A stretch of 52,932 nt of DNA from the IMG/VR virus record IMGVR_UViG_3300046170_000229, positions 1 to 52,932 of that record; one strand, written 5' to 3'. The position numbers and the translations under genes were made by a program. The notes under the pieces were generated by a model. That model had not been told where the DNA came from, ran no database searches, and saw nothing but the letters and a program-made list of their open reading frames with translations. Source of the DNA: a virus (taxonomy: Duplodnaviria; Caudoviricetes). This document shows positions 1 through 52,932 of the stretch, piece by piece (the first letter of the stretch is position 1; each line of letters starts with the position of its first letter).

Positions 1-2
1 TA

Positions 3-617
3 GCAGTAGAAGATTCAGGAGATATGAATTTTTCCCCTACTGAACAACCTCAAGAAGAAATTACATATGAAACAGTCGAATTAGAAATGCAAGATTTTGA
101 AATAGATATTCCTGAGCCAGAGATAGTTGAAGTTGAGATACAAGCAGAAATTGAAATTGAACTAGAAATGAAAATGGAAGAAAGTATTGAAGTTGATGAT
201 GTAGAGGAAACTGTTAATGAGAAACCTACAGAAAAAGATACAACAGAAGTTAACAATGAAACAGATGAAAAACCTGTTGTGGAAGATAACGATAGTTCCG
301 AGCAGAAAGAAGTTAAAGAGTCTCAAGAAGAACCTGAACAAAAATCAGTAAAAGAACCTTCTGCAAAAGAAAAAGCTGCAACAAAGATAGTTAAAAAAAT
401 TAATGATAAAGAAAGATATGATGATGCAGCACAAATGAAAACTTTAATTGTAATGCAAATTTTAGGAAACACTAAAACATTTTTTGATACACAATCAACA
501 ATAGTAGATACTAATGTTAATGAGTATTTAAATAAAACAATAGAAGACCAATATGGACTTTTATTTCAATTAGCACAAGATGTAAGCATGGAGGATATGA
601 TTAATGCCCAGTATTGA
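3..617 (+). CDS. C-terminal part of an acidic, probably secreted protein whose N-terminal part is 52087..52932 (gene split by the window edge)
   Basis: Frame is open from position 3 (AVEDSGD then M at 24); Glu-rich; style continues the unterminated ORF at the window end; stop overlaps the next start. Confidence 0.7.
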   Translation, partial: AVEDSGDMNFSPTEQPQEEITYETVELEMQDFEIDIPEPEIVEVEIQAEIEIELEMKMEESIEVDDVEETVNEKPTEKDTTEVNNETDEKPVVEDNDSSEQKEVKESQEEPEQKSVKEPSAKEKAATKIVKKINDKERYDDAAQMKTLIVMQILGNTKTFFDTQSTIVDTNVNEYLNKTIEDQYGLLFQLAQDVSMEDMINAQY

Positions 618-1065
618 GTATTCAGGTTTAAAGGTAAGTGGAGGTAAAGCCTTCGCTATACTTACTCTATTAGGTGCATTAGGTAGTGGTGCTTGGGCAG
701 TTTTTGAATTTTGGAAAGATTATCAAGATATGAAAGGTAAAATATTAGAATACACTGCTCCTGATTTATCACAATATGATGAGGGTATGGCAGTACTAAA
801 ATCAGAAGTAGATATGATACTTCAAGAAATAACCATAATATCTGATGTAGCCCGTGATATGCGTTCAGATATGAAGGCAGATTTAAGGCAGCAAAGTTCA
901 GATATCAGACATATAACTGAGATTGTAAATGATGTTGAAGATAGACAGAAAGCCGACACAAGAGAGATATTTGATGAGATTAAAATTATTGAAGATAATC
1001 TTAGTCTAGAATTAAACAAAGCTTTGAACAATCCTTTATCTGGAATGTCAGCAAAAAGTAAATAG
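604..1065 (+). CDS. Membrane-anchored coiled-coil protein
   Basis: GGAGG upstream; one hydrophobic helix (AFAILTLLGALGSGAWAVF) followed by heptad-like sequence. Confidence 0.75.
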   Translation: MPSIEYSGLKVSGGKAFAILTLLGALGSGAWAVFEFWKDYQDMKGKILEYTAPDLSQYDEGMAVLKSEVDMILQEITIISDVARDMRSDMKADLRQQSSDIRHITEIVNDVEDRQKADTREIFDEIKIIEDNLSLELNKALNNPLSGMSAKSK

Positions 1066-1073
1066 GAGAACAT

Positions 1074-1361
1074 ATGTCTTTAAAAAAATTAGAAGATAGA
1101 GTAGAAGAACTTAGAAAAGAAAATAAAATCTTAAAGAAAGAATATAAAGAAATTGTAACACACAATAAATTTCTATTAGATAGATTAGAGCAGTGGGCAG
1201 AAAGAAACTTTCAAGAGAGACAGAAACGTATGAACATGACTGTTGATGAAGTGGTTGCCTTTAATAAAGATAAACATGATTATGCTAAAGATAAAGAACT
1301 TGCTAAGACATGGGAAAAGCAGGAAGAGCGTGTAGCACAAATGAAGGCATCAAACGGATGA
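1074..1361 (+). CDS. Hypothetical coiled-coil protein
   Basis: AGGAG SD; charged heptad pattern. Confidence 0.7.
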   Translation: MSLKKLEDRVEELRKENKILKKEYKEIVTHNKFLLDRLEQWAERNFQERQKRMNMTVDEVVAFNKDKHDYAKDKELAKTWEKQEERVAQMKASNG

Positions 1362-1558
1362 AATTAGATATGAAAACAATACTACCCTATCTAGTACTAT
1401 TGGTAACCATTGGTATGACATGGGGTATGTTTTCAGAAAGATTAGACGCAGTAGAACGTAAAGCAGATACTGTATCACAAATACAGCAAGACATAGCAGT
1501 AATAAAAGAAAAAATTATGTGGATGGAAGCATATATGATTAAAGGGAGTAAAAATTAA
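1358..1558 (+). CDS. Small membrane protein with coiled coil (likely start MKLDMK at 1358)
   Basis: ATGA overlap with the previous stop; TM segment ILPYLVLLVTIGMTWGMF. Confidence 0.65.
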   Translation: MKLDMKTILPYLVLLVTIGMTWGMFSERLDAVERKADTVSQIQQDIAVIKEKIMWMEAYMIKGSKN

Positions 1559-3054
1559 TGGCATATAAACCTTATGAAGATTTATCAGAACAACAAAAGC
1601 AATTATTTGCAGATGAAGGTTCATACAAATCTTTTATGGATACTACACAACCAGAACCTAAAGCAACAGGAACTACACGAGAACAGCAAGTAAGTGCTAT
1701 ACAACAAGCTTTACCTACAACCAGAACAGATACGTCTGCTTTAACACAAGCAACGACTGCTGCTCAAATGGTTCAGCCTACATTACCTAGTGGTACTTCT
1801 ATTACTCCTCAGCTACAACAAGCACAGACAGCAGAAATGCAGACAACTCCCGGAGTAACAACAACTGCACCTATTGCACAAGCTACTACTACAACAGCCC
1901 CCACTGTAACTGCAGCTACTCCTACAACTGCTGCTCAAGTTGCCCCTACAGACTTTTCAAAAACTTATCAAACTTATAATGCAACTTTAGGACAACCTGC
2001 ACAACAAATGACTGCCGCTACAGGAAGTGTTACACAACCTGCTATTGCAGCTACAATGAATATTGCAGATATACCTAAAGAGGCTACTGTTCTAGGGCAG
2101 TTAGAAAATATATCAAATGATGTTGTTCAAGCACAACAAGCAGGACAACCTTTACCTGTATTTGCTAGTGCTGCTCAAAGAGTAGCTGATGCTGCTATGG
2201 CAAAGAGAGGTTTAAGTTCTTCTAGTATTGCTGCTGAAGCTATTGCAAGAGGCGTTCTCGATGCATCTATTCCTATTGCTCAACAAGATGCTCAAACGTA
2301 TTCCCAAGTAGTATTTCAAAATTTGAATAATAGACAACAAGCGGCTGTTTTAAATGCTCAACAGTATTTTCAAATGGATATGGCAAACTTGTCTAATAAT
2401 CAACAGGCTAATTTACAAAATTCTCAGTACAGACAACAAAGTTTATTATCTGACCAAGCTGCTCAAAATGCTGCATCTCAATTTAATGCTGAAAGCCAAC
2501 AACAAACTGACCAATTCTTTGATAACTTACAGTCTCAAATTAAACAATATAATTCTAATGCTTATAATAGTATGGCACAGTTTAATACGTCAGAACAAAA
2601 CAGAATTTCTGCTTTAAATGCACAAAATAAAGCTGAAGTAGATAAAGCCAACGCAGAAAGAGAAACACAAATAAATCAATTTAACTCTACATTACAAGAT
2701 GCAAGAGATAAATTTAATGTAGAAAATCAACGTGTCATTGACCAATCAAATGTGACATGGAGAAGACAAATAAACACTGCAAATACAGCAGCAATTAACG
2801 CATCAAATCAAGCTAACGCAGCAAACTTATTAGGTATATCTAATTATGCTATGTCAGCTTTATGGCAACAATGGAGAGATGAAGCTTCTTGGGCTAATAC
2901 TTCTTCTGAAAATGCTTTAAATAGACAGCATAACTTAGCAGTTGCTGCTCTAGAAAGACAAGCCGCATTTGATTTAAATGATGATTCTCAAAAATCAAGA
3001 TTATATGAATTGATGGGTGAGTTTGCTGTTTCTGTTATTGCAGGAAAAATGTAG
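1558..3054 (+). CDS. Putative internal virion (ejection) protein, Q/A/N/T-rich
   Basis: 498 aa; QFN/ANL-rich helical repeats; position after the tail genes as in podoviruses. Confidence 0.7.
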   Translation: MAYKPYEDLSEQQKQLFADEGSYKSFMDTTQPEPKATGTTREQQVSAIQQALPTTRTDTSALTQATTAAQMVQPTLPSGTSITPQLQQAQTAEMQTTPGVTTTAPIAQATTTTAPTVTAATPTTAAQVAPTDFSKTYQTYNATLGQPAQQMTAATGSVTQPAIAATMNIADIPKEATVLGQLENISNDVVQAQQAGQPLPVFASAAQRVADAAMAKRGLSSSSIAAEAIARGVLDASIPIAQQDAQTYSQVVFQNLNNRQQAAVLNAQQYFQMDMANLSNNQQANLQNSQYRQQSLLSDQAAQNAASQFNAESQQQTDQFFDNLQSQIKQYNSNAYNSMAQFNTSEQNRISALNAQNKAEVDKANAERETQINQFNSTLQDARDKFNVENQRVIDQSNVTWRRQINTANTAAINASNQANAANLLGISNYAMSALWQQWRDEASWANTSSENALNRQHNLAVAALERQAAFDLNDDSQKSRLYELMGEFAVSVIAGKM

Positions 3055-3063
3055 GAGGAATTA

Positions 3064-3351
3064 ATGTTAGATTTTTTAGGTAGTATAGGCTCAAGTGTAG
3101 CCACCATATTTGGTGGAGATATAGGAAGTATGGTAAAAACAGGAGCAACCACAATGCTCAAAAACAGAATGGCAGGTGGAGGGTCAGACCAACCTAGTCT
3201 TCTAACTAAACCTCAATCTTTAGGAACGGATGAAATGCCTACTTATGCATTAGATGCCCCAAAGGAAACTAAAACCCCTGAAGTAGCCGACTACGAAAAC
3301 TTTTTAGCAGAGTGGACTGAGATTATGAGAAGATTTGCGAGGTATCAATAA
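3064..3351 (+). CDS. Hypothetical virion-module protein
   Basis: Strong AGGAGG SD; translationally coupled to the next gene. Confidence 0.7.
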   Translation: MLDFLGSIGSSVATIFGGDIGSMVKTGATTMLKNRMAGGGSDQPSLLTKPQSLGTDEMPTYALDAPKETKTPEVADYENFLAEWTEIMRRFARYQ

Positions 3352-3851
3352 TGTCTAAGTATAATAATTTTGATGCACCTATTCCGGGGCAATCTTTAAC
3401 TGACACTCCCGGTAACTATCCTTGGGAACATTCTCCTAATGTTACTAGAGTAGAAGACGCTATGATGTACTTAACAGAAAGATTTACAGAAGAAGAAAAT
3501 GCACAAAATTTAGTAAGCATGTTAAAAGCAGGTGTACCTGTAGAAGCTATAGCTAGGGTTGTATTGTTTGCAGGATTTACAGAAGGTAAGTGGTCAGTTG
3601 ATTTGGCAATACTTATTGGAGAACCCTTAATGAAATTAATTGCAGCTATTGGTTCAAGACTAGGATTAAAAGAAATGTATATATCTATGAAACGTAAAAA
3701 GAAAACTAACGTAGGTGATGAAATGATAGTCAGAAATGAAGTTAGTAAATCTATGGAAGATATAGAAGAAGAGTTATCAGAGAAAGAAGATACAGAAGAA
3801 AAAGAACCTATGCCTATAGGTTTAATGTCTAAAGAAGAGGAGATAGAATAA
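3351..3851 (+). CDS. Conserved virion-module protein
   Basis: FDAPIPGQSLT...YPWE motif that I recognise from this phage group; acidic C-terminus. Confidence 0.75.
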   Translation: MSKYNNFDAPIPGQSLTDTPGNYPWEHSPNVTRVEDAMMYLTERFTEEENAQNLVSMLKAGVPVEAIARVVLFAGFTEGKWSVDLAILIGEPLMKLIAAIGSRLGLKEMYISMKRKKKTNVGDEMIVRNEVSKSMEDIEEELSEKEDTEEKEPMPIGLMSKEEEIE

Positions 3852-4894
3852 TGGCTAATTTTTTAACTAGTTTTGCAACAGGTGGATTAAAAGCAGGAAT
3901 AAATCAAATGAATAGAGTAGTAGAAGAAAGAGGAGAAATTCTTGATAATTTAAGACCCTCTGTGCAAGAAAAATTTAGTTTACTAAATGATAATACTAAA
4001 AAATATTCTGATATTTATAAGAAAGTTTCTAAATTTGATGGTGGTCAAACAGCGTTTAATTATTTCTTTGATAGGGGAGATATAGATACTTCTTTGTCTA
4101 CCGATGAAGCTACAAAAGCTATTATGGATAATGCTAGTATGATTCCTCAAGACTATATTGCAGGTGATACCATCTCAGGTCAAGAAAGAATATCTAAAAT
4201 GTATGAAGGTGGTGTAGATAGTATTAATAATTATATTACAGATGTAGGAACTAAGCATAAGTTAGGTACTAGAACATCTGATTTACTTTTAAAAGAAGGT
4301 AATCCTGCATTAGCAGGTGCTAGTCCTACCGATGTTTTAGAGCAACAATTAAAAGTTCCTGTAAACTCTATGCAATATGCTCCGGGAGTATTAGGTGGTA
4401 CTCCTAGTGATAGAAAAAACGATTTACTATTACGTGCTACTGTTATTAATGCATATACAATGAAGAATTTAAATAGACCTGCAACAACAGAAGAATTAAT
4501 GAATAATGAAATAGCAGATGCAGCAGGTACTTATGCTATACAACCTCAAGAAATGTCATTGTATAATGATGCTATTGGTGAAAAAGATGTTAGGAATAAT
4601 ATGTTAGTTGAATTATTTAAAGGCTATATGCAAAATGAAGCTATCATATCTAATTTTAAAACAGACCAAGATTTAAGTGATGAAGAAAACTTAGCAAATC
4701 AAATAAATAATTTTCAGAATATATATAATAATTTGATAGGACCACTACTAACACCTTCTGCAGGTAACGCAGAAACACAAGCTAATAATTATGTAGCTAT
4801 GTTACAGTCTAGACTCTTAGAAACAGAAGAAGGTTCTGAAAAAGAAGCTGAAGTGTTAAAAGAAATAGAAGAATACTTCCAGTCAAATAGTTAA
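3851..4894 (+). CDS. Putative internal virion protein
   Basis: N-terminal MANFLTSFATGG; coupled operon position. Confidence 0.65.
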   Translation: MANFLTSFATGGLKAGINQMNRVVEERGEILDNLRPSVQEKFSLLNDNTKKYSDIYKKVSKFDGGQTAFNYFFDRGDIDTSLSTDEATKAIMDNASMIPQDYIAGDTISGQERISKMYEGGVDSINNYITDVGTKHKLGTRTSDLLLKEGNPALAGASPTDVLEQQLKVPVNSMQYAPGVLGGTPSDRKNDLLLRATVINAYTMKNLNRPATTEELMNNEIADAAGTYAIQPQEMSLYNDAIGEKDVRNNMLVELFKGYMQNEAIISNFKTDQDLSDEENLANQINNFQNIYNNLIGPLLTPSAGNAETQANNYVAMLQSRLLETEEGSEKEAEVLKEIEEYFQSNS

Positions 4895-4896
4895 AA

Positions 4897-7800
4897 ATGG
4901 ATAGAACACAAGCTTTAAAAGCTTTAGAATCTGCTAAAGCAGTAAAAACTCCTATTACAGAAATAAAAGATAGCAGTCTTGATAGAAATACAGCTTTAGA
5001 ATTACTAGACTCACAACAAAAAGAAGTTGTTACAGATTCTATTGGTATAACTAGAAAAGACGCACTTGAGGCAATTGAATCTTATAATAAAGGTAACCCT
5101 CAACAATATGACTTATCTAATGGTACTGCTAATGTACCAACTCAAGAATACTTAAAAGTATTTACTCCTGAAGTAGATGATATTCTTTCATCTAATGCCT
5201 TCACTGATGAAGGCTTACTCAAACCTATTAGAAGTTTAAAATATGGTTATCTACAATCATCATCAAACTTATATAATATCTTATCTAATATCCCCGGTGG
5301 CGTAAACAGATTTAAAAACTTTATGACAGGACAGACTAGTAAAAGTCCTGAAGAACTTCTTATGTCTGACGACAGAACTGACCAATTAAATTTAATGGAA
5401 CAGGCAGAGAAATATTTAAAGACTATAGCTTATGATGTTGCTCCTAAAGGAATAACAGATGATAGACTTATTGATAAAATATATCAAGGCGTTGGGGCAA
5501 CCCCCGTGACAGTGGCTCAGTACATTCCCGCAACTAGAGCAGCAGGTGTTTTAGCAAAACCCCTTTCTAAAATAACTCCCACAAAACTTAAAAAATTAAA
5601 TGATAAATACTTTAATTTAGTTAATCCTACATCTATGGGATTGGCTGCAACTGATGTATTAGCTACCTCTGACCAAGGTTTTGGTGATGCTTCTATTGCA
5701 GGTATAAAAGGTTTAATCCTTGGTAATGCTTTAAAAGGTACAGAAGGATTAAATGTAAATGCTAGAATTACAACTTTAGGAACTTTAGGTTTTGCATCAA
5801 CAGAAGGTTCGTTTGATGATAGAGTATCGGGTGCGGTGACCTTTGGATTACTAGGTGGTTTTGGAAGACTGGAAGGTAGGACATTAAAAGAAATAAATAG
5901 AGATTTTAAAGATACTTATGAATTTAGAAAAGGTGTTTTAGAAAATAGATATAATAAAGAATATATAGAGACTTCTGAAAAGTTTAAAGTCCAAGAAGAA
6001 AAAGAACAAGCTAAGATGATGGACTATTTAGACAAAGTAGACACATTAACTCAACAAAAATCTATAGCTGAGAAAGCATTAGAAAAAGGTGAAAAAAGTA
6101 TCAGCCAAAAAGGTATTGATGATATTCAAAAAAGTATTGATAAGTATAATACTTTATTAGAAAGAGAAATTAAGAAAAATAAAATAACTAAACCTTATTT
6201 TGATGCTATAACAGCAGAAAAAATGGATATTAGAAATGCTGTAGAAGTATTTAAAGATTTATTTTATACAGTAAAAGATGGTAAAAATTTAAAAACAAAA
6301 AAGAAATATAAAGATATAGATGATGGAACTATATCTTCCATAGCAGGTAAATATTTATTACCTCCTAAGTTTATGAAGAATCATCCACTTCCTAAATACA
6401 TAGCAGATAGAGTATCTTTGTCAAAATTGAATGGTAGTTTACGATTTAATGATTTAATAAAATCGGACAAAGTAAATGATGTCAAATACAAATATGAAGG
6501 TGATGTTGCAAGTAGATTTAGTTTTGTTCCGGGAATGAAATCTACAAAAATTAAAGCAGACCCTAATTCTTACGAAGGCACATTAAAAAATATAACATCA
6601 AAAGAAGCTTATGGTGTCATGGAAGCAATGATAAAAATAGAACAACGTTACGTTGATTTTATTAATGCAAAGAAAAAAGATAAAGCAAAAATGAAATATT
6701 TCTTTGATAAGAAAGGTAATGCGAAAGTAAATTTAGTAGAAAAAGAATATGGCTTAAACGAAAATCAAATGAAACATTATCTTGCTAAAAGATATGCATA
6801 TGATTTAGCACATAAAGATTTGATAGCTACCCTAACAGAATCAGGTGCTAAGACTAACATCCCTAAAAGTTTACCTAACTTTATGGTACACGCTTTTCCG
6901 GGAGAGTACAGAGTGTATGCTAAAAAAGAAACTAAGAAAGGTGATGTTACAATACAAACTTATGGTGTTGAAAGTTCTAAACAAGCTAAACAATTAATAG
7001 AAAAATTAAAAGAGAAAGACGCAGATTTAAATTATAACTTTAACAAAAGAGATATGCCTTCAGACAGAAGAGCAATAGACCAATTCTCTGAAGTTTTTGG
7101 ATATATAAAAAATGATAGTAAAGCAACTGCAGCATTAGATACGGCTTATCGAGAATTTTTATTAAAAAATTTACCTAAACATTTTATGAAAAGAAAGAAA
7201 GACAGGTATATTACAGGTTTTGCAGGTACTAATCCTTTTAAATCAGACGTAAAAAATGTAGAAGAATTTCATCGAGCAGAGATACAGTATTTTGATGGTA
7301 TTACTCAAGCTATTGAAAAAATAAAATTTGATAGAGATGTTAATTTTGTTTTAAATCATCAAGGTAAAGCTAAAAATCTTTACCCTAATGCAGTTGCTCT
7401 ATCTAAGGCAGTAATTAATAATGCATTTGGAAGAGAAAATAATAAATTTACTAGAAATGTAGATAAGTTAATTGAAAACTATACCCCATTTGAATCAGCA
7501 GGTAAATTTTTCGATGGTGTAAATAGATTTACTTTAGTATCTAAACTACTAGCTTACAACGTAAGATTTGGAACAGCTTCATTTTTACAACCTTATCAAA
7601 TGGTCATACCTAGATTAAGAAGGTTAAATGATTTAGGAATAACAACTGAAAATCCTTGGAACTCTTTATTCCAAGCATATAGAGATATGTTTTTACCAAG
7701 CAAAGAAGCGAAGCAAGTAATAAAATATTTTGCAGAAGAAGGTGGATTAGCTAGTGCAAAGTTTCTAGATGAATTTAATAGTGTAGATTTTTTAGGAAAA

Positions 7801-9066
7801 ATACAAGTATCTACAAAAGATGTATTATCTAAAAAAGGTAAAAAGAAAATAGGTAAAGGTAGGGTTATAGAAGTTTTATCAGGTAAAAAAATAGCTGCAC
7901 ATATAGAAATGTATTCTCGTACTATTGCAGGTCTGATGTTTTATAACCATCTTAAAAAAGCAGGATATGATACTAAGTCTGCAATGAAAAATGCTGCTTA
8001 CCAAGCTAATAACGCAATGGTTGAATATGATGCAGAAGTAAGACCTCTTCTATATGGACCTGAAACAGGGCTAGGTTATATAGGTAAGAGTGCAGGTTTA
8101 TTTAAAACATTTCAACATAACTATTTAGCACAAATGATAGAGTATGTAAAAACAACGAAACAAACAGGTAAGGTATCTGGACTACAAGGATTTATAGGTA
8201 GTATGATTATGTATAGTGGTTTGTTAGGGGTTGTAGGTATAGGTGCTGCTGACCAACTAATAAGAGGTTATAATGCAGTAACTGGTTCTAATAATAGAGA
8301 TATGACTACATTTTTAATGGACCAAGGATTTCCTGATTGGGCTTTATTTGGCGGTGTATCTGGAGTAGCAGATGTTAATATATCTATAACAACAGCAGCA
8401 CCGGGGTTAGCCTCAGACCAATTGATAAGTTTTCCGGGATTTGAATATGTTGGAGGTATAGGAAAAGAGATGCTTGTTCTAGCAAATAAAGCAAGGTTAC
8501 AGATGCAAACAGATGGAATGTTAACACCTAAAGATTTTCTTATTCCCCTAAGAGCAGCAGCACCTAACTCATTACATGGTATTATAGAATTATATTATAA
8601 TTCTCTTGCTCAAGGAAAACCTATGATAAGTTTTTTAAATACAGAAGGTGAAGAAAAAACTATATTTTTAGACGCAAAGAAAAATTTAAGAGCCTATCCC
8701 CCAAGAGAAGCATTAGATTGGTATAAAAAAATATTTTTAACAGCTACTAGTGTGGATGAAGCTAGAAATTTAAAAGCTTTATTTCACTATAGTAGATATA
8801 AAACACAGTCAGAAAAAGTGGATGATAAATATGTAGCTATGGCAGTATCTACATTTTTAAGTTCAGGAGGAGAATTTATTCCTCAGTCTTACTATGACAT
8901 AATGGCTAGTGAAGGGCTAACAAAAAAACAAGCAGATGATAAAATTATTAATAAATTAAAATCATTAAAAGAAACAAGTCTAGATAAATTTTTAAAGCAA
9001 AAACCTTCAAGTGTAAAAGCTATAGAGGAAGTAGAAATGCTAGAAAGAATGTTAGGTAATCAGTGA
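4897..9066 (+). CDS. Large internal virion/ejection protein
   Basis: 1389 aa, largest ORF, directly before the lysis genes; no catalytic motif recognised. Confidence 0.7.
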   Translation: MDRTQALKALESAKAVKTPITEIKDSSLDRNTALELLDSQQKEVVTDSIGITRKDALEAIESYNKGNPQQYDLSNGTANVPTQEYLKVFTPEVDDILSSNAFTDEGLLKPIRSLKYGYLQSSSNLYNILSNIPGGVNRFKNFMTGQTSKSPEELLMSDDRTDQLNLMEQAEKYLKTIAYDVAPKGITDDRLIDKIYQGVGATPVTVAQYIPATRAAGVLAKPLSKITPTKLKKLNDKYFNLVNPTSMGLAATDVLATSDQGFGDASIAGIKGLILGNALKGTEGLNVNARITTLGTLGFASTEGSFDDRVSGAVTFGLLGGFGRLEGRTLKEINRDFKDTYEFRKGVLENRYNKEYIETSEKFKVQEEKEQAKMMDYLDKVDTLTQQKSIAEKALEKGEKSISQKGIDDIQKSIDKYNTLLEREIKKNKITKPYFDAITAEKMDIRNAVEVFKDLFYTVKDGKNLKTKKKYKDIDDGTISSIAGKYLLPPKFMKNHPLPKYIADRVSLSKLNGSLRFNDLIKSDKVNDVKYKYEGDVASRFSFVPGMKSTKIKADPNSYEGTLKNITSKEAYGVMEAMIKIEQRYVDFINAKKKDKAKMKYFFDKKGNAKVNLVEKEYGLNENQMKHYLAKRYAYDLAHKDLIATLTESGAKTNIPKSLPNFMVHAFPGEYRVYAKKETKKGDVTIQTYGVESSKQAKQLIEKLKEKDADLNYNFNKRDMPSDRRAIDQFSEVFGYIKNDSKATAALDTAYREFLLKNLPKHFMKRKKDRYITGFAGTNPFKSDVKNVEEFHRAEIQYFDGITQAIEKIKFDRDVNFVLNHQGKAKNLYPNAVALSKAVINNAFGRENNKFTRNVDKLIENYTPFESAGKFFDGVNRFTLVSKLLAYNVRFGTASFLQPYQMVIPRLRRLNDLGITTENPWNSLFQAYRDMFLPSKEAKQVIKYFAEEGGLASAKFLDEFNSVDFLGKIQVSTKDVLSKKGKKKIGKGRVIEVLSGKKIAAHIEMYSRTIAGLMFYNHLKKAGYDTKSAMKNAAYQANNAMVEYDAEVRPLLYGPETGLGYIGKSAGLFKTFQHNYLAQMIEYVKTTKQTGKVSGLQGFIGSMIMYSGLLGVVGIGAADQLIRGYNAVTGSNNRDMTTFLMDQGFPDWALFGGVSGVADVNISITTAAPGLASDQLISFPGFEYVGGIGKEMLVLANKARLQMQTDGMLTPKDFLIPLRAAAPNSLHGIIELYYNSLAQGKPMISFLNTEGEEKTIFLDAKKNLRAYPPREALDWYKKIFLTATSVDEARNLKALFHYSRYKTQSEKVDDKYVAMAVSTFLSSGGEFIPQSYYDIMASEGLTKKQADDKIINKLKSLKETSLDKFLKQKPSSVKAIEEVEMLERMLGNQ

Positions 9067-9314
9067 AATTTGTTTTAGTACTTATTGTATTCTTTGTAGG
9101 AGAAAATAATCCTAATATGTACAGATATATCTATGTAGATTTTATAGATGAAAATACTTGTTTATTATTTAAAGAACAACAAGGAAAACTATTACAAGAA
9201 AGTATTAGTAATCAATTCAAACATAAAGACATTGACTATCAAGAAATTCAATGTTGGACACTAGAACAGTGGATAAAAGAAGATAAAAGAAGAAGAAGAG
9301 GAGTAGAAGCATAA
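9063..9314 (+). CDS. Small protein with N-terminal hydrophobic segment and two Cys, lysis-adjacent
   Basis: GTGA overlap start; KFVLVLIVFFV. Confidence 0.6.
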   Translation: MKFVLVLIVFFVGENNPNMYRYIYVDFIDENTCLLFKEQQGKLLQESISNQFKHKDIDYQEIQCWTLEQWIKEDKRRRRGVEA

Positions 9315-9709
9315 TGTTAAATATGTTATTAGGTCCTATTACTACTATAATGGGAGATACAATTAAAGGGTTTGTAGCGACTAAGAAAGCTAAAGCAGAC
9401 CTAGCACTAACGGAAATTAAAGCACAGAAATCACTTAAAGAACAGCAAATAGCAGGGAAAATTGGTTGGGAGGCTTCGGCTGTTGACCAAATGAAAGGGT
9501 CGTGGAAAGATGAGGTAATTTTACTAGCCTTATTAATTCCTGCGGTACTAGTATTCATACCCGGATGGACACCTCATATTAAAGCAGGGTTTGAAGCCCT
9601 ACACTCATTGCCTGATTACTATAAACATCTTTTATACATAGCTTGTTCAGCAAGTTTTGGTATTAAAGGTGCTAAAGGTGCTATGGGGCTTATTACAAAA
9701 AAGAAATAA
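9314..9709 (+). CDS. Putative holin (3TM-holin-like)
   Basis: SWKDE motif, hydrophobic helices, basic C-terminus, adjacent to lysozyme. Confidence 0.7.
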   Translation: MLNMLLGPITTIMGDTIKGFVATKKAKADLALTEIKAQKSLKEQQIAGKIGWEASAVDQMKGSWKDEVILLALLIPAVLVFIPGWTPHIKAGFEALHSLPDYYKHLLYIACSASFGIKGAKGAMGLITKKK

Positions 9710-9734
9710 TTTAACTAAAGTTATAGGAGAAATA

Positions 9735-10166
9735 ATGTCAGATATAATTAAAGATGCATTAAAAGAAAGAATTAAACAACATGAAGGATATAGACTAGAT
9801 ACTTATATAGATACCCTTGGATTCAAAACAGGGGGCTATGGTCATAAAATGCTACCCGGAGAAGAGCCTCCTAAAGATAAAGAAGGATGGGATAAAATAT
9901 TTGATGAAGATTTTGACAAGGCATGGAACTTAATGGAGAAATTTTGTGCTGAAAATAATCTTGATTTACCTGCTAAAGCTAAAGGTATTATATGTGAAAT
10001 GATTTTCCAAATGGGATTTGCAGGAGTTTCTAAATTTAAAAATATGATTAGATATTTAAAAGATGGTAACTTCCCTGATGCAGCAAATGAAATGATGCGG
10101 TCGAGATGGTATAAACAAACCCCTAATAGGTCAAGAGCATTAAGTATGGAAATGAGAAACGTTTAA
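9735..10166 (+). CDS. Endolysin, T4-lysozyme-like (GH24)
   Basis: HEGYRLDTYIDTLGFKTGGYGH catalytic E-D-T region; MIFQMG; SRWYKQTPNR; AGGAG SD before ATG 9735. Confidence 0.9.
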   Translation: MSDIIKDALKERIKQHEGYRLDTYIDTLGFKTGGYGHKMLPGEEPPKDKEGWDKIFDEDFDKAWNLMEKFCAENNLDLPAKAKGIICEMIFQMGFAGVSKFKNMIRYLKDGNFPDAANEMMRSRWYKQTPNRSRALSMEMRNV

Positions 10167-10420
10167 TTCATATTTATAGTGTTTTTAATTCTGTCATATA
10201 AATTCTCATAAATATAAATAGTATCGTAAATAATAGAAGATAATAATACTGAGTTTTCATAATCAGGAAATTTTTCTTTGAACACATTAATTAAATCAGA
10301 AGGTTTAATATAATCTAAATTTAATTTTATTTCTCCACTTTTATCTAATTTAACTACAATAGTAGCAAGGTTACTACTTACCTTGTTTTTTTGAGATAAA
10401 GTCCGCATTGACTTTTTCAT
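10163..10420 (-). CDS. Hypothetical protein, last gene of the replication arm
   Basis: ORF converges on lysozyme with a 4-nt stop overlap. Confidence 0.6.
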   Translation of the reverse strand: MKKSMRTLSQKNKVSSNLATIVVKLDKSGEIKLNLDYIKPSDLINVFKEKFPDYENSVLLSSIIYDTIYIYENLYDRIKNTINMN

Positions 10421-10538
10421 CTAACTCTCTCAGTTTACCAAGTATCTCTATTAATCTTATTACTTCCCCATAGGGTCTAGTAAATAAGTATCTTAGTAAT
10501 GTTTGTATTTCTTCGTTATTAATTATGTATGTTTTCAT
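10374..10538 (-). CDS. Small hypothetical protein (54 aa, not in ORF track)
   Basis: GGAGG SD; MKTYIINNEEIQTLLRYLFTRPYGEVIRLIEILGKL... Confidence 0.7.
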   Translation of the reverse strand: MKTYIINNEEIQTLLRYLFTRPYGEVIRLIEILGKLRELDEKVNADFISKKQGK

Positions 10539-10546
10539 ACTGCCTC

Positions 10547-10783
10547 CTAATTAGTAATTAAATTGCCTTCACCCATTTCTTTCTCAAATTGTATTAGGTA
10601 ATCCATATACCACTTTGCTTTTCTTAAATCTTCAAAACCATTCTTTTCTCTGTGACGAGATAAATATTTCCAAATCTGACCTTTTAAATAACCTCGAAAC
10701 TCATCTGATGTAAGCTGTGATTTAATAGCTTCAATAGTTTCTATGGTCTTAGCCTTATAATAATTTGGATTTATTTTATCCAT
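10547..10783 (-). CDS. DUF3310 / T7 gp1.7-like protein
   Basis: INPNYY...ETIEAI...GYLKGQIWKYLSR..EKNGFEDLRKAKWY. Confidence 0.8.
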   Translation of the reverse strand: MDKINPNYYKAKTIETIEAIKSQLTSDEFRGYLKGQIWKYLSRHREKNGFEDLRKAKWYMDYLIQFEKEMGEGNLITN

Positions 10784-11189
10784 TCTTTATGTTCTCCAAC
10801 ACAAATAATTCTTTTAATGGTACTAAAACAAATTTAGATTTTCTATGGTCTCCTCCAAAAACATTTTTATTCTTATATTTTTTTACAAGTTTCTTAACGG
10901 TACTTACTTTAAATACTAAAGTACAGTATTCATCATCACCATCAGTTAAGATATGCATCCAATAATCAGCTTTGGTAACTGATATCCCACTTGGCTTATC
11001 ATAACATTGTATTTCAATTGCAATGTTACCTGTCTTTTGCCACCAATCTCTCTCAGACTTTATCTCAAATTTTTTCTTAAAAAACATATCGTGAAGTTTC
11101 TTTTCACGCATTTGACCAAACTGTAAATCTAAATCAAATTTCTTTAGTGTTTTAATATCACTAGAGTTATTAAAATTATCTTTACTCAT
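10776..11189 (-). CDS. PD-(D/E)xK-like endonuclease
   Basis: FEIKSE..W..TGNIAIE...KPSGISVTKADYW. Confidence 0.6.
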   Translation of the reverse strand: MSKDNFNNSSDIKTLKKFDLDLQFGQMREKKLHDMFFKKKFEIKSERDWWQKTGNIAIEIQCYDKPSGISVTKADYWMHILTDGDDEYCTLVFKVSTVKKLVKKYKNKNVFGGDHRKSKFVLVPLKELFVLENIKNG

Positions 11190-11524
11190 TAATTTAATTT
11201 CCCATTATCATTTTTAAATTTAATATAATCTAGTATATCAACAATGTTGGTATCACTGTGTTTACCATTACCTTTTAATACAGGTTCTTTATAAGTAACC
11301 TCAGATTCCTCTTCTTCTAAAGCTTCTATACCTAAATCATAAACATATGCAGGGTCTGTTAAACACATTCTCATCATTCCCATTGCCATAATCTCACAAG
11401 TTTGCTCATCTTCAGAGGGATTTTTATTCTTTTTAATACTGCACATAAATGAACCCTGCCTATCAGGTACAGGGGTCACATAAATAACAGGACCATTTTT
11501 TTCCAAATCTTTACTTTTTGACAT
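11189..11524 (-). CDS. Hypothetical protein
   Basis: GGAGG SD; coupled in the operon. Confidence 0.7.
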   Translation of the reverse strand: MSKSKDLEKNGPVIYVTPVPDRQGSFMCSIKKNKNPSEDEQTCEIMAMGMMRMCLTDPAYVYDLGIEALEEEESEVTYKEPVLKGNGKHSDTNIVDILDYIKFKNDNGKLN

Positions 11525-12401
11525 CGTTTTTATCCTCCTTTGGATTAACTAATTTTGTATACCAAAACCATCTAGGTGATTTTGCTTTTGATTGTTGTTG
11601 TGGAAGATATTGTAACTCTTCTCCCCAACAAGTTTTTTTATAAGAACAAAAAGAACAGACTGTGCTTAACACTCTGTTGCCTGTTGTTACTTTATTAAAT
11701 GTTTCAGGAGTATCCTCAAAACATCTTTCAAACTCTTTATCATTTACTAAAGCATCTATATTCTCTTCAGCAATTTTTATTGCTTTAACTTTATAATCTT
11801 CATTATAAGTAGGTGTTTCTACTATTTGCCATTCACCAGTAGATTTATTTATTACAATCCATCCACCAAAAGGTTTACCCGAAGAATCAGAATATAGAGA
11901 ACCTTGAACTACATATCCAAAGTTATCATCTTCTCTGACATTATTAAATCCTTTTGCAAATTTATTATCATACGCCCAAGGAGATGCACTTTTAATATCA
12001 TAGATTTTATTATCTATCTCAACATCATAAGTACCTTTAATCTTAACACCTGATAATTCATTATGAACTTCTTTCTGTTCTGATTGAATTTTAATTCCTG
12101 CAGCTTTCATAATACCTATTGCTGCCGCTTCAATTAAGTCTCCAAACAAAACTCTCATTTTAAAATTATAAGGGGGTGACTCTGATGAAGACTTACTTTT
12201 CTCCATTTGTAACTGGCATAAAGGTTTACCAATACTAGACATTCGTATAGAAAATTCTTTATTTCTTTCTTCTGTGAATTGTTTTCTAAATGCAGTTTTA
12301 CAATCCTCTCCAAACTGCTCAATGATATCTTCTGATATTTCAACCCGCTCCGTAGTGGAGCGGGATAATAGTTCTTGTATTTTTACTAAAAGTAAATGCA
12401 C
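11511..12401 (-). CDS. Cas4/RecB-like PD-(D/E)xK exonuclease
   Basis: RMSSIGKPLC; GTYD...IYDIKSAS; Y..Q...Y; C-terminal CSFCSYKKTC. Confidence 0.8.
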   Translation of the reverse strand: MHLLLVKIQELLSRSTTERVEISEDIIEQFGEDCKTAFRKQFTEERNKEFSIRMSSIGKPLCQLQMEKSKSSSESPPYNFKMRVLFGDLIEAAAIGIMKAAGIKIQSEQKEVHNELSGVKIKGTYDVEIDNKIYDIKSASPWAYDNKFAKGFNNVREDDNFGYVVQGSLYSDSSGKPFGGWIVINKSTGEWQIVETPTYNEDYKVKAIKIAEENIDALVNDKEFERCFEDTPETFNKVTTGNRVLSTVCSFCSYKKTCWGEELQYLPQQQSKAKSPRWFWYTKLVNPKEDKNDVKK

Positions 12402-12405
12402 TTAC

Positions 12406-13222
12406 TTAGTTAAGTTGGTCAATTACTTTTGCATCATCACCATCTGATTCTGCTTGAGTAGTAGACCTACTATGCTGAGTACTGACACTTTTATTCTCAG
12501 AATTAATTATAGTTAAGAAACTTTCTAAAGTTTTTTCATCATCTGTAGAAAAACTTAATTCCTTATCTTTATTAATTTTATAAGTAGTAACAAAGAAACG
12601 TATTGCACCTGCTTTTCTTCTCTCTGTGCCTAATGTCAAAGTATATTTAAACATTGGTTTACCTAGATTAGTTAAGCCTGTAAATGCTTCATTAACAATA
12701 TTATAATTAGTTCCTGTGTTTCTCCAAAGGACAGGGGAAGTTTTCGATATCTACATCTTCGCCTTTAGCATTTTTACCTTTAAAAGATACTGTACCATAA
12801 GTCATCTTATAGCATTTTATCTGCTTCTGAAGTTCTAGTTCAGCAGAGGTAAGATTAGCTTTTTGTGCTTCAGGAAGTTTGCCACATCGTGTGCCACCTG
12901 AAGTGTCAATAATATCCTCTTTCCAATTCCTAAAGATAACAGAACGAGAAGTATATTTTTTCTCAGTAGGATTGTAAGCCATATATTGATAAGCAGTGTA
13001 GAAAGGTCTAAATTCTACTGACTCACCATATATGTTTTGTTCTAGTTCTGGATGATAGATTTGATAGTGACCTGTTGGTAATCTATTACCTTCATCATCC
13101 TCTGCATCTCTGTTAATTTGTAATCGAGATAGCATGGGTCTGTTTGTATCAACAGTCTGTCCAATTGCTGCCATAATCTGAGCATCAGACATTCCTTTTA
13201 CTGATATTTCATTAGTCATCAT
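12406..13222 (-). CDS. Putative ssDNA-binding protein, split by a +1 frameshift at about 12734-12737
   Basis: Removing one base from the GGGG run joins ...ENFP to VLWRNTGTNYNIVNEAFTGLTNLGKPMFKY; lies between PolA and exonuclease; acidic tail. Confidence 0.65.
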
Positions 13223-13259
13223 TAATAATAACTCCTTATTATTTATAGTTGTGGATAAG

Positions 13260-15356
13260 TTACAGTTTTATTTCTGTCATGTCAAGCCAATCAGAGCCTA
13301 CTTTTATCTCTATATCTAGAGGTACATTAAAATCAATATTATACATTGATTTCATTGTGTTTTTTACCCCTGTAGTAGATTTAGCTAAGATATCTGACAT
13401 AACATTTTCTTCACCCGGATAGACATCTACAACAATACTGTCATGTACAGTATTAATTAATAGACTTTTTACCTTCTTTTGTTTCATTAACTCATAAGCA
13501 TTAATACAAGCTAAAGGAACAATGTCGGCAGTAGCAAAACCTTGAACAGGATAGTTTTTTATTTGGGTGGAATAATTAGAACTACCCCAAGGCATCCTTT
13601 TCGCATCGGGAAAAGAATATTGCCTACCTGTTGGTAAGGTAACTAGTTTGGTGGCAATCGCACTATACTCTAACTTATCGTGCCACTCTTTAATCTGTTT
13701 ATATTTAGTTAAAAATTCAGCGTAATATTTCTTTTCATCATCTGTACCACTAAAACCTCCATACAAAGGTTTGAAAGTATGAGCCTTAGCATCTTGTCTA
13801 GATACTCCTATGATATCAGCAGTGAATTGATGAACATCAACTCCATTTTTTATATCTTCCATACCTTGTTTATCCTGAGCAAGAAAGACTGCAGTTCTAA
13901 ATTCTAACTGTGCAAAGTCTACCTCCATAATCTTACCATTCTTAAATCTTGATTTCATTACTTTCCTAATAGGGAAAGTTTTAGCACGTGGTTGGTTTTG
14001 GAAATTAGGATTTCTACTAGACAATCTTCCTGTTGAAGTAGCAGTCTGCATAAAGCTAGGATGTAATATAGAGTTCCAACCTACAAAGTTTTGTATACCT
14101 TCAACAAAAGTAGATAAGTAAGTTTCTATAGCACTATACTTTGTAATAGAATCTACAAAATCAATTACTCCATTTTTACTATACTTAGAAATAGTCATTA
14201 AAGTTATTTTATCTGTTTTAAATCCTGTATTACAAGCTAGTCCTACTAACTTACTAGCAGTGTCTTTAGAATCTCTAGAAAAGTTTTCTACAATAGTTTT
14301 AAGGTTAACTTTAAATCCTGCTAATTCTTTTAACTGATGATATATTAAACCCTGACCATCACAAGTCTCACACTTACTTAAATTCTTATAGGGATTACCA
14401 TCAACTTTCATTTTCTGAACTTTACCATTGCCATAACAACTAGAACATCTTTCTGAACGAGTTTTATGAACAGGCTTAGTATACATTTTAACATACTTAT
14501 TAAAGTCTGCTATGGACATTCTAGGTCTTCTCTTAGGTTTATTAGTTTGTTTATTAACACCAATGTTAAAAACCTCAGCCCATTTCTTTTTATTAGTAAC
14601 TTTTAATCCATAGACTAGCCAAGAAAGTTGTTCACCACTACTAGGTTCTATGTGGGTATCTCCCATCATATCCCAAATAGTATCATCTATCTTTACTCGT
14701 AATCGTTTATGCTCTTTTTCAAATTCATCTCTAACTTCAGATAAAGTACTCTTATCAATATAAATACCATTCATCTCCATATTGGTTAATACTTTTGTAA
14801 ATTTGTTCATCATTTTAACTGTAGTTAATAAAGAAGAATTATGTTTCTTATTTAAATCTGATACCTGAGCATCAAAAAGCTGTCGGGTACACTCCACATC
14901 TCTTCTACCATAGAACTCAATATCTTTAGGAATAATATCTTTAAAAGTCATTCCCTGACTTCTATATGTATCAATAATTGAAGTAGCTTTATGTATTAAT
15001 CCTCTTCTTACACAACATTCTGCTAAAGATATTCTAGTTTTAACACCTCGATGTAAAACATATTCAGCTATCATAGTGTCATAAATAATACCAGTATATT
15101 TAAATCCACAAGAATATATCCATGACAAATCAAATTTTATATTATGACCTACAAGAATATCTGTTTTATTCAGTATATCTTGGACAATCTTTTTATTCTT
15201 TTTTAAATCAATATCAGGCAAGTCAGGATGCCAAAAAAATAAATACTCATTATCTATACCTAAACTTATTAATTTATTATCAGGATAGTAAGGAGTAGGG
15301 CTTCCTTTATAACCTTCTTCTGTTGTTTCCACATCAAATACTGTTATCTTTGTCAT
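13260..15356 (-). CDS. polA: Family A DNA polymerase with 3'-5' exonuclease and DnaJ-like zinc-finger insert
   Basis: DVET, GHNIKFD, TGRLSS, DFAQLEFR, RQDAKAHTFKPLYG, KNYPVQG, VHDSI; CSSCYGNG and CETCDGQG. Confidence 0.95.
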   Translation of the reverse strand: MTKITVFDVETTEEGYKGSPTPYYPDNKLISLGIDNEYLFFWHPDLPDIDLKKNKKIVQDILNKTDILVGHNIKFDLSWIYSCGFKYTGIIYDTMIAEYVLHRGVKTRISLAECCVRRGLIHKATSIIDTYRSQGMTFKDIIPKDIEFYGRRDVECTRQLFDAQVSDLNKKHNSSLLTTVKMMNKFTKVLTNMEMNGIYIDKSTLSEVRDEFEKEHKRLRVKIDDTIWDMMGDTHIEPSSGEQLSWLVYGLKVTNKKKWAEVFNIGVNKQTNKPKRRPRMSIADFNKYVKMYTKPVHKTRSERCSSCYGNGKVQKMKVDGNPYKNLSKCETCDGQGLIYHQLKELAGFKVNLKTIVENFSRDSKDTASKLVGLACNTGFKTDKITLMTISKYSKNGVIDFVDSITKYSAIETYLSTFVEGIQNFVGWNSILHPSFMQTATSTGRLSSRNPNFQNQPRAKTFPIRKVMKSRFKNGKIMEVDFAQLEFRTAVFLAQDKQGMEDIKNGVDVHQFTADIIGVSRQDAKAHTFKPLYGGFSGTDDEKKYYAEFLTKYKQIKEWHDKLEYSAIATKLVTLPTGRQYSFPDAKRMPWGSSNYSTQIKNYPVQGFATADIVPLACINAYELMKQKKVKSLLINTVHDSIVVDVYPGEENVMSDILAKSTTGVKNTMKSMYNIDFNVPLDIEIKVGSDWLDMTEIKL

Positions 15357-16588
15357 TCTATATACCTCGATTTCTCAGGCACTAGTATACTATTAACTAT
15401 ACCATGCCATCCATTTATTTTATTCTTTATAACATTTAAGTTTCGCAAAAAGTTTGGTGTATCACCATCTTGTTGGGCTTTACCAATACCAATAATTAAA
15501 TCAGCTTCGGCTGCCTTTCCTGTTCTACTATTCTCCATCATATCAAAAGACAAAACTGCTGAGCCTTCAGCTTCTGCATTTGCCTGAGAGACACCAATCA
15601 AAGCTATATTTCTTCTCTTAGCTATTTCTCTTGCACCTAAGTAGATTGCTCGTAATCTTTCATCACCTCTAGAGAAAGTTCCTTCTACATTTATTTTATC
15701 TAGTTGGTCAACAATAACAATATCAGGTTTATTATCTTCACAATACTTATCTAAAGATTCTAGTGACCAATCTACAGAATCATGGCAAACTATGTTGTCA
15801 CTAATCTTAGCCCACTCTTCTTTTGCTTCTTTCATACTGTCTTGTATATCAAGCTTATGCATATCAGTCCATGCAGATACCATTCTCATCTGTGTTCTAA
15901 CTGCGGGTTCTTCATTAATAAAACAATGAACCTTAGCACCTTGATGAGCAAAGCCTTCGTACCCGGCTACTAGACTAACCCAAAATGCAGTCTTACCTGT
16001 TTCAGGTCTAGCGAATATAACCATAAGATTACCTTCACCTACGCCATCAATTCTATCACCTAATGTTTTTATATTAAACTTCCATTTAGATGTAACTGAT
16101 ACTGCATCTAACATCTCACCAATATCTTTAGTAACAGGAGTTAGCCCATCTTCAGATTCTATTACGTCTTCATCAAATTCTTCCACTAATTTTTTAACAG
16201 TAGATAATGATTTACTTTTACCATTCCAAACACCATTAGCTTCTTCTATAACTTGTTTAGCATGTTCTAGCATACGTAAATTCTTTAACGTATCAGAAAC
16301 AATATCAGCATTATATTCTGTGTTATCATTACCTATGTTGTCTAGTATGGCTTCCATTTTCTGTCGATGAGCAGTAGTGGATGCAGGTTTGTAAATATTA
16401 AAATATGCATCTTTAACTTCTTCAACAGAAAGCTTTTGTATATTATTATGTTTTTTATAGGTATCTCCTATAACAGTGTATACCTCTGCTAAACCATTAG
16501 TAAAATTGTTCTTACTAATCCTTTTTCTATTCTCTTCAAAAAAGTCACGGTTTAGACAGAACTTTATTATTCTATTCTCAAGTGACAT
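15353..16588 (-). CDS. SF4 (DnaB/T7 gp4-like) replicative helicase
   Basis: Walker A ARPETGKT; IVIVDQLD; VSQA; KAAEADLIIG; KNK. Confidence 0.9.
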   Translation of the reverse strand: MSLENRIIKFCLNRDFFEENRKRISKNNFTNGLAEVYTVIGDTYKKHNNIQKLSVEEVKDAYFNIYKPASTTAHRQKMEAILDNIGNDNTEYNADIVSDTLKNLRMLEHAKQVIEEANGVWNGKSKSLSTVKKLVEEFDEDVIESEDGLTPVTKDIGEMLDAVSVTSKWKFNIKTLGDRIDGVGEGNLMVIFARPETGKTAFWVSLVAGYEGFAHQGAKVHCFINEEPAVRTQMRMVSAWTDMHKLDIQDSMKEAKEEWAKISDNIVCHDSVDWSLESLDKYCEDNKPDIVIVDQLDKINVEGTFSRGDERLRAIYLGAREIAKRRNIALIGVSQANAEAEGSAVLSFDMMENSRTGKAAEADLIIGIGKAQQDGDTPNFLRNLNVIKNKINGWHGIVNSILVPEKSRYIE

Positions 16589-17381
16589 TAAATAACTCCT
16601 TTATCCTTGTGGGGTCTAAATATTTTAAGTCTTCTTCTAAGACTTTTACTTCAGTATCAATAAGATACCTCAAGCCTTTTGATAAATCAAATGCCTTCTG
16701 CGTTGCGTCTCTATCTAAAGCTATAATTACTTTCTTAAAGTTTTTAGATAAGTAAATTGCATACTCTTCTTTCATAGTTGTTCCTAATAAGGCAACTCCT
16801 GTGTAGATAGAACTAATAGCACAAGCAGAAGCACAGTCTTCTACAATAACTGCAGTGTCGCTTTTACCACAAGTAAAAGGAATAATGTTTTTATTGTAGT
16901 TGAACCACTTAGGCATGTTAAGGGGATTAAGACTTCTACCTACTGCAGAAACTACATCACCCTCATCTTTAACTACAAAGACTGCTCTATCTTTACGGGG
17001 GTCAAAGTATATTGATGCTATCCCTTCAAGGTATGCCGGGTAACAATTATTTTTCTTAACATAAGACAAACATTTTTCACTAGATTGTATGTTAGTAAAA
17101 TGTTTTGGGATTGTCCAAGCTTTTACTTTCGGTTCAGCCGAGCCTTTTGATGACGATAGTTCCAAGAACTTGGTAACATCATCAGGAGATAATGCTCGTT
17201 CAGTAGTACCACCAATCTTACAAGATGCATGATAGCATCCCCAATTAATTTTAAAGTCTTCTGTGTTTATATAGAATGTATTTTTGTTAAGACAAAAAGG
17301 ACAATCCATTCTAACTCGGGTGTTAGAAGGTATCTCTAACTGTTTGATATATTCTAATTGATGTTTCTTTGTGATGTACAT
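16578..17381 (-). CDS. DNA primase (Zn ribbon + TOPRIM)
   Basis: CPFC...CYHASC; VIVED, ALLGT, ALDRD; AGAAAGG SD places the start at ATG 17381. Confidence 0.88.
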   Translation of the reverse strand: MYITKKHQLEYIKQLEIPSNTRVRMDCPFCLNKNTFYINTEDFKINWGCYHASCKIGGTTERALSPDDVTKFLELSSSKGSAEPKVKAWTIPKHFTNIQSSEKCLSYVKKNNCYPAYLEGIASIYFDPRKDRAVFVVKDEGDVVSAVGRSLNPLNMPKWFNYNKNIIPFTCGKSDTAVIVEDCASACAISSIYTGVALLGTTMKEEYAIYLSKNFKKVIIALDRDATQKAFDLSKGLRYLIDTEVKVLEEDLKYLDPTRIKELFNVT

Positions 17382-17393
17382 TTTTACCTTTCT

Positions 17394-17411
17394 ACTTAAC
17401 ACGTGTTAAGT
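17394..17411. repeat. Palindrome copy 1, ACTTAACACGTGTTAAGT
   Basis: Perfect 18-bp palindrome abutting the primase SD. Confidence 0.95.
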
Positions 17412-17434
17412 TATTTTCTCATTTCTTCAGAGCC

Positions 17435-17466
17435 AAAAAAAGGGGCAGTCATTTCTGACCACCCCT
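17435..17466 (-). terminator. Intrinsic terminator
   Basis: AGGGGTGGTCA-GAAA-TGACTGCCCCT plus T run on the minus strand. Confidence 0.85.
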
Positions 17467-17510
17467 CTCAGCCACAAAGAAAGAAAGTATATGAGTGAAT
17501 ATACTCTTTC

Positions 17511-17538
17511 TTTATAACTTTTTTTTCTTATATTGCAA
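17511..17538 (-). promoter_or_regulatory. Candidate sigma70 promoter TTGCAA-N16-TATAAA
   Basis: Near-consensus boxes; same 16-bp spacer as the other promoters. Confidence 0.5.
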
Positions 17539-17673
17539 GTGCTTTAAATCTTTATCTAAATGTTTTTTTATCAAAGGAAATTGAAAATCTGTTCGATACT
17601 CCCCTTGATGGTATCTTAACAATGACCACAATCTAGGATTAAATTTTTCTAGATATGCTTCAGTATTATTCAT
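17512..17673 (-). CDS. Small hypothetical protein (53 aa, not in ORF track)
   Basis: AGAAAGGAG SD right after palindrome copy 2; MNNTEAYLEKFNPRLWSLLRYHQGEY... Confidence 0.65.
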   Translation of the reverse strand: MNNTEAYLEKFNPRLWSLLRYHQGEYRTDFQFPLIKKHLDKDLKHLQYKKKKL

Positions 17674-17687
17674 GATTACTCCTTTCT

Positions 17688-17705
17688 ACTTAACACGTGT
17701 TATCT
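17688..17705. repeat. Palindrome copy 2 (hybrid arms), ACTTAACACGTGTTATCT
   Basis: 12-bp perfect core TAACACGTGTTA at 17691-17702. Confidence 0.9.
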
Positions 17706-18122
17706 TCAAAAAGTTTTTTGAGGATGTGTACAATGACAAACTGTTATATGTACATTAGTGGTCATGAATCCACTCACGTCAACATCCTCAAAAAATCTTG
17801 TTGGTAGTTTAGCGTCCAAGTCAGGTTCCTGAGGCTTTGCGTCCTTTTGGCTATATCTTGGTTTCTGCATATAATTTTTCAGCAGACCTGCCACTAAACT
17901 AATTTACGTGGGGCAGACTGTACAATCTACCCCAAGGTACTTTGCGTTGCGTTTGAGTTTATACTCGGCTACGAACCCAAGAATACGAAATGGCTTACGC
18001 ACGAGTACCGACAGTGACCATAGACTTACCTATCATTTTGGTAGCTAATTCAAAACTCATCAAGCTTAGTGTAATCGGTTAAAAGAAACATTCAATCGTC
18101 ATCAAATGTTTCTCTAAACCTT
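17706..18122 (-). ncRNA. Candidate large structured ncRNA (about 420 nt), family unknown
   Basis: GC-richer than flanks; nested helices, including 14-bp 17714-27/17782-95, 11-bp 17909-34 with G-U pairs, 17936-47/17997-18009, 9-bp 18084-92/18105-13. Confidence 0.55.
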
Positions 18123-18138
18123 CTTAACACGTGTTAAG
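18123..18138. repeat. Palindrome copy 3, CTTAACACGTGTTAAG
   Basis: Perfect 16-bp palindrome. Confidence 0.95.
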
Positions 18139-18139
18139 T

Positions 18140-18172
18140 AAAAAGGGGTGTCAGATATAGACTAACACCCCT
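18140..18172 (-). terminator. Intrinsic terminator
   Basis: AGGGGTGTTAG..CTGACACCCCT plus TTTT, ending 1 nt from the palindrome. Confidence 0.8.
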
Positions 18173-18222
18173 GTCGGCTTAATTAACAAACAACTCCCGA
18201 AAGGATTTCGGAGTCACTTATA

Positions 18223-18250
18223 ATAATAAACTAATCCCCTGTTAAGTCAA
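18223..18250 (-). promoter_or_regulatory. Candidate sigma70 promoter TTGACT-N16-TATTAT
   Basis: 5/6 and 5/6 consensus; spacer begins TAACAGGG as in the 21674-21701 promoter. Confidence 0.6.
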
Positions 18251-18507
18251 ATCGTAACAGGCTGATTATCTTTTCCTATAACAGTAACATCACCTAATGC
18301 TTCTATCCAAACTTTAGCACCACAGGATAAAGGTTTGTCAGGACTATAGACAATTCTTGTAGCACCATTGCAAACAACATCAGAGCCATAGTAATTATGC
18401 TTGTATGTTTTAACTGTAATAACATCTTTGATGTCATCAGGATGTTTGGCATTGTGTCGAATGTTATGTTGGTTAACATGAATACGTTTAATCAAATGAC
18501 TCTCCAT
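18247..18507 (-). CDS. Conserved phage hypothetical protein
   Basis: RIHVNQH...VITVK...VYSPDKPLSCGAKVWIE; start likely MESH. Confidence 0.75.
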   Translation of the reverse strand: MESHLIKRIHVNQHNIRHNAKHPDDIKDVITVKTYKHNYYGSDVVCNGATRIVYSPDKPLSCGAKVWIEALGDVTVIGKDNQPVTI

Positions 18508-18679
18508 TCTTTTGTAGTACTTCACTAACATCAACTATTGTTCTGTCTATACCTTTTTCATACAAAGGACTAGAATGACCATCCATTAAATAATTATTCT
18601 GTGCCTCTTCTACATCTTTTGCTTTTATGTAATACTTTTTTGTTTTAGTTACCTCAACAACAATTTCATACATAGGCAT
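18488..18679 (-). CDS. Small hypothetical protein
   Basis: AAAGGA SD; TAATG coupling; YEIVVEVT..YYIKAKDVEEA. Confidence 0.7.
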   Translation of the reverse strand: MPMYEIVVEVTKTKKYYIKAKDVEEAQNNYLMDGHSSPLYEKGIDRTIVDVSEVLQKNGESFD

Positions 18680-19014
18680 TAGTTTGTTCCTTTCATGTCA
18701 ACAGTACCTACAAACATTAATCTGTAGTCATCTGTGTTCTCTACTTCAATATGATAAATCATACCCTTAGCTTTGATATATTTAATCGTATTGTAATTAA
18801 TATTTCTATAACCTTTCTTCTGCATATCATAAGCAACTAAAAAATTATTAGGGTTGGTATATTGTCTACCGCCCTTTTGATTTTTCTTTACACCTAGTCT
18901 GAATACACCAGTTCTAAATGTTCCGTCTTTCTTGTAGAAACCTACAGAGAAAGTATTCTGTGTACCTACCATTTCTTTAATAGCTTCAGGCACAGTTAGT
19001 TTTGACATTAACAT
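18679..19014 (-). CDS. SH3/Sm-like beta-barrel protein (WYL_2/DUF2693-like)
   Basis: FSVGFYKKDGTFR...YDMQKKGYRNIN; AGAAAGGA SD. Confidence 0.65.
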   Translation of the reverse strand: MLMSKLTVPEAIKEMVGTQNTFSVGFYKKDGTFRTGVFRLGVKKNQKGGRQYTNPNNFLVAYDMQKKGYRNINYNTIKYIKAKGMIYHIEVENTDDYRLMFVGTVDMKGTN

Positions 19015-19029
19015 ATCGTTCCTTTCTAT

Positions 19030-19047
19030 AGATAACACGTGTTATCT
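19030..19047. repeat. Palindrome copy 4 (variant), AGATAACACGTGTTATCT
   Basis: Perfect 18-bp palindrome with both outer arms changed symmetrically. Confidence 0.92.
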
Positions 19048-19202
19048 CTATGGTTTTAATATCCAATAAGTTATTATTATAGATATAAATATAATCCATT
19101 CTACATCCATAAATTTTTTACGATTTCGCTTTACATATTTTAAAATCCATGATAGAAGGGGTTACCACCCCCGAGGGTATATATACCCCTTTATTATTAT
19201 TC

Positions 19203-19230
19203 ATAATACCATACCCAAAGGGTAAATCAA
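19203..19230 (-). promoter_or_regulatory. Candidate promoter TTGATT-N16-TATTAT with extended -10 TG
   Basis: Same TTGATT -35 and 16-bp spacer as 20604-31 and 21674-701. Confidence 0.5.
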
Positions 19231-19245
19231 ATTTATTACTTTTCA

Positions 19246-19422
19246 TTATTTAGTTTCCTTAGTGTTACTATAATACGTATTAGTTAAAATGTAATTAACT
19301 CTAATACGTTCTCTTTTTCTTTCTCTTTCTTGTTTACTCATTTGAGCCTTACTAAGATTGTATCCTAATAAGGTACTTTCTTTTTTTTCTTTGCGACCTC
19401 TGATTTCAACATCAGATATCAT
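19246..19422 (-). CDS. Small basic hypothetical protein (58 aa, not in ORF track)
   Basis: GAGGT SD; MISDVEIRGRKEKKESTLLGYNLSK... Confidence 0.55.
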   Translation of the reverse strand: MISDVEIRGRKEKKESTLLGYNLSKAQMSKQERERKRERIRVNYILTNTYYSNTKETK

Positions 19423-19624
19423 TGCTTACCTCATCTAAATCATCTTCAACCATAACATGAATGTCTAGTTTATGTTTGTCATAATCTAATCCATATTCAT
19501 CTAACAACATTCTCTTTGCTAAATACTCAGCGTCAGAGAATATATCTCTACTATTACCTGCTACTTTTACTTTGTAGCGAATAGTAAAAGATACTTCTAA
19601 GGGATAATCTTTTTTAAATCCCAT
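19412..19624 (-). CDS. Small hypothetical protein
   Basis: GAGGAG SD; TAATG coupling. Confidence 0.7.
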   Translation of the reverse strand: MGFKKDYPLEVSFTIRYKVKVAGNSRDIFSDAEYLAKRMLLDEYGLDYDKHKLDIHVMVEDDLDEVSNDI

Positions 19625-19794
19625 TACCTACTCCTCTCTTCAAATATTCTATGTACTACATCATAGAACATAGCATCTATAGTTTCTATACCTAAGTCAT
19701 ATTTTTCTACTAGATTAGAAAAGTCAGCCATAGACATACCTTCTAATTCATCTTTAATACTTTCTAGTACTTCTTCATTCTGTTGATTACTCAT
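19624..19794 (-). CDS. Small acidic protein (56 aa, not in ORF track)
   Basis: MSNQQNEEVLESIKDELEGMSMADFSNLVEKYDLG...; fills the gap with overlaps at both ends. Confidence 0.7.
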   Translation of the reverse strand: MSNQQNEEVLESIKDELEGMSMADFSNLVEKYDLGIETIDAMFYDVVHRIFEERSR

Positions 19795-20005
19795 CTACAA
19801 ATAACCCACCTTTGCTTATTCCAAATACTAAATAGTCCTTCATGTATTCCCCATATCTTGAGGATTCATAATCATCATGAGTTATTTGTATTCTTACCGT
19901 CCAATACTTATCTGCATCAACAGATAAAGATTTTTGAATTTGAACACCACTTACATGATGATTTTTAGGTATAACTTTTTTAATATCACGCATTGTTATC
20001 TTCAT
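19787..20005 (-). CDS. Small hypothetical protein
   Basis: GAAAGGA upstream; tight operon packing. Confidence 0.6.
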   Translation of the reverse strand: MKITMRDIKKVIPKNHHVSGVQIQKSLSVDADKYWTVRIQITHDDYESSRYGEYMKDYLVFGISKGGLFVDE

Positions 20006-20171
20006 TCCTTTCTAATAGTGTTGCGTATTGATAATCAACTTCATCTATTTCTAAGTCACCACTAATATCTAGACCACCTTTTTCCTGTAGTATTTTTCTA
20101 GCTTCATCTTCATTTTGTGCTTGTATTTCATAAGTGTATGCACAAGGTACTGCAAATTTAAATGTTGTCAT
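19986..20171 (-). CDS. Small acidic hypothetical protein
   Basis: YEIQAQNEDEA motif resembling 18488..18679. Confidence 0.65.
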   Translation of the reverse strand: MTTFKFAVPCAYTYEIQAQNEDEARKILQEKGGLDISGDLEIDEVDYQYATLLERNEDNNA

Positions 20172-20376
20172 CTTTCTGTTCCTTTTTTAATTGGGTGATT
20201 AACTTTGATAACTCATTATTTGTACCAATAAGATTGTTTACAACATTATTAATATGTTCTTTCTCATTCCTATGAAAATGAGGATGGTGTTGCATCCACG
20301 CATAAGCAATGATATCTGACAAATAATCTTGTGTATCTCTCATTACTTTTCTTGCTTCTTTTAATGTATCAATCAT
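20158..20376 (-). CDS. Small hypothetical protein
   Basis: GAGG SD; ATGA overlap. Confidence 0.65.
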   Translation of the reverse strand: MIDTLKEARKVMRDTQDYLSDIIAYAWMQHHPHFHRNEKEHINNVVNNLIGTNNELSKLITQLKKEQKDDNI

Positions 20377-20564
20377 TTTCCAACCTCAACAAATAATTTA
20401 CCACCTAAATAATTTAAATTATTACTCATGATGTATTCTTTTGCTCTATCAGCTACATCACCCCCTTCAGGAATACAAAAAGGGATTGTAGCTTTACCTA
20501 GTAATTCGTTATCCAAAGCGATAACGTAAATATAACGTACTGTTTTTTCTGATTTTTTAGACAT
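20373..20564 (-). CDS. Small hypothetical protein
   Basis: AGAAAGG SD directly after palindrome copy 5. Confidence 0.7.
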   Translation of the reverse strand: MSKKSEKTVRYIYVIALDNELLGKATIPFCIPEGGDVADRAKEYIMSNNLNYLGGKLFVEVGK

Positions 20565-20576
20565 AATTACCTTTCT

Positions 20577-20592
20577 CTTAACACGTGTTAAG
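20577..20592. repeat. Palindrome copy 5, CTTAACACGTGTTAAG
   Basis: Perfect 16 bp, between promoter and SD. Confidence 0.95.
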
Positions 20593-20603
20593 TATAAGGG
20601 TGC

Positions 20604-20631
20604 ATTATAAAATACACCCTTGCTAAATCAA
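20604..20631 (-). promoter_or_regulatory. Candidate promoter TTGATT-N16-TATAAT
   Basis: Perfect -10; overlapped by inverted repeat 20596-20621. Confidence 0.65.
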
Positions 20632-20633
20632 AT

Positions 20634-21533
20634 TTAAGCTACTTGTAATAAGTTATTCCACTCATTACTACCCAAAGCTTTAGTGATAGATGCTTGTCTA
20701 GTCATCTGATACTTTGGTGTTCTAGCTTTACCATTGAAGTTGTGAGTAGCCCAATGAGTCATGGTGTTGTATAAAGACCATACTGTATTACCCCACCTAT
20801 CCTTCTCTCTTGAGAATAAGTGATTTAAAGTTTCTAATCTTTTCTGATTAACTTTATTGGCAGTATGTTTTGAGCCTCTACACATAGTGTTCTTAAAGAA
20901 GGTACTAGCATAATCTAGTCGAGGTAATTCTTTAACACCCCATGTAGACATTCTATTGGCTTGAAGCAGATAGTTATCTACTAATCTTCCAATATCATTA
21001 ACTAATTCCAAGTCTTGTAAGTTCTTTGTATGCTTACCATAATGTTTGACAAATGCTTTACCATTAAACACTTGTAAGTTGGCACAATAACCACCATAGC
21101 CACCAAAGACAAAGTGAAATGCCATTTTCATATTGTAAGAATTGAAAATATCAAATCTTAAATACTGAAAGTCATCCCCATTCTTTGTAGGAATATGCAC
21201 TTTGTATTGGTCATCTTTACAAACAATAGTTCTCTTTACTAATGCACCACTATCAAACACTTGGTCAGTGACATCAATGTTATTGAACTCACGATAAGAG
21301 TTATCTAGTTCTCTATTGACTGTTTGATACAAGTCTTTGTGATTAAGTAGCTTGTAATTCTTACCTACTATGGCAATTGTTTTCTTTTCATCAGTCCTGA
21401 ATACTGCTCTACCTACTTCTTCAGGTACAGTTCTTACACCTGTATCAGGTCTGTATGTTTGTATTGGTAGTAAGGTCACAGGAAAATCAAATTTCTCTGT
21501 GAGTAGTTTTATCTTTGCTTCGTTGCTTAACAT
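20634..21533 (-). CDS. DUF932/DUF945-family protein
   Basis: VGKNYKLLNH; FNSYN...CANLQ; HTKN; TVWSLYNTMTHWATH; SD places the start at 21533. Confidence 0.8.
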   Translation of the reverse strand: MLSNEAKIKLLTEKFDFPVTLLPIQTYRPDTGVRTVPEEVGRAVFRTDEKKTIAIVGKNYKLLNHKDLYQTVNRELDNSYREFNNIDVTDQVFDSGALVKRTIVCKDDQYKVHIPTKNGDDFQYLRFDIFNSYNMKMAFHFVFGGYGGYCANLQVFNGKAFVKHYGKHTKNLQDLELVNDIGRLVDNYLLQANRMSTWGVKELPRLDYASTFFKNTMCRGSKHTANKVNQKRLETLNHLFSREKDRWGNTVWSLYNTMTHWATHNFNGKARTPKYQMTRQASITKALGSNEWNNLLQVA

Positions 21534-21556
21534 ATATTTACCTTTCTTTGTTAAGA

Positions 21557-21576
21557 TACTTAACACGTGTTAAGTA
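21557..21576. repeat. Palindrome copy 6, TACTTAACACGTGTTAAGTA
   Basis: Perfect 20 bp. Confidence 0.95.
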
Positions 21577-21583
21577 ATTTATT

Positions 21584-21610
21584 AAAGTGGGGAGTTGGTA
21601 GACCCCCCAC
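21584..21610 (-). terminator. Probable intrinsic terminator
   Basis: GTGGGGGGT-CTACCA-ACTCCCCAC-TTT (short U tract). Confidence 0.6.
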
Positions 21611-21673
21611 AACTTATATACACAAACTAATTTCACAAGAGTACTCTCTTGCTACGATTAAATTTGTATTTTA

Positions 21674-21701
21674 ATATTATTGAAAAACCCTGTTAAATCA
21701 A
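21674..21701 (-). promoter_or_regulatory. Candidate promoter TTGATT-N16-TAATAT
   Basis: Shares TTGA(C/T)TTAACAGGG with 18223-50. Confidence 0.5.
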
Positions 21702-21806
21702 GGGGATATTACAATAAATTCAACACTTTTGCATACCTGTTATGTTAGATAAACAATAGTGTCTTCCACCACCAACACTATAATAGTAATTAATGGGGGT
21801 GAAACT

Positions 21807-21989
21807 ATGAATGGCGTATTTACAAATACTAAAAAATCTATTAATTTTTTCCTTAACTGTTTCAGTTTTTTTGATAATTACGAAGACCATGTCAAAAGAT
21901 TTGTTGAAGTCGAATTCAAACCAAATGACAGGCAGTGGGCTTATGAACAGGTCAAAGCTAGAAACATTAGAAAAAAATCTAATAGTTAA
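21807..21989 (+). CDS. Small counter-oriented gene (60 aa) within the early arm
   Basis: GGGGTG SD-like; own TATAAT at 21779-84; converges on 21986..22165. Confidence 0.6.
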   Translation: MNGVFTNTKKSINFFLNCFSFFDNYEDHVKRFVEVEFKPNDRQWAYEQVKARNIRKKSNS

Positions 21990-22165
21990 GAGTTATTAGA
22001 CTTCATGTATTCCTTATTATTTTTATCGGTAATACGTTGGTCTAATAATAATCTAGGCTCGTGTGTTCCATGATAATTAACATTAGATTTAAGAAATACT
22101 TTCTCACCACTACTGTTGATTACATGGCAACCACACCTATAATATAATACTTTTTTATTTTTCAT
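21986..22165 (-). CDS. Small hypothetical protein (59 aa, not in ORF track)
   Basis: AGGAG SD; MKNKKVLYYRCGCHVINSSGEKVF... Confidence 0.6.
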   Translation of the reverse strand: MKNKKVLYYRCGCHVINSSGEKVFLKSNVNYHGTHEPRLLLDQRITDKNNKEYMKSNNS

Positions 22166-22174
22166 AATACTCTC

Positions 22175-22864
22175 CTAATGTGTAATAAATAATACACTCT
22201 TTACTTCCTTATTCCAACAAAGGGTACACGTACCACAACTAGCAGTCTTGCCTAATTGTTCGGGGCAAGTGATACCTTCATCTGTTAACTCTTTACTATT
22301 GGCAGATAACTTATCTTCCACCATATCTGAGAAACGTACAGAAAATCTATCCCACATCTTATCTCTCAAATTCTTTATAGCTTTACCTATATTCCTTTCT
22401 TCTTTCCAACCAATACCCACATTACGAATATCATGATACTGTCTATTCCAATGGTGATGAGTATAGCCATAGCAAGACAGATTAGGAAAAGTCAGTAATG
22501 CCATTCTCCAAAAGTCCACATACTCTACACTAGGAAAGTCACCACCAACATGAAGTCGAACAAGAAAACCTTGTTGATGTTTCTTGTCTAGCTTCATCAG
22601 TTCTTTCCATAGCCTTGTCATCAAAGATTTAGAATACTTAAATCGATGAGCAAAAGGCATGTTATCGTCATAGCAATTCTCCCAATGATAACAACTACTT
22701 GGGCAATTCTTTCTTACTTCTAAATGTAATGTGTAAATAGGCTTACCTTTGTGTCTACCTTTGGTCACCCACTTACCAAGTTTTTTATTGGTGCTACGTT
22801 TTAACAAATCAAACTTGTAGTTCGTTGCACCAAAGACGTTTCGTATATACTTACAACCATTCAT
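22175..22864 (-). CDS. GP88-like (radical-SAM-related, Cys-rich) phage protein
   Basis: TNKKLGK; CPSSCYHWENCY; VRLHVGGDF; YGYT; CPEQ....SCGTCTLCW. Confidence 0.75.
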   Translation of the reverse strand: MNGCKYIRNVFGATNYKFDLLKRSTNKKLGKWVTKGRHKGKPIYTLHLEVRKNCPSSCYHWENCYDDNMPFAHRFKYSKSLMTRLWKELMKLDKKHQQGFLVRLHVGGDFPSVEYVDFWRMALLTFPNLSCYGYTHHHWNRQYHDIRNVGIGWKEERNIGKAIKNLRDKMWDRFSVRFSDMVEDKLSANSKELTDEGITCPEQLGKTASCGTCTLCWNKEVKSVLFITH

Positions 22865-22894
22865 AATAGTTCCTTTCATTGTTATAATAGTATT

Positions 22895-22912
22895 ACTTAA
22901 CACGTGTTAAGT
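22895..22912. repeat. Palindrome copy 7, ACTTAACACGTGTTAAGT
   Basis: Perfect 18 bp, 4 nt after the upstream stop. Confidence 0.95.
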
Positions 22913-22916
22913 CACG

Positions 22917-23423
22917 TCATCTATCTATCTTGTAATAGAAATAGTTTTCTAAATCCTCAAAGAACTGGCATATTGCAAACCAATTCCTAGACAAATAGCT
23001 TCTGTTATCCCATTCTATTTCTGTTCTGCACCCACAAGACAGAGCAAAATATCTTCTTACCTTGTCAATTATACTTCTCTCTTGATATCGGATACCGTTC
23101 CACCACCAAATGTCCTGTATTTCTTTCTGTAACATAGCTGTCCACAACTCAATACTTTCCTTGTCATTTTTTTCTTTAGCTATATCAAGACACTTTTGTC
23201 TATCAGACAACTGTTTTTCTATGGTGTCATGACGAACTTTTACCTTATCTGTTTTTGGCATTTTTGTATCGTCACTGCGATTTAAGTATGTTTTCTGTGC
23301 ATCTTTTAAATCACCTGTCATGGTTATAGCACTCCAAACATTCTCATAATTAAATACATCTTTATGTATCCATAGTCTTATTTTCATAAAGACATAATTT
23401 AAAAAAGTATAAACGTACTTCAT
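22917..23423 (-). CDS. Hypothetical protein
   Basis: 168 aa, Trp-rich, ATGA overlap. Confidence 0.7.
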   Translation of the reverse strand: MKYVYTFLNYVFMKIRLWIHKDVFNYENVWSAITMTGDLKDAQKTYLNRSDDTKMPKTDKVKVRHDTIEKQLSDRQKCLDIAKEKNDKESIELWTAMLQKEIQDIWWWNGIRYQERSIIDKVRRYFALSCGCRTEIEWDNRSYLSRNWFAICQFFEDLENYFYYKIDR

Positions 23424-23677
23424 GCTACTTTTCCTTCCTTGTTTGATACTTTGAATATAAATATGCTTAAAGGTAGAAATCCTGTTTCAAACATACTACC
23501 TTCGAGCATAAGTCCATTATCCATTTTAGATACCAATTCTTTAATATCTTTCTTATTTAATGTAAAAGGTAAAAAACCTACCTTGTTGTAAGTTTCATCA
23601 TAGCTATGAACAAACATAACTTTCTTTGCTCTTCTAAGATGTTCTTGCTTAATAGGTGTCCATTTTAATTTAGTCAT
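23420..23677 (-). CDS. Hypothetical protein
   Basis: Coupled ORF. Confidence 0.65.
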   Translation of the reverse strand: MTKLKWTPIKQEHLRRAKKVMFVHSYDETYNKVGFLPFTLNKKDIKELVSKMDNGLMLEGSMFETGFLPLSIFIFKVSNKEGKVA

Positions 23678-23885
23678 CTAATGCCACCTTTGTTATCTCA
23701 TAACCTCTCCAACGAGGGTGGCTACCTGCTGACCAAAACTCAAGGCTAGACTCAAATTCATCTTGTGCCTCAAAGAAATCTTTTGCACTTATTCTTTCAA
23801 TAATTCTACCAAATGAATCATAGTTCTCATCATCAGGTTTCTGTTTACTCTTAATGCTATATTTAGCTTCACATACAAATATCAT
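23670..23885 (-). CDS. Hypothetical protein
   Basis: AGAAAGGA SD. Confidence 0.7.
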   Translation of the reverse strand: MIFVCEAKYSIKSKQKPDDENYDSFGRIIERISAKDFFEAQDEFESSLEFWSAGSHPRWRGYEITKVALDD

Positions 23886-23923
23886 GTTAATTCCTTTCTT
23901 TGTTTGTGTTGTTATTGTTAATC

Positions 23924-23941
23924 ACTTAACACGTGTTAAGT
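23924..23941. repeat. Palindrome copy 8, ACTTAACACGTGTTAAGT
   Basis: Perfect 18 bp. Confidence 0.95.
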
Positions 23942-23974
23942 AAGGGAGGTTCAAAGGAGGGATAGAGAAATATA

Positions 23975-23988
23975 TAACACGTGTTAAG
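23975..23988. repeat. Palindrome copy 9, TAACACGTGTTAAG
   Basis: 12-bp perfect core, right arm canonical. Confidence 0.9.
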
Positions 23989-24236
23989 CTAAGCAGTCAT
24001 TGTGTTGGAGATAAATACACTAATCGTGCCTAGCATTATAATATCAAAGGTAGTTTCTTAAGTCCAGTCGGATACAGGCTATAAACGTTGATAAATAAGG
24101 ATTGTAGAGGTTTGGAAATGTTTGGAAGTTTTGCCACGATATTCAGAGCAGGTTCGTGAGCAGTTTTGGTTCGTTCCGTTCGTTCGGGTTCAGTCGATAG
24201 TTCCAAAGGAACGATAGTTCCACAGAAATTTTAGAC

Positions 24237-24268
24237 AAAAAAAAACCCCCCAGATTTCTCTGAGGGGT
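24237..24268 (-). terminator. Strong intrinsic terminator
   Basis: ACCCCTCAGA-GAAA-TCTGGGGGGT plus long T run, 19 nt after the ORF stop. Confidence 0.9.
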
Positions 24269-24287
24269 CTTAAGATTTATTGATTAA

Positions 24288-25019
24288 TTATCTGAAGTTT
24301 ACAGTCTTAGGCATTTCGACAATACCTTTCATTTGAGGATTTGGCTCTTCTTCATTTTCTGCAGTTCTTGAATCTACCACACTTTCCAAAGTGTTTAGTA
24401 AATCTGTTAAATCCTCTAAGTCTAGATTTTGTAAAAACTGAGGATTATCTTTTAAATAGTCTAAAGACTCCCTAGCTTTTGATAGAGTGGCTACTTCATT
24501 TTTCTTGGTGTCTCTATTTCTAGTCTTGTTTTTCTTATCCATATCTTTGACAGATAATACATTTTTCTTTGCATCTAAAATTTGAGCAGTTTTTTCATCA
24601 ATGCTAAATTTAGGATTTTCAAAAAGAATTATTGAAGCGTCAATTATTCTTTTCATTGCCATAACAAAAGAGTGTAATTGCTTAGACTTATCATAACCAG
24701 TGAAATGGTAAAGAGCATTTCTTAACTGGTCTTTTGATAGTACTAGATTATTTTTCTTAGCCTCAGTAATCATTTGAACAGTTAATTTAAGTAATGCGAT
24801 TTTTTGAGATACTGATTTTTTTTCCGCATTTTCAAAAGTCTTTATTAATCCCTTACCTACTGAAAAAATTTCAGTCAAAGTCTTTTCAGAATAATAATTT
24901 TTCTGAAGTTCTTTAGGCAATTTTAAAGCTTTTGCCTTTACTGATTTTTTAGCCACTTTTGAAGCATGGCTAGAAGTTGATTTCTTTACAGTCTTTTTAG
25001 TGTTTTTCTTGTTTGTCAT
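24288..25019 (-). CDS. First early gene, monocistronic; Lys-rich N-terminus, function unknown
   Basis: GAAAGGA SD; own terminator; 243 aa. Confidence 0.8.
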   Translation of the reverse strand: MTNKKNTKKTVKKSTSSHASKVAKKSVKAKALKLPKELQKNYYSEKTLTEIFSVGKGLIKTFENAEKKSVSQKIALLKLTVQMITEAKKNNLVLSKDQLRNALYHFTGYDKSKQLHSFVMAMKRIIDASIILFENPKFSIDEKTAQILDAKKNVLSVKDMDKKNKTRNRDTKKNEVATLSKARESLDYLKDNPQFLQNLDLEDLTDLLNTLESVVDSRTAENEEEPNPQMKGIVEMPKTVNFR

Positions 25020-25056
25020 TTTTATATCCTTTCAAAGATATTTGTTAATTAAGAAT

Positions 25057-25084
25057 ATTATGCACTTTTGGGATGTTAATACAA
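25057..25084 (-). promoter_or_regulatory. Candidate promoter TTGTAT-N16-CATAAT
   Basis: Just upstream of the SD of 24288..25019. Confidence 0.45.
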
Positions 25085-25127
25085 ATAAATAATAAGGGTA
25101 ATTTAAGGGCTATAAACAAGGATAATA

Positions 25128-25145
25128 ACTTAACACGTGTTAAGT
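25128..25145. repeat. Palindrome copy 10, ACTTAACACGTGTTAAGT
   Basis: Perfect 18 bp. Confidence 0.95.
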
Positions 25146-25229
25146 AAATCCATATTGAAAGTACATAAGTTATATTTTTTCTCTATCCCTATTAACTCCC
25201 AGTTATAAAACTACTTAAAATATTATTAG

Positions 25230-25245
25230 CTTAACACGTGTTAAG
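25230..25245. repeat. Palindrome copy 11, CTTAACACGTGTTAAG
   Basis: Perfect 16 bp. Confidence 0.95.
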
Positions 25246-25515
25246 TAATTTATTTCTATTAATAATAATTATTTATTTGATTACTGTTTGTTTATTTAAA
25301 AAATATTTATCCTACTGGGAAAATAATTAATAATGCTATAGGGTGTGCAGGTGGTATAGGGGGGTATGTATACTTACATATACGTCAACGTACTAAAAAT
25401 TCAGGATAGGTATTGAAACTACTTTTGGCATGACTTAAGGATGTCCTTAAGGGTATACATTGCGAGTATATTTGAGGGTATTATAGACGTACGTACGGGG
25501 CATAGCCCAATTACT

Positions 25516-25543
25516 ATTATAATACCCTATGCAGTTTTGTCAA
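25516..25543 (-). promoter_or_regulatory. Consensus sigma70 promoter TTGACA-N16-TATAAT (leftward)
   Basis: Both hexamers perfect on the minus strand. Confidence 0.75.
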
Positions 25544-25557
25544 TGATAAAATTTTGT

Positions 25558-25585
25558 TTGACAGAATAGTGACCAACACTATAAT
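25558..25585 (+). promoter_or_regulatory. Consensus sigma70 promoter TTGACA-N16-TATAAT (rightward)
   Basis: Both hexamers perfect; heads the plus-strand arm. Confidence 0.8.
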
Positions 25586-25734
25586 TAAAAGAATATGATT
25601 TATTTATATCCAAAGGGTCACACATCTTTAAGTGTTCATATGTTTATGAAGTTATATACTAAGGGCTTTCACGGAATCATATAAATCATATCCAAAAATT
25701 TATCAAAAAGGAGTGAAACTACACTGTAAAAACC

Positions 25735-25914
25735 ATGGCAGCAAAATCAACAGTTAATAAAGCAGGTAATTATACCAAGCCCGGAATGAGAAAACAACAG
25801 TTTCAACGTATTAAATCAGGTTCTAAGGGTGGTAGACCCGGACAATGGTCCGCTAGGAAAGCACAGCTTCTTGCATCGGCTTATAAGAAAGCCGGTGGAG
25901 GGTATAAGTCCTAG
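25735..25914 (+). CDS. Small basic protein, DUF5872 N-terminal-like (59 aa, not in ORF track)
   Basis: NYTKP...GSKGGRPGQWSARKAQLLASAYKKAGGGY. Confidence 0.8.
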   Translation: MAAKSTVNKAGNYTKPGMRKQQFQRIKSGSKGGRPGQWSARKAQLLASAYKKAGGGYKS

Positions 25915-25929
25915 CTGTAACCTTCTTAT

Positions 25930-26253
25930 TTGCCTAAAAAAGCACTATATAAAGTTTATATAACATATTATGAGACAGGAGAATATTATATTGGTGTTAC
26001 ATCCAAATCAGGTGTACACTTTGATAATTATTATGGCTCTAATACTACAGATTTAAAAATATCTCATAAAGAGACACTATTTTATACACACAATAAATCA
26101 GATGCCAAGTTAATGGAACTGATTTATCAATTACGTAGTTTTGAAGATAAGAAGTGTTTGAACAAAATGCTTAATATACGTCTCAGAAGAGACTTCATAA
26201 AAAAAATACCGAGGTTTACAATAAAAATAAAAGATGGCATTTCTCGTAGCTAA
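25930..26253 (+). CDS. GIY-YIG-like nuclease domain protein
   Basis: KVYIT....EYYIGVT......YYGS; TTG start uncertain. Confidence 0.55.
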   Translation: MPKKALYKVYITYYETGEYYIGVTSKSGVHFDNYYGSNTTDLKISHKETLFYTHNKSDAKLMELIYQLRSFEDKKCLNKMLNIRLRRDFIKKIPRFTIKIKDGISRS

Positions 26254-26872
26254 TGTACCACCCACAAAAGTATGGGTAAAAAAACAATATCTCTATGACC
26301 ACCAAAAGGGTCATGGTGAATTTGTAGAAGGTATATGGGTTACTTGTAAATCTATAGAAGGTAGAGCATTATATTTTGAAACATACTTACCGGAGTATGG
26401 GGCATTATATGATAAACTGCCTATTTCTGCTTTTGTATCTGAACCTACAGATTTAGATTTAACATTAGAAGAACTAGAACTATGGGATGCCTTTAGTTAT
26501 CACATGACTGTGGTTACTAAATCTAGTATATCAGGATGTAAAGCTAAGTATCTAGCCCCATCAAAGAATTGGTATATGGGAGAATATTTATTTACTATTG
26601 ATAATTGTCATCCTGATGCCAATATTATGAATAGTGGGTATTCAGAAATACCAGAGGAACACAAATCATTCAATATATTAGGATTAGATAATGGTCACTT
26701 TGCAGCACAACCTAATAACAGATGTTTGTTTTATGACAAATCCTTAACACCCGCAGAATTAAAGACACCAGATTTTAAAGTATCCACAATAGAATACAAT
26801 GTGGAAACAGAAAGTAAGTGGACAGCAGGTGATGATACAAATTATTTTTATAACATTAAAGAACAGAAGTAA
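26234..26872 (+). CDS. Conserved marine phage hypothetical protein
   Basis: LYDHQKGHGEF...YGALYDKLPISAF...EHKSFN...FAAQPNNR. Confidence 0.8.
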   Translation: MAFLVANVPPTKVWVKKQYLYDHQKGHGEFVEGIWVTCKSIEGRALYFETYLPEYGALYDKLPISAFVSEPTDLDLTLEELELWDAFSYHMTVVTKSSISGCKAKYLAPSKNWYMGEYLFTIDNCHPDANIMNSGYSEIPEEHKSFNILGLDNGHFAAQPNNRCLFYDKSLTPAELKTPDFKVSTIEYNVETESKWTAGDDTNYFYNIKEQK

Positions 26873-27012
26873 TGCCACGAAAACAAACAGTAGTTAACAA
26901 TATAAATTTTATTCCTAAAAGAACTAGTATAGGAAACGGTAAAGTTAAGATGTCATCAATGAATAAACATAAACGTAGAAGCTATAAAAAATATAGAGGG
27001 CAAGGTAAATGA
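26872..27012 (+). CDS. Small basic protein ending KKYRGQGK (46 aa, not in ORF track)
   Basis: TAATG coupling; C-terminal motif common in marine phages. Confidence 0.8.
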   Translation: MPRKQTVVNNINFIPKRTSIGNGKVKMSSMNKHKRRSYKKYRGQGK

Positions 27013-27143
27013 AACCAAAAGCAAGAGCAAAAATAAAAAAAGTAGCTGCAGGATTAGGTAAAGCAGCACAGTCTCATACAGCACAAAGAAAACTTTTAAA
27101 GGAAGTACTTAAAAATGGCAGACCCAAAAAAAGGAACGGGTAA
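27009..27143 (+). CDS. Small basic protein (44 aa, not in ORF track)
   Basis: ATGA overlap; MKPKARAKIKKVAAGLGKAAQSH... Confidence 0.7.
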   Translation: MKPKARAKIKKVAAGLGKAAQSHTAQRKLLKEVLKNGRPKKRNG

Positions 27144-27399
27144 AAAACCTAAAGGTTCTGATAGAAGACTATATACAGATGAGAACCCTAAAGACACTGT
27201 CAGCATTAAGTTCGCTACAGTCCAAGACGCAAAAGCAACCATCGCTAAGGTTAAAAAAATTAATAAACCTTATGCTCGTAAAATTCAAATACTTACCGTG
27301 TTGGAACAAAGAGCAAAGGTAGCAGGTAAATTAGAACAAGCAAGATTAGCAAAAAAAGCAAAAGAAGAATTAAGGAGAAAACATCGTGGCACTAGCTAA
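27115..27399 (+). CDS. Small basic conserved protein
   Basis: GTGKKPKGSDRRLYTDENPKDTV...QILTVLEQRA. Confidence 0.8.
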   Translation: MADPKKGTGKKPKGSDRRLYTDENPKDTVSIKFATVQDAKATIAKVKKINKPYARKIQILTVLEQRAKVAGKLEQARLAKKAKEELRRKHRGTS

Positions 27400-27634
27400 A
27401 TCACAAAAAAGTTTAAAGTCTTGGACCAAACAAAAATGGAGAACCAAATCAGGTAAACCATCAAACAAGACAGGTGAAAGATATTTACCCAGTGCTGCAA
27501 TAAAAAGTTTATCCCCTGCTGAATATGCAGCAACAACAAGAGCAAAGCGGCAAGGAACAAAAGCAGGTAAACAGTTTGTGAAACAACCAAAGAACATCGC
27601 AAAGAAAACAAGAGCCTATAGGAGGGTGACATGA
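27386..27634 (+). CDS. Small basic protein, DUF5872 C-terminal-like
   Basis: AGGAG SD; QKSLKSWTKQKWRTK...ERYLP...GKQFVKQP. Confidence 0.8.
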   Translation: MALAKSQKSLKSWTKQKWRTKSGKPSNKTGERYLPSAAIKSLSPAEYAATTRAKRQGTKAGKQFVKQPKNIAKKTRAYRRVT

Positions 27635-27750
27635 TAAAAATAAAAGACATGATTATGGAAAAATGGAATGGCTTAAACAAAAAAGGTAAAATGTTTGTAG
27701 CCTTCGTAGGACTAGTAATACTACTAGCAATTATTAAAGGGGCAATGTAA
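27631..27750 (+). CDS. Small single-TM protein (39 aa, not in ORF track)
   Basis: GGAGG SD; KWNGLNKKGKMFVAFVGLVILLAII. Confidence 0.7.
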   Translation: MIKIKDMIMEKWNGLNKKGKMFVAFVGLVILLAIIKGAM

Positions 27751-28046
27751 TGATACCAACAGTTGTAAGATATATAGCATCGTTTGGCGTTAGCAAAGCT
27801 GTTAAAAAATTTGGTAAAGTTTTAGTAGATAAAGCTAAAACATTTATGAGAGCAAACCCTAATACTGTTGCAAAAATGAAATCTAAGGTTGACCAAACAC
27901 CAGTAGAAAAATTACCATTATTTAAAAAATTAAGTAATAGATATGTTAGTGAAGGAGTTAACTTTAAAGGTTTAAATCCAAAAAACCCAAGATATAATTA
28001 TAAAGGTTTAACAAAAGGTAATGATATATCTAAAGGCATGAACTAA
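27750..28046 (+). CDS. Basic hypothetical protein
   Basis: TAATG coupled at both ends. Confidence 0.7.
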   Translation: MIPTVVRYIASFGVSKAVKKFGKVLVDKAKTFMRANPNTVAKMKSKVDQTPVEKLPLFKKLSNRYVSEGVNFKGLNPKNPRYNYKGLTKGNDISKGMN

Positions 28047-28222
28047 TGTCATTTAAATTTGATTCAAAAAAAGCAGACTTAGATAAAAGTGGTGATTTAT
28101 CATCTTATGAAAAAAATAGAGGTATGAAAACACAGAAAGCTATTTTTCTATCTAAAAAAGGTAACGACATATCTAAAAATATGTTTGCTAAAAATAATGG
28201 CAATAGCAAAAAGAATACGTAA
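28046..28222 (+). CDS. Small protein with EF-hand-like loop (58 aa, not in ORF track)
   Basis: ADLDKSGDLSSYE; TAATG coupling. Confidence 0.65.
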   Translation: MSFKFDSKKADLDKSGDLSSYEKNRGMKTQKAIFLSKKGNDISKNMFAKNNGNSKKNT

Positions 28223-28475
28223 TAAATCAACTGGTAGAAATTATAAGAAGGAATATGCTTCTTATCAAGGTAAGCCAAATGTTATTGCTAAAAGAGTTTC
28301 TCGAGATACTGCCCGTAGAACAATGCAAAAACGTGGACTAGTAAAAAAAGGAAGTGGTATGGATGTTGACCACAAGGATGGTAATCCTATGAACAACAGT
28401 AAAACAAACTTACGAGCAGTTAGTAAATTTAAAAATCGTTCCTTTGCTAGGAACAAAAATGGAGGAAAAAAATAA
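28197..28475 (+). CDS. HNH endonuclease-like protein
   Basis: RNYKKEY...DVDHKDGNPMNN..TNLR.....NRS. Confidence 0.8.
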   Translation: MAIAKRIRNKSTGRNYKKEYASYQGKPNVIAKRVSRDTARRTMQKRGLVKKGSGMDVDHKDGNPMNNSKTNLRAVSKFKNRSFARNKNGGKK

Positions 28476-29221
28476 TGCCAATAATAGCAGCAGCAGCTAT
28501 ACCTGTAGTAGCCGGTTTTATTGCTCGAATGGGAGTAACAAAAGCAGCTAAAAAGTATGCACCTAAATTAATTAAAGAAGCCACAGCTTATATCAAAAAG
28601 AATAAATTAATTTTTGATGGTAAAAAACTTATTAAACCGCCTAAAGGTTCTATTACAACAGTTACTAAAAAAACTACAAAGAAAATGAATGTAGTTAAAA
28701 AGAGTAAAAATCCAAGAAGCCCTAAAAAAGATAAAAAAGATTCTTTTGATGAACAGTTAAAGAAACAAGAAGGGGCAAAGAATTTTAATAAAAAAAATAA
28801 AGATGTTACTAATCCAAGAAGCCCAAAAAATAAAAAGAAAAACACTACTAAAAATAATACTACAAAGAAAACAGATGATAGTAAATTAGTAGAGAATGTT
28901 AATAAAACTCCTAAGATTGCACCTAAAATTAAAAAGGTAGCAAAAGTAGGAGCAGGTATAGTTCTTGGAGGACTGGCAATAGACCAAGCATCTAAAGTTT
29001 TAAGCAATATGTCTAAATCTAAAGGAAGTCAACCTTCTACTTTTGGTGCTGCATTTAAAAAAGCAAGAAAAGAAAAAGGACCTAACTCTACTTTTACTTT
29101 TAAAGGTAAACAGTATAGTACTGTAACTATGGACCAAGTTAAAAAAGCAGGATTTAATACTCTTAATGAGTATTTAAATGCTCAAAAAAAGAAATCTAAA
29201 ACAACTAAACCCGGAACATAA
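28475..29221 (+). CDS. Lys-rich protein with NPRSPK repeats
   Basis: GGAGG SD; two NPRSPK; FGAAFKKAR...FTFKGKQYST. Confidence 0.75.
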   Translation: MPIIAAAAIPVVAGFIARMGVTKAAKKYAPKLIKEATAYIKKNKLIFDGKKLIKPPKGSITTVTKKTTKKMNVVKKSKNPRSPKKDKKDSFDEQLKKQEGAKNFNKKNKDVTNPRSPKNKKKNTTKNNTTKKTDDSKLVENVNKTPKIAPKIKKVAKVGAGIVLGGLAIDQASKVLSNMSKSKGSQPSTFGAAFKKARKEKGPNSTFTFKGKQYSTVTMDQVKKAGFNTLNEYLNAQKKKSKTTKPGT

Positions 29222-29226
29222 TAAAA

Positions 29227-29559
29227 ATGGCTATGTCAGACGCAGAAAAAAAGAAAAACTTCCTAAAAAAACACGGATTACAAAAATTTAATTCTTGTGT
29301 ATTGCGTTCTGAAGGAGGTAAAAAAGGAAAAGTAGGTATTCTAGTTAATGGAAAACCAAAGTTAATACGTTTTGGTGATGCTTCTATGGGTCATAACTAT
29401 TCTCCTGAAGCTAGGAAGTCTTTTAAAGCACGTCATGCAGCAAATATTGCTAAAGGTCCTACTAGTGCAGCCTATTGGGCTAACAAATGTTTATGGGCAG
29501 GTAAGGGTGGAAGTAAAAAATCACCTCCAAAGTCACAAAAACATAAAAAAGGAGTATAA
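29227..29559 (+). CDS. Basic conserved viral protein (DUF6321/DUF5754-like)
   Basis: KLIRFGD...RKSFKARH......SAAYWA...W. Confidence 0.7.
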   Translation: MAMSDAEKKKNFLKKHGLQKFNSCVLRSEGGKKGKVGILVNGKPKLIRFGDASMGHNYSPEARKSFKARHAANIAKGPTSAAYWANKCLWAGKGGSKKSPPKSQKHKKGV

Positions 29560-29564
29560 TTTTA

Positions 29565-29593
29565 ATGACAAGTAGTTTATATGTATGTATAAT
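29565..29593 (+). promoter_or_regulatory. Candidate promoter ATGACA-N17-TATAAT for the packaging genes
   Basis: Intergenic; perfect -10, 5/6 -35. Confidence 0.5.
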
Positions 29594-29615
29594 AGAAAAT
29601 AGGTGTTAATAAATC

Positions 29616-30020
29616 ATGTTTAACATTGATAAACCTAAAAAAACAGAACTCTCAAACCAACAAAAGACTTTTTTATCTGCTTTATTTGGTGAAGCAGGAG
29701 GAAATGCTAAAATGGCTGCAGAAATAGCGGGATATTCTGAATTATACTACCCTGAATTAGTTAGAAACTTGAAAGAAGAAATTATTAACAGAGCAGAAGA
29801 AGTATTAGCTGCTCATTCTCCTAAAGCAGCACTAGGAATGATTAACGCCTTAGATGAAGATGGTTCGACACCGGGTGTTAATATTAGAATGGAAGCTGCT
29901 AAACAGATTTTAGACAGAGTAGGTGTCTCTAAGAAAGAACGAATTGATATGAATGTCAAACAAGCGACAGGAATTTTTATTTTACCACCTAAACATGGAA
30001 CAACAGGAACAACAGAATAA
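29616..30020 (+). CDS. Putative terminase small subunit
   Basis: LSNQQKTFL...GGNAKMAAEIAGYS HTH; AAKQILDRVG; upstream of the large subunit. Confidence 0.7.
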   Translation: MFNIDKPKKTELSNQQKTFLSALFGEAGGNAKMAAEIAGYSELYYPELVRNLKEEIINRAEEVLAAHSPKAALGMINALDEDGSTPGVNIRMEAAKQILDRVGVSKKERIDMNVKQATGIFILPPKHGTTGTTE

Positions 30021-30249
30021 TTACCAAAAGCGTAAAAGACGAGCAAGAGTTATTCCTTTTGGATATAAAGTCGATGAAACCAATCCCGACTATCTTGTTC
30101 CCATAGAATCAGAATTAGATGCATTACAAGAAGCAGAAAAGTATTTACAAAATTGCTCATATAAGGAAGTTGCAGAATGGTTGATGAGAAAGACAGACAG
30201 GAAAGTAACGGGCATGGGATTACGCAAGATTCTAATGAGAGGTTGGTAG
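29995..30249 (+). CDS. Small putative DNA-binding protein
   Basis: IPFGY...SYKEVAEWL......VTGMGLRK; start uncertain (29953 or 29995). Confidence 0.65.
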   Translation: MEQQEQQNNYQKRKRRARVIPFGYKVDETNPDYLVPIESELDALQEAEKYLQNCSYKEVAEWLMRKTDRKVTGMGLRKILMRGW

Positions 30250-31892
30250 AACCACCTAAACCAAAAGCTAAAGGTAGAAAAAGAAAAGTTGCTACTCCAA
30301 AGATTTCAGAATCTGTTGCCAAAGCAAAAAAGTCAGCTACAGAATCTCTAACTAACTCTTACAAGAAATTAGAAAAAGCTAGAGAAAAGTATAAAGCTGA
30401 ACAAGAGAAGTATAAAACTAAAAAAGGAAAGTTAAAAGATTTAGACAATGCTCTAGAAGGTAAAGTTTCTACAGTTCTAGAGACTACTCAAATAGATGAA
30501 ACAACACCAAGTATTCAAAAAGTAATTGGTGAACGAGAGGTTATCTTTGAACCTAATGAAGGACCTCAAACAGAATTTTTAGCAGCACCCGAACGAGAAG
30601 TATTTTATGGTGGTGCAAGAGGTGGTGGTAAATCTTATGCGTTATTAATTGACCCATTAAGATTTTGTCATAAAGCTGCTCATCGTGGTTTATTTATTAG
30701 ACGTACGATGCCTGAACTAAGAGATATTATAAATCATTCTCTTAATCTTTATCCTAAAGCTTATCCCGGTGCAAAGTGGAGAGAGCAAGAAAAAGAATGG
30801 AGATTTCCTTCAGGTGCTAGAATAGAGTTTGGATACGCTGAGAACTTAACTGATGTACTTCGTTACCAAGGTCAATCGTACACTTGGATTGGAATAGATG
30901 AATTACCTCAGTATCCAACCGAAGATATTTATAATTTTCTTCGGTCATCTTTAAGAAGTGTTGACCCTAATATACCTGTTTATATTAGAGCAACAGGCAA
31001 CCCCGGAAACGTAGGTTCACATTGGGTAAAGAAAATGTTTGTTGAACCCGGAGAACCTAATAAATCTTTTGATGTACAGATTCCTACAATGGCAGGAACA
31101 AAGTCTATTACGAGAAGATTTATACCCGCTAAGTTACAAGATAATCCTTACTTAATGCAAACAGATGATTATCTTATTATGTTGTCATCCTTACCTGATG
31201 TTCAACGTAAACAATTCTTAGAAGGTGATTGGGATGCTTACGAAGATTCTAGTTTCCCTGAGTTTTCTAAAGAAGTTCATGTATTAGATAATTTTGAAAT
31301 ACCTAATAACTGGATGAGATTTAGAGCAGCCGACTGGGGGTATAGTTCACCTGCTTGTTGTTTATGGTTTGCTATTGACCATGATAATGTCATGTATGTT
31401 TATAGAGAATTATATACACAAAAAGTTACAGCAGATGAGTTTGCAAAACAAGTTATGGATTTAGAGTATGGAGAGTATATTAGATACGGTGTATTAGACT
31501 CTTCTACTTGGGCTAATCGAGGAGACGTTGGTCCTAGTATAGCAGAAACAATGATTAAAGAAGGATGTCGTTGGAGACCCTCTGATAGAAGTCCTAGAAG
31601 TCGTGTTAATGGTAAATTAGAAATACACAAAAGATTAAAGATAAATGAAGATACAGGCGAACCTAATCTATATATTTTAAATAGCTGTAAAAATTTATTA
31701 AGAACTTTACCTATGTTACCCCTAGATAAAAATAATAGTGAAGATGTAGATACAAAAGCAGAAGACCATGCGTATGATGCTTTAAGATATGGTTGTATGA
31801 GTAGACCAACACATCCACATAGTTTACAAACTCATTCACCTTTATCTAGAGAACAAAAATTTAAACCTGTAGATGAAGGATTTGGATACTAA
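30177..31892 (+). CDS. terL: Terminase large subunit
   Basis: YGGARGGGKS; IGIDE; ATGNPG; ADWGY; DHAYDALRY; true start may be TTG 30243. Confidence 0.95.
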   Translation: MVDEKDRQESNGHGITQDSNERLVEPPKPKAKGRKRKVATPKISESVAKAKKSATESLTNSYKKLEKAREKYKAEQEKYKTKKGKLKDLDNALEGKVSTVLETTQIDETTPSIQKVIGEREVIFEPNEGPQTEFLAAPEREVFYGGARGGGKSYALLIDPLRFCHKAAHRGLFIRRTMPELRDIINHSLNLYPKAYPGAKWREQEKEWRFPSGARIEFGYAENLTDVLRYQGQSYTWIGIDELPQYPTEDIYNFLRSSLRSVDPNIPVYIRATGNPGNVGSHWVKKMFVEPGEPNKSFDVQIPTMAGTKSITRRFIPAKLQDNPYLMQTDDYLIMLSSLPDVQRKQFLEGDWDAYEDSSFPEFSKEVHVLDNFEIPNNWMRFRAADWGYSSPACCLWFAIDHDNVMYVYRELYTQKVTADEFAKQVMDLEYGEYIRYGVLDSSTWANRGDVGPSIAETMIKEGCRWRPSDRSPRSRVNGKLEIHKRLKINEDTGEPNLYILNSCKNLLRTLPMLPLDKNNSEDVDTKAEDHAYDALRYGCMSRPTHPHSLQTHSPLSREQKFKPVDEGFGY

Positions 31893-32232
31893 AAAAAATA
31901 TTAAAATAGGATATAGAACATACTCTATTGAGAAAAACGATAAAGTATGGAATAAACAAACAGAATCCTATGGACAGTTTCTTTCTAAAGAAGGCATTAT
32001 TTGTATGTCTTCCGAAGAAGATAGCATATCACAAGCTAATACATTGTTACATGAGATACTCCACGGTATTGTGTATCAATGGGGTCTAGAATCCGAACTT
32101 GATGATAAAGAAGAACGAGTAGTTAATACAATATCAAATGGATTAACAACAGTTTTTCGAGATAACCCGTGGTTAATAAGCTTTATAAAAAATAAAGTAG
32201 AGGAGGAAAAACGGAATGATGAAAAAAAGTGA
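31873..32232 (+). CDS. HExxH zincin-like small protein
   Basis: NTLLHEILHG...EERVVN. Confidence 0.7.
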   Translation: MKDLDTKKNIKIGYRTYSIEKNDKVWNKQTESYGQFLSKEGIICMSSEEDSISQANTLLHEILHGIVYQWGLESELDDKEERVVNTISNGLTTVFRDNPWLISFIKNKVEEEKRNDEKK

Positions 32233-32452
32233 AATGAGCAAAGAAATTAAAACTGAATTAGGTACAACTTACAAGCAAGGTGAGTTAGGGTCTGCTGCTG
32301 ATGGTGCTGTAAAGAACAGTCTATTAACACAGGGCGGTACATTTCCTGCTGACGCTTATGCAGAAGGTAATATTGCATATCCTAAAGAAGCAAAATCTAC
32401 AGTAGATGGCTCAATACTTAAAAAATATTCTCAAGGTGACCTTGGCGAATAA
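32216..32452 (+). CDS. Small hypothetical protein
   Basis: GAGGAGG SD; YKQGELG/YSQGDLG internal repeat. Confidence 0.7.
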   Translation: MMKKSEMSKEIKTELGTTYKQGELGSAADGAVKNSLLTQGGTFPADAYAEGNIAYPKEAKSTVDGSILKKYSQGDLGE

Positions 32453-32458
32453 TATTTA

Positions 32459-34579
32459 ATGGACATAACGAACGATATAGATACAGGTACGGATGCTGTT
32501 CAGTCTCTTGCAGATGGAGAGACTGAAGAAATATATGGTTTAGGTGCGTTAATAGAAGATAAATTTAAAGTATCTGAAGATGCAAGATTATTTGATGAAA
32601 AAAGATGGTTAAGAGCATATAGGAACTATAGAGGAATCTATGGTCCTGATTTAGCATTTCGTGAAAACGAAAAATCTAAAGTATTTGTTAAAATAACAAA
32701 ATCTAAAGTCTTAGCTGCATATGGTCAAATAACTGAAGTTTTATTTTCTCAAGGAAAATTTCCTATTGGTATAGAGCCTACTACTGTACCAGAAGGTGCT
32801 TCTGAATATGCACATTTAAAACCTGAAGGAAAACAACAACAACCTGAAAGCCCTTATGGTTTCCCGGGAGATGGTAAAGAAATAAAACCCGGAACTACTA
32901 TTAATGAAATTTTAGGTGGCTTAAAAGATGAATATGGTTCATTACCTTTTGAAGATGGTCCTGCTCCTGATTTAAAATCTATGCCGCAAATACAACCGGC
33001 AAAATTAGCATCAGAGAGTATGGAAAAAGTAATTCATGACCAATTAGATGAATCTTTAGCTTCAACTGTGTTAAGGCACATTATCTTTGAAATGACGTTA
33101 CTAGGTACAGGTATTCTAAAAGGACCTTTTAACTATGAAAAGAAATTGCATAGTTGGGATAGAGACGAAGACACAGAAGAACTATTTTATAATCCAAAAA
33201 CAAAACTAACTCCTAAAATAGAAGCAGTTAGTTGTTGGGATTTTTACCAAGACCCTAATGCTACATCTATTGAAGATTGTAATTATGTTATTCAAAGACA
33301 TAAACTTACATCTTCAGATATGCGTGATTTATTAAATAGACCTTTCTTTAGAGAAACTGCTATTAGAAATTGTATACAAGCAGGACCTAACTATCAACAA
33401 CGTAGTTATGAAACATCTTTATATGATAGAGAAAATCAAGCAGATTACGACCAAGATAGATACGAAGTATTTGAGTATTGGGGTAAAATGGATGCTAGTC
33501 TTGCTGAAGAAGCAGGTTTAGAAATTGATTCTGATGAAGTAGATGTTTTAAATGAAGTAGATATTAATGCATGGGTATGTAATGGTCATATCTTAAGATT
33601 AGTATTAAATCCCTTTACACCATCAAGATTACCTTACATGGTGTGTCCTTATGAAATTAATCCTTATCAATTCTTTGGTGTGGGTATACCTGAAAATATG
33701 GATGATTCTCAACAAATTATGAATGGTCATGCAAGAATGGCTATTGATAACTTAGCACTAGCAGGTAATTTAGTTTTTGATGTTGATGAAACAATGTTAG
33801 TACCCGGACAAGATATGTCTGTTTATCCCGGAAAAATTTTTAGAAGACAAAGCGGTCAAACAGGTCAAGCAATACATGGTTTAAAATTCCCTAATACTGC
33901 AAATGAAAATCTAATGATGTTTGATAAGTTTAGACAACTAGCTGATGAATCAACAGGTATTCCTTCGTACTCTCACGGTCAAACAGGAATACAATCAACA
34001 ACTAGAACTGCAGCAGGTATGTCAATGTTATTAGGGGCTGCAGCTTTGAATATTAAAACAGTTATAAAAAATATAGATGATTATTTATTAAGACCTTTAG
34101 GAGAATCTTTATTTTCTTGGAATATGCAATTTAATAAAGACTCTAAAAAAATTAGAGGTGATTTAGTTATTAAAGCAAGAGGAACATCATCCTTAATGCA
34201 AAAAGAAGTAAGGTCACAAAGATTAATGACATTTATGCAAGTGGCATCAAATCCTGCACTAGCACCTTTTGTTAAGTTTCATACAATTCTTAAAGAAGTT
34301 GCTAAGTCAATGGATATTGACCCTGAGCAAGTTATTAATGACCCAGAGAAAGCTGCATTGTATATGAAAATGATGGGAGGACAAAATGAAAATCAACCGA
34401 CTGGGAATACTGGTGGAATCCCCGGCATGGGAAGTGTTGGAGGAGTACCTACAGGAGCAAATCCAAATGACCCAACGGGCGTTGGAGGTGGCAACATTGG
34501 AGTTGGAAGTGTTCCGACTGCAGGGGAAGCTCAATTCTCTTCGCCAAATTCTAGCCCTCAAGGAACAGGTGAACAGTAA
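32459..34579 (+). CDS. Portal protein
   Basis: 706 aa after terL; WLRAYRNYRG, KVLAAYGQ, PYEINPYQFFGVG, RTAAGMSML. Confidence 0.9.
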   Translation: MDITNDIDTGTDAVQSLADGETEEIYGLGALIEDKFKVSEDARLFDEKRWLRAYRNYRGIYGPDLAFRENEKSKVFVKITKSKVLAAYGQITEVLFSQGKFPIGIEPTTVPEGASEYAHLKPEGKQQQPESPYGFPGDGKEIKPGTTINEILGGLKDEYGSLPFEDGPAPDLKSMPQIQPAKLASESMEKVIHDQLDESLASTVLRHIIFEMTLLGTGILKGPFNYEKKLHSWDRDEDTEELFYNPKTKLTPKIEAVSCWDFYQDPNATSIEDCNYVIQRHKLTSSDMRDLLNRPFFRETAIRNCIQAGPNYQQRSYETSLYDRENQADYDQDRYEVFEYWGKMDASLAEEAGLEIDSDEVDVLNEVDINAWVCNGHILRLVLNPFTPSRLPYMVCPYEINPYQFFGVGIPENMDDSQQIMNGHARMAIDNLALAGNLVFDVDETMLVPGQDMSVYPGKIFRRQSGQTGQAIHGLKFPNTANENLMMFDKFRQLADESTGIPSYSHGQTGIQSTTRTAAGMSMLLGAAALNIKTVIKNIDDYLLRPLGESLFSWNMQFNKDSKKIRGDLVIKARGTSSLMQKEVRSQRLMTFMQVASNPALAPFVKFHTILKEVAKSMDIDPEQVINDPEKAALYMKMMGGQNENQPTGNTGGIPGMGSVGGVPTGANPNDPTGVGGGNIGVGSVPTAGEAQFSSPNSSPQGTGEQ

Positions 34580-34583
34580 ATAA
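34386..34583 (+). CDS. Small helical protein overprinted on the portal 3' end
   Basis: GGGAGG SD; W..LEEYL...LE......FRLQGKLNSLRQILALKEQV; stop 1 nt before the next ATG. Confidence 0.7.
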   Translation: MKINRLGILVESPAWEVLEEYLQEQIQMTQRALEVATLELEVFRLQGKLNSLRQILALKEQVNSK

Positions 34584-34584
34584 C

Positions 34585-35949
34585 ATGGCAGACACAAAGA
34601 CATCAGAAGTATTATCTACAGAAGCAGGTGAACAAAAAGATTTAGGCTTATATTCTCAAGGTAAATTAAAATTAAATTATGACGAAGAAGCAGGAATATG
34701 GAAACAAGAATATGAAGCTGTTAAACCTTCTAAAATGTTTATTCCTCCTCCTCCTAAAGAAGTTAAATTACCTACTGATATATCAGTGCCTACATTACCT
34801 TTTGAACCATCTTTACCTGCTCAACCTGCTGAACCTATTGTTCAACCTAGGGAAAAAGGTGAAAGTCTTATTGAGAAACAACAACGTGAAAAAGAAGAAC
34901 GTTTTGGTCCGGGTCAAGACCCTATGACATTCTCTAAAACAATGTCTAATATACTTACTCCGGGTACAGAACAATTTAAGTACTATGATACAAGAAATAT
35001 ATTAAAACAAGAGGGAAACCAATTAACTGTTAATTTTGATATGATAGATGAAGCAGGAGGTTATGGAATACCTTCTATTGCAGGTGGTTTATTTAAAGCA
35101 GGAGAAAAAGATATTATACAAACTACAATTACTAATTTAACAAATGCAGGAATAATAGAAGGTGCAGAAATTGATAAAGCAGAAGGAATGTACACCTTTA
35201 CTGTTAACCAAGATAAAATGAATAAATACACAGAAAATGTTTCTTCCTTAGCTAATAAGATAACTGGAGGAAGAGGTCCTAATGGTGAGTATATACCTCC
35301 TAATGAATATTTATTAGATGAATTAGGTAAACTAGGTAAAGAAGAAGCTACTAAATTTATATCTGAAATGGCTATAGCTTCAGATAATGACCAGTTAAAA
35401 ACTATTATTGATAGGGCTGTTAATTTTGGTGACAAAGGTGCAGCAGCAGCGTTATTAACTTTTCAACAAGGTGATGAACCTCTAGATTTAGATGCTAAAG
35501 GATTTTTAGGATTTGATAAATACAATGATGCATTTAAAGAAGCATACACAAAAACATTAAACGAATTAAAAGATTCACAAGGTGAAGCACCCTCTGCAAG
35601 TCAATCAGAAGGTAGACCTACACTTGAAGAACGTAGGGCAGAAACTAAAAGAATAGATAATTTAAATAGAGAAGAAAAAGATAAACTATTAGATGAATTA
35701 GACACTTTATTAAAACAAAAAGAAGATGAAAGAAATAAGTCTTCTCAAGGTTTAACCTCTGCTCAAAAAGAAGTTTTAGCAGGAAGTACTTCTAAATCAT
35801 CTGGTGGAGGAACATTAGGAACTCCCCCTTCAGGAGGTACACCTAAATCAGGAGGTACACCTAAAAAAGGTACTGGAGCATCAGGACCACCCGGATTTAC
35901 CCCTAAAAAATCAAAGACACCGACTGGTGTTAGAAGACCGGGAAGATAA
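34585..35949 (+). CDS. Hypothetical head-module protein
   Basis: 454 aa; Pro-rich N-region and G/S/K/P low-complexity tail. Confidence 0.75.
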   Translation: MADTKTSEVLSTEAGEQKDLGLYSQGKLKLNYDEEAGIWKQEYEAVKPSKMFIPPPPKEVKLPTDISVPTLPFEPSLPAQPAEPIVQPREKGESLIEKQQREKEERFGPGQDPMTFSKTMSNILTPGTEQFKYYDTRNILKQEGNQLTVNFDMIDEAGGYGIPSIAGGLFKAGEKDIIQTTITNLTNAGIIEGAEIDKAEGMYTFTVNQDKMNKYTENVSSLANKITGGRGPNGEYIPPNEYLLDELGKLGKEEATKFISEMAIASDNDQLKTIIDRAVNFGDKGAAAALLTFQQGDEPLDLDAKGFLGFDKYNDAFKEAYTKTLNELKDSQGEAPSASQSEGRPTLEERRAETKRIDNLNREEKDKLLDELDTLLKQKEDERNKSSQGLTSAQKEVLAGSTSKSSGGGTLGTPPSGGTPKSGGTPKKGTGASGPPGFTPKKSKTPTGVRRPGR

Positions 35950-35996
35950 CAAGTTTCTACAAACGTAGAAAAGCACTAGAATTTCTCTAGTGTTAA

Positions 35997-36075
35997 AAGG
36001 GCTACCTAGGATAACCTAGCCCCCTTATTTTTTACACAACAAAATAAGAGCTACCTGTTACCATTCGCAGCCCTC
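35997..36075 (+). promoter_or_regulatory. Twin hairpins with identical CUAC/CC internal loop in the scaffold leader
   Basis: AAGGG-CTAC-CTAGG-ATAA-CCTAG-CC-CCCTT and GAG-CTAC-CTG-N10-CAG-CC-CTC. Confidence 0.6.
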
Positions 36076-36096
36076 GTAACTTAAAAGGAGTTATTC

Positions 36097-36999
36097 ATGA
36101 ATGAAGAAGAAAAGCAAACTGAAGTTATTGAGGAAGGCAAAGAATCAACACCCGTTGAGACTAAGTCTGAATCATTAGGAAGTCCAAAACCTTACAAAAA
36201 CAAAGACCGTGAGGATGTTTGGAAAGACGATGAACCCAATAATGAAAAGAGTGCAGCTACCGTTGACAAGGACACCGAAGAAGATTCTAAGGCTACTCCG
36301 GATGAACAACGCCCTGCAAGTGCTGAAGAAAAAGTGTTTAAGAAACGTTATGACGACCTTAAACGCCATCACGATTCGACTATCGGAAAGCACAAAGATG
36401 AACTTTTAAAACTTAAAAAGCAAGTCGAACAAGCCGCTAAAAAAGCCTATCTACCTCAAATGTCTAAAGATGAATTAGATGATTGGAGAAAAGATAATCC
36501 TGAAATGTATGATGTTATGAAAACATTAGCATATGAGGAAGCTGATGAAAAAACAAAAGCTGTTGAAGTTAAATTGGAAGAGATTAAAAATGCTCAACTA
36601 AATTTATCTAGAGAAAAAGCAGAAGTGGAATTATTAAAATTACACCCTGACTTTTATGAAATCAAAGGCAGCGATGAGTTTCATGAGTGGGCGGATAAGC
36701 AAGATGACATGATTAAAAATTGGCTATATAACAATTTTGATAATGCTAAACTTGCTGCTAGAGCAATTGATTTATATAAGATGGACTCAGGTTTATCTAA
36801 AAAAGCAAAAGTATCTAGTTCAGAAGCTAAAGCGGAAGCAGCAAAAGCTGTTACTAAAACTCGTACTGGTGATGAAAACAAAATGAAGGAAAAGAAAGTT
36901 TGGAGTTTAAAAGAAATATCCAAACTTAAACCTTATGAGTTTGATAAGTTAGAAAAGGAAATCGACACTGCTAAACGAGAAGGTAGAATCACATCTTAA
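36097..36999 (+). CDS. Capsid scaffolding protein
   Basis: Acidic N-terminus, FKKRYDDLKRH, HPDF, C-terminal EIDTAKREGRI; precedes the capsid gene. Confidence 0.85.
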   Translation: MNEEEKQTEVIEEGKESTPVETKSESLGSPKPYKNKDREDVWKDDEPNNEKSAATVDKDTEEDSKATPDEQRPASAEEKVFKKRYDDLKRHHDSTIGKHKDELLKLKKQVEQAAKKAYLPQMSKDELDDWRKDNPEMYDVMKTLAYEEADEKTKAVEVKLEEIKNAQLNLSREKAEVELLKLHPDFYEIKGSDEFHEWADKQDDMIKNWLYNNFDNAKLAARAIDLYKMDSGLSKKAKVSSSEAKAEAAKAVTKTRTGDENKMKEKKVWSLKEISKLKPYEFDKLEKEIDTAKREGRITS

Positions 37000-37028
37000 C
37001 TAAATAACAATAATAAAGGAGAAATAAA

Positions 37029-37928
37029 ATGGCAGTATCAAGAAGTTCCGGTTACGGAAATTTGCCTAACGATAATTTTATCCCTCAGATATTTAGTCAA
37101 AAAGTTCAAAAATTCTTCAGAAGAGCGTCTGTTGTTGAGGATATCACAAATACAGATTATGCCGGAGAGATTGAAAATTTTGGCGATACTGTGAAAATTA
37201 TCAAAGAACCTGTAGTAAGTGTACAAGCTTACACAAGAGGTTCAGTAGTAAACCCGCAAGATTTAGCTGATGACCAAATTACTATGGTTGTCGACCAAGC
37301 TAATGCTTTTGCATTTAAAGTAGACGACATTGAAGAAAGACATTCTCACATTAACTTTGAGAGTGTTGCAACTTCATCAGGTGCGTATGCTCTTAAGAAT
37401 AACTATGACCAAAACGTATTATCAAATATGTTCTCAGGTGCAGGAACTACAATTGGTTCAGATGGCTCAGGACAAGATGTAGGTTTTGGTAGTTCAGAGA
37501 TTGACCCATTAAATGTAATGGCAAATCATTCTAAGAGACTAAACGCAGCAGACATCCCATTTGAAAACAGATGGTTTGTTGCTTCACCTGCTTTTTACGA
37601 GCAATTACAGCAAACTGACTCTAAGTTACTTGACACACGTTTTTCAGGAGACGCTGATGGCGTTCTGAGAAATGGTAAAGTGTACGAAGGAAACATTGGT
37701 GGTTTTACTTTATATATGAGTAATAACTTACCTGCTTCTTCAACATCTAACTATGAGAAGATATTATCAGGTCACATGTCTTCAGCTTCAACAGCAAATC
37801 ATATTGCTAAAATTGAAGTTGTAAGAGACCCTGATTCTTTTGCTGATGTTGTACGTGGTTTACACGTTTTCGGAAGAAAAGTATTAAGAACAGAAGCTCT
37901 ACTTGCAGAGCATATATTAATCGACTAA
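37029..37928 (+). CDS. Major capsid protein
   Basis: NFIPQIFS, TNTDYAGEI, GDTVKI, FKVDDIE, RDPDSFADVVRGLHVFG. Confidence 0.92.
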   Translation: MAVSRSSGYGNLPNDNFIPQIFSQKVQKFFRRASVVEDITNTDYAGEIENFGDTVKIIKEPVVSVQAYTRGSVVNPQDLADDQITMVVDQANAFAFKVDDIEERHSHINFESVATSSGAYALKNNYDQNVLSNMFSGAGTTIGSDGSGQDVGFGSSEIDPLNVMANHSKRLNAADIPFENRWFVASPAFYEQLQQTDSKLLDTRFSGDADGVLRNGKVYEGNIGGFTLYMSNNLPASSTSNYEKILSGHMSSASTANHIAKIEVVRDPDSFADVVRGLHVFGRKVLRTEALLAEHILID

Positions 37929-37946
37929 TAGAGGAGGAACTATATT

Positions 37947-38390
37947 ATGACAGCATATAATAGCAGTGTTACTTCTACTAACATTCCTGCAAAAAGGGGT
38001 GCTAGTATTCCAAGAGTAATATCAGACGTAGTAGATTTTTCTTCTACTACAAATGCTTCAGGCGATACTTTTGATATCTTACCTATTCCGGCTAACTCTT
38101 TAGTTTTAGCTGCAGGTTTTGATATTATGACAGTAGGTACTGGTTCAGGTACAGTTGCACTAGGAGATAGTGTAGATGCAGACCAGTATGTTGCAGCAGT
38201 AAATTTACAAGCTGCAGGACAAAAAGTAACGTTGGACGCTAACTATGCCTATTCTTCTGCTGATGCTATAAGAGCAACTATTGCTACAGCAGCAGTGAAT
38301 GGAGTAATTAGAGTATGGGCTTGTGTTATTTCACTAGATGATGGTGGAACATTATCTGATAGTGATACACAAACATCAACTTACTCATAA
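37947..38390 (+). CDS. Minor capsid/decoration protein
   Basis: GAGGAGG SD; follows the capsid gene; beta-rich. Confidence 0.7.
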   Translation: MTAYNSSVTSTNIPAKRGASIPRVISDVVDFSSTTNASGDTFDILPIPANSLVLAAGFDIMTVGTGSGTVALGDSVDADQYVAAVNLQAAGQKVTLDANYAYSSADAIRATIATAAVNGVIRVWACVISLDDGGTLSDSDTQTSTYS

Positions 38391-38402
38391 TACATAAATA
38401 AC

Positions 38403-38426
38403 AAAGGGGGGTTTATTCCCCCCTTT
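38403..38426 (+). terminator. Intrinsic terminator after the capsid genes
   Basis: AAAGGGGGG-TTTATT-CCCCCCTTT. Confidence 0.8.
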
Positions 38427-38439
38427 AATTAAATTTAAA

Positions 38440-38730
38440 ATGCCAATATATATTTATGAAAATACTAAAACAGGTAAAGTATGGGAAGAGAATGTTCCCT
38501 ATGAAGATAGAAATAAAATTGTTAAAAAAGATATAATTAGAATACCTGCAGCTACTAATATGCTTCGTATTTTAAATACAAATGAAAATAAAATTAGAGA
38601 CCGTTTAGGTAGTATGGCTCAACAAGGTTATAAACAAAGAGATACTTTAGAAAAAAAAGGATTAATAAAAGTTTCTAACACTGAAAAAGAAAGTAGAGAG
38701 AAACGCAAACAAAAAAGGAAATGGGTGTAA
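38440..38730 (+). CDS. Hypothetical protein, FmdB-like N-terminus lacking Cys
   Basis: MPIYIYENTKTGKVWE. Confidence 0.65.
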   Translation: MPIYIYENTKTGKVWEENVPYEDRNKIVKKDIIRIPAATNMLRILNTNENKIRDRLGSMAQQGYKQRDTLEKKGLIKVSNTEKESREKRKQKRKWV

Positions 38731-39810
38731 ATGAATTACTTACAATTATGTAATGCTGTATTATTAGAACTTAATGAAGTTGTTCTTACTTCTGCAAATT
38801 TTGCAGATAGTAGAGGTGTACAATCAGCAACCAAAGAATTTGTTAATAAAGCTGTTTCTGATTTATATAGTGCAGAAGTAGAGTGGGCATGGTTACATAC
38901 TTCTACTACTCAAGATACTATAGTAGGTCAACAAGAATACACACTACCTACAGATATGAGAAAAGTAGATTTTGAATCTTTTTATCTTACTCCTAAACAA
39001 GTTATATCTAATAATGAATTTACCAGTAATATATCTAATTGGACAACAGTTTCAGGTTCTCCTTCTTATTCATCTTTAGGTAACGGTAGAATATTATTAA
39101 ATAATTCAGAAGTTACTCAGGCTGTTACGGTTACAACAAATAGACAATATCAACTAGCAGTAAGAGTAATGGGAGGTACGGTTAACCTTAAAGTAGGTAC
39201 TTCATCAGGAGACAGTAGTATTATTAATACTAATATATCTGTTGCAAATGTAGGAGAAGGTAAAATGCATTATGTATTATTTACTCCTACTGTTTCTACT
39301 ATTTATGTAGGTTTAGCTAATACTGCAAGTGCAGATTACTATGTTGATTTTATAAAATTAGCAGAAGACTTTCAACCTTTTAAATTAAGGTACATTGCTT
39401 ATGATGATTTTTTAAGAGATTATAGCCATAGAGATTTTGATACAGATGTTAAATATAAAAAACCTGATAGAGTTTATAGAACACAAAATCACACTAGTTT
39501 TGGTTTAACACCTATTCCTAATAAAGATACTTATACAATAAATTATGAATATTTTAAAACACATACAAATTTAAGTAGTTCTACAGACGAACCTTTATTA
39601 CCCTCTAGATATCATAATGTTATAGTAAATAGAGCAAAATATTATTTATATAAATTACGTTCTGATGTTCCTATGGCAAATATAGCTAATGCTGAATACG
39701 AAGATGGTGTTAAAAGAATTAGAATAGAAATGTTAAATAAACCTGATTACATAAGAGATTTAAGAGTAAATCTTAATACTTTATCTTCAGGAGGTTTAAC
39801 TAACGTCTAA
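38731..39810 (+). CDS. Head-tail adaptor/tail tubular protein A with an inserted beta-sandwich domain
   Basis: YLQLCNAVLLELNEV; QQEYTLP; GLTPIP; P.LP.RYH.VI. Confidence 0.75.
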   Translation: MNYLQLCNAVLLELNEVVLTSANFADSRGVQSATKEFVNKAVSDLYSAEVEWAWLHTSTTQDTIVGQQEYTLPTDMRKVDFESFYLTPKQVISNNEFTSNISNWTTVSGSPSYSSLGNGRILLNNSEVTQAVTVTTNRQYQLAVRVMGGTVNLKVGTSSGDSSIINTNISVANVGEGKMHYVLFTPTVSTIYVGLANTASADYYVDFIKLAEDFQPFKLRYIAYDDFLRDYSHRDFDTDVKYKKPDRVYRTQNHTSFGLTPIPNKDTYTINYEYFKTHTNLSSSTDEPLLPSRYHNVIVNRAKYYLYKLRSDVPMANIANAEYEDGVKRIRIEMLNKPDYIRDLRVNLNTLSSGGLTNV

Positions 39811-41351
39811 TGCCTGATACATCTAGTTTAGCCCCTGCCATAGTAAGTTGTGCAGGTGGTTTAGTTCTTAATAGAGATGTATTCTCTATGTCTCCGGGAG
39901 AAGCATTAGAATTAAAAAATTTTGAACCTGATATTGCAGGTGGATATAAAAAAATATTAGGAACTTCATTATACAATTCTAATATTGTACCTGAAGTTTC
40001 TTCTTCTAGTGAACGTGTAGTTATGTCTGCAATATTCAATGACGTTGTTTTAGCTGCAAGAGGTGGAAGTATTCATAGAGCGGGTAGTTCAGGTTCTTGG
40101 ACATCTCTAATTACAGGATTAGGAACGCCTACTGTTAATTATGAATTTAGAAGATTTAACTTTGACGGAACAGATAAAATTATTATATGTTCAGGTACAT
40201 CTACACCTAGAATACTTAATACTAGTTATAGTGTAACTAATGTTAATGCTACAGGAAGTAATAACTTTAAGTTTGTAGAAATATTTAAAAACCATATCTT
40301 TTTTGCAGGTCATCCTACTAATAAACAAGAAATTAGTTTTATGGGTGCTTTTGAAACTAACAACTTTGCTGCTAATGATGGTGGCGGAACAATTAAAGTA
40401 GATACTGAAATTGTAGGATTAAAGACTTTCCGTGATAGCTTAATAATCTTTGGTAAAGATAGTATATTTAAATTAACAGGTTCTACATCATCTGATTTTG
40501 CCATACAACCTGTTACAAGAAAAATAGGATGTATAGATGGTAGAAGTATACAAGAATTTAGTGGAGACGTTGTATTTTTAGCACCAGATGGATTAAGAAC
40601 TATTGCAGGTACAGATAGAATTGGTGACGTTGAGATTGGAACTATTTCTAAACAAATACAAGAAATAATAGATAATATTATAACACATAATATAAATTCT
40701 TTAGTTATTAGAAATAAATCTCAGTACAGATTATTTTTTCCTACCAGTTCAAATCAAGCAGAGGATAATGCAAAAGGTATAACTTGTGTAATTAAAGGTC
40801 AGCCTGAAGGTGGTGCAGCTTTTGAATACTCTGAACTCGAAGGTTTAAAAGTATCTTCTACGGATTCTGATTTTATTAATGATACTGAAACTATAATATC
40901 AGGAGGATATGATGGTTATATATATAAGCAGGAATCAGGTAACACATTTGCTAGAGCAGGGTCTACTGTAAATATTAATGCTTTTTACAGAACTCCTGAC
41001 ATGACAATGGGAGACCCCGGTATAAGAAAAAATATGCAAAGAGTTATTTGGAATTATGAAAATGAAGGAGATGTAAATTCTAGTTTTAAACTTAGATACG
41101 ATTTTGATAGTCCTGACGTTCCTCAGCCTTCAGCATACACTTTATCTACAGGGTCAGGTATTGCTGTGTATGGTTTATCATCATCTCTTTATGGAGCAGG
41201 TGTTTATGGTTCATCAGGAGCAAATTTAGTAAGACAATCTGTAGAGGGTGGTGGCTTTACTATTGCATTACGAGTAGAAGAAACAACAACTAACCAACCA
41301 ATATCATTTAAAGGATATCAATTAGAATTTATACCCGGAGGTAGAAGATAA
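39810..41351 (+). CDS. Tail nozzle/tubular protein B (beta-propeller)
   Basis: NFEPDIAGGY; IGC; GDVVFLAPDGLR; KSQYRLFF. Confidence 0.8.
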   Translation: MPDTSSLAPAIVSCAGGLVLNRDVFSMSPGEALELKNFEPDIAGGYKKILGTSLYNSNIVPEVSSSSERVVMSAIFNDVVLAARGGSIHRAGSSGSWTSLITGLGTPTVNYEFRRFNFDGTDKIIICSGTSTPRILNTSYSVTNVNATGSNNFKFVEIFKNHIFFAGHPTNKQEISFMGAFETNNFAANDGGGTIKVDTEIVGLKTFRDSLIIFGKDSIFKLTGSTSSDFAIQPVTRKIGCIDGRSIQEFSGDVVFLAPDGLRTIAGTDRIGDVEIGTISKQIQEIIDNIITHNINSLVIRNKSQYRLFFPTSSNQAEDNAKGITCVIKGQPEGGAAFEYSELEGLKVSSTDSDFINDTETIISGGYDGYIYKQESGNTFARAGSTVNINAFYRTPDMTMGDPGIRKNMQRVIWNYENEGDVNSSFKLRYDFDSPDVPQPSAYTLSTGSGIAVYGLSSSLYGAGVYGSSGANLVRQSVEGGGFTIALRVEETTTNQPISFKGYQLEFIPGGRR

Positions 41352-43628
41352 ATGGGAACATCATATACGAGGCAACAATCCAGTAATATTACTGATGGTT
41401 CAGTTATTGAAGCTAGTCACTTTAATTCTGAATACAATCAGTTAGAATCAGCTTTTGCTGCATCCACAGGTCACAGCCATGATGGTACAGCAGGAGAAGG
41501 TGGATATGTTCCTCTTGTAGCTGATAGTGATGCAAATAATAAAATACTTGTAGATACATCTAATAATAGATTTGGTGTATTTGTTGAAGTATCTTCAAGT
41601 GCTGTAGAACAATTTAGATTTCAAGACGGTGCTATTGTACCAGTTACAGATAATGATATAGATTTAGGTACAAGTTCTTTAGAATTTAAAGATGCTTATT
41701 TTGATGGTGTTATTTACACTGATAGTTTAGCTTTACCTACAACTACTATTACAGATATTTTAGATGAAGATGATATGTCTTCTAACAGTGCTAGTGCTTT
41801 AGCTACGCAACAATCTATCAAAGCATATGTAGATAATCAATTAACAGCTAGTGATTTAGATTTTCAAGCAGATAGTGGTGGAGCATTAGCTATTGATTTA
41901 GATAGTGAAACTTTAACATTTACTGGTGGTACAGGTATTGATACAAGCGGTAGTGGTAATGCAGTAACTTTTGCAATTGATTCTACAGTTACTACTTTAA
42001 GTGGAAGTCAAACTTTAACAAATAAAACATTAACAACACCTGTTATTGCAGAAATAGATAATTCAAGTGATATTACTTTAGATGCAGGTACAGATATTAT
42101 TTTAGATGCTGATGGTGGAGATATCTTTTTTAAAGATGCGGGTACAACATTTGGTAGTGCAACAAATTCATCAGGAAATTTAATTATTAAATCAGGAACT
42201 ACAACTGCTTTAACATTTAGTGGTGCAAACGTAACTGTAGCAGGAGACTTAACAGTATCTGGTGATGATATTACTATGGGTACAAATACTGCAGGTAATC
42301 TTTTAATTGCAGACGGAACAAATTTTAATTCTGTAGCAGTAGGTTCTTTATCAGAAATATCTACAGTAGCTAATGATGATGTATTTTTAGCAGTAGATAC
42401 TTCAGGTGGTGGACTAAAGAAAATTACAAGAAGTGCTGTTGTAGCAGGACTTGCAACATCAGGTGCTATATCTAATTTATCAGAAGATTCTACACCCCAA
42501 CTAGGTGGAGACTTAGATGTTAATGGTAACGATATTGTATCAGTATCCAATGGTAATATTAATTTATTACCTAATGGTAGTGGTAAAGTTATCATGGATG
42601 GTAATGGTTCATCAGGTGGTATTACTATTACAGATGGTAATATTGATATTAGAACAGGTACAGGGGATGTATCAAAAGTAAAGTTTTATTGTGAGTCCTC
42701 TAATGCACATGCTCAAACACTTCAAGCAGCCCCTCACTCAGCAAGTAGTTCTGCTGTAGTAGTTTTACCAACAGCTTCAGGTACGCTAGTGGCTAGTGGT
42801 GACAGTGGCACAGTAACAAATACTATGTTAGCAGGAAGTATTGCTGATAGTAAGTTAAATACAATTACAACAGCAGATAAAGTTTCAGGTGCTGCAGTAC
42901 AAATAGATGGTGCTACTGATGGTACAAGTATTACGATTGCGGATTCAGATAAACTATTAGTGGATGATGGTGGTACAACAAAGTATGTCAATGCATCACA
43001 ATTAAATAGTTATATAAGTGCGGAGGCTACAGCTATCGCTGCGGATAATATTACTGCAGGTGATGCGGCTATAAATTTTACAACTACTGCAGGTAACATT
43101 ACTATTGATGCACAAGGCAACGATACCGATATTATTTTAAAAGGAACTGATGGTAGTTCTGATACAACTTTCTTAACGCTAGATGGTAGTGCTGCAGGTG
43201 CTGCAACATTTAATAGCGATGTAACAGTAGGTGCTTTATTTAAAATGCCTGATGTTACTGCAGGTAAAATACTTGTAGGTGACGGTACATCTTATGAAGA
43301 AGTGGCAGTATCAGGAGATGCAACTTTAGCATCCAGTGGTGCATTAACAATAGCCGCTACTTCTGTAGAAAATTCTATGTTAGCAGGTTCTATTGCAGAT
43401 AGTAAATTAAACACAATTTCTACTGCAGGTAAAGTAGCATTAACAGCATTAGAGATTGATGGTGGTTCAGATATTGGAGCAGATTTAACAACATCTGATT
43501 TAATTATAGTAGACGATGGTGCAGGTGGTACAAATAAAAAAGCCGCACTATCAAGAGTAGTAACATTAATGTCAGCCCAAGGATTTTCTACTGAAGACCC
43601 AACAGCATTGGCAATAGCATTAGGATAA
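41352..43628 (+). CDS. Tail fibre protein
   Basis: YTRQ...GHSHDG N-terminal anchor; SALATQQSIKAYVD; TPQLGGDLDVNG; C-terminal ALAIALG. Confidence 0.85.
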   Translation: MGTSYTRQQSSNITDGSVIEASHFNSEYNQLESAFAASTGHSHDGTAGEGGYVPLVADSDANNKILVDTSNNRFGVFVEVSSSAVEQFRFQDGAIVPVTDNDIDLGTSSLEFKDAYFDGVIYTDSLALPTTTITDILDEDDMSSNSASALATQQSIKAYVDNQLTASDLDFQADSGGALAIDLDSETLTFTGGTGIDTSGSGNAVTFAIDSTVTTLSGSQTLTNKTLTTPVIAEIDNSSDITLDAGTDIILDADGGDIFFKDAGTTFGSATNSSGNLIIKSGTTTALTFSGANVTVAGDLTVSGDDITMGTNTAGNLLIADGTNFNSVAVGSLSEISTVANDDVFLAVDTSGGGLKKITRSAVVAGLATSGAISNLSEDSTPQLGGDLDVNGNDIVSVSNGNINLLPNGSGKVIMDGNGSSGGITITDGNIDIRTGTGDVSKVKFYCESSNAHAQTLQAAPHSASSSAVVVLPTASGTLVASGDSGTVTNTMLAGSIADSKLNTITTADKVSGAAVQIDGATDGTSITIADSDKLLVDDGGTTKYVNASQLNSYISAEATAIAADNITAGDAAINFTTTAGNITIDAQGNDTDIILKGTDGSSDTTFLTLDGSAAGAATFNSDVTVGALFKMPDVTAGKILVGDGTSYEEVAVSGDATLASSGALTIAATSVENSMLAGSIADSKLNTISTAGKVALTALEIDGGSDIGADLTTSDLIIVDDGAGGTNKKAALSRVVTLMSAQGFSTEDPTALAIALG

Positions 43629-43639
43629 TAGGAGGATAG

Positions 43640-43987
43640 ATGGCAAATACGTTTAAAACAATAACTAAAGCAGGAGTAACTAGTGCTGACGTTATCTATA
43701 CAGTGGCAAGTAGTACAACAACAGTGCTTCTTGGTATTATGATAGGTAACACAACAACTAGTCAAATTACTGTAACAGTTAGTTTGGCTTCAGATACTTC
43801 CAATAGAGCAGGAGCAAACAATGAGGCTAACCAAACAGTTGAGTTAGTAACCAATGCACCCGTTCCTGTTGGTGGTACACTTGAGTTGTTAGCAGGAAAT
43901 AAAGTTGTTATGGAAACAACAGATGCTCTTTCGCTAACATCTTCAGCAGCAGCAGACATAATTTTATCAGTAATGGAGATAACCTAG
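43640..43987 (+). CDS. Tail-fibre-associated structural protein
   Basis: MANTFK...LSVMEIT; AGGAGG SD. Confidence 0.75.
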   Translation: MANTFKTITKAGVTSADVIYTVASSTTTVLLGIMIGNTTTSQITVTVSLASDTSNRAGANNEANQTVELVTNAPVPVGGTLELLAGNKVVMETTDALSLTSSAAADIILSVMEIT

Positions 43988-43988
43988 A

Positions 43989-44657
43989 ATGGCATACGTT
44001 GGTACACCTATAGATACAACCAATCAGTTTCAATCTTTACAAGGTAAGAGGTTTAGTGGTGATGCTAGTACAACAGCATTTACATTAGACATTGCCCCAA
44101 GTTCAGTATTTGACATAGAAGTTTTTGTAGAAAATGTTCGTCAAGACCCAAACTCTGCATATGGCATAAGCGGAACTACCCTTACATTTACTGGAGCGCC
44201 TCCTTCTGGTACAAATAATATTTATGTAATACATCAAGCAAAGGCAGTAGGAACTATTGAAGTTTTAGACAGTGCTATTACGACTGCTAAAATTAATGAT
44301 AACGCTGTTTCTTTTGCCAAATTAGATAGCACCAATCAATCTTTTGTTAAGTCTATTCCTCAATCAGGTAGTGCCAAAACAAGTTCATACACACTAACAA
44401 CAAGCGACATAGGTTCATTTATAGAAGTAGGTTCTAGTGGTGCTATAACAATTCCAAACAGCACTTTTAGTGCAGGAAATGCTATTTCTTTATTTAATAA
44501 TACTTCAGGTAATATTACAGTAACTTGTTCTATTACAACTGCTTACATTGCGGGAACAAATACAGATAAGTCATCAGTTACTTTGGCTACAAGAGGTGTT
44601 GCTACTATTTTATTTATTAGTGGAACAGTTTGTGTTATTTCTGGAAATGTTAGTTAA
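43989..44657 (+). CDS. Tail fibre subunit (MAY.G N-terminal module)
   Basis: FSGDASTTAFTL; VENVRQDP; ITTAKI. Confidence 0.75.
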   Translation: MAYVGTPIDTTNQFQSLQGKRFSGDASTTAFTLDIAPSSVFDIEVFVENVRQDPNSAYGISGTTLTFTGAPPSGTNNIYVIHQAKAVGTIEVLDSAITTAKINDNAVSFAKLDSTNQSFVKSIPQSGSAKTSSYTLTTSDIGSFIEVGSSGAITIPNSTFSAGNAISLFNNTSGNITVTCSITTAYIAGTNTDKSSVTLATRGVATILFISGTVCVISGNVS

Positions 44658-45598
44658 TGAGCGGAATACACCTTAATTTATTAGGTAGTGCATTTACACC
44701 TGACTACGATGTAGATTTTTTAGTTATTGCAGGGGGTGCAGGTGCAGGACATGGTGGTGGTGGTGCAGGTGGATATAGAGCATCATACAACTCAGAAACA
44801 TCAGGTGGCGGTGGTTCTTCAGAATCTACATTAACATTCACACCTTCTACAACATACACAATTACTGTAGGTGCAGGTGGTGCAGGTGGCACATCTGTGA
44901 CTCATACCTCTACTCAATATGCAAATAGTGGTTCAAATTCTTCTTTAAGTGGTTCTGATATATCGACAATCACTTCTACAGGTGGAGGTAGAGGAGCATA
45001 TCCCTCAAATACTGACTCTGATAGAAATGGTGGTGCAGGTGGTTCAGGCGGTGGTGGTGCATTTGATTGGGATGCAGGTCAAGGATATACTGGTGGTACA
45101 GGCGGAGCAGGTACATCAAATCAAGGTTTTGCAGGTGGTGCAGGTGGCAACGCAGCGGGTGCAGAATATCTTGGTGCAGGTGGCGGTGGCGGTGCAGGAG
45201 CAGCAGGTAGCAATCATAGTGGCACTCTTGGCGGTGCAGGTGGTGCAGGAGTAGCTTCAACTATCACAGGCTCATCTGTTACAAGAGCAGGTGGAGGTGG
45301 AGGTGGTTCTTTTCCATCATCATCAGGCTCTGGCAATTCTTCAGGTGGTTCAGGCGGAGGCGGAGCAGGTACTAACACAACTGGTAATAATGGCAGTGCA
45401 AATACTGGTGGTGGAGCAGGTGGTGGAGATTGGTATTGGTCTAATTCACCTACTACAGCAAGTGGTGGTTCTGGTGTCGTTATCCTTCGTATGCCAACTG
45501 TTCTTTATTCAGGCACAACAAGTGGTTCACCTTCTGTTACCACAAGTGGTTCAGATACAATATTAACATACACTGGTTCAGGGAGTTACACAGCGTAA
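44657..45598 (+). CDS. Glycine-rich tail/receptor-binding domain protein
   Basis: FLVIAGG, GGGGAGG repeats, GGSGVVILR. Confidence 0.8.
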   Translation: MSGIHLNLLGSAFTPDYDVDFLVIAGGAGAGHGGGGAGGYRASYNSETSGGGGSSESTLTFTPSTTYTITVGAGGAGGTSVTHTSTQYANSGSNSSLSGSDISTITSTGGGRGAYPSNTDSDRNGGAGGSGGGGAFDWDAGQGYTGGTGGAGTSNQGFAGGAGGNAAGAEYLGAGGGGGAGAAGSNHSGTLGGAGGAGVASTITGSSVTRAGGGGGGSFPSSSGSGNSSGGSGGGGAGTNTTGNNGSANTGGGAGGGDWYWSNSPTTASGGSGVVILRMPTVLYSGTTSGSPSVTTSGSDTILTYTGSGSYTA

Positions 45599-45945
45599 TG
45601 GCACATTTTGCAAAATTAGGAGTTGGAAACATTATTGAAAAAGTGGAAGTGGTATCAAATGATATTGCTACAGACGAGCAAACTGGAGTAGATTTTTTAA
45701 ACAATCTATATAAAACAAATGATGTTTGGAAACAGACTTCTTATAATGGTAATATAAGAAAAAACTTTGCAGGTATTGGTTATACATATGACCAAACAAG
45801 AGATGCTTTTATTCCACCCAAACCTTTTAACAGTTGGGCATTAGATGAGGATACTTGTCTTTGGAAAGCACCTGTTGCTTACCCTAATGATGGTAAAATT
45901 TATCAGTGGAATGAAACAGACCAACAATGGGATTTAGTAAAATAA
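45598..45945 (+). CDS. Tail-associated protein
   Basis: MAHFAKL, WKQTSYN, RKNFAGIGYTYD, W.APVAYP. Confidence 0.8.
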   Translation: MAHFAKLGVGNIIEKVEVVSNDIATDEQTGVDFLNNLYKTNDVWKQTSYNGNIRKNFAGIGYTYDQTRDAFIPPKPFNSWALDEDTCLWKAPVAYPNDGKIYQWNETDQQWDLVK

Positions 45946-45968
45946 AAATATTATAATAGGAGTAAATA

Positions 45969-46547
45969 ATGTCACTTAGTAAAATACAATCAGAATCAAT
46001 AAATTTAGCAGACAACTTTGCCTTTTCAGGTACAGTTAGTGGTGCAGGTGGTGGTAAGGTAGGGCAGGTAGTATCAACTACATTTACAGGAACAGAAAGT
46101 ACTACCGCAAAAGCTAGTAGTGATAGCTTTACAGACAGTTCTGTTACAGCAAGTATAACTCCAACAGCAACTTCTAGTAAAATTATGGTTATGGCTACTG
46201 TTAATCAAGGTGTATCAGATGGTGGTAATGGTTTGCACATAGGAAGATTTACTCAAGCAATAAGTGGTGGCTCAACAACAGCAGTTTTTGTTGGTGCTAC
46301 AGCAGGTAACAGAATAGAAACATCATCAGGTAGGATGGATGGAATGACAGATAGCTCAATTTTTAATTCCAGTTTTAATTTTTTATTAACACCAAGTACT
46401 ACATCCGCAGTAACAGTAACTTATCAATTTGCAATTAGAGGAACTAGTAGTCAAACCGCTTATATTAATAGAAATGGTGGTAACCATGATAGTGTAGAAA
46501 ATCAAAGGACTGCTTCTGCAATTACACTAATGGAGGTACTAGCATAA
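45969..46547 (+). CDS. Tail-fibre tip module protein
   Basis: GGKVGQVV; ITPTATSSKI; ITLMEVLA. Confidence 0.75.
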   Translation: MSLSKIQSESINLADNFAFSGTVSGAGGGKVGQVVSTTFTGTESTTAKASSDSFTDSSVTASITPTATSSKIMVMATVNQGVSDGGNGLHIGRFTQAISGGSTTAVFVGATAGNRIETSSGRMDGMTDSSIFNSSFNFLLTPSTTSAVTVTYQFAIRGTSSQTAYINRNGGNHDSVENQRTASAITLMEVLA

Positions 46548-46828
46548 TGGCAGATTTACACAAAGCAATTAGAGCAATACATAATACAGTTATTTATATT
46601 AGTGGAGAAACTAAAGAAAATATTATAGCAAAAGATATTGATGGCAATGAAGTAAATATAAACTGGACAAATGTTGAAGCATGGACTGACCCAAATGAAT
46701 ATCAATATAAAAGAGCTGCCGAGTACCCTAGCGTTGTTGACCAACTTGATAAAATATACCATGATGGCGTTGATAAATGGAAAGAAGAAATGATAAAACC
46801 AATTAAGGATAAATACCCAAAAGGATAG
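46547..46828 (+). CDS. Small partner/chaperone-like protein
   Basis: YQYKRAAEYP...QLD...IKDKYPK. Confidence 0.75.
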   Translation: MADLHKAIRAIHNTVIYISGETKENIIAKDIDGNEVNINWTNVEAWTDPNEYQYKRAAEYPSVVDQLDKIYHDGVDKWKEEMIKPIKDKYPKG

Positions 46829-46837
46829 GAGGGATAG

Positions 46838-47377
46838 ATGAGTAAGACAAAAGTAGATTCAACAGGTATAGATTTAAGTGATAACTTTGCCTTCACTGGC
46901 ACTGTTACAGGAACTCCGGGTATTACAATGGCAGACCAATTTATATTGACTGCTGATTTTACAGGAAATGCTAATCCAATATCTTCAAATTTAGCCAGAA
47001 TATCAAGTGCAGGTCAAGGAACTTTAGGTACAGGTATGACAGTTAGTTCAGGTGTTTTTGCTTTTCCTTCTACTGGAATATATCTTGTAACACTTATAGT
47101 TAATGTTGTTGAAACTGATGGTGGAACAGATGGAAATGTAGGTTCTGAAATTCTGATAGCTACTGACAATGCTAGTTATATAACTAGAGCAAGAGCATTT
47201 TCAAATCTAGCTGTAAATAATGTTAATAATAACATGGTGTGTCAAACACTAGTAGATGTGACTAACACTTCAAATGTCAAAGTGAGATTTGATATAAATG
47301 ATAATGTTAATTTAGTTAGAGGTGCCTCAACCAACAATCAAACAAGTATGATGTTTATAAGATTAGGAGATACATAA
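46838..47377 (+). CDS. Tail-fibre tip module protein (C1q-like beta fold)
   Basis: GITMADQ; GVFAFPSTGIY; FIRLGDT. Confidence 0.75.
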   Translation: MSKTKVDSTGIDLSDNFAFTGTVTGTPGITMADQFILTADFTGNANPISSNLARISSAGQGTLGTGMTVSSGVFAFPSTGIYLVTLIVNVVETDGGTDGNVGSEILIATDNASYITRARAFSNLAVNNVNNNMVCQTLVDVTNTSNVKVRFDINDNVNLVRGASTNNQTSMMFIRLGDT

Positions 47378-47378
47378 T

Positions 47379-47669
47379 ATGGATATTAATAATAGACCAG
47401 ACCATATAGAAGATTATTTAGCGAGATTACATAGTGGTCAATGGTTTGGATTTGGTAATAATGAAAATAAAATTTATGCAAACTTAGTAATCCTTGATGA
47501 CACCAAAACTAAACCAACAGAACAAGAATGTATTGATGGTTTAGCAGCATTACAAAAAACATTTGATGATGCAAAAACAAAACAAACTACAGACGCAACT
47601 TCAGGTAAAACTAAATTAAAAAATCTTGGTCTAAGTGATGATGAGATTAAGGCATTAACAGGAAAATAA
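47379..47669 (+). CDS. Small partner/chaperone-like protein
   Basis: GQWFG; KPTE; KLKNLGLSDDEIKAL. Confidence 0.75.
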   Translation: MDINNRPDHIEDYLARLHSGQWFGFGNNENKIYANLVILDDTKTKPTEQECIDGLAALQKTFDDAKTKQTTDATSGKTKLKNLGLSDDEIKALTGK

Positions 47670-47670
47670 T

Positions 47671-48515
47671 ATGGCATACATAGGACAATCAATTAAAAAC
47701 GGAACATTCACTGTCTTAGACACCAGTGGTAATACTTACAATGGTTCTAACACAACATTTAGTTTAGGAACACAGGTAGGTTCTCCTGCACAGTTATTAG
47801 TATCTCATGATGGTGTTATACAAAAAGCAGGGAACAGACTATACACTAGCTACAGGCGGTACACAGATTACATTTACGACAGCCCCTGCCAGTGGAGCAG
47901 CAATCTTTATTGTAGAAATATCTGGTGCAGTGGGTGGACCAATGAATACAGATATCAATGGTGCAGAGTTTATATTAGATGTAGATGGTGATACAAGTAT
48001 TACAGCAGATACAGATGACCAAATAGATATTAAATTAAATGGTGCTGACCACATTAAGATTGCTACTTCTAGTGGAGATACTGTAGTACAACCTATGACA
48101 GATGCTAAAGACATAATTATAAAACAGTTTGATGGAAATGAATTAGTAAACTTTAATGATGGAGGATATTCATCATTTACTAGAGCAGCATTTTTTCCAG
48201 AAGGCTACACTAACAGACGCATCTACAATAGCATGGGATGTATCTACATCATCTGTAGCTAAAGTAACACTAGGCTGCTAATAGAACATTAGGTGCAGCA
48301 ACCAATGCACAAACAGGACAGTTTGTATCTTTATTAATTATTCAAGATGGCACAGGCTTCAAGAACAGTTACATTCAATGCTGCATATGAGTTTACAGGC
48401 AGACACCGCACCGACACTAACTACAACAGCAAGTAAAGGTGATTTATTTGTATTTAGATACAATGGTTCAAAGTTTTTAGAGGTAGGTAGAAATCTTAAC
48501 CTAACATTATCATAG
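47671..48515 (+). CDS. Tail fibre subunit broken by five +1 frameshifts (probably intact in vivo)
   Basis: 845 nt minus 5 = 280 codons; restored reading MAYIG...QK.GTDY...FPEATLTDASTIAWD...LGANRTL...QDGTGSRTV...FLEVGRNLNLTLS. Confidence 0.7.
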
Positions 48516-48523
48516 GAGTAAAT

Positions 48524-49139
48524 ATGTTTGCATTAGTAGAATCAGGAAAAATCACACAATTCCCTAAAGGAAACAAAGGAATTACAATAGGAGATAATCA
48601 ATATCCTAAAACTATCTATAGTTTATGGACCGAAGCAGAAAGAAATGCTATCGGTATCTATACTGTAGAAATAGATAGCACTAATAGAAAAGATGAAGAG
48701 TTTTATGTTAATACAAATATTACTTATGCATTTGGTAGTGGTAAAGTAACAGGTAGTTATGGAACAGCAACTGCTAAAAGACTTAACGATGAAGATGCAG
48801 TTGATGAGAATGGTGATAAAGTAAAAGATGCTGATGGTAATCAAGTAATTAACTATGGTCTTAAAACACAATACAAAAATCAATTTAATGCACAAGCTGC
48901 AGGACTATTAGCTAAAACAGATTGGTATGTAATCAAAGCTGCAGATGTTGGTAGCTTATTCTGTACCTAGTAATATTACAACATACAGAGCAGCAGTCAG
49001 AACAAAAGTCAATGCTATGGAAACATCTATAGATAACTGTTCAGATGTAGATGCATTGATAACTTTACTGACATACACAGAACAAGAAGATGGTTCAGTT
49101 ACAAGACCACTAGGCGAGTTTCCAAAAGAGGTAGTATAG
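48524..49139 (+). CDS. Tail-associated protein with one +1 frameshift near 48955
   Basis: 616 nt minus 1 = 205 codons; LAKTDWYV..YSVPSNITTYRAAVR. Confidence 0.7.
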
Positions 49140-49140
49140 T

Positions 49141-51546
49141 ATGGTTAGTATCTTAGGTGCTAATTCAGTAAGTGGTGGTTACGAAGTAAGTAACTCTTTA
49201 AGATTTAATGATGATGATAGTGCTTATTTAACAAGAACACCTAGTAGTGCAGGTAATAGAAAAACTTGGACTTGGAGTGCTTGGATTAAAAGAGGCAATA
49301 TTAGTACAACACAAAAATTATTCATGGCATATGGTGGTAATAATGAAGGTGGTTATACTAGTATTGATTTAGACTCAAATGATACATTTAGGGTGACAGG
49401 TTATGCCGCTGCCATAGAAACAACAACTGCACTTCTTCGTGATGTTTCAGCTTGGTATCACCTCATGGTTGTATTTGATACAACTCAAGCTACAGAAGCT
49501 AATAGGGTTAAAATGTATATCAATGGGGAACAAGCCGCTACTTCTCAAGGAGGCTCACACCCTGACCAAAATTTTGAACCTGCAATTAATAACAATGTAA
49601 TACATACTATTGGAGCTAGATATCTAACAAGTGCTACAGGTGAATTTTTAGATGGATACATGACAGAAGTAAATTTTATAGATGGAACTGCTAAATCCCC
49701 TACAGACTTTGGAGAGTTTGATGATAACAATGTTTGGATTCCAAAAGAATATACAGGAAGCTATGGAACTAATGGTTTCTTTTTACAGTTTAAACAAACA
49801 GGAACAAGTCAAAATGCTAGTGGTATAGGTGCAGATACATCAGGTAATGATAATCATTTTGCAGTAACTAATCTTGCAGCTACAGATGTAATGTTAGATA
49901 GTCCTACTAATAACTGGGCAACTTTTAATCCATTATTTAAATACGACAATGAAGTATTGTACGAGGGCAATCTAAAAGCAGATACAGGCTCATTAGGTGG
50001 TACTATTGGAACGTTTGGATTGACTTCTGGTAAATGGTATTGGGAAATTAGACCATCATCAGTTAATGCGGTTTACACTCCAAGACATGCAGGGATAACT
50101 GAAATACAAAATGCTCAAACTTCCTTATATACAAAATCAGTTTATTATGAATCAAATGGAAAAAAGAATATCAATAATACTTCAAGTTCGTATGGTGCAA
50201 CATTTACAGGTGGTGATATTTTAGGTGTTGCATTAGATATAGATAATCAAACTGTCACCTACTATAAAAATAATTCTTCTCAAGGAAGTATTGATATTTC
50301 ATCTGTGTATTCTATCGGTGATACTATTACTTTTTCTCATGCTCAATCTGCAGGTGTAAATCAAACAGCAATTGGAAACTTTGGACAAGACAGTTCTTTT
50401 GCAGGAAATGAAACAAGACAAAATAATTCAGATGGTAATGGTTTCGGTGATTTCTACTACGCACCACCTTCTGGATTTCTAGCACTATGTACTCAAAACC
50501 TAGCAACTGAATTATCCCCTACGATTGATGATGGTAGTCAATATTTTAATACTGTTTTATGGACTGGTAATGGTGGAACTAATGCTATCACAGGTGTAGG
50601 ATTTAAACCTGATTTGGTATGGGGTAAAGATAGAACAGGAACAGATAATCATCATTTATTTGATACTACTCGTGGCACTAATCAAAGACTAATATCAAAC
50701 TCAAGTGCTGCAGAAAATACAGAGAGTAATTGTTTAGATTCTTTTGATAGTGATGGTTTTACATTAGGAAGCAATACAGGTTTAAATAATAATGGAGATG
50801 CTCATGTAGCATGGAATTGGAAAGCCAATGGTGGTACTACATCATCTAACACATCAGGAAGTATTACCTCAACAGTTCAAGCCAACACTACAGCAGGATT
50901 TAGTATTGTGCTTTATACAGGTAATGCAACAAATGGTGCTACAGTAGGTCATGGATTGGGAAAAGTTCCATCTATGGTTATTACAAAAGCAAGAGATGAT
51001 TCACCTAGTCATTGGCGAACATATCATAGTGCATTAACAGACCATACTTATGCAGTGACTTTGAATGATACTCATGCTCAGACTACAGGTTATGGTTTAA
51101 ATGCATCACCAACATCTTCTGTTTTTGAATTAACAAATTCATCACAAAGAAATCAGAATACTATTAATTATGTCGCCTATTGTTTTGCAGAAATAAAAGG
51201 CTACTCTAAATTTGGTTCTTATACAGGTAATAACAATGCAGATGGAGTATTTGTTTATACAGGCTTTAAACCTGCTTTTATTATAACTAAAAAGATTGAT
51301 GGTGCATATAATTGGGGTATGTTGGATGCTACAAGAAGTTCTTTTAATGTTGCTGATGATTGGTTAGGAGCAAATTTAAATAATGCTGAAAGTGAAGAAT
51401 CAACCAGAGGTGCTGATTTATTATCAAATGGTTTTAAACCAAGAGGTAATAATGGAGATATAAATCATAATTCCCCATACCTCTACATGGCATTTGCAGA
51501 ACATCCATTTGTAAGTAGTGAAGGAGTGCCAGTAACGGCAAGATAG
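49141..51546 (+). CDS. LamG/concanavalin-like + SPRY multi-domain virion protein
   Basis: NSLRFN, TWTWSAWIKR, LRDVSAWYH, GKWYWE, GFKPDLVW, YSKFGSYTGN, YMAFAE. Confidence 0.85.
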   Translation: MVSILGANSVSGGYEVSNSLRFNDDDSAYLTRTPSSAGNRKTWTWSAWIKRGNISTTQKLFMAYGGNNEGGYTSIDLDSNDTFRVTGYAAAIETTTALLRDVSAWYHLMVVFDTTQATEANRVKMYINGEQAATSQGGSHPDQNFEPAINNNVIHTIGARYLTSATGEFLDGYMTEVNFIDGTAKSPTDFGEFDDNNVWIPKEYTGSYGTNGFFLQFKQTGTSQNASGIGADTSGNDNHFAVTNLAATDVMLDSPTNNWATFNPLFKYDNEVLYEGNLKADTGSLGGTIGTFGLTSGKWYWEIRPSSVNAVYTPRHAGITEIQNAQTSLYTKSVYYESNGKKNINNTSSSYGATFTGGDILGVALDIDNQTVTYYKNNSSQGSIDISSVYSIGDTITFSHAQSAGVNQTAIGNFGQDSSFAGNETRQNNSDGNGFGDFYYAPPSGFLALCTQNLATELSPTIDDGSQYFNTVLWTGNGGTNAITGVGFKPDLVWGKDRTGTDNHHLFDTTRGTNQRLISNSSAAENTESNCLDSFDSDGFTLGSNTGLNNNGDAHVAWNWKANGGTTSSNTSGSITSTVQANTTAGFSIVLYTGNATNGATVGHGLGKVPSMVITKARDDSPSHWRTYHSALTDHTYAVTLNDTHAQTTGYGLNASPTSSVFELTNSSQRNQNTINYVAYCFAEIKGYSKFGSYTGNNNADGVFVYTGFKPAFIITKKIDGAYNWGMLDATRSSFNVADDWLGANLNNAESEESTRGADLLSNGFKPRGNNGDINHNSPYLYMAFAEHPFVSSEGVPVTAR

Positions 51547-51558
51547 GAGGACAACAAC

Positions 51559-51600
51559 ATGTGTGAATATTGTAATGGTGAATGTGGAGGTAACTGCTAA
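51559..51600 (+). CDS. Micro-ORF MCEYCNGECGGNC (13 aa, 4 Cys)
   Basis: AGGAGG SD 8 nt upstream; TAATG overlap with the next start. Confidence 0.55.
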   Translation: MCEYCNGECGGNC

Positions 51601-52139
51601 TGAAACAATTGCTAATAATATTAGCCTTGTTTACAACAGTAGCAATAGTTACTGATTCAAAAGCAGAGACTAACACTGTATCTAGTACGGTGGTGACAAA
51701 CTCAACACCACCTACTGCAAATGCACCTTCTATAATCAATTCTAATAGTGACATATGCAAAGTTGGTGTTGGCGGAAGTGTGCAGAATAATGTTTTAGGT
51801 GTAGCTACAGGCGTTCTAATAGACGACCAACTATGTCAAAAGCTAAAGCTAAGTCGCTCCATGTATCAATATGGTATGAAAGTTGCGGCTGTTTCTATAC
51901 TCTGTCAAGATTATCGTGTCTATGATGCAATGACAGATGCAGGTACACCGTGTCCTTATAAAGGTTCTATTGGTGTAGAGGCACAAGAAGGATGGGAAAA
52001 TAATCCTTCGGATATTCCTGATGGAAGTAAATACAAGATTGACTACGTAAAAGCTAAAGTAAAAGAACAACCAAAAGGAGATATCAATGGTCTTAAAGAT
52101 TTTGGTCTTATGGCTCTTACTATGCTTCTCATACTCTAA
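51600..52139 (+). CDS. Secreted/membrane-anchored Cys-containing protein
   Basis: Signal peptide; TPPTANAPS, four Cys, AGTPCP; C-terminal hydrophobic tail. Confidence 0.8.
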   Translation: MKQLLIILALFTTVAIVTDSKAETNTVSSTVVTNSTPPTANAPSIINSNSDICKVGVGGSVQNNVLGVATGVLIDDQLCQKLKLSRSMYQYGMKVAAVSILCQDYRVYDAMTDAGTPCPYKGSIGVEAQEGWENNPSDIPDGSKYKIDYVKAKVKEQPKGDINGLKDFGLMALTMLLIL

Positions 52140-52932
52140 AGCAGATACCTGTTTACCTGATATTGAGGGATTATGCACCCCCGGTATCACGATAGAAGAA
52201 GAAGTTACTATAGAGAAAACAGAAGAAGATAAAGGTACAGAAATTGTTACAACAACCACAACTACTGTAACGACTACAACCACAACAGTAACAAACGAAG
52301 ACTCTGGAAATATTCTTGATGGTGATAATGACTATGTCACTACAACTAAAGAAGGAGATATGGATTACGATTGGGGTGGTCAAGGACCTGCAAGTATGCC
52401 TAATGGTAATAGTTGTGGTCAATTAGGCACGGATAAATGTGCCATGATTACAGGTAGTGGTAATTCAACATCTACTATGGGTGTTTCAGGTATGGGTACA
52501 ACATTTACCAATACAATTGACATATCTGATTTACAAATAGACAACGGTGGAAAAGTAAAATACACAATAGAGGTTGACAAACAAGATGCTCAAGATAGAA
52601 TCTACATGCACATTACAGGAACTAACGGAGGGGTTAGTGTCTTTTCAGGTACTGATATCTTGTCTGAATCTGGAGTATCATCAGGCTATCAATCATATAA
52701 TGGAGATTTCAATTTCAGTGGCGTTTTAAAAAGTTTAACAATAGAAATAGGTGGTAGGGATATCAATCTAGCTGTTGGTCCACTATTTGATGATGTGACT
52801 GTTAATGTATTTTATAATGTTATTAATACAATTATTGAACAACAAATTACCTCTATAGAAGAAATAGTTTATTTAAATTTATTTGACTCAACAGAATTAG
52901 AATTTGCTACAGAAGTTTTTGAATTTAATGAT
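52087..52932 (+). CDS. N-terminal 282 codons of a secreted acidic protein, open to the window end (not in ORF track)
   Basis: AAGGAG SD; MVLKILVLWLLLCFSYSKADTC; Thr run; no stop to 52932. Confidence 0.85.
   Translation, partial: MVLKILVLWLLLCFSYSKADTCLPDIEGLCTPGITIEEEVTIEKTEEDKGTEIVTTTTTTVTTTTTTVTNEDSGNILDGDNDYVTTTKEGDMDYDWGGQGPASMPNGNSCGQLGTDKCAMITGSGNSTSTMGVSGMGTTFTNTIDISDLQIDNGGKVKYTIEVDKQDAQDRIYMHITGTNGGVSVFSGTDILSESGVSSGYQSYNGDFNFSGVLKSLTIEIGGRDINLAVGPLFDDVTVNVFYNVINTIIEQQITSIEEIVYLNLFDSTELEFATEVFEFND

Follow-up and report, generated by a model that had tools for sequence, protein, structure and literature searches.

An uncultured ocean phage carries a 16-base palindrome, (A)CTTAACACGTGTTAAG(T), in 11 copies, and a copy stands at the head of every expression block in its early arm. 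The palindrome acts as a specific signal, read by something. On the best reading, a sequence-specific phage factor recognizes the palindrome as a cis-acting control element within the transcribed leader of each early or replication block. The palindrome is probably the site where the first-made phage protein decides whether host RNA polymerase continues. Tentatively, the palindromes are explained here as places where an immediate-early factor is loaded, enabling host RNA polymerase to read past terminators.

The palindrome and its transcriptional setting

Within the window, the whole 52,932-nucleotide stretch analyzed, the 12-mer core TAACACGTGTTA occurs 11 times; 100 shuffles gave a mean of 0.00. 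All 11 exact cores fall inside 17,397-25,243, the leftward early/replication arm (17.4-25.2 kb; Table 1); the late arm holds none. The frame TA-NN-ACGT-NN-TA is invariant, and the dyad, perfect through its self-complementary center, spans 16-20 nt. A Shine-Dalgarno sequence (SD) begins 1-26 nt downstream of seven of the 11 copies; a structured non-coding RNA adjoins one copy, and the remaining three are upstream members of tandem arrays. The palindromes often lie directly 3' of a transcription stop signal, a hairpin of -15 kcal/mol or lower being present within 60 nt upstream of only 4/11. Inspection by eye noticed no boxA-like flank.

Table 1. Coordinates of transcriptional features in the early arm
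Feature	Position	Strand	Details
Divergent twin of P_L	25558-25585	+	
Leftward early promoter P_L	25516..25543	-	perfect TTGACA-16-TATAAT
Palindrome copy 1	25230..25245	-	CTTAACACGTGTTAAG; upstream partner, long leader of first gene
Palindrome copy 2	25129..25144	-	101 bp past copy 1; ATG 25019 ~110 nt on
First gene of arm	24288..25019	-	243 aa, no known family; candidate palindrome reader, predicted homodimer
Terminator T1	24236..24271	-	13-bp stem, U9; 3' of first gene, strongest of arm
Sigma70-like promoter	24038..24066	-	TGGACT-17-(TG)TATTAT; conserved in L005, L312
Palindrome copy 3	23973..23988	-	CTTAACACGTGTTATA; within leader of promoter 24066-24038
Palindrome copy 4	23925..23940	-	SD 26 nt downstream; ATG 23885
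Palindrome copy 5	22896..22911	-	stop codon of 168-aa gene 5 nt upstream; SD 18 nt downstream; ATG 22864, GP88/DUF7227-like gene
Promoter A	21674..21701	-	TTGATT-16-TAATAT
Leader A	21584..21652	-	hairpin 21652-21635; terminator-like hairpin 21610-21587, weak U/A tract
Palindrome copy 6 (unit A)	21559..21574	-	SD 12 nt downstream; DUF932 ATG 21533
Promoter-like	20596..20631	-	TTGATT-16-TATAAT; -10 in loop of 11-bp hairpin (20621-20596) without U tract
Palindrome copy 7	20577..20592	-	SD 1 nt downstream; ATG 20564
Promoter-like	19203..19230	-	TTGATT-16-(TG)TATTAT; paralogue of 20631 cassette (repeat family D4)
Palindrome copy 8	19031..19046	-	GATAACACGTGTTATC; SD 4 nt downstream; ATG 19014, WYL_2 protein
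Promoter B	18223..18250	-	TTGACT-16-TATTAT; TATAAT in L154
Leader B	18139..18215	-	5' hairpin 18215-18192; intrinsic terminator 18172-18144 + UUUUUA
Palindrome copy 9 (unit B)	18123..18138	-	terminator B immediately 5', first non-coding RNA helix immediately 3'
Modular structured non-coding RNA region	17705..18122	-	palindrome at each boundary
Palindrome copy 10	17689..17704	-	GATAACACGTGTTAAG; SD 2 nt downstream; ATG 17673
Promoter C	17511..17538	-	TTGCAA-16-TATAAA; within end of 53-aa ORF; hexamers kept in 7 relatives
Leader C	17433..17513	-	A/U-rich hairpin (17513-17476), CU-rich linker, intrinsic terminator 17469-17438 + U7
Palindrome copy 11 (unit C)	17395..17410	-	SD 2 nt downstream; primase ATG 17381

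Interleaved with the palindromes are at least seven sigma70-like promoters and four or five terminator-like hairpins. Sigma70-like matches are not enriched as a class (71 observed vs 77.8 +/- 8.3), so the promoters rest on conservation in relatives and not on the scan. Both hexamers of promoter A are identical in the window, L005 and L006, despite a different leader in L006, and the 20621-20596 hairpin with its following palindrome is near-identical in L005, L006 and L151. Terminator-like sites number 15 at 10-26 kb, against 5.8 +/- 2.3 expected; in the late arm the + strand has a single terminator locus between 25.5 and 45.4 kb, at 38403-38426. Leaders A, B and C each fold as two hairpins (z -2.95, -4.80 and -4.04; 200 shuffles each). 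The terminators are real: their folds reach z -4.0 to -4.8 and, across relatives in which the promoter hexamers are conserved, their stems change in a compensatory manner, as the terminator C stem does in L156.

A first-pass annotation had described a unit of promoter, hairpin, terminator, palindrome and gene, repeated three times. Units A, B and C are all found on the minus strand at the positions of Table 1, and the strong intrinsic terminators do lie 70-85 nt past sigma70-like promoters, directly before essential genes (~83, ~76 and ~70 nt for A, B and C, assuming a start ~7 nt past the -10 hexamer). The three-fold unit does not extend to the palindrome, which has 11 copies, most of them without a promoter and strong terminator directly upstream; additional promoter-leader-palindrome units occur at 24066-24038, 20631-20604 and 19230-19203. 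The annotation had also proposed that the units are either three small RNAs or attenuators needing antitermination, with the palindrome as read-through or restart signal. Short RNAs are the more likely product of the promoters just before terminators. Rescue from the adjacent promoter is not retained: a palindrome 3' of a terminator cannot rescue polymerases from the promoter just before that terminator, and read-through would more likely stem from polymerases loaded at palindromes further upstream.

If the palindromes are antitermination loading sites, the sequence of events would be: initiation by host sigma70 polymerase at the perfect promoter P_L; traversal of two palindromes, synthesis of the first protein and a halt at T1; and, as that protein accumulates, its loading at the palindromes, either as RNA hairpins or as hairpin or duplex in DNA. 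The loaded polymerase would then pass T1 followed by terminators A, B and C, opening the DUF932, non-coding RNA and primase-helicase-polymerase blocks, with a further palindrome 3' of each terminator permitting reloading. Short terminated RNAs would come from the sigma70 promoters that precede terminators A, B and C by 70-85 nt.

The same order of elements could describe a phage-specific restart promoter, with an early phage factor redirecting host polymerase to start at or just past each palindrome, so that "terminator, palindrome, SD, gene" would be an ordinary terminator-promoter junction. Strong terminators do precede essential genes, and in HTVC033P, the closest cultured relative, TTGACA-N17-TATGAT promoters occupy the place of the palindrome, after or inside terminator hairpins. 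T4-type PeSL cassettes, according to PMC4122927, are composite terminator/promoter units. This alternative is nonetheless quite improbable. The element is two-fold symmetric and lacks direction, no -10-like hexamer is suitably placed for the SDs that begin 1-4 nt past a palindrome, and the geometry of an upstream activator would put the start beyond the ATG. RNA-library contigs, weak evidence as contigs only, span the palindromes at 23927 and 23975. In agreement with the first-pass view of a phage lacking its own polymerase, the scanned ORFs yielded no phage RNA polymerase or sigma factor, which likewise counts against restart.

Conservation and covariation in relatives

Relatives carry the palindrome at the same syntenic positions, and the architecture, whose conservation the first-pass annotation had proposed as a check, is kept. 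G001 has 10 copies, all at 21.7-29.6 kb of 48 kb, and G002 has seven. At primase loci having upstream sequence the palindrome is present in 8/8, with core TAACACGTGTTA in six and TATAACGTTATA in two. A second lineage has the entire layout repeated, and in one lineage every site has changed, in concert, to CTTATAACGTTATAAG.

Eight palindrome positions are invariant over 55 distinct sites, from lineages with proteins 24-85% identical. Positions +-7 and +-8 may be any base, yet are complementary within one genome: +-7 is paired in 52/55 sites, with all four Watson-Crick types occurring, and +-8 in 43/55. The flank covariation score is 0.487, compared with 0.152 +/- 0.020 when shuffled (reached by 0/500) and at most 0.15 with slid partners.

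Covariation of this hairpin type would also be expected of an RNA-level element without antitermination, in which the leader hairpin, acting as processing site, 5' stabilizer or operator for a translational regulator, fixes where the 5' end of every mRNA, and that of the non-coding RNA, lies. Consistent with this, the site invariably occupies the transcribed strand, either with an SD 0-26 nt downstream or at the first non-coding RNA helix; its hairpin folds at -6.0 kcal/mol (z -3.6); and the copy at 22898 separates two cistrons, neither a promoter nor a terminator being nearby. A purely structural hairpin should, however, drift like the terminators, whereas eight positions do not vary, and no SD adjoins the tandem copies that lie 100-200 nt ahead of the first gene. 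The stem of 7-9 bp is short for RNase III, and a role in translation alone is excluded by the palindrome preceding the non-coding RNA. An RNA-level element of this kind is considered unlikely.

Concerted change of all sites in one lineage, together with the invariant positions, the strict placement before SDs and the copy-free late arm, makes it very hard to credit that the palindromes have no regulatory role and are recombination linkers, or selfish self-correcting elements spreading between gene cassettes. Several observations point in that direction: boundaries of mosaic segments lie close to palindromes, a gene shared by different phages bears whichever palindrome type is resident, and L314 combines two types in a single contig. 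Quasi-palindrome correction is a possible keeper of symmetric flanks and could maintain the symmetry seen here. PeSL cassettes are also reported, in PMC4122927, to mediate module shuffling.

The first gene product as candidate reader

The best candidate for reader of the palindrome is the 243-aa product of the first gene. Its gene is laid out as promoter, palindromes, gene and strongest terminator, and L312 repeats this order. In a comparison of four genomes, divergence of the protein sequence appears to parallel palindrome type: identity is 79% to G001 (same palindrome), 43% to G004 (GGTAAC type) and 24% to L312 (TATAAC type; BLASTP E 2e-5, 222 colinear residues), as neighboring genes keep 69-100%. 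Homology to the L312 protein is weak by hhalign (probability 0.97%, E 0.056). G003 combines the same palindrome core with an unrelated first gene (hhalign probability 0.1%), and the mixture of types in L314 argues against strict one-reader specificity.

The protein is predicted to form a homodimer (ipSAE 0.74, 3/3 runs; best of three controls 0.00), with at least 84% contact agreement between runs and partner pLDDT of at least 72; in calibration, this mark was attained by 20/30 known homodimers and 1/23 monomers. The N-terminus is disordered and Lys-rich and contains eight invariant residues. No RNA- or DNA-binding fold was recognized, Foldseek gave no match at E <= 0.001, and the top VIA match (Z 7.3) was a generic helical bundle. 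With a tail that is Lys-rich rather than Arg-rich and a symmetric dimer, duplex DNA is no worse a fit than an RNA hairpin.

These properties bear on the main rival to antitermination, in which the first-gene homodimer would bind leader palindromes as duplex operators and block elongating or escaping host polymerase, in the manner of Cro or of L5 stoperators. The early arm, the protein's own gene included, would be shut down after enough early product, and leaky termination would feed the genes behind terminators. Such a repressor is possible, if doubtful. The predicted dimer with Lys-rich tails suits a perfect 16-20 bp dyad, self-complementary center included. The sites occupy multiple intergenic positions within a single arm; stoperators reportedly also occupy multiple intergenic positions. 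At 20579 and at the WYL_2 gene of L006 the site lies 4-10 nt past a -10 hexamer, inside the polymerase footprint. Two or three sites in the leader of its own gene and two before the next operon match the expectation for autoregulation; the former resemble negative autoregulation more than antitermination. Against this, a duplex-reading dimer needs no pairing at +-7/+-8, where bases are free but complementary per genome; searches for HTH, RHH or other DNA-binding domains found none; and the strong promoters P_L and P_R are overlapped by no site. Repression also leaves unexplained the conserved strong terminators before essential replication genes. According to PMC9038755, subgroups IV-X of this phage's group are without lysogeny genes.

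Comparison with known systems

T4-type PeSLs are, according to PMC4122927, small cassettes with a sigma70 early promoter, found repeatedly between early genes at positions that match those of module exchange, as with the units here; PeSLs lack a palindromic protein site. The closest cultured relatives (PolA 54%) are Pelagibacter phage HTVC033P and others of the HMO-2011 type. Like the present phage they have a two-armed genome that includes a replication module, but they lack the palindrome and use many sigma70 promoters instead. No repeated palindrome of at least 12 nt was found in the first 24 kb of HTVC033P, and five other isolates gave only two-mismatch matches, at chance level.

Stoperators of mycobacteriophage L5 and cluster A phages resemble the present sites: one short sequence is present in many copies, within narrow intergenic gaps past promoters, and is read by a single phage protein that controls elongation, as is proposed here. 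They are asymmetric, orientation-dependent 13-mers in both arms that serve lysogenic silencing, whereas the present sites are palindromic and limited to a single arm, and neither a repressor nor an integrase was detected.

BglG/LicT-type antiterminator proteins are dimeric. They act through RAT leader hairpins on intrinsic terminators, according to PMC5393181. A dimeric protein (predicted here), a short leader hairpin and an intrinsic terminator under control would be common to both systems. RAT, however, overlaps and competes with its terminator; a palindrome 0-24 nt past the U tract cannot compete with that terminator.

In lambda, the Q-dependent pR'-6S RNA-tR' region gives short terminated RNAs without the factor. 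The units here likewise join a sigma70 promoter, a short transcribed stretch and an intrinsic terminator, with read-through presumably needed for the genes beyond. The Q-binding element is inside the promoter, whereas the conserved site here follows the terminator, and at least three units, rather than one, stand before replication genes instead of late genes.

The first P_L gene of lambda is N, which has nutL upstream and tL1 downstream; among lambdoid phages, N proteins and boxB hairpins diverge together. Here, too, an immediate-early gene comes first after a leftward promoter, with a site in its own leader and a terminator behind; the site is a small hairpin with constant apex and covarying stem; factor and site appear to diverge jointly among related phages; and intrinsic terminators precede delayed-early genes in a phage without its own polymerase. 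The differences are that each site lies 3' of its nearest terminator rather than 5', that the palindrome is perfect including the loop and shows no noticed boxA, and that the protein, at 243 aa, is folded, predicted dimeric and Lys-rich, with no Pfam match and no similarity to N. The 11 sites are far above the two of lambda, and both this number and the lack of a noticed boxA count against antitermination. Although not a member of that family, the proposed mechanism would work like the delayed-early antitermination of lambda N/nut.

Arms, leaders and terminators

Phages of the HMO-2011 type rank among the most numerous in the sea. The window, a linear record of 52,932 bp with ~33% G+C and a CheckV completeness of 94%, encodes a family-A DNA polymerase that is nearest to that of Pelagibacter phage HTVC033P (54% identical across 99% of the length) and next to those of HMO-2011 and the CRP roseophages (35-39%); a nucleotide search against phages gave no match. 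Passages of the main HMO-2011-type comparative paper describe subgroups VII-IX as probable pelagiphages with 31.9-35.4% G+C, and subgroups IV-X as lacking lysogeny genes (PMC9038755). How these phages are regulated is not discussed in that paper, promoters, terminators and palindromes go unmentioned in its main text, and no pelagiphage papers on antitermination, palindromes, terminators or early promoters were among the matches listed.

Two arms are split by divergent, perfect sigma70 promoters, P_L and P_R (TTGACA-16-TATAAT; 12 of 12 consensus positions matched). Placed back to back, these would drive a leftward early and replication arm (the 243-aa first gene, small ORFs, a GP88/DUF7227-like gene, DUF932, WYL_2, Toprim primase, DnaB-like helicase and PolA) and a rightward arm (ferredoxin-like gene, terminase, portal and virion genes), with a leader of ~490 nt between P_L and the first gene. 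Consistent with the first-pass annotation, which had described a phage without its own RNA polymerase, no RNA polymerase or sigma factor gene was found in the 56 ORFs scanned (Pfam and/or PHROGs), and the 1389-aa ORF has neither a match nor a DxDxD motif. No tRNA or tmRNA was found, and Rfam at the gathering score gave 0 matches across the whole window.

Coordinates of features in the window and, in the last three rows, in other sequences
Feature	Coordinates	Strand	Description
P_L/P_R pair	25516-25585		back-to-back promoters
P_L	25543-25516	-	perfect sigma70 promoter
P_R	25558-25585	+	divergent twin of P_L
Palindrome copies	17,397-25,243	-	all 11
First gene	24288-25019	-	243-aa protein
T1	24236-24271	-	terminator after first gene
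Iteron-like direct repeats	24090-24235	-	between T1 and promoter 24066
Cassette	24066-24038	-	promoter-like, before palindrome
Bridged palindromes	23927, 23975	-	spanned by two RNA-library contigs
168-aa early gene	22917-23423	-	hypervariable: 24-36% identity in relatives vs 50-94% for flanking genes
62-aa ORF	21811-21999	+	convergent with 59-aa gene
ACAAAGAAAG	~23900, ~21545		leaders before 71-aa gene and DUF932
Cassette	20631-20604	-	promoter-like, before palindrome; paralogous extent 20603-20636
Hairpin	20621-20596	-	no U tract
Cassette	19230-19203	-	promoter-like, before palindrome; paralogous extent 19203-19235
Non-coding region	17705-18122	-	structured RNA between two palindromes
Deepest RNA-library pieces	17809-18112, 17809-18006		29.7x and 59.2x
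Ends of single RNA-library contigs	18112, 19026, 24031
Leader C linker	17470-17484	-	CUUUCUUUCUUUG
G003 early region	L238:4109-9344		copies of CGTAACACGTGTTACG
Mixed-type locus	L314:3360-5118		two palindrome types
HTVC033P (L171)	403-683, 1205-1260		TTGACA -35 boxes in loops of terminator-like hairpins, a compact terminator/promoter overlap

The first-pass annotation had placed three minus-strand units (A, B and C) before DUF932, a non-coding RNA and the primase, each with a promoter, hairpin, terminator and palindrome, and all three were recovered in place. The palindrome itself is not part of a three-fold unit, because it has 11 copies and further promoter-like cassettes precede palindromes; it is a leader element of nearly every block. 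Two of these cassettes are paralogues, with TAAATTTGATTTA followed by TATTATG or TATAATG, G+C-rich hairpins and then the palindrome.

As a class, sigma70-like matches are not enriched (71 vs 77.8 +/- 8.3 expected), and the predicted promoters A, B and C therefore rest on comparison with relatives, in which their hexamers are kept while the flanks change. Those of promoter A are identical in the window and in the related loci L005 and L006, although the leader in L006 has an unrelated sequence; promoter B has TATTAT as its -10 in the window and the consensus TATAAT in L154; and promoter C retains its hexamers in 7 relatives, L156 among them. Each leader folds as a 5' hairpin plus a terminator hairpin (z-scores -2.95, -4.80 and -4.04 for A, B and C). 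Terminators B and C are textbook cases, with stems of 11 and 14 bp followed by U5 and U7, and T1, B and C all have the G+C-rich hairpin and direct U tract that define an intrinsic terminator (11-14 bp stems, U5-U9). Terminator A, with a weak U/A tract, and the hairpin at 20621-20596, with no U tract, fall outside this definition. Terminator stems carry compensatory changes, as in GGGGTGGTCA/TGACTGCCCC of the window vs GGACAGTCA/TGGCTGTCC of L156. Together with the retained hexamers and a palindrome at syntenic spots, this bears out the conservation of architecture that had been proposed as a check.

Three further elements lie among these leaders. Within the putative short RNA C, the linker of leader C is single-stranded; a sequence complementary to it, ACAAAGAAAG, occurs in two other leaders, and the linker could be an anti-SD regulator. 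The iteron-like repeats comprise two copies of GGAACTATCG, GAACGAAC-like repeats and two copies of TTCCAAAC. The GGAACTATCG pair and GAACGAAC-like repeats recur in the related contig L312, and the region may be a replication origin. The 62-aa ORF, the sole plus-strand ORF within the leftward arm, has a strong SD, is kept in G001, G002, L300 and L305 (76-88%), and is preceded by a region resembling that upstream of P_R.

The palindrome and its variation among relatives

The core TAACACGTGTTA, extended to A-CTTAACACGTGTTAAG-T in the full form, occurs 11 times in the window vs 0 in 100 shuffles; no other repeat family is as prominent in the region. Seven copies are followed by a GAAAGG-like SD 1-26 nt downstream and then ATG, one lies immediately before the first helix of the non-coding RNA, and three are upstream tandem partners before the first and second operons (101 and 48 bp to the partner). 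A hairpin of -15 kcal/mol or stronger lies in the 60 nt upstream of only 4 of the 11. No copies occur in the 7 kb of close-packed replication genes after the primase start, nor in the late arm, where only one plus-strand terminator locus was found in 20 kb.

The non-coding region of ~420 nt has a palindrome at both ends. In L156 its first hairpin differs by compensatory changes, and the set of structured modules varies among relatives (324-794 nt in L151, L154, L044 and G005); the region contains no tRNA and no Rfam match, lenient matches over 17300-18400 being at chance level (E 0.27-0.86). Metatranscriptomes were represented by Logan contigs, which do not reveal where transcripts begin or end, on which strand or at what level (4 runs across 3 studies, each with 0.10-0.13 of sampled words); among these, the deepest pieces, from two runs, lie on the non-coding RNA, the others reaching 2.3-9.1x. 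An element that acts in RNA processing, stability or translation is an unlikely account of the palindrome. Neither these depths, nor the ends of single RNA-library contigs, nor the two contigs that bridge palindromes are counted as evidence for a start or a cleavage.

Among 29 DUF932 loci from IMG/VR, the palindrome is present in the two close ones (10 copies in L005, 7 in L006) and not in the 27 distant ones. Whole records agree, with 10 copies in G001, all within 21.7-29.6 kb of 48 kb, and 7 in G002, and the palindrome stands directly before the primase SD in 8 of 8 primase loci with upstream sequence. Its flanks vary by lineage, even within one genome (CTTAAC..GTTAAG, GATAAC..GTTATC, (A/G)GTAAC..GTTAC(C/T), CCTAAC..GTTAGG); TATAACGTTATA is one variant. 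CTTATAACGTTATAAG occupies the same syntenic spots in L155, L156 and the metagenome contigs L312, L300, L305, L331 and L285; its lineage has three copies ahead of the first gene, a pair ahead of the next operon and a single copy ahead of each later block. Locus L314 mixes types, with CCTAACACGTGTTAGG (CCTAAC-type) before the non-coding RNA and primase and one CTTATAACGTTATAAG (CTTATA-type) before an inserted gene, and looks like a recombinant.

Across 55 distinct 22-nt sites, the invariant frame is TA-NN-ACGT-NN-TA. Positions +-7 are paired in 52 of 55 (UA 29, GC 17, AU 3, CG 2, UG 1), with all four Watson-Crick types represented; pairing continues at +-8 (43/55) and +-9 (37/55) and falls to about half at +-10 and +-11. 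The covariation score is 0.487 vs 0.152 +/- 0.020 for 500 shuffles, none of which scored as high, and no more than 0.15 when the partners were slid; the sites are related by descent and so do not represent 55 independent events. In the outer pairs, the sense-strand excess of G-U over A-C is small and confounded by the purine-rich SD flank. Symmetric flanks could also arise through self-templated correction of quasi-palindromes, and a palindrome with no regulatory role would be a very improbable outcome. Overall, the palindrome is very probably a regulatory site of the early arm that is read sequence-specifically.

Cultured HTVC033P has no palindrome; TTGACA-N17-TATGAT promoters are found instead, some in or after terminator hairpins. 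By analogy, the palindrome might be a promoter at which transcription restarts, a quite improbable reading given that no sigma factor or polymerase was found and that a symmetric element has no direction. Nor does the palindrome itself suit sigma70: with TTAACA as -35, the -10 lands on the start codon, and 'TGnTAAGTA' is a poor match to an extended -10. An activator geometry (site at -40 or further upstream) was rejected as well, since transcription would then begin downstream of the ATG in every case where only 1-4 nt separate the site from the SD.

HMO-2011, CRP-207, CRP-3, CRP-2 and CRP-738 hold only 2-mismatch matches, at the level of the reversed control. The viral record G003 (56% G+C), which has only polymerase, helicase and primase in common with the window, has three exact copies of CGTAACACGTGTTACG and one near copy, placed ahead of four early genes, and a 240-aa first gene that is followed by a strong terminator and is unrelated in sequence to that of the window. 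Unrelated viral contigs of 37-50% G+C (L218, L231, L142, L037, L081, L076 and L116) hold 3-6 copies of AACACGTGTT with other flanks, most of those in L231 lying inside ORFs. This recurrence may be a large-database coincidence. A common phage-encoded reader was rejected, as the window and L037, L081, L082, L142, L076, L116, L218 and L231 share no protein beyond the G003 replication genes.

The candidate reader

A host regulon site became less plausible, the 16-mer giving 20 single matches in 185,579 species genomes and none in Pelagibacterales. On the phage side, the ORFs that were scanned yielded no HTH, RHH or ParB domain. Pfam and PHROGs gave nothing for the small early ORFs, the 62-aa ORF has no family (best ESM Atlas score 0.84), and nothing was found among the early ORFs of G003.

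The best candidate reader is the product of the first gene, which has no other gene beside it between P_L and the strongest terminator. Two palindromes lie in its leader, and the layout recurs in L312. The protein has 37 homologues, no Pfam domain and no Pfam or PHROG family of known function. Its first 35 residues are disordered and Lys-rich with 8 invariant positions, and the model (pLDDT 70.8) predicts a helical bundle at residues 40-135. Foldseek gave no match at E <= 0.001 (top rows, HEPN and others, at E > 1), the best match in a wide search (VIA) was a generic four-helix bundle (Z 7.3), and an R-x4-H motif is not conserved. A symmetric homodimer is predicted in 3 of 3 runs (ipSAE 0.74; best of 3 controls 0.00), a mark that 20 of 30 known homodimers and 1 of 23 monomers attained; contact agreement is at least 84% and pLDDT at least 72.

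Identity to the 243-aa protein appears to follow palindrome type, on four data points only: 79% in G001, where the palindrome is the same; 43% in G004 (GGTAAC); and 24% in L312 (TATAAC; BLASTP E 2e-5, 222 colinear residues). The L312 protein is matched by 8 of the 37 homologues at E < 0.01, and hhalign does not back the relationship (probability 0.97%, E 0.056). Neighbouring plus-strand genes are 91-100% identical and the ferredoxin-like gene 69-78%; DUF932, primase, helicase and polymerase have 73-85% identity across the compared genomes. The 168-aa gene, just as variable, served as a control, and its divergence does not follow the site: in G001, which has the same palindrome, identity is only 27%. 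Counting against the first gene as reader are the mixed types of L314 and the shared core in G003 beside an unrelated first gene. Searches for further related loci (queries A1, P0033 and P0030) returned G001 only, or nothing.

Mechanism and likeness to known systems

A protein of this kind might instead bind duplex DNA as a repressor or roadblock. The perfect dyad, the predicted dimer with Lys-rich tails and the multiple sites before the candidate factor's own gene all favour such a role, which we nevertheless regard as rather doubtful. Antitermination of the lambda N/nut kind, as a delayed-early switch, fits best because the site is transcribed before the SD, shows hairpin-like covariation and lies in the first-gene leader and then after each terminator, and because the candidate reader would be an immediate-early product with a terminator behind it; this assignment is tentative. 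In such a switch, polymerases from promoters A, B and C would meet a terminator before any palindrome and yield RNAs of ~70-85 nt, and those loaded at a palindrome further upstream would run through T1, A, B and C.

More speculative still is the full proposal: abundant uncultured phages of the SAR11 type would have a processive antitermination system not yet described, in which a family-less homodimeric immediate-early protein is loaded at a small hairpin after every early-arm terminator ('multi-nut'), with a joint specificity switch of protein and hairpin between lineages. If true, this would be the early-to-middle switch of a polymerase-less podovirus. The regulon, compact and very clean, comprises a single invariant site in eleven copies together with one candidate reader of no recognised fold, and the lineage offers two natural specificity variants. 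The timing of replication genes by a phage that lacks an RNA polymerase, in a regulator-poor host, becomes directly testable in E. coli reporters or in vitro, and the protein-site pairs could serve as orthogonal control parts.

Among known systems, a RAT/BglG-type mechanism is excluded because the bound hairpin there overlaps the terminator stem, whereas here the palindrome begins 0-24 nt after the U tract. L5 stoperators are alike in copy number and intergenic placement; they are asymmetric and orientation-dependent and accompany a repressor and lysogeny genes, whereas here the sites are palindromic and neither an HTH repressor nor an integrase turned up among the scanned ORFs, which covered the late arm in part. 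The lambda pR'-6S-tR' region resembles the promoter-short RNA-terminator part, a likeness and not membership, and T4-type PeSL cassettes (PMC4122927) are alike as a recurring terminator/control cassette at module boundaries. The nearest working likeness, again not membership, is lambda N/nut. The 243-aa protein has a Lys-rich tail and no N homology or arginine-rich motif was found in it; by eye, no boxA-like flank is shared beyond A/T at +-9 and the SD; and the site follows the terminator and has 11 copies. The leader hairpin of nut, with a constant apex and a covarying stem, has its apparent counterpart in the palindrome.

Follow-up and report, generated by a model that had tools for sequence, protein, structure and literature searches.

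What is the function of a palindrome that recurs eleven times in one arm of a phage genome, and which protein reads it? The question is raised by a 52,932-nucleotide stretch of viral DNA (the window; IMG/VR record IMGVR_UViG_3300046170_000229), in which the array sits in the early arm (minus strand) of an uncultured marine phage of SAR11 type, an HMO-2011-type pelagiphage. Our answer, to which we give an even chance of being right, is that the palindromes are dispersed, repressive double-stranded DNA operators for a homodimer of P0001, the phage's own first early protein.

The palindromes and their setting

The 12-base palindromic core TAACACGTGTTA has 11 exact matches in the window, where none is expected (mean and maximum of 0 in 100 dinucleotide-preserving shuffles), and all of them fall between 17397 and 25243 (Table 1). 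When up to two mismatches are allowed, 16 matches are found against 2.89 expected; the five additional sites (12044, 16132, 19271, 42034 and 49625), with two mismatches each, look like chance matches. The 16-mer CTTAACACGTGTTAAG is present eight times, and 11 of the 12 CACGTG hexamers in the window lie within the palindromes. All eleven copies are wholly intergenic by a gene model of the early arm made in this analysis, under which 26% of the arm's bases are non-coding. At seven copies (23927, 22898, 21561, 20579, 19033, 17691 and 17397), a GAAAGG or AAAGG Shine-Dalgarno sequence and a start codon follow on the minus strand, beginning 4-29 nt past the core, and an eighth, 18125, lies ahead of a structured non-coding stretch. 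An earlier note on this DNA had described eleven copies absent from the rest of the window, a usual longer form, an exclusively intergenic placement and seven copies 5' of a minus-strand Shine-Dalgarno sequence, all of which our counts bear out; its coordinates run 0-4 nt lower because the extended palindrome was marked there.

Table 1. Palindrome cores and associated features of the early arm (positions in the window; SD, Shine-Dalgarno sequence)
Feature	Coordinates	Strand	Remarks
Copy 1	17397..17408		ACT-core-AGT; about 25 nt past a terminator-like hairpin; primase SD 5 nt beyond core
Copy 2	17691..17702		Hybrid flanks AGA-core-AGT; SD 5 nt downstream; breakpoint 17684/17685 against four relatives
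Copy 3	18125..18136		Abuts terminator 18172-18144; structured non-coding stretch next, no ORF
Copy 4	19033..19044		AGA-core-TCT flanks (L138 type); homologous to L138 copy 16076; SD 7 nt downstream
Copy 5	20579..20590		Only copy with a good sigma-70-like promoter close upstream (TTGATT-16-TATAAT, 20631-20604); SD 4 nt downstream
Copy 6	21561..21572		After a G+C-rich hairpin and T-run; SD of DUF932 gene 15 nt downstream
Copy 7	22898..22909		8 nt past stop of ORF 22917-23423; SD 21 nt downstream; G001 breakpoint 22917
Copy 8	23927..23938		Second of a pair spaced 48 bp; SD 29 nt downstream
Copy 9	23975..23986		First of the pair; some 45 nt past the start point predicted for the TATAAT promoter 24040-24035
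Copy 10	25131..25142		Centre 117.5 bp upstream of P0001 start codon; presumed ancestral autoregulatory site
Copy 11	25232..25243		101 bp upstream of copy 10
P0001	24288..25019	-	First early gene; 243 aa; candidate site-binding regulator
Sigma-70 promoter TTGACA-16-TATAAT	25516..25543	-	Consensus; reads into early arm; sole sense-strand match of at least 11/12 in the small-gene arm
Probable second promoter	24034..24066	-	TATAAT 24040-24035, upstream of palindromes 23975/23927
Strong intrinsic terminator	24242..24271	-	Directly 3' of P0001; 13-pair stem, then T-run
Intrinsic terminator	18144..18172	-	Abuts copy 3; found by scan

A gene family associated with the sites

The core is present in 12 of 12 loci fetched through P0001 homologues (L127 and L128-L138), with 9-12 copies in the longest array-bearing sequences, and the proximal copy precedes the P0001 start codon by 117.5-124.5 bp in each of the 13 array-bearing sequences. 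An independent search with the motif alone returned 117 loci, five of which (L003, L045, L068, L106 and L047) encode a family member beside it. The expectation in the earlier note that close relatives should carry an analogous palindrome holds for many uncultured relatives and fails for the closest isolate, HTVC033P, from which the palindrome is absent.

Relatives that lack the array encode instead a 265-aa protein, P0002, which appears to be a remote homologue of P0001, a relationship that rests on 67 aligned columns of a profile alignment (hhalign probability 92%, E 5e-7). Among 34 IMG/VR loci with P0002 homologues (39-100% identity), upstream DNA is present in 33. Of these, 23 have an exact TTAACA-NN-TGTTAA at a distance of 116-206 bp upstream of the P0002-like gene, and two more have a one-mismatch version; the site is nearly always unique within the ±3 kb fetched around the gene. 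The remaining eight have neither form at 116-206 bp (one of them, L188, has a single one-mismatch site 389 bp upstream), and none precedes the P0002 homologue of HTVC033P. The arms of these sites are conserved and the central dinucleotide varies (CG, GC, GG or GA), as would be expected if a dimer reads them in double-stranded DNA. In the single-copy phages, the site lies in a divergent spacer, with the sigma-70 promoter of the gene beginning 25-65 nt downstream of it, and thus is apparently not transcribed there.

A natural allele swap is seen in L138, which is 90.7-99.0% identical to the window in nucleotide sequence over six aligned blocks. Of the other 21 early-arm ORFs, 20 have an amino acid identity of 88.8% or more, whereas that of P0001 is 38.6%. 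The remaining divergence falls in a patch of 20-35 bp around each palindrome, with small indels: 108 of 216 columns are identical within 12 columns of the core, against 1189 of 1440 at 30-110 columns. Here the flanks change symmetrically, from ACT..AGT in the window to AGA..TCT in L138; a third lineage has xCC..GGx. Residues 54, 74, 79, 114 and 116 of P0001 follow the flank type in all 12 sequences of the two common types, the mosaic L136 included. Against this stands the existence of only three flank types, and part of the co-variation could come from linkage or gene conversion, because the two gene-adjacent copies are physically linked to P0001.

It is also conceivable, with a slight probability, that the invariant core is read by a DNA-binding protein of the host (SAR11) and that the flank differences reflect neutral gene conversion among copies. 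The core is indeed identical across lineages whose P0001 alleles differ by 60%, a related core is repeated in unrelated phage contigs without a family member (L005, L049 and L050), and P0001 has no recognisable DNA-binding fold. However, the flank type is uniform per genome and switches with the P0001 allele between near-identical genomes, and over the range of 39-100% identity the site stays with a single phage gene family. Among 401 sampled alphaproteobacterial genomes, whose taxa are unnamed and among which SAR11 is not separable, 57 have a match, with at most 4 per genome, and no signal of a multi-copy host regulon was seen.

P0001 as the candidate partner

P0001 has a Lys-rich, conserved N-terminus that is predicted to be disordered, followed in the model by a helical bundle (residues 35-137) and a beta hairpin (139-155). 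Neither P0001 nor P0002 has a family in Pfam or PHROGs, and no DNA-binding fold or family was recognised in either. Foldseek against the PDB gave nothing at E≤0.001, comparison with BFVD gave no match, and the best VIA-align Z scores (7.4 for P0001 and 5.5 for P0002) belong to generic helical matches, with no RNA polymerase or sigma factor among those of P0001. The structure models are of moderate quality (mean pLDDT 69). A symmetric P0001 homodimer is predicted, with an ipSAE of 0.74 against 0.00 for the best control, contacts that agree by at least 88% between runs and a partner pLDDT of at least 71. In the calibration set of the tool, 20 of 30 proteins solved as one-chain pairs and 1 of 23 solved as single chains attained this ipSAE mark, counts that hold only roughly here, as an alignment made in this analysis was used.

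Pfam and PHROG scans of 53 different window ORFs detected no repressor or recombinase family, in agreement with the earlier note, which had looked for the partner in an unannotated phage protein or a host factor. The first of these proposals now has a candidate, as P0001 is likely to be the partner of the palindromes, and an operator for a dimeric protein gains support both from TTAACA-N2-TGTTAA upstream of one gene family and from the predicted symmetric homodimer. P0001 would then represent a regulator family without known relatives.

Possible repression or promotion of the early cassettes

The sequence facts, the association of gene and sites, the co-variation of allele and flanks and the dimer prediction are shown here; that P0001 binds these sites, that it acts at the level of DNA and that the sign of regulation is negative, we infer. 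The ancestral state would resemble that of the array-less relatives, in which the regulator gene and the early arm are separated by a divergent control region with one TTAACA-N2-TGTTAA, placed about 120-200 bp upstream of the gene. In the window lineage, the regulator gene now heads the early arm and the single site would have multiplied to the 9-12 copies of the fullest sequences, giving two before P0001, two past its terminator and then one heading nearly every early cassette, between the preceding stop codon or terminator and the next Shine-Dalgarno sequence. P0001 would be made from the first early transcript, driven by the consensus promoter at 25543, and on accumulating may fill all sites and gate host RNA polymerase at each cassette boundary, the bound sites acting by roadblock or occlusion, as in mycobacteriophage stoperators, and bringing the early arm under coordinated control. 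A repressive effect is favoured on geometric grounds: the tight copies have their centres only about 21-24 nt away from a start codon, and a bound dimer would cover any -10/start region or lie immediately downstream.

Repression does not explain how the genes behind the three strong terminators of the arm (24271, 18172 and about 17470-17437) are expressed. Perhaps each palindrome is a phage-specific promoter or a promoter-proximal activator site, at which P0001 or another phage factor starts host RNA polymerase within or just past the copy, in place of the sigma-70 promoters at the cassette heads of relatives; we regard this as unlikely, yet several observations speak for it. The copies occupy promoter position, with four of 11 lying 0-25 nt past terminator-like hairpins (as judged by eye; a scan flags one) and eight of 11 within 30 nt before a Shine-Dalgarno sequence or the non-coding RNA. 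Sense-strand sigma-70 matches of at least 11/12 number one in the window arm, one in L133 and none in L138, against five in HTVC033P and three in G2, where TTGACA promoters fill the corresponding gaps; between a strong terminator and the replication genes, the array phage has the palindrome alone. Promoter-like elements are not enriched close upstream of the sites (best scores average 5.6-6.3, the background being 5.9), and this, together with the scarcity of consensus-like promoters, fits a promoter role better than repression. In addition, two RNA-library contigs have their ends 7 nt past 19033 and 13 nt past 18125, which would fit starts or cuts at the sites, although contigs cannot show RNA ends, and the highest RNA-library contig depth is in the stretch beyond 18125. 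T7 and T3 polymerase-promoter pairs are a precedent for co-variation of promoter and factor.

Against a promoter role, the scanned ORFs showed no RNA polymerase or sigma-like family, the 1389-aa ORF has no match in PHROGs, the one database against which it was scanned, and P0001 is a predicted dimer, unlike sigma factors. A classical activator centred about 11 nt away from the start point could not work, and the single-copy sites lie at variable distances (about -57 to -110 by our count) from strong consensus promoters that should need no activator. Moreover, two site pairs are downstream of sigma-70 promoters, and low-depth RNA-library contigs bridge copies 17397, 22898 and 23927/23975. One further contig ends at 24031, a weak hint of the probable second promoter.

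DNA or RNA as the acting form

The palindrome could instead act in RNA, as a 7-bp hairpin with an ACGU loop that is bound by the basic N-terminus of P0001 so that polymerase reads through the internal terminators, as in lambda N/nut, or as a processing or stability signal 5' of each cistron. We consider this improbable, despite the order of elements: the promoter at 25543, two palindromes, P0001 and a strong terminator resemble the pL-nutL-N-tL1 order of lambda, the second promoter is likewise followed by two palindromes, and each copy of the array precedes the next terminator within sense-transcribed DNA. Six of nine single copies folded give better hairpins than shuffles do (z -1.8 to -3.8), two adjacent copies can pair in a 15-bp duplex (-19.1 kcal/mol, z -5.2), outer stem changes between lineages are compensatory, and the conserved N-terminus of P0001 is rich in Lys and predicted to be disordered.

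However, the hairpin of a palindrome is weak (about -6 kcal/mol), and copies with hybrid or broken flanks retain the exact core and lose the stem, such that core-only copies are unfolded (for example 17691, z -0.9). Conserved arms around a varying centre, including the asymmetric GG and GA, are the pattern of a dimer on duplex DNA rather than that of a loop recognised in RNA. G2, G3, L047 and other single-copy loci have their site upstream of the promoters on both sides, and four array copies lie directly past terminators, where a nut-like site would be useless for that terminator. The mRNA hairpin or processing site that the earlier note had listed is therefore weakened by the low stability, the unfolded core-only copies and the placement of single-copy sites upstream of the promoter.

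Comparison with known systems

The proposed operator array resembles mycobacteriophage stoperators or the KorB sites of RK2. [quoted passage not shown] The window phage is similar in that its sites (9-12 in the fullest sequences) are all intergenic and their flanks vary together with the allele of the candidate protein. Stoperators, in contrast, are asymmetric 13-mers, bound by a helix-turn-helix (HTH) monomer in an orientation-dependent manner, on both arms of temperate phages, whereas the sites in the window are perfect palindromes in the early arm only, their candidate protein is a predicted homodimer without a recognisable HTH, no integrase was found among the ORFs scanned, and binding and blocking are putative here.

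Plasmid RK2 (IncP) carries 12 OB sites. Its global repressors KorB (OB) and KorA (OA) are dimers with multiple identical palindromic operators, which lie at varied positions with respect to promoters, some of them far from any (PMC11790492). Multiple identical palindromes at varied positions are common to both, but KorB is a CTP-dependent sliding clamp of the ParB family, of which nothing was detected in P0001, RK2 is a plasmid and the window is from a lytic phage, and the operator sequences are unrelated.

Lambda N/nut and the window share the succession of promoter, site, regulator gene and terminator, yet nut is an RNA with an asymmetric loop and the evidence from the window favours duplex DNA. 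In lambdoid phages, a regulator allele and its sites swap jointly between similar phages; regulator allele and sites also swap together in the window phage, although lambdoid operators cluster at two promoters and those of the window are dispersed over cassettes. The SAS/ESAS motif of Cluster K mycobacteriophages is repeated immediately upstream of the ribosome-binding sites of some genes, and to our knowledge SAS has no known protein partner. The palindrome is likewise a conserved motif that is repeated ahead of the ribosome-binding sites of some genes, but SAS is asymmetric and includes the ribosome-binding site, whereas in the window the distance to the Shine-Dalgarno sequence ranges from 1 to 29 nt and three copies are far from any.

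Sites as probable joints for cassette exchange

In the best reading, the sites double as cassette-exchange joints, the common 12-bp core offering short homology for exchange between related phages. Breakpoints against relatives adjoin copies 17691 (17684/17685) and 22898 (22917), and hybrid flanks occur at 17691 and at L133 9101; gene shuffling at the motif, as suggested earlier, and the proposed mapping of breakpoints to it gain support from both. A precedent is found in the PeSL (promoter-early stem-loop) cassettes of T4-like phages, small conserved intergenic terminator/promoter motifs that flank variable early genes and serve as exchange points between otherwise unrelated sequences (PMC4122927). 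Terminator-like hairpins before four of the 11 copies, and breakpoints and hybrid flanks at copies, recall this arrangement; PeSL, however, contains an ordinary host-type early promoter, most copies in the window are without a sigma-70 promoter, and the conserved unit here is a palindrome tied to one regulator gene.

Could exchange be the whole story, with the copies kept as recombination joints of a selfish or structural kind, either short mobile patches or template-switch hot spots, which promote exchange and have no regulatory role? The breakpoints, the hybrid flanks, the cassette at 19033 with the flank type of another lineage, the confinement of divergence to short patches with small indels and the PeSL example would all agree with this, but we hold it to be very improbable. 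It leaves unexplained why 23 of 33 array-less loci have a single site at a fixed position ahead of the regulator gene, the invariance of the 12-bp core across lineages and the uniform flank type per genome that tracks the P0001 allele, and exchange is better taken as a by-product of repeated identical operators.

Genomic setting of the palindromes

HMO-2011-type pelagiphages have been reported to be abundant in the ocean; to our knowledge, almost nothing is known of the timing of gene expression in SAR11 phages, and hardly any of their early genes have an annotation. The DNA polymerase of the window (13260-15356, minus strand) shares 54% identity with its counterpart in Pelagibacter phage HTVC033P, the closest isolate, and 35-39% with the polymerases of HMO-2011 and the CRP roseophages, identities that place the window, on sequence, among the HMO-2011-type podoviruses, with SAR11 probably as host. 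The genome is 94% complete by CheckV estimate and has a G+C content of 33%; megablast returned no near-identical phage record for its early arm. Two back-to-back sigma-70 promoters (listed in the table) form the divergence point of both arms, of which the minus-strand arm spans 25019 to 10163 and encodes about 20 small ORFs followed by a primase (16578-17402), a helicase, and the polymerase, with strong terminators at 24271, 18172, and ~17470-17437. RNA polymerase families were absent from Pfam/PHROG scans of a subset of 53 ORFs (one or both libraries per ORF; novel polymerases would escape), a 1389-aa ORF had no match in PHROGs, the one library applied to it, and an ARAGORN scan detected no tRNA. 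Rfam at gathering thresholds gave zero matches in the window and two sub-threshold chance ones in 17650-18250.

Between the promoter at 25543 and the first palindrome lies a leader of ~200 nt with a higher G+C content (25300-25515, minus strand). In G002, a relative that does not carry the array, a consensus promoter like the window's is followed by ~450 nt of G+C-rich non-coding DNA (15790-16200) beside the gene for P0002, a remote homologue of the candidate regulator P0001.

Divergent promoters of the window, and flank types of the palindrome (positions ±7 to ±9) in the window and related loci
Feature	Position or genomes	Strand	Basis or remark
Consensus sigma-70 promoter, TTGACA-16-TATAAT	25543-25516	-	promoter scan; back-to-back with 25558-25585
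Consensus sigma-70 promoter, TTGACA-16-TATAAT	25558-25585	+	promoter scan; back-to-back with 25543-25516
Flank ACT..AGT	window, G001, L128, L132, L136		
Flank xCC..GGx	L130, L131, L133, L134, L135, L137		
Flank AGA..TCT	L138		

The palindrome array

An earlier note on this DNA had described eleven intergenic palindromes confined to the early arm, and exact counting bears this out: the core TAACACGTGTTA occurs 11 times in the window and never in 100 shuffles, every copy lies within 17397-25243, and 11/11 are intergenic. The palindromes are perfect over 12-18 bp, most commonly in the minus-strand form ACT-TAACACGTGTTA-AGT, and palindrome sites with two mismatches occur elsewhere in the window at chance level. 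The seven copies that had been placed 5' of a GAAAGG Shine-Dalgarno (SD) were likewise recovered, with GAAAGG and a start codon 4-29 nt after the core; in the tight copies, ~21-24 nt separate the centre of the site from the start codon. A terminator-like hairpin stands 0-25 nt before the palindrome at 4/11 copies (by eye; a terminator scan flags 18172-18144). Copy 18125 is followed by a structured non-coding stretch rather than an ORF.

Two readings of the core were tried and rejected. Restriction-site avoidance is not apparent, as CACGTG has one copy outside the palindromes with about two expected over the whole window. Were TTAACA a sigma-70 -35 element, tight copies would have their -10 on top of the SD or the start codon, and single-copy relatives have no partner -10; moreover, neither -10 nor -35 elements are enriched just upstream of the copies, where the mean best score of sigma-70-like elements is 5.6 vs a background of 5.9.

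Several further elements were observed in this region. The stretch directly after copy 18125 (17700-18124, minus strand) comprises ~425 nt without a convincing ORF, folds with an MFE of -121.8 kcal/mol (z -4.6 vs shuffles), is kept in G001, L133, and L138, matches no Rfam family, and may be a phage non-coding RNA. Two RNA-labelled runs reach their highest contig depth here (29.7 and 59.2). The RNA evidence consists of Logan contigs from four marine RNA-labelled runs (word shares 0.10-0.14), which are short and of low depth, do not show RNA ends or strand, and may include DNA carry-over, and which we take as weak hints only. The window, L133, and L138 have in common a promoter-like TTGACT-16-TATTAT (18223-18250, minus strand); downstream of it stand two hairpins or terminators (18212-18196 and 18172-18144), and a transcript of ~70 nt could run from it to a point just short of copy 18125. 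Immediately beyond the P0001 terminator, GGAAC / GAACG repeats (ggaactatcgttcctttggaactatcg...gaacgaacggaacgaacc) form a cluster (24150-24240, minus strand) that is partly kept in L138 and may serve as an origin or a further binding array.

Array-bearing and array-less relatives

The earlier note had asked for an analogous palindrome in close relatives, and relatives gave a divided answer: HTVC033P has none, its early intergenic gaps holding plain TTGACA/TATAAT promoters, whereas the close relative G001 (L003; ~90% identity) carries 10 copies and relatives with P0001 homologues and long sequences carry 9-12. A motif scan of IMG/VR returned at least 117 stretches, four of which are close relatives of the window (G001, L012, L017, and L027); the other two flank types were found in IMG/VR only as single copies in unrelated contigs and in L017 and L027. 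Three more distant HMO-2011-type contigs, G002, G003, and G004, have one palindrome copy each. The single copy of G002 lies in a divergent control region between its early arm and the 265-aa ORF P0002, and the rest of that early arm has TTGACA promoters. An early ORF of G002 (18521-18913, plus strand), which by eye may resemble the RNA polymerase alpha-subunit C-terminal domain (...RAKNCLRN...VGDLV...), has no counterpart in the window.

Three unrelated phage contigs, L005 (7090-8355), L049, and L050, have two or three intergenic copies of TAACACGTGTTA, each adjoining A-runs and AATCCAAATCCAAAT repeats; the terminase of this group is ~25% identical to cyanophage terminases, and no member of the P0001/P0002 family was found in the DNA fetched.

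A candidate partner protein and an associated site

P0001, the first early ORF of the window (24288-25019, minus strand, 243 aa), is preceded by two palindromes, and another two lie beyond the strong terminator at its end. Homologues of P0001 number 37, and no Pfam family was assigned to it; a search of its profile against 1.8 billion representatives returned only 10 proteins, all from the same small family. The array is present in all loci fetched through P0001 homologues (one from IMG/VR and 11 from metagenomes), and in 13/13 sequences the proximal palindrome lies 117.5-124.5 bp before the P0001 start codon. P0001 and P0002 are unlike by BLAST, and their family profiles align with a probability of 92% (E 5e-7, 67 columns).

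In most of the loci examined, the site accompanies this second branch as well. Among 34 IMG/VR loci with P0002 homologues (39-100% identity), 33 of which have upstream DNA, an exact TTAACA-NN-TGTTAA lies 116-206 bp upstream of the homologue match in 23 and a one-mismatch form upstream in two; the other eight have no site at 116-206 bp, although one of them, L188, has a one-mismatch site at 389 bp. HTVC033P gp84, a P0002 homologue (45% identity), is without the site. Conversely, five of at least 117 loci found by motif only encode a family member, including the independent homologue of L047 (43% identity), and the motif adjoins the gene in 5/5. A pattern-limited scan of bacterial and archaeal genomes found no P0002 homologues, and there is thus no evidence of prophage copies.

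Profile scans placed P0001 in no functionally annotated Pfam or PHROG family, and neither P0001 nor P0002 matched a DNA-binding family (HTH, RHH, winged helix, ParB) above the Pfam cut-off. Fold searches returned best structural Z scores of 7.4 and 5.5, respectively, to generic helical proteins and no recognisable DNA-binding fold. In the model, however, residues 96-155 of P0001 form by eye a helix-helix-beta-hairpin that could be a wing-like motif, and a symmetric P0001 homodimer is predicted with an ipSAE of 0.74 vs 0.00 for the best control; contacts agree by at least 88% between runs, with partner pLDDT of at least 71. On the calibration set, the ipSAE mark was reached by 20/30 solved same-chain pairs vs 1/23 solved single chains, counts that hold roughly here, as the run used a custom alignment.

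The 5' leaders of the P0002-like regulator genes of G002, L047, and HTVC033P (L139, 2790-2870) share a conserved inverted repeat (GATTAA-TTTAAAAATATTA...TAATATTGGTTAATC), seen by eye and noted at L157 too, which may be a second control element.

Flank sequence varies with the P0001 allele

The flanks of the core are uniform within a genome and differ between lineages. The most telling comparison is that between the window and L138, a near-isogenic relative with another P0001 allele: the two share 90.7-99.0% nucleotide identity in six blocks over both arms, and 20/21 of the other early ORFs have at least 88.8% protein identity vs 38.6% for P0001. Their nucleotide differences are concentrated in patches of 20-35 bp round each palindrome, such that 108/216 columns are identical within 12 columns of the core vs 1189/1440 at 30-110 columns. 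In addition, P0001 residues 54, 74, 79, 114, and 116 split the ACT..AGT from the xCC..GGx group in 12/12 sequences, and L136 fits the split even though its C-terminal half resembles the other group. These patterns strongly suggest that flank type tracks the P0001 allele; as no more than three flank types occur, and as linkage or gene conversion may play a part, we regard this as a strong suggestion and not as proof. The L138 counterpart of window copy 23927 (~11010-11030) is a degenerate ATAACATGTGTTAT with one core mismatch.

A DNA-level or an RNA-level site

At the P0002-homologue loci, the arms of TTAACA-NN-TGTTAA are conserved and the centre dinucleotide is CG, GC, GG, or GA; neither side of the site has a -10 spaced as in a promoter, and the sigma-70 promoter of the P0002-like gene starts 25-65 nt beyond it. 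In the window, copy 17691 retains the exact core with flanks that no longer pair. Arms that stay constant around a free centre, a location ahead of promoters within a divergent spacer, and a core that outlasts the pairing of its flanks are, judged from sequence alone, marks of a dimer on duplex DNA. An action in RNA, through lambda N / nut-type antitermination or another RNA role, would fit the location of the array copies within sense-transcribed DNA, but seems quite improbable given that these copies fold weakly (the hairpin is modest at ~-6 kcal/mol), that the site lies upstream of promoters in single-copy relatives, and that its loop positions vary.

Proposed consequences of binding

The effect of binding at a duplex operator is the weak point of our interpretation. 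At tight copies, a bound P0001 dimer would cover the -10/start region or sit just downstream of the start, and bound sites would gate early-arm transcription repressively, much as stoperators are proposed to do (PMC9283540, PMC6550527). We adopt this repressive, stoperator-like gate by analogy, because of the tight geometry, the failure to find a polymerase or sigma-like protein among the ORFs scanned, and the proximity of single-copy sites to strong promoters. It is rather unlikely that the palindromes instead have a promoter role. The scarcity of consensus-like sense-strand promoters in array-bearing arms (one in the window, one in L133, and none in L138, with five in HTVC033P and three in G002) and the strong terminators within the arm would speak for such a role; against it, a dimer at the tight copies would overlie the -10/start or lie just past the start, the scanned ORFs yielded no polymerase or sigma-like match, and single-copy relatives pair the site with strong consensus promoters at variable distance.

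A host factor is also an unlikely reader of the palindrome, as 57/401 sampled alphaproteobacterial genomes matched, with a maximum of four copies per genome (a mixed sample in which SAR11 is not separable). The 14-mer scan of genomes gave scattered single copies among the matches listed. One alphaproteobacterial contig (G137, C11, 121146-127178) has four TTAACATATGTTAA copies ~2 kb apart, probably a repeated unit.

Relation to known systems and significance

A system of one regulator and many dispersed identical operators that double as exchange points is already known in kind. Dispersed regulator-operator systems are exemplified by stoperators (PMC9283540, PMC6550527) and by KorB and its OB operators (PMC11790492), and PeSLs offer a precedent for such sites as exchange points (PMC4122927). 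Like the stoperators of Cluster A mycobacteriophages, the palindromes are many near-identical sites in short intergenic spaces (11/11 here; 9-12 copies in relatives), and their motif diverges with the regulator allele, here with three flank types only, including the near-isogenic pair, which is suggestive. Unlike stoperators, which are asymmetric 13-bp sites bound by a monomer and oriented with transcription, they are perfect palindromes with a predicted homodimer as candidate partner. The Cluster A repressor is an L5 gp71 homologue with an N-terminal HTH; fold searches with P0001 gave only generic helical matches. Single-subunit RNA polymerase systems of the T7 or N4 type encode their polymerase, and none was found among the 53 ORFs scanned, a subset in which a novel polymerase would escape.

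Three features are new: the protein family itself, dimer-type palindromes in a marine phage that appears to be lytic, and a growth in site number from one to about eleven, with flanks that match the allele. In the main texts of the literature searched, neither the motif (AACACGTGTT) nor the P0001/P0002 family was found described, though an HMO-2011-type paper may have a motif table in a supplement; marine-phage work was absent among the matches listed for AACACGTGTT, and the papers listed on HMO-2011-type promoters had nothing on the motif.

Many uncultured HMO-2011-type phages pair a conserved gene of unknown function with a cis site, TTAACA-N2-TGTTAA, that is conserved as well. Together with a natural expansion in site number, this makes for a candidate regulator-operator code that two proteins and three oligonucleotides would suffice to test, with no need to culture the phage. 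From the near-isogenic allele swap, binding specificity would be expected to lie in two base pairs of each half-site. It is tempting to speculate, though we consider it doubtful, that P0001/P0002 are an unrecognised fold family of sequence-specific DNA-binding regulators in HMO-2011-type pelagiphages and one lineage's master factor, with allele-matched operator sets defining specificity groups among near-identical lytic phages and the sites also serving as crossover points for early cassettes. If so, the protein of one phage would or would not act on the early arm of a relative during co-infection, and an immunity-like or exclusion-like incompatibility would arise without lysogeny. In a bolder version of this reading, the dimer would take over promoter recognition and the palindromes would be true phage-specific promoters for the host core polymerase.

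Exchange of early cassettes

The earlier note had asked whether gene-content breakpoints between relatives map to the motif, and in part they do: the alignment breaks at 17684/5 and 22917 each adjoin a copy, and a third, at 19186-19190, is ~150 bp from one. Hybrid flanks occur at window copy 17691 (AGA..AGT) and L133 copy 9101 (ACC..AGT), and window copy 19033 has the L138-type flank together with its cassette. As with PeSLs, indels and replacements between close relatives are thus bounded by the motif; unlike the PeSL cassettes of T4-like phages, which combine a stem-loop terminator with a host-type early promoter, hairpins stand at 4/11 copies here and sigma-70 elements are not enriched. Repeated identical operators would offer a concrete mechanism for cassette shuffling in a hypervariable early region. 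Among the small plus-strand genes, ORF 28185-28475 has an HNH_3 endonuclease domain (E 1.8e-7), and the ORF beside it, 28475-29221, drops to 50% identity with its L138 counterpart in surroundings of 98-100% identity.

Follow-up and report, generated by a model that had tools for sequence, protein, structure and literature searches.

What does a phage keep in the ORF-free gap just ahead of its primase, helicase and polymerase genes? The question arises for HMO-2011-type phages, which are among the commonest seawater viruses and whose early regions are, to our knowledge, almost wholly unannotated. The window, by which we mean the whole 52.9-kb stretch of DNA that was analysed, is an IMG/VR virus record with a completeness estimate of 94%, and an earlier note made from its sequence had proposed a large structured RNA at positions 17706-18122, upstream of the primase of what it took for an HMO-2011-type phage. 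The placement of the phage holds, because its family-A DNA polymerase (PolA), which carries the DnaJ-type insert, resembles those of Pelagibacter phage HTVC033P (54% identity) and HMO-2011 (38%), the best isolate matches. The candidate RNA would lie on the minus strand, which is the orientation of every gene around it. HTVC033P, the closest cultured phage, has no gap ahead of its primase.

Composition and folding set the candidate region apart, as the note had claimed. In 200-nt windows between 17700 and 18099 the GC content is 0.38-0.445, compared with 0.275-0.325 just below and about 0.30 above 18500, and the value of 0.389 for the whole gap is the highest among the ORF-free gaps of at least 200 nt in the window. 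The minus strand of 17700-18140 folds at -126.8 kcal/mol, compared with -98.5 ± 5.5 kcal/mol for dinucleotide shuffles (z -5.15, with none of 100 shuffles as good), and the plus strand at -114.3 kcal/mol (z -4.16). Thus the folding clearly beats the shuffles and favours the minus strand, in agreement with the argument from G-U pairs that had been used to assign the RNA to this strand, and several base changes among relatives turn G-U into G-C or A-U when read on it.

Relatives were collected via primase homology and with short patterns from the conserved core, which we call K (17937-18006). K is present in 34 IMG/VR contigs besides the window's record and in 25 of 38 metagenome stretches, the other 13 being chance matches in which the rest of the core is missing. 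A covariance model of K finds 40 loci at 80-109 bits and 11 more at 36-39 bits, and six further loci were recognised by eye. From one pattern search 51 of 62 loci were rejected, as only 11 pass the covariance model, from another one 31 of 46 were rejected as chance matches, and the chance matches L015 and L025 were set aside as well. According to a clustering of the neighbouring genes the carriers of K belong to at least two unrelated phage groups, with primase, helicase, PolA and WYL_2 as neighbours in the first and the small terminase in the second. In HMO-2011-like modules K is always located upstream of the primase and in the same orientation. WYL_2 co-occurs with K but belongs to the syntenic block, and proteins of 56-62 aa and 120-139 aa are neighbours in both phage groups, which gave no lead to a partner of K. 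The RNA of L017 is 97.7% identical to that of the window over 348 nt and the RNA of L018 99.0% over 203 nt, compared with 79.6-86.9% for the flanking genes of both, and this near-identity across phages could partly reflect recent horizontal spread instead of selection. No match was obtained by blastn with 851 nt or with the 91-nt core against 50,697 GenBank phage records. A 19-nt core pattern hit three stretches in 185,579 bacterial species genomes, each without the rest of the core, and therefore no prophage or host copy exists at the stringency of this pattern. K was also not found in 68 more distant primase relatives (best match E 0.67). The leaders of a further type, H, contain the L3 box, which is the 3' box of K, and lack L1 and L2 (for the elements of K see Table 1).

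The relatives sort into seven sequence types, A to G, and by comparison of these sequences K is shown to be an H-type pseudoknot: a 7-bp stem (Px) closes a loop, part of this loop pairs over 8 bp (PK) with the tail behind the stem, the strands follow each other in the order S1-5', S2-5', S1-3', S2-3', and both helices show compensatory changes. Shuffle tests, which are inflated by the relatedness of the rows, were performed for both helices. For Px five of the seven pairs are changed on both sides, which none of 500 shuffles matched, and 96% of the cells are paired compared with 83% in the shuffles and 18-37% in slid controls, counted in 18 distinct rows of which one is a spurious weak match. 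Type C is out of register by one column in the alignment to the model, and all its pairs form once this is corrected by eye. PK was counted on plain MAFFT alignments fitted to no structure, giving 97.1% paired cells against 88.2% in the shuffles (0 of 500 as good, 13 rows) and 96.1% after addition of types F and G (16 rows, with 26-50% in their slid controls), the slid controls of both counts ranging over 26-61%. Two of its eight pairs are changed on both sides, namely one with three pair types (A-U in ten rows, U-A in four, G-C in two) and one with two (U-A in twelve rows, A-U in four), and no more than two or three lineages (types D/E and F/G) contribute these compensatory changes. The helix was revealed because types D to G have also changed the tail behind the stem, and what appeared as free linker positions are bulges of 0-2 nt within PK. 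A few pairs are imperfect, with a C-A mismatch in Px of L040, one non-pair in PK of type B and the need for a bulge at 17981 in the window, where otherwise one mismatch would stand. Types D, F and G have a long and interrupted stem (by eye). Among 16 representatives there is hardly any variation in L1, L2 and the end of L3 (17945-17954). K has about 35 near-invariant unpaired bases, and it is flanked on both sides by hairpins of free sequence. The nested core helices proposed earlier (17936-47 with 17997-18009, enclosing CTTGG and CCGAG) have to be given up: their letters are indeed complementary, but among 18 distinct relatives no pair is changed on both sides, 406 of 500 shuffles do as well, and 13-15 of the 18 sequences break the outer three pairs.

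Table 1: Features of the candidate RNA and its surroundings in window coordinates, in the direction of the minus strand.
Feature	Position	Strand	Remarks
Small ORFs including WYL_2 protein	beyond candidate, upstream	-	
Sigma-70-like promoter site	18223..18250	-	10 of 12 consensus positions, 16-nt spacer; possible start near 18216
Small leader hairpin behind promoter-like site	18194..18213	-	hairpins of other sequence there in relatives (by eye)
GC-rich hairpin with T-run, terminator-like	18140..18172	-	terminator scan
14-nt palindrome copy, putative early-gene signal	18124..18137	-	1 of 12 copies
Hairpin H1 (core 18084-18114)	18077..18120	-	
Insertion domain	18007..18076	-	window's subgroup only; absent from L006, L018 and types B-G
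Stem Px, 5' strand	17999..18006	-	bulged base 18001
Loop L1, near-invariant	17987..17998	-	11 positions identical in 15 of 16 type A-G representatives; one change in L240
Helix PK, 5' strand	17978..17986	-	17981 bulged or mismatched
Loop L2, near-invariant	17970..17977	-	
Stem Px, 3' strand	17963..17969	-	
Loop L3, A/C-rich	17945..17962	-	last 10 bases (17945-17954) invariant
Helix PK, 3' strand	17937..17944	-	
Hairpin H2	17910..17933	-	
3' domain	17806..17900	-	9-bp long-range closing helix (17892-17900 with 17806-17814); predicted fold
Terminator-like cassette	17708..17795	-	14-bp stem around two hairpins, then T-run
Second palindrome copy	17690..17703	-	directly ahead of ribosome-binding site of 53-aa ORF
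53-aa ORF	17512-17673	-	between primase and candidate
Toprim primase	16578-17402	-	
DnaB-like helicase	near candidate	-	
Family-A DNA polymerase with DnaJ-type zinc insert	near candidate	-	Pfam

No ORF with a ribosome-binding site was found in 17706-18122, as stated before, whereas the neighbouring genes all have strong ones. Conserved codons in the 62-aa ORF 17706-17894 had been named as the observation that would speak against an RNA; this ORF is not conserved, its distal 118 nt being missing in the nearest relatives L003 and L004. In the window and several relatives of type A a 32-aa frame (17904-18002), the only one to cross the core, is open, but a deletion of 1 nt shifts it in L043 (type A2), stop codons interrupt it in types B and C, and none of the possible frames stays open in all eight sequences checked. 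The variable sites of the core are mostly non-synonymous and about 20 other codons are without any synonymous change, so neither a frame open throughout nor a synonymous bias is seen, and Pfam gave no match to either frame.

In the window the modules follow each other in the order H1, insertion domain, K, H2, a 3' domain specific for the subgroup and the terminator-like cassette. The two hairpins noted earlier at 17910-17933 and 18084-18114 are both present, and so is the perfect 14-bp stem (17714-27/17782-95) around two hairpins. Two pairs of H1 differ on both sides when the window type is set against the L022 type, and pairing holds in all seven sequences compared. At the place of H2 most types have a hairpin, of which at least nine different sequences were counted by eye; four of its pairs are changed on both sides among members of the subgroup, and L156 and L178 have no H2. 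For the insertion domain and the 3' domain the structures rest on few sequences: changes in the helices of the former are limited to G-U becoming G-C or A-U, one closing pair of the latter reads U-A in L003, L017 and L047 where the window has U-G, and the inner helices of this domain are unsupported, with one predicted hairpin broken in L005 (by eye). The cassette 17708-17795 is absent from L003, L004, L017 and L018 and present in L022 and L045. In the window its T-run begins one base behind the 14-bp stem, which was not picked up by the terminator scan.

The two palindromes that were thought to bracket the RNA both exist, but they are not special to it. At up to two mismatches 12 copies of the 14-nt palindrome occur in 12043-25244, compared with 0.38 expected; each of the 11 minus-strand copies is followed after 5-40 nt by a ribosome-binding site or by the candidate RNA and often stands right behind a terminator hairpin, and in relatives the outermost bases change symmetrically. 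Judged from this distribution the palindrome is a general signal of the early region (a putative promoter, operator or RNA-level site) and no border of the RNA. A Pfam search of nine larger early or structural ORFs revealed no RNA polymerase or regulator to explain it.

A possible beginning of the unit further upstream is the sigma-70-like site, which is present in all ten same-type relatives with enough upstream sequence (L022 is too short). As L018 and L047 have no palindrome between this site and the RNA body, the transcription unit may start near 18216 instead of at the palindrome. Thus the region 17706-18122 proved to be real, but its upstream limit may have to be moved to the promoter-like site 18223-18250. 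The hairpin with T-run in between (18140-18172), which is kept in L006 with different letters, could stop transcripts from this site; its counterpart in L018 and L047 is without T-run and continues straight into the RNA body. In types C, A19, B and G we recognised by eye sigma-70-like hexamers at the start and an intrinsic terminator at the end of the unit, and the smallest version (L054, about 150 nt) consists of hairpin, K, hairpin and terminator. Types B, C and G have a further promoter-like site behind the terminator (by eye). In types A20, D, F, some E and type H a start codon follows the element after 30-150 nt, and no terminator separates the two. K thus lies within an mRNA leader in about half of the types, and a role in cis fits as well.

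Of 19 matching RNA-Seq runs (seven studies) four, each from a different study, were used, and they yielded five contigs of 151-254 nt which match 17814-18112 without a single differing letter; such contigs reveal neither the strand nor the ends of a transcript, and RNA libraries can contain DNA. Elsewhere in 16000-20000 these runs gave no contig, which is no evidence on the uncovered parts. Three of them span the whole of K uncut. The ends of these contigs coincide with places where the relatives differ and are therefore not informative.

The relatives also reveal that K is combined with other modules. In the second group three phages whose flanks are nearly identical have none, one or two modules between the downstream hairpin of K and the terminator, and the order varies by type, with modules before K in one type and behind K in another. 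One of them, module X, is a pseudoknot-like motif; its model finds 43 copies in 39 of 98 sources, among them 24 of 68 relatives without K, and none in the window at E up to 0.01. The long-range helix of X is 99.5% paired across inserts of very different length. The length of the RNA varies between about 150 and 600 nt. From 30 relatives without K 27 have an ORF-free, GC-richer gap of at least 180 nt within 2.5 kb upstream of the primase, several with promoter-like hexamers at the start and a terminator at the end. A cassette-built ncRNA gene ahead of the primase therefore seems to be general in the HMO-2011-type group, with K being one cassette of it.

Searches for known RNA families gave no assignment, which agrees with the earlier failure to match the candidate to tRNA, tmRNA or an intron. 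None of the 4227 models of Rfam 15 matches the window at gathering threshold. At E up to 10 only terminator- or AT-driven matches were obtained for 17400-18300 (16-23 bits compared with thresholds of 45-115) and none for the core alone (17900-18030), and 15 related loci gave none besides one terminator-driven match. ARAGORN detected no tRNA or tmRNA gene in the window or in 39 K-bearing loci. A group I or II intron was rejected, as the RNA lies between genes and has no Rfam intron match, and so was a riboswitch in the sense of a leader aptamer before one consistent gene set with a competing expression platform, as the downstream genes differ by type, the RNA is separately terminated in several types and whole cassettes can separate K from the next terminator. 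A T-arm-like hairpin of the core has no covariation support, and the T-arm-like or D-arm-like look of K and X, a c-di-GMP-I-like box in the 3' domain and tail, a preQ1-I-like topology of X and an HDV-like nested fold were dropped without any model match. Literature searches for noncoding RNA in HMO-2011, small RNA in pelagiphage and the core motif strings found nothing relevant.

Among the closest systems in general character are the orphan RNAs GOLLD and ROOL, long multi-domain structured RNAs without ORF that are often phage-borne and whose function is unknown. In the description given by one source they are large 'ornate' RNAs of phages and prophages (10.1101/2024.12.08.627333). The candidate resembles them in being long, multi-domain, highly structured, ORF-free and phage-borne, but it does not match their Rfam models, has no adjacent tRNA genes, is shorter and is made of exchangeable cassettes. 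IMES RNAs are abundant orphan RNAs of marine metatranscriptomes known from uncultured sequence only. Like them the candidate is known only from uncultured marine sequence and is present in marine RNA libraries, whereas it has no Rfam match and its carriers are identified as HMO-2011-type phages and a second phage group. A catalogue from 2023 (PMC10690425) lists 8,495 novel structured RNA candidates, unnamed and uncharacterised, which measure 29-151 nt and were drawn from the intergenic parts of IMG/VR 3.0, and pieces of the candidate RNA may sit in it. We rate the candidate as a new RNA family within the known broad kind of orphan structured phage RNAs, with an unusual architecture of cassettes and a well-defined pseudoknot.

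We therefore regard the minus strand of 17708-18216 as very probably a gene for a modular structured ncRNA with an H-type pseudoknot as its core. As to its function, we tentatively suggest a stable RNA that serves as aptamer or decoy for a conserved partner. Such an RNA would have its own promoter and would be stable enough to build up, and its partner, conserved across hosts and either a protein of the host or phage core machinery or a small ligand, would be bound by the pseudoknot in its invariant pocket. As about 35 unpaired bases are invariant across phage groups with probably different hosts, the partner itself should be conserved. Long antisense pairing would not be involved: the best duplexes of the RNA tail elsewhere in the window reach -18 to -20.5 kcal/mol, which is the level of shuffled tails, and the tail is mostly engaged in the pseudoknot, so regulation by long base pairing is unlikely. 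According to a bolder proposal, which appears unlikely to us, new functional RNA classes are represented by K together with X and at least two further modules; they would be catalytic or bind a small signalling molecule or a defence or host-takeover protein, and they would be traded as cassettes within the early transcripts of this very abundant marine phage group. If true, it would reveal an RNA-based accessory or counter-defence 'island', so far undescribed for phages of SAR11-like hosts.

Self-cleavage is one alternative. K, and perhaps the companion modules, would then be catalytic RNAs that process early transcripts into stable pieces or generate defined mRNA ends. Small self-cleaving ribozyme classes such as twister, pistol and hatchet cluster together in phage-like DNA, and the likeness to such clusters lies in the following: small pseudoknotted motifs with near-invariant unpaired bases and freely varying outer stems, distinct conserved modules side by side and permuted, and no bond to a single downstream gene family. 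K, however, matches no ribozyme model of Rfam, even when the core alone is searched at E up to 10. It is spanned uncut by contigs of RNA libraries, and there is no conserved base at an obvious cleavage site ahead of the stem. We consider a ribozyme quite improbable.

Doubtful to a similar degree is a cis-acting leader element which by antitermination, attenuation or translational control would time the replication genes behind serial terminators. K always precedes the next genes in the same orientation, the window has three terminator-like hairpins on the way from its sigma-70-like site to the primase, the terminator-free leaders of types A20, D, F, some E and H fit, and the invariance across hosts would be understandable with a conserved partner such as RNA polymerase. 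Cis-acting antitermination RNAs of this kind are put of phage HK022, made of two stem-loops, and nut of phage lambda, made of a box and a hairpin. The candidate shares with them a structured RNA early in the unit, followed by terminators and then replication genes, which is a likeness of layout; unlike them K is a pseudoknot that is also found as a separately terminated gene. The distance from K to the terminator or start codon and what lies between vary by whole cassettes, which is hard to square with an expression platform of competing helices. Moreover, the downstream genes differ between types, types B, C and G have the promoter-like site behind the terminator, and no antiterminator family of Rfam matches.

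The locus could also be part of a replication origin, with its transcript priming or activating DNA synthesis or with single-stranded DNA hairpins as signals for the primase. That the locus directly precedes the primase gene in five HMO-2011-like types (window type, A20, B, D and G) would fit, and so would the GC-richer gap kept there by 27 of the 30 relatives without K and the AT-rich tract with two sets of iteron-like direct repeats that follows the terminator in the second group, and G-T wobbles are tolerated in folded single-stranded DNA, too. Against an origin stand the promoter and terminator signals that bound the unit in relatives, the short contigs from RNA libraries, the location of K in mRNA leaders far from any primase in types F and H, and the lack of such a gap in HTVC033P; a primer also needs no invariant pseudoknot loops. 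An origin is thus very unlikely.

A locus without function, pieced together from terminators, promoters and decayed genes and folding well merely through its hairpins, has hardly any probability: several hairpins are terminator-like and the region is a mosaic with indels between relatives, but an identity of 98-99% compared with 80-87% in the flanks, the recurrence in unrelated phage contexts and two covarying helices with invariant loops between them all argue against it. The least credible reading is a small protein from one of the two frames, which are open in the window (that of the core also in several type A relatives) but lack ribosome-binding sites and have no Pfam match; the core frame is broken in types A2, B and C and varies mostly at non-synonymous sites, and the 62-aa ORF is truncated in L003 and L004.

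For the modular ncRNA gene that we favour, the seven natural sequence types represent ready-made compensatory mutants for testing the RNA, and the model of K can be used for the annotation of marine viromes and metatranscriptomes. A role in replication or antitermination would make the RNA the point from which the replication module is controlled. With a core that binds a host factor, senses a ligand or cleaves itself, it would be a new RNA class and would add a new layer to the interaction between phages and the most abundant marine bacteria.

The structured non-coding RNA encoded upstream of the primase gene has companions in the related phages. In one of them, the RNA cassette that we call module X, the loop of a short hairpin pairs with a segment located beyond a variable hairpin insertion and a run of A, resulting in a pseudoknot-like fold. 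We found 43 copies in 39 of the 98 sources, all on the primase strand, and no Rfam family could be assigned to them. The window itself has no module X. In relatives without K, the conserved H-type pseudoknot core of the RNA, the ORF-free gap upstream of the primase holds additional recurring, putatively structured modules, one of them of ~90 nt with a closing helix of 9-10 bp. To our knowledge none of these further modules has been described.

In the family-A DNA polymerase, the exonuclease and polymerase domains are separated by a zinc segment of the DnaJ type (CXXCXGXG), a feature that typifies HMO-2011-type phages. In 26 loci, which represent three types, a gene for a WYL_2 protein with an Sm-like SH3 fold lies close to the RNA; as this gene belongs to a syntenic block, its co-occurrence with the RNA says little. 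The region that separates the RNA from the next gene is an insertion hot spot, and in 17 loci an additional ORF of 161-162 aa is present there, which the window does not have. The stretch that separates a 53-aa ORF from the primase holds a long inverted repeat, rich in A and T, and behind it a GC hairpin that ends in a T-run. Neither element differs in any of the four aligned relatives, while the surrounding ORFs vary.

Throughout the early region a perfect 14-nt palindrome recurs, with 12 occurrences at up to two mismatches and eight of them exact. The 11 copies on the minus strand are positioned directly upstream of early-gene start sites, often immediately preceded by a terminator hairpin, and among relatives the outermost bases of the palindrome differ symmetrically. 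It could serve as a phage-specific promoter or operator, or as a site acting at the RNA level. A Pfam search with nine larger ORFs revealed neither an RNA polymerase nor a regulator.

Positions and carriers of the features in the window and in related phage loci (L-numbers)
Feature	Location	Strand
14-nt palindrome copies	window 12043-25244	
Family-A DNA polymerase	window 13260-15356	minus
AT-rich inverted repeat and GC hairpin	window 17440-17500	
WYL_2 protein gene	window 18679-19038	minus
WYL_2 protein gene	L020 1577-2047	
161-162-aa ORF	L005 about 560-1045; also L022, L024 and others	
Module X	L080, L082, L085, L087, L096, L097, L110, L112, L113, L135 and others	primase strand
Further gap modules	L092, L108, L110, L082, L097, L143	
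Type H leaders	L219, L220, L223, L224, L235, L236, L241, L245, L256	
Direct repeats	L028, L039, L054, L064 (~110-300 nt downstream of core)	
Direct repeats, further loci	L220, L223, L236	

Type H comprises mRNA leaders of ~150 nt in which a K-type 3' box is followed by a hairpin and then by the start codon. The shared box corresponds to the end of loop L3 and the 3' strand of helix PK; the 5' part is unlike that of K and contains a small covarying hairpin. Since the 3' box is all that type H has in common with K, this box may have a separate role of its own. In the loci listed for direct repeats, an AT-rich tract is found past the terminator of the RNA together with these repeats, three of ~30 nt and two of ~26 nt. 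The repeats resemble iterons and may indicate an origin of replication in the second group of phages, the one with small-terminase neighbours.
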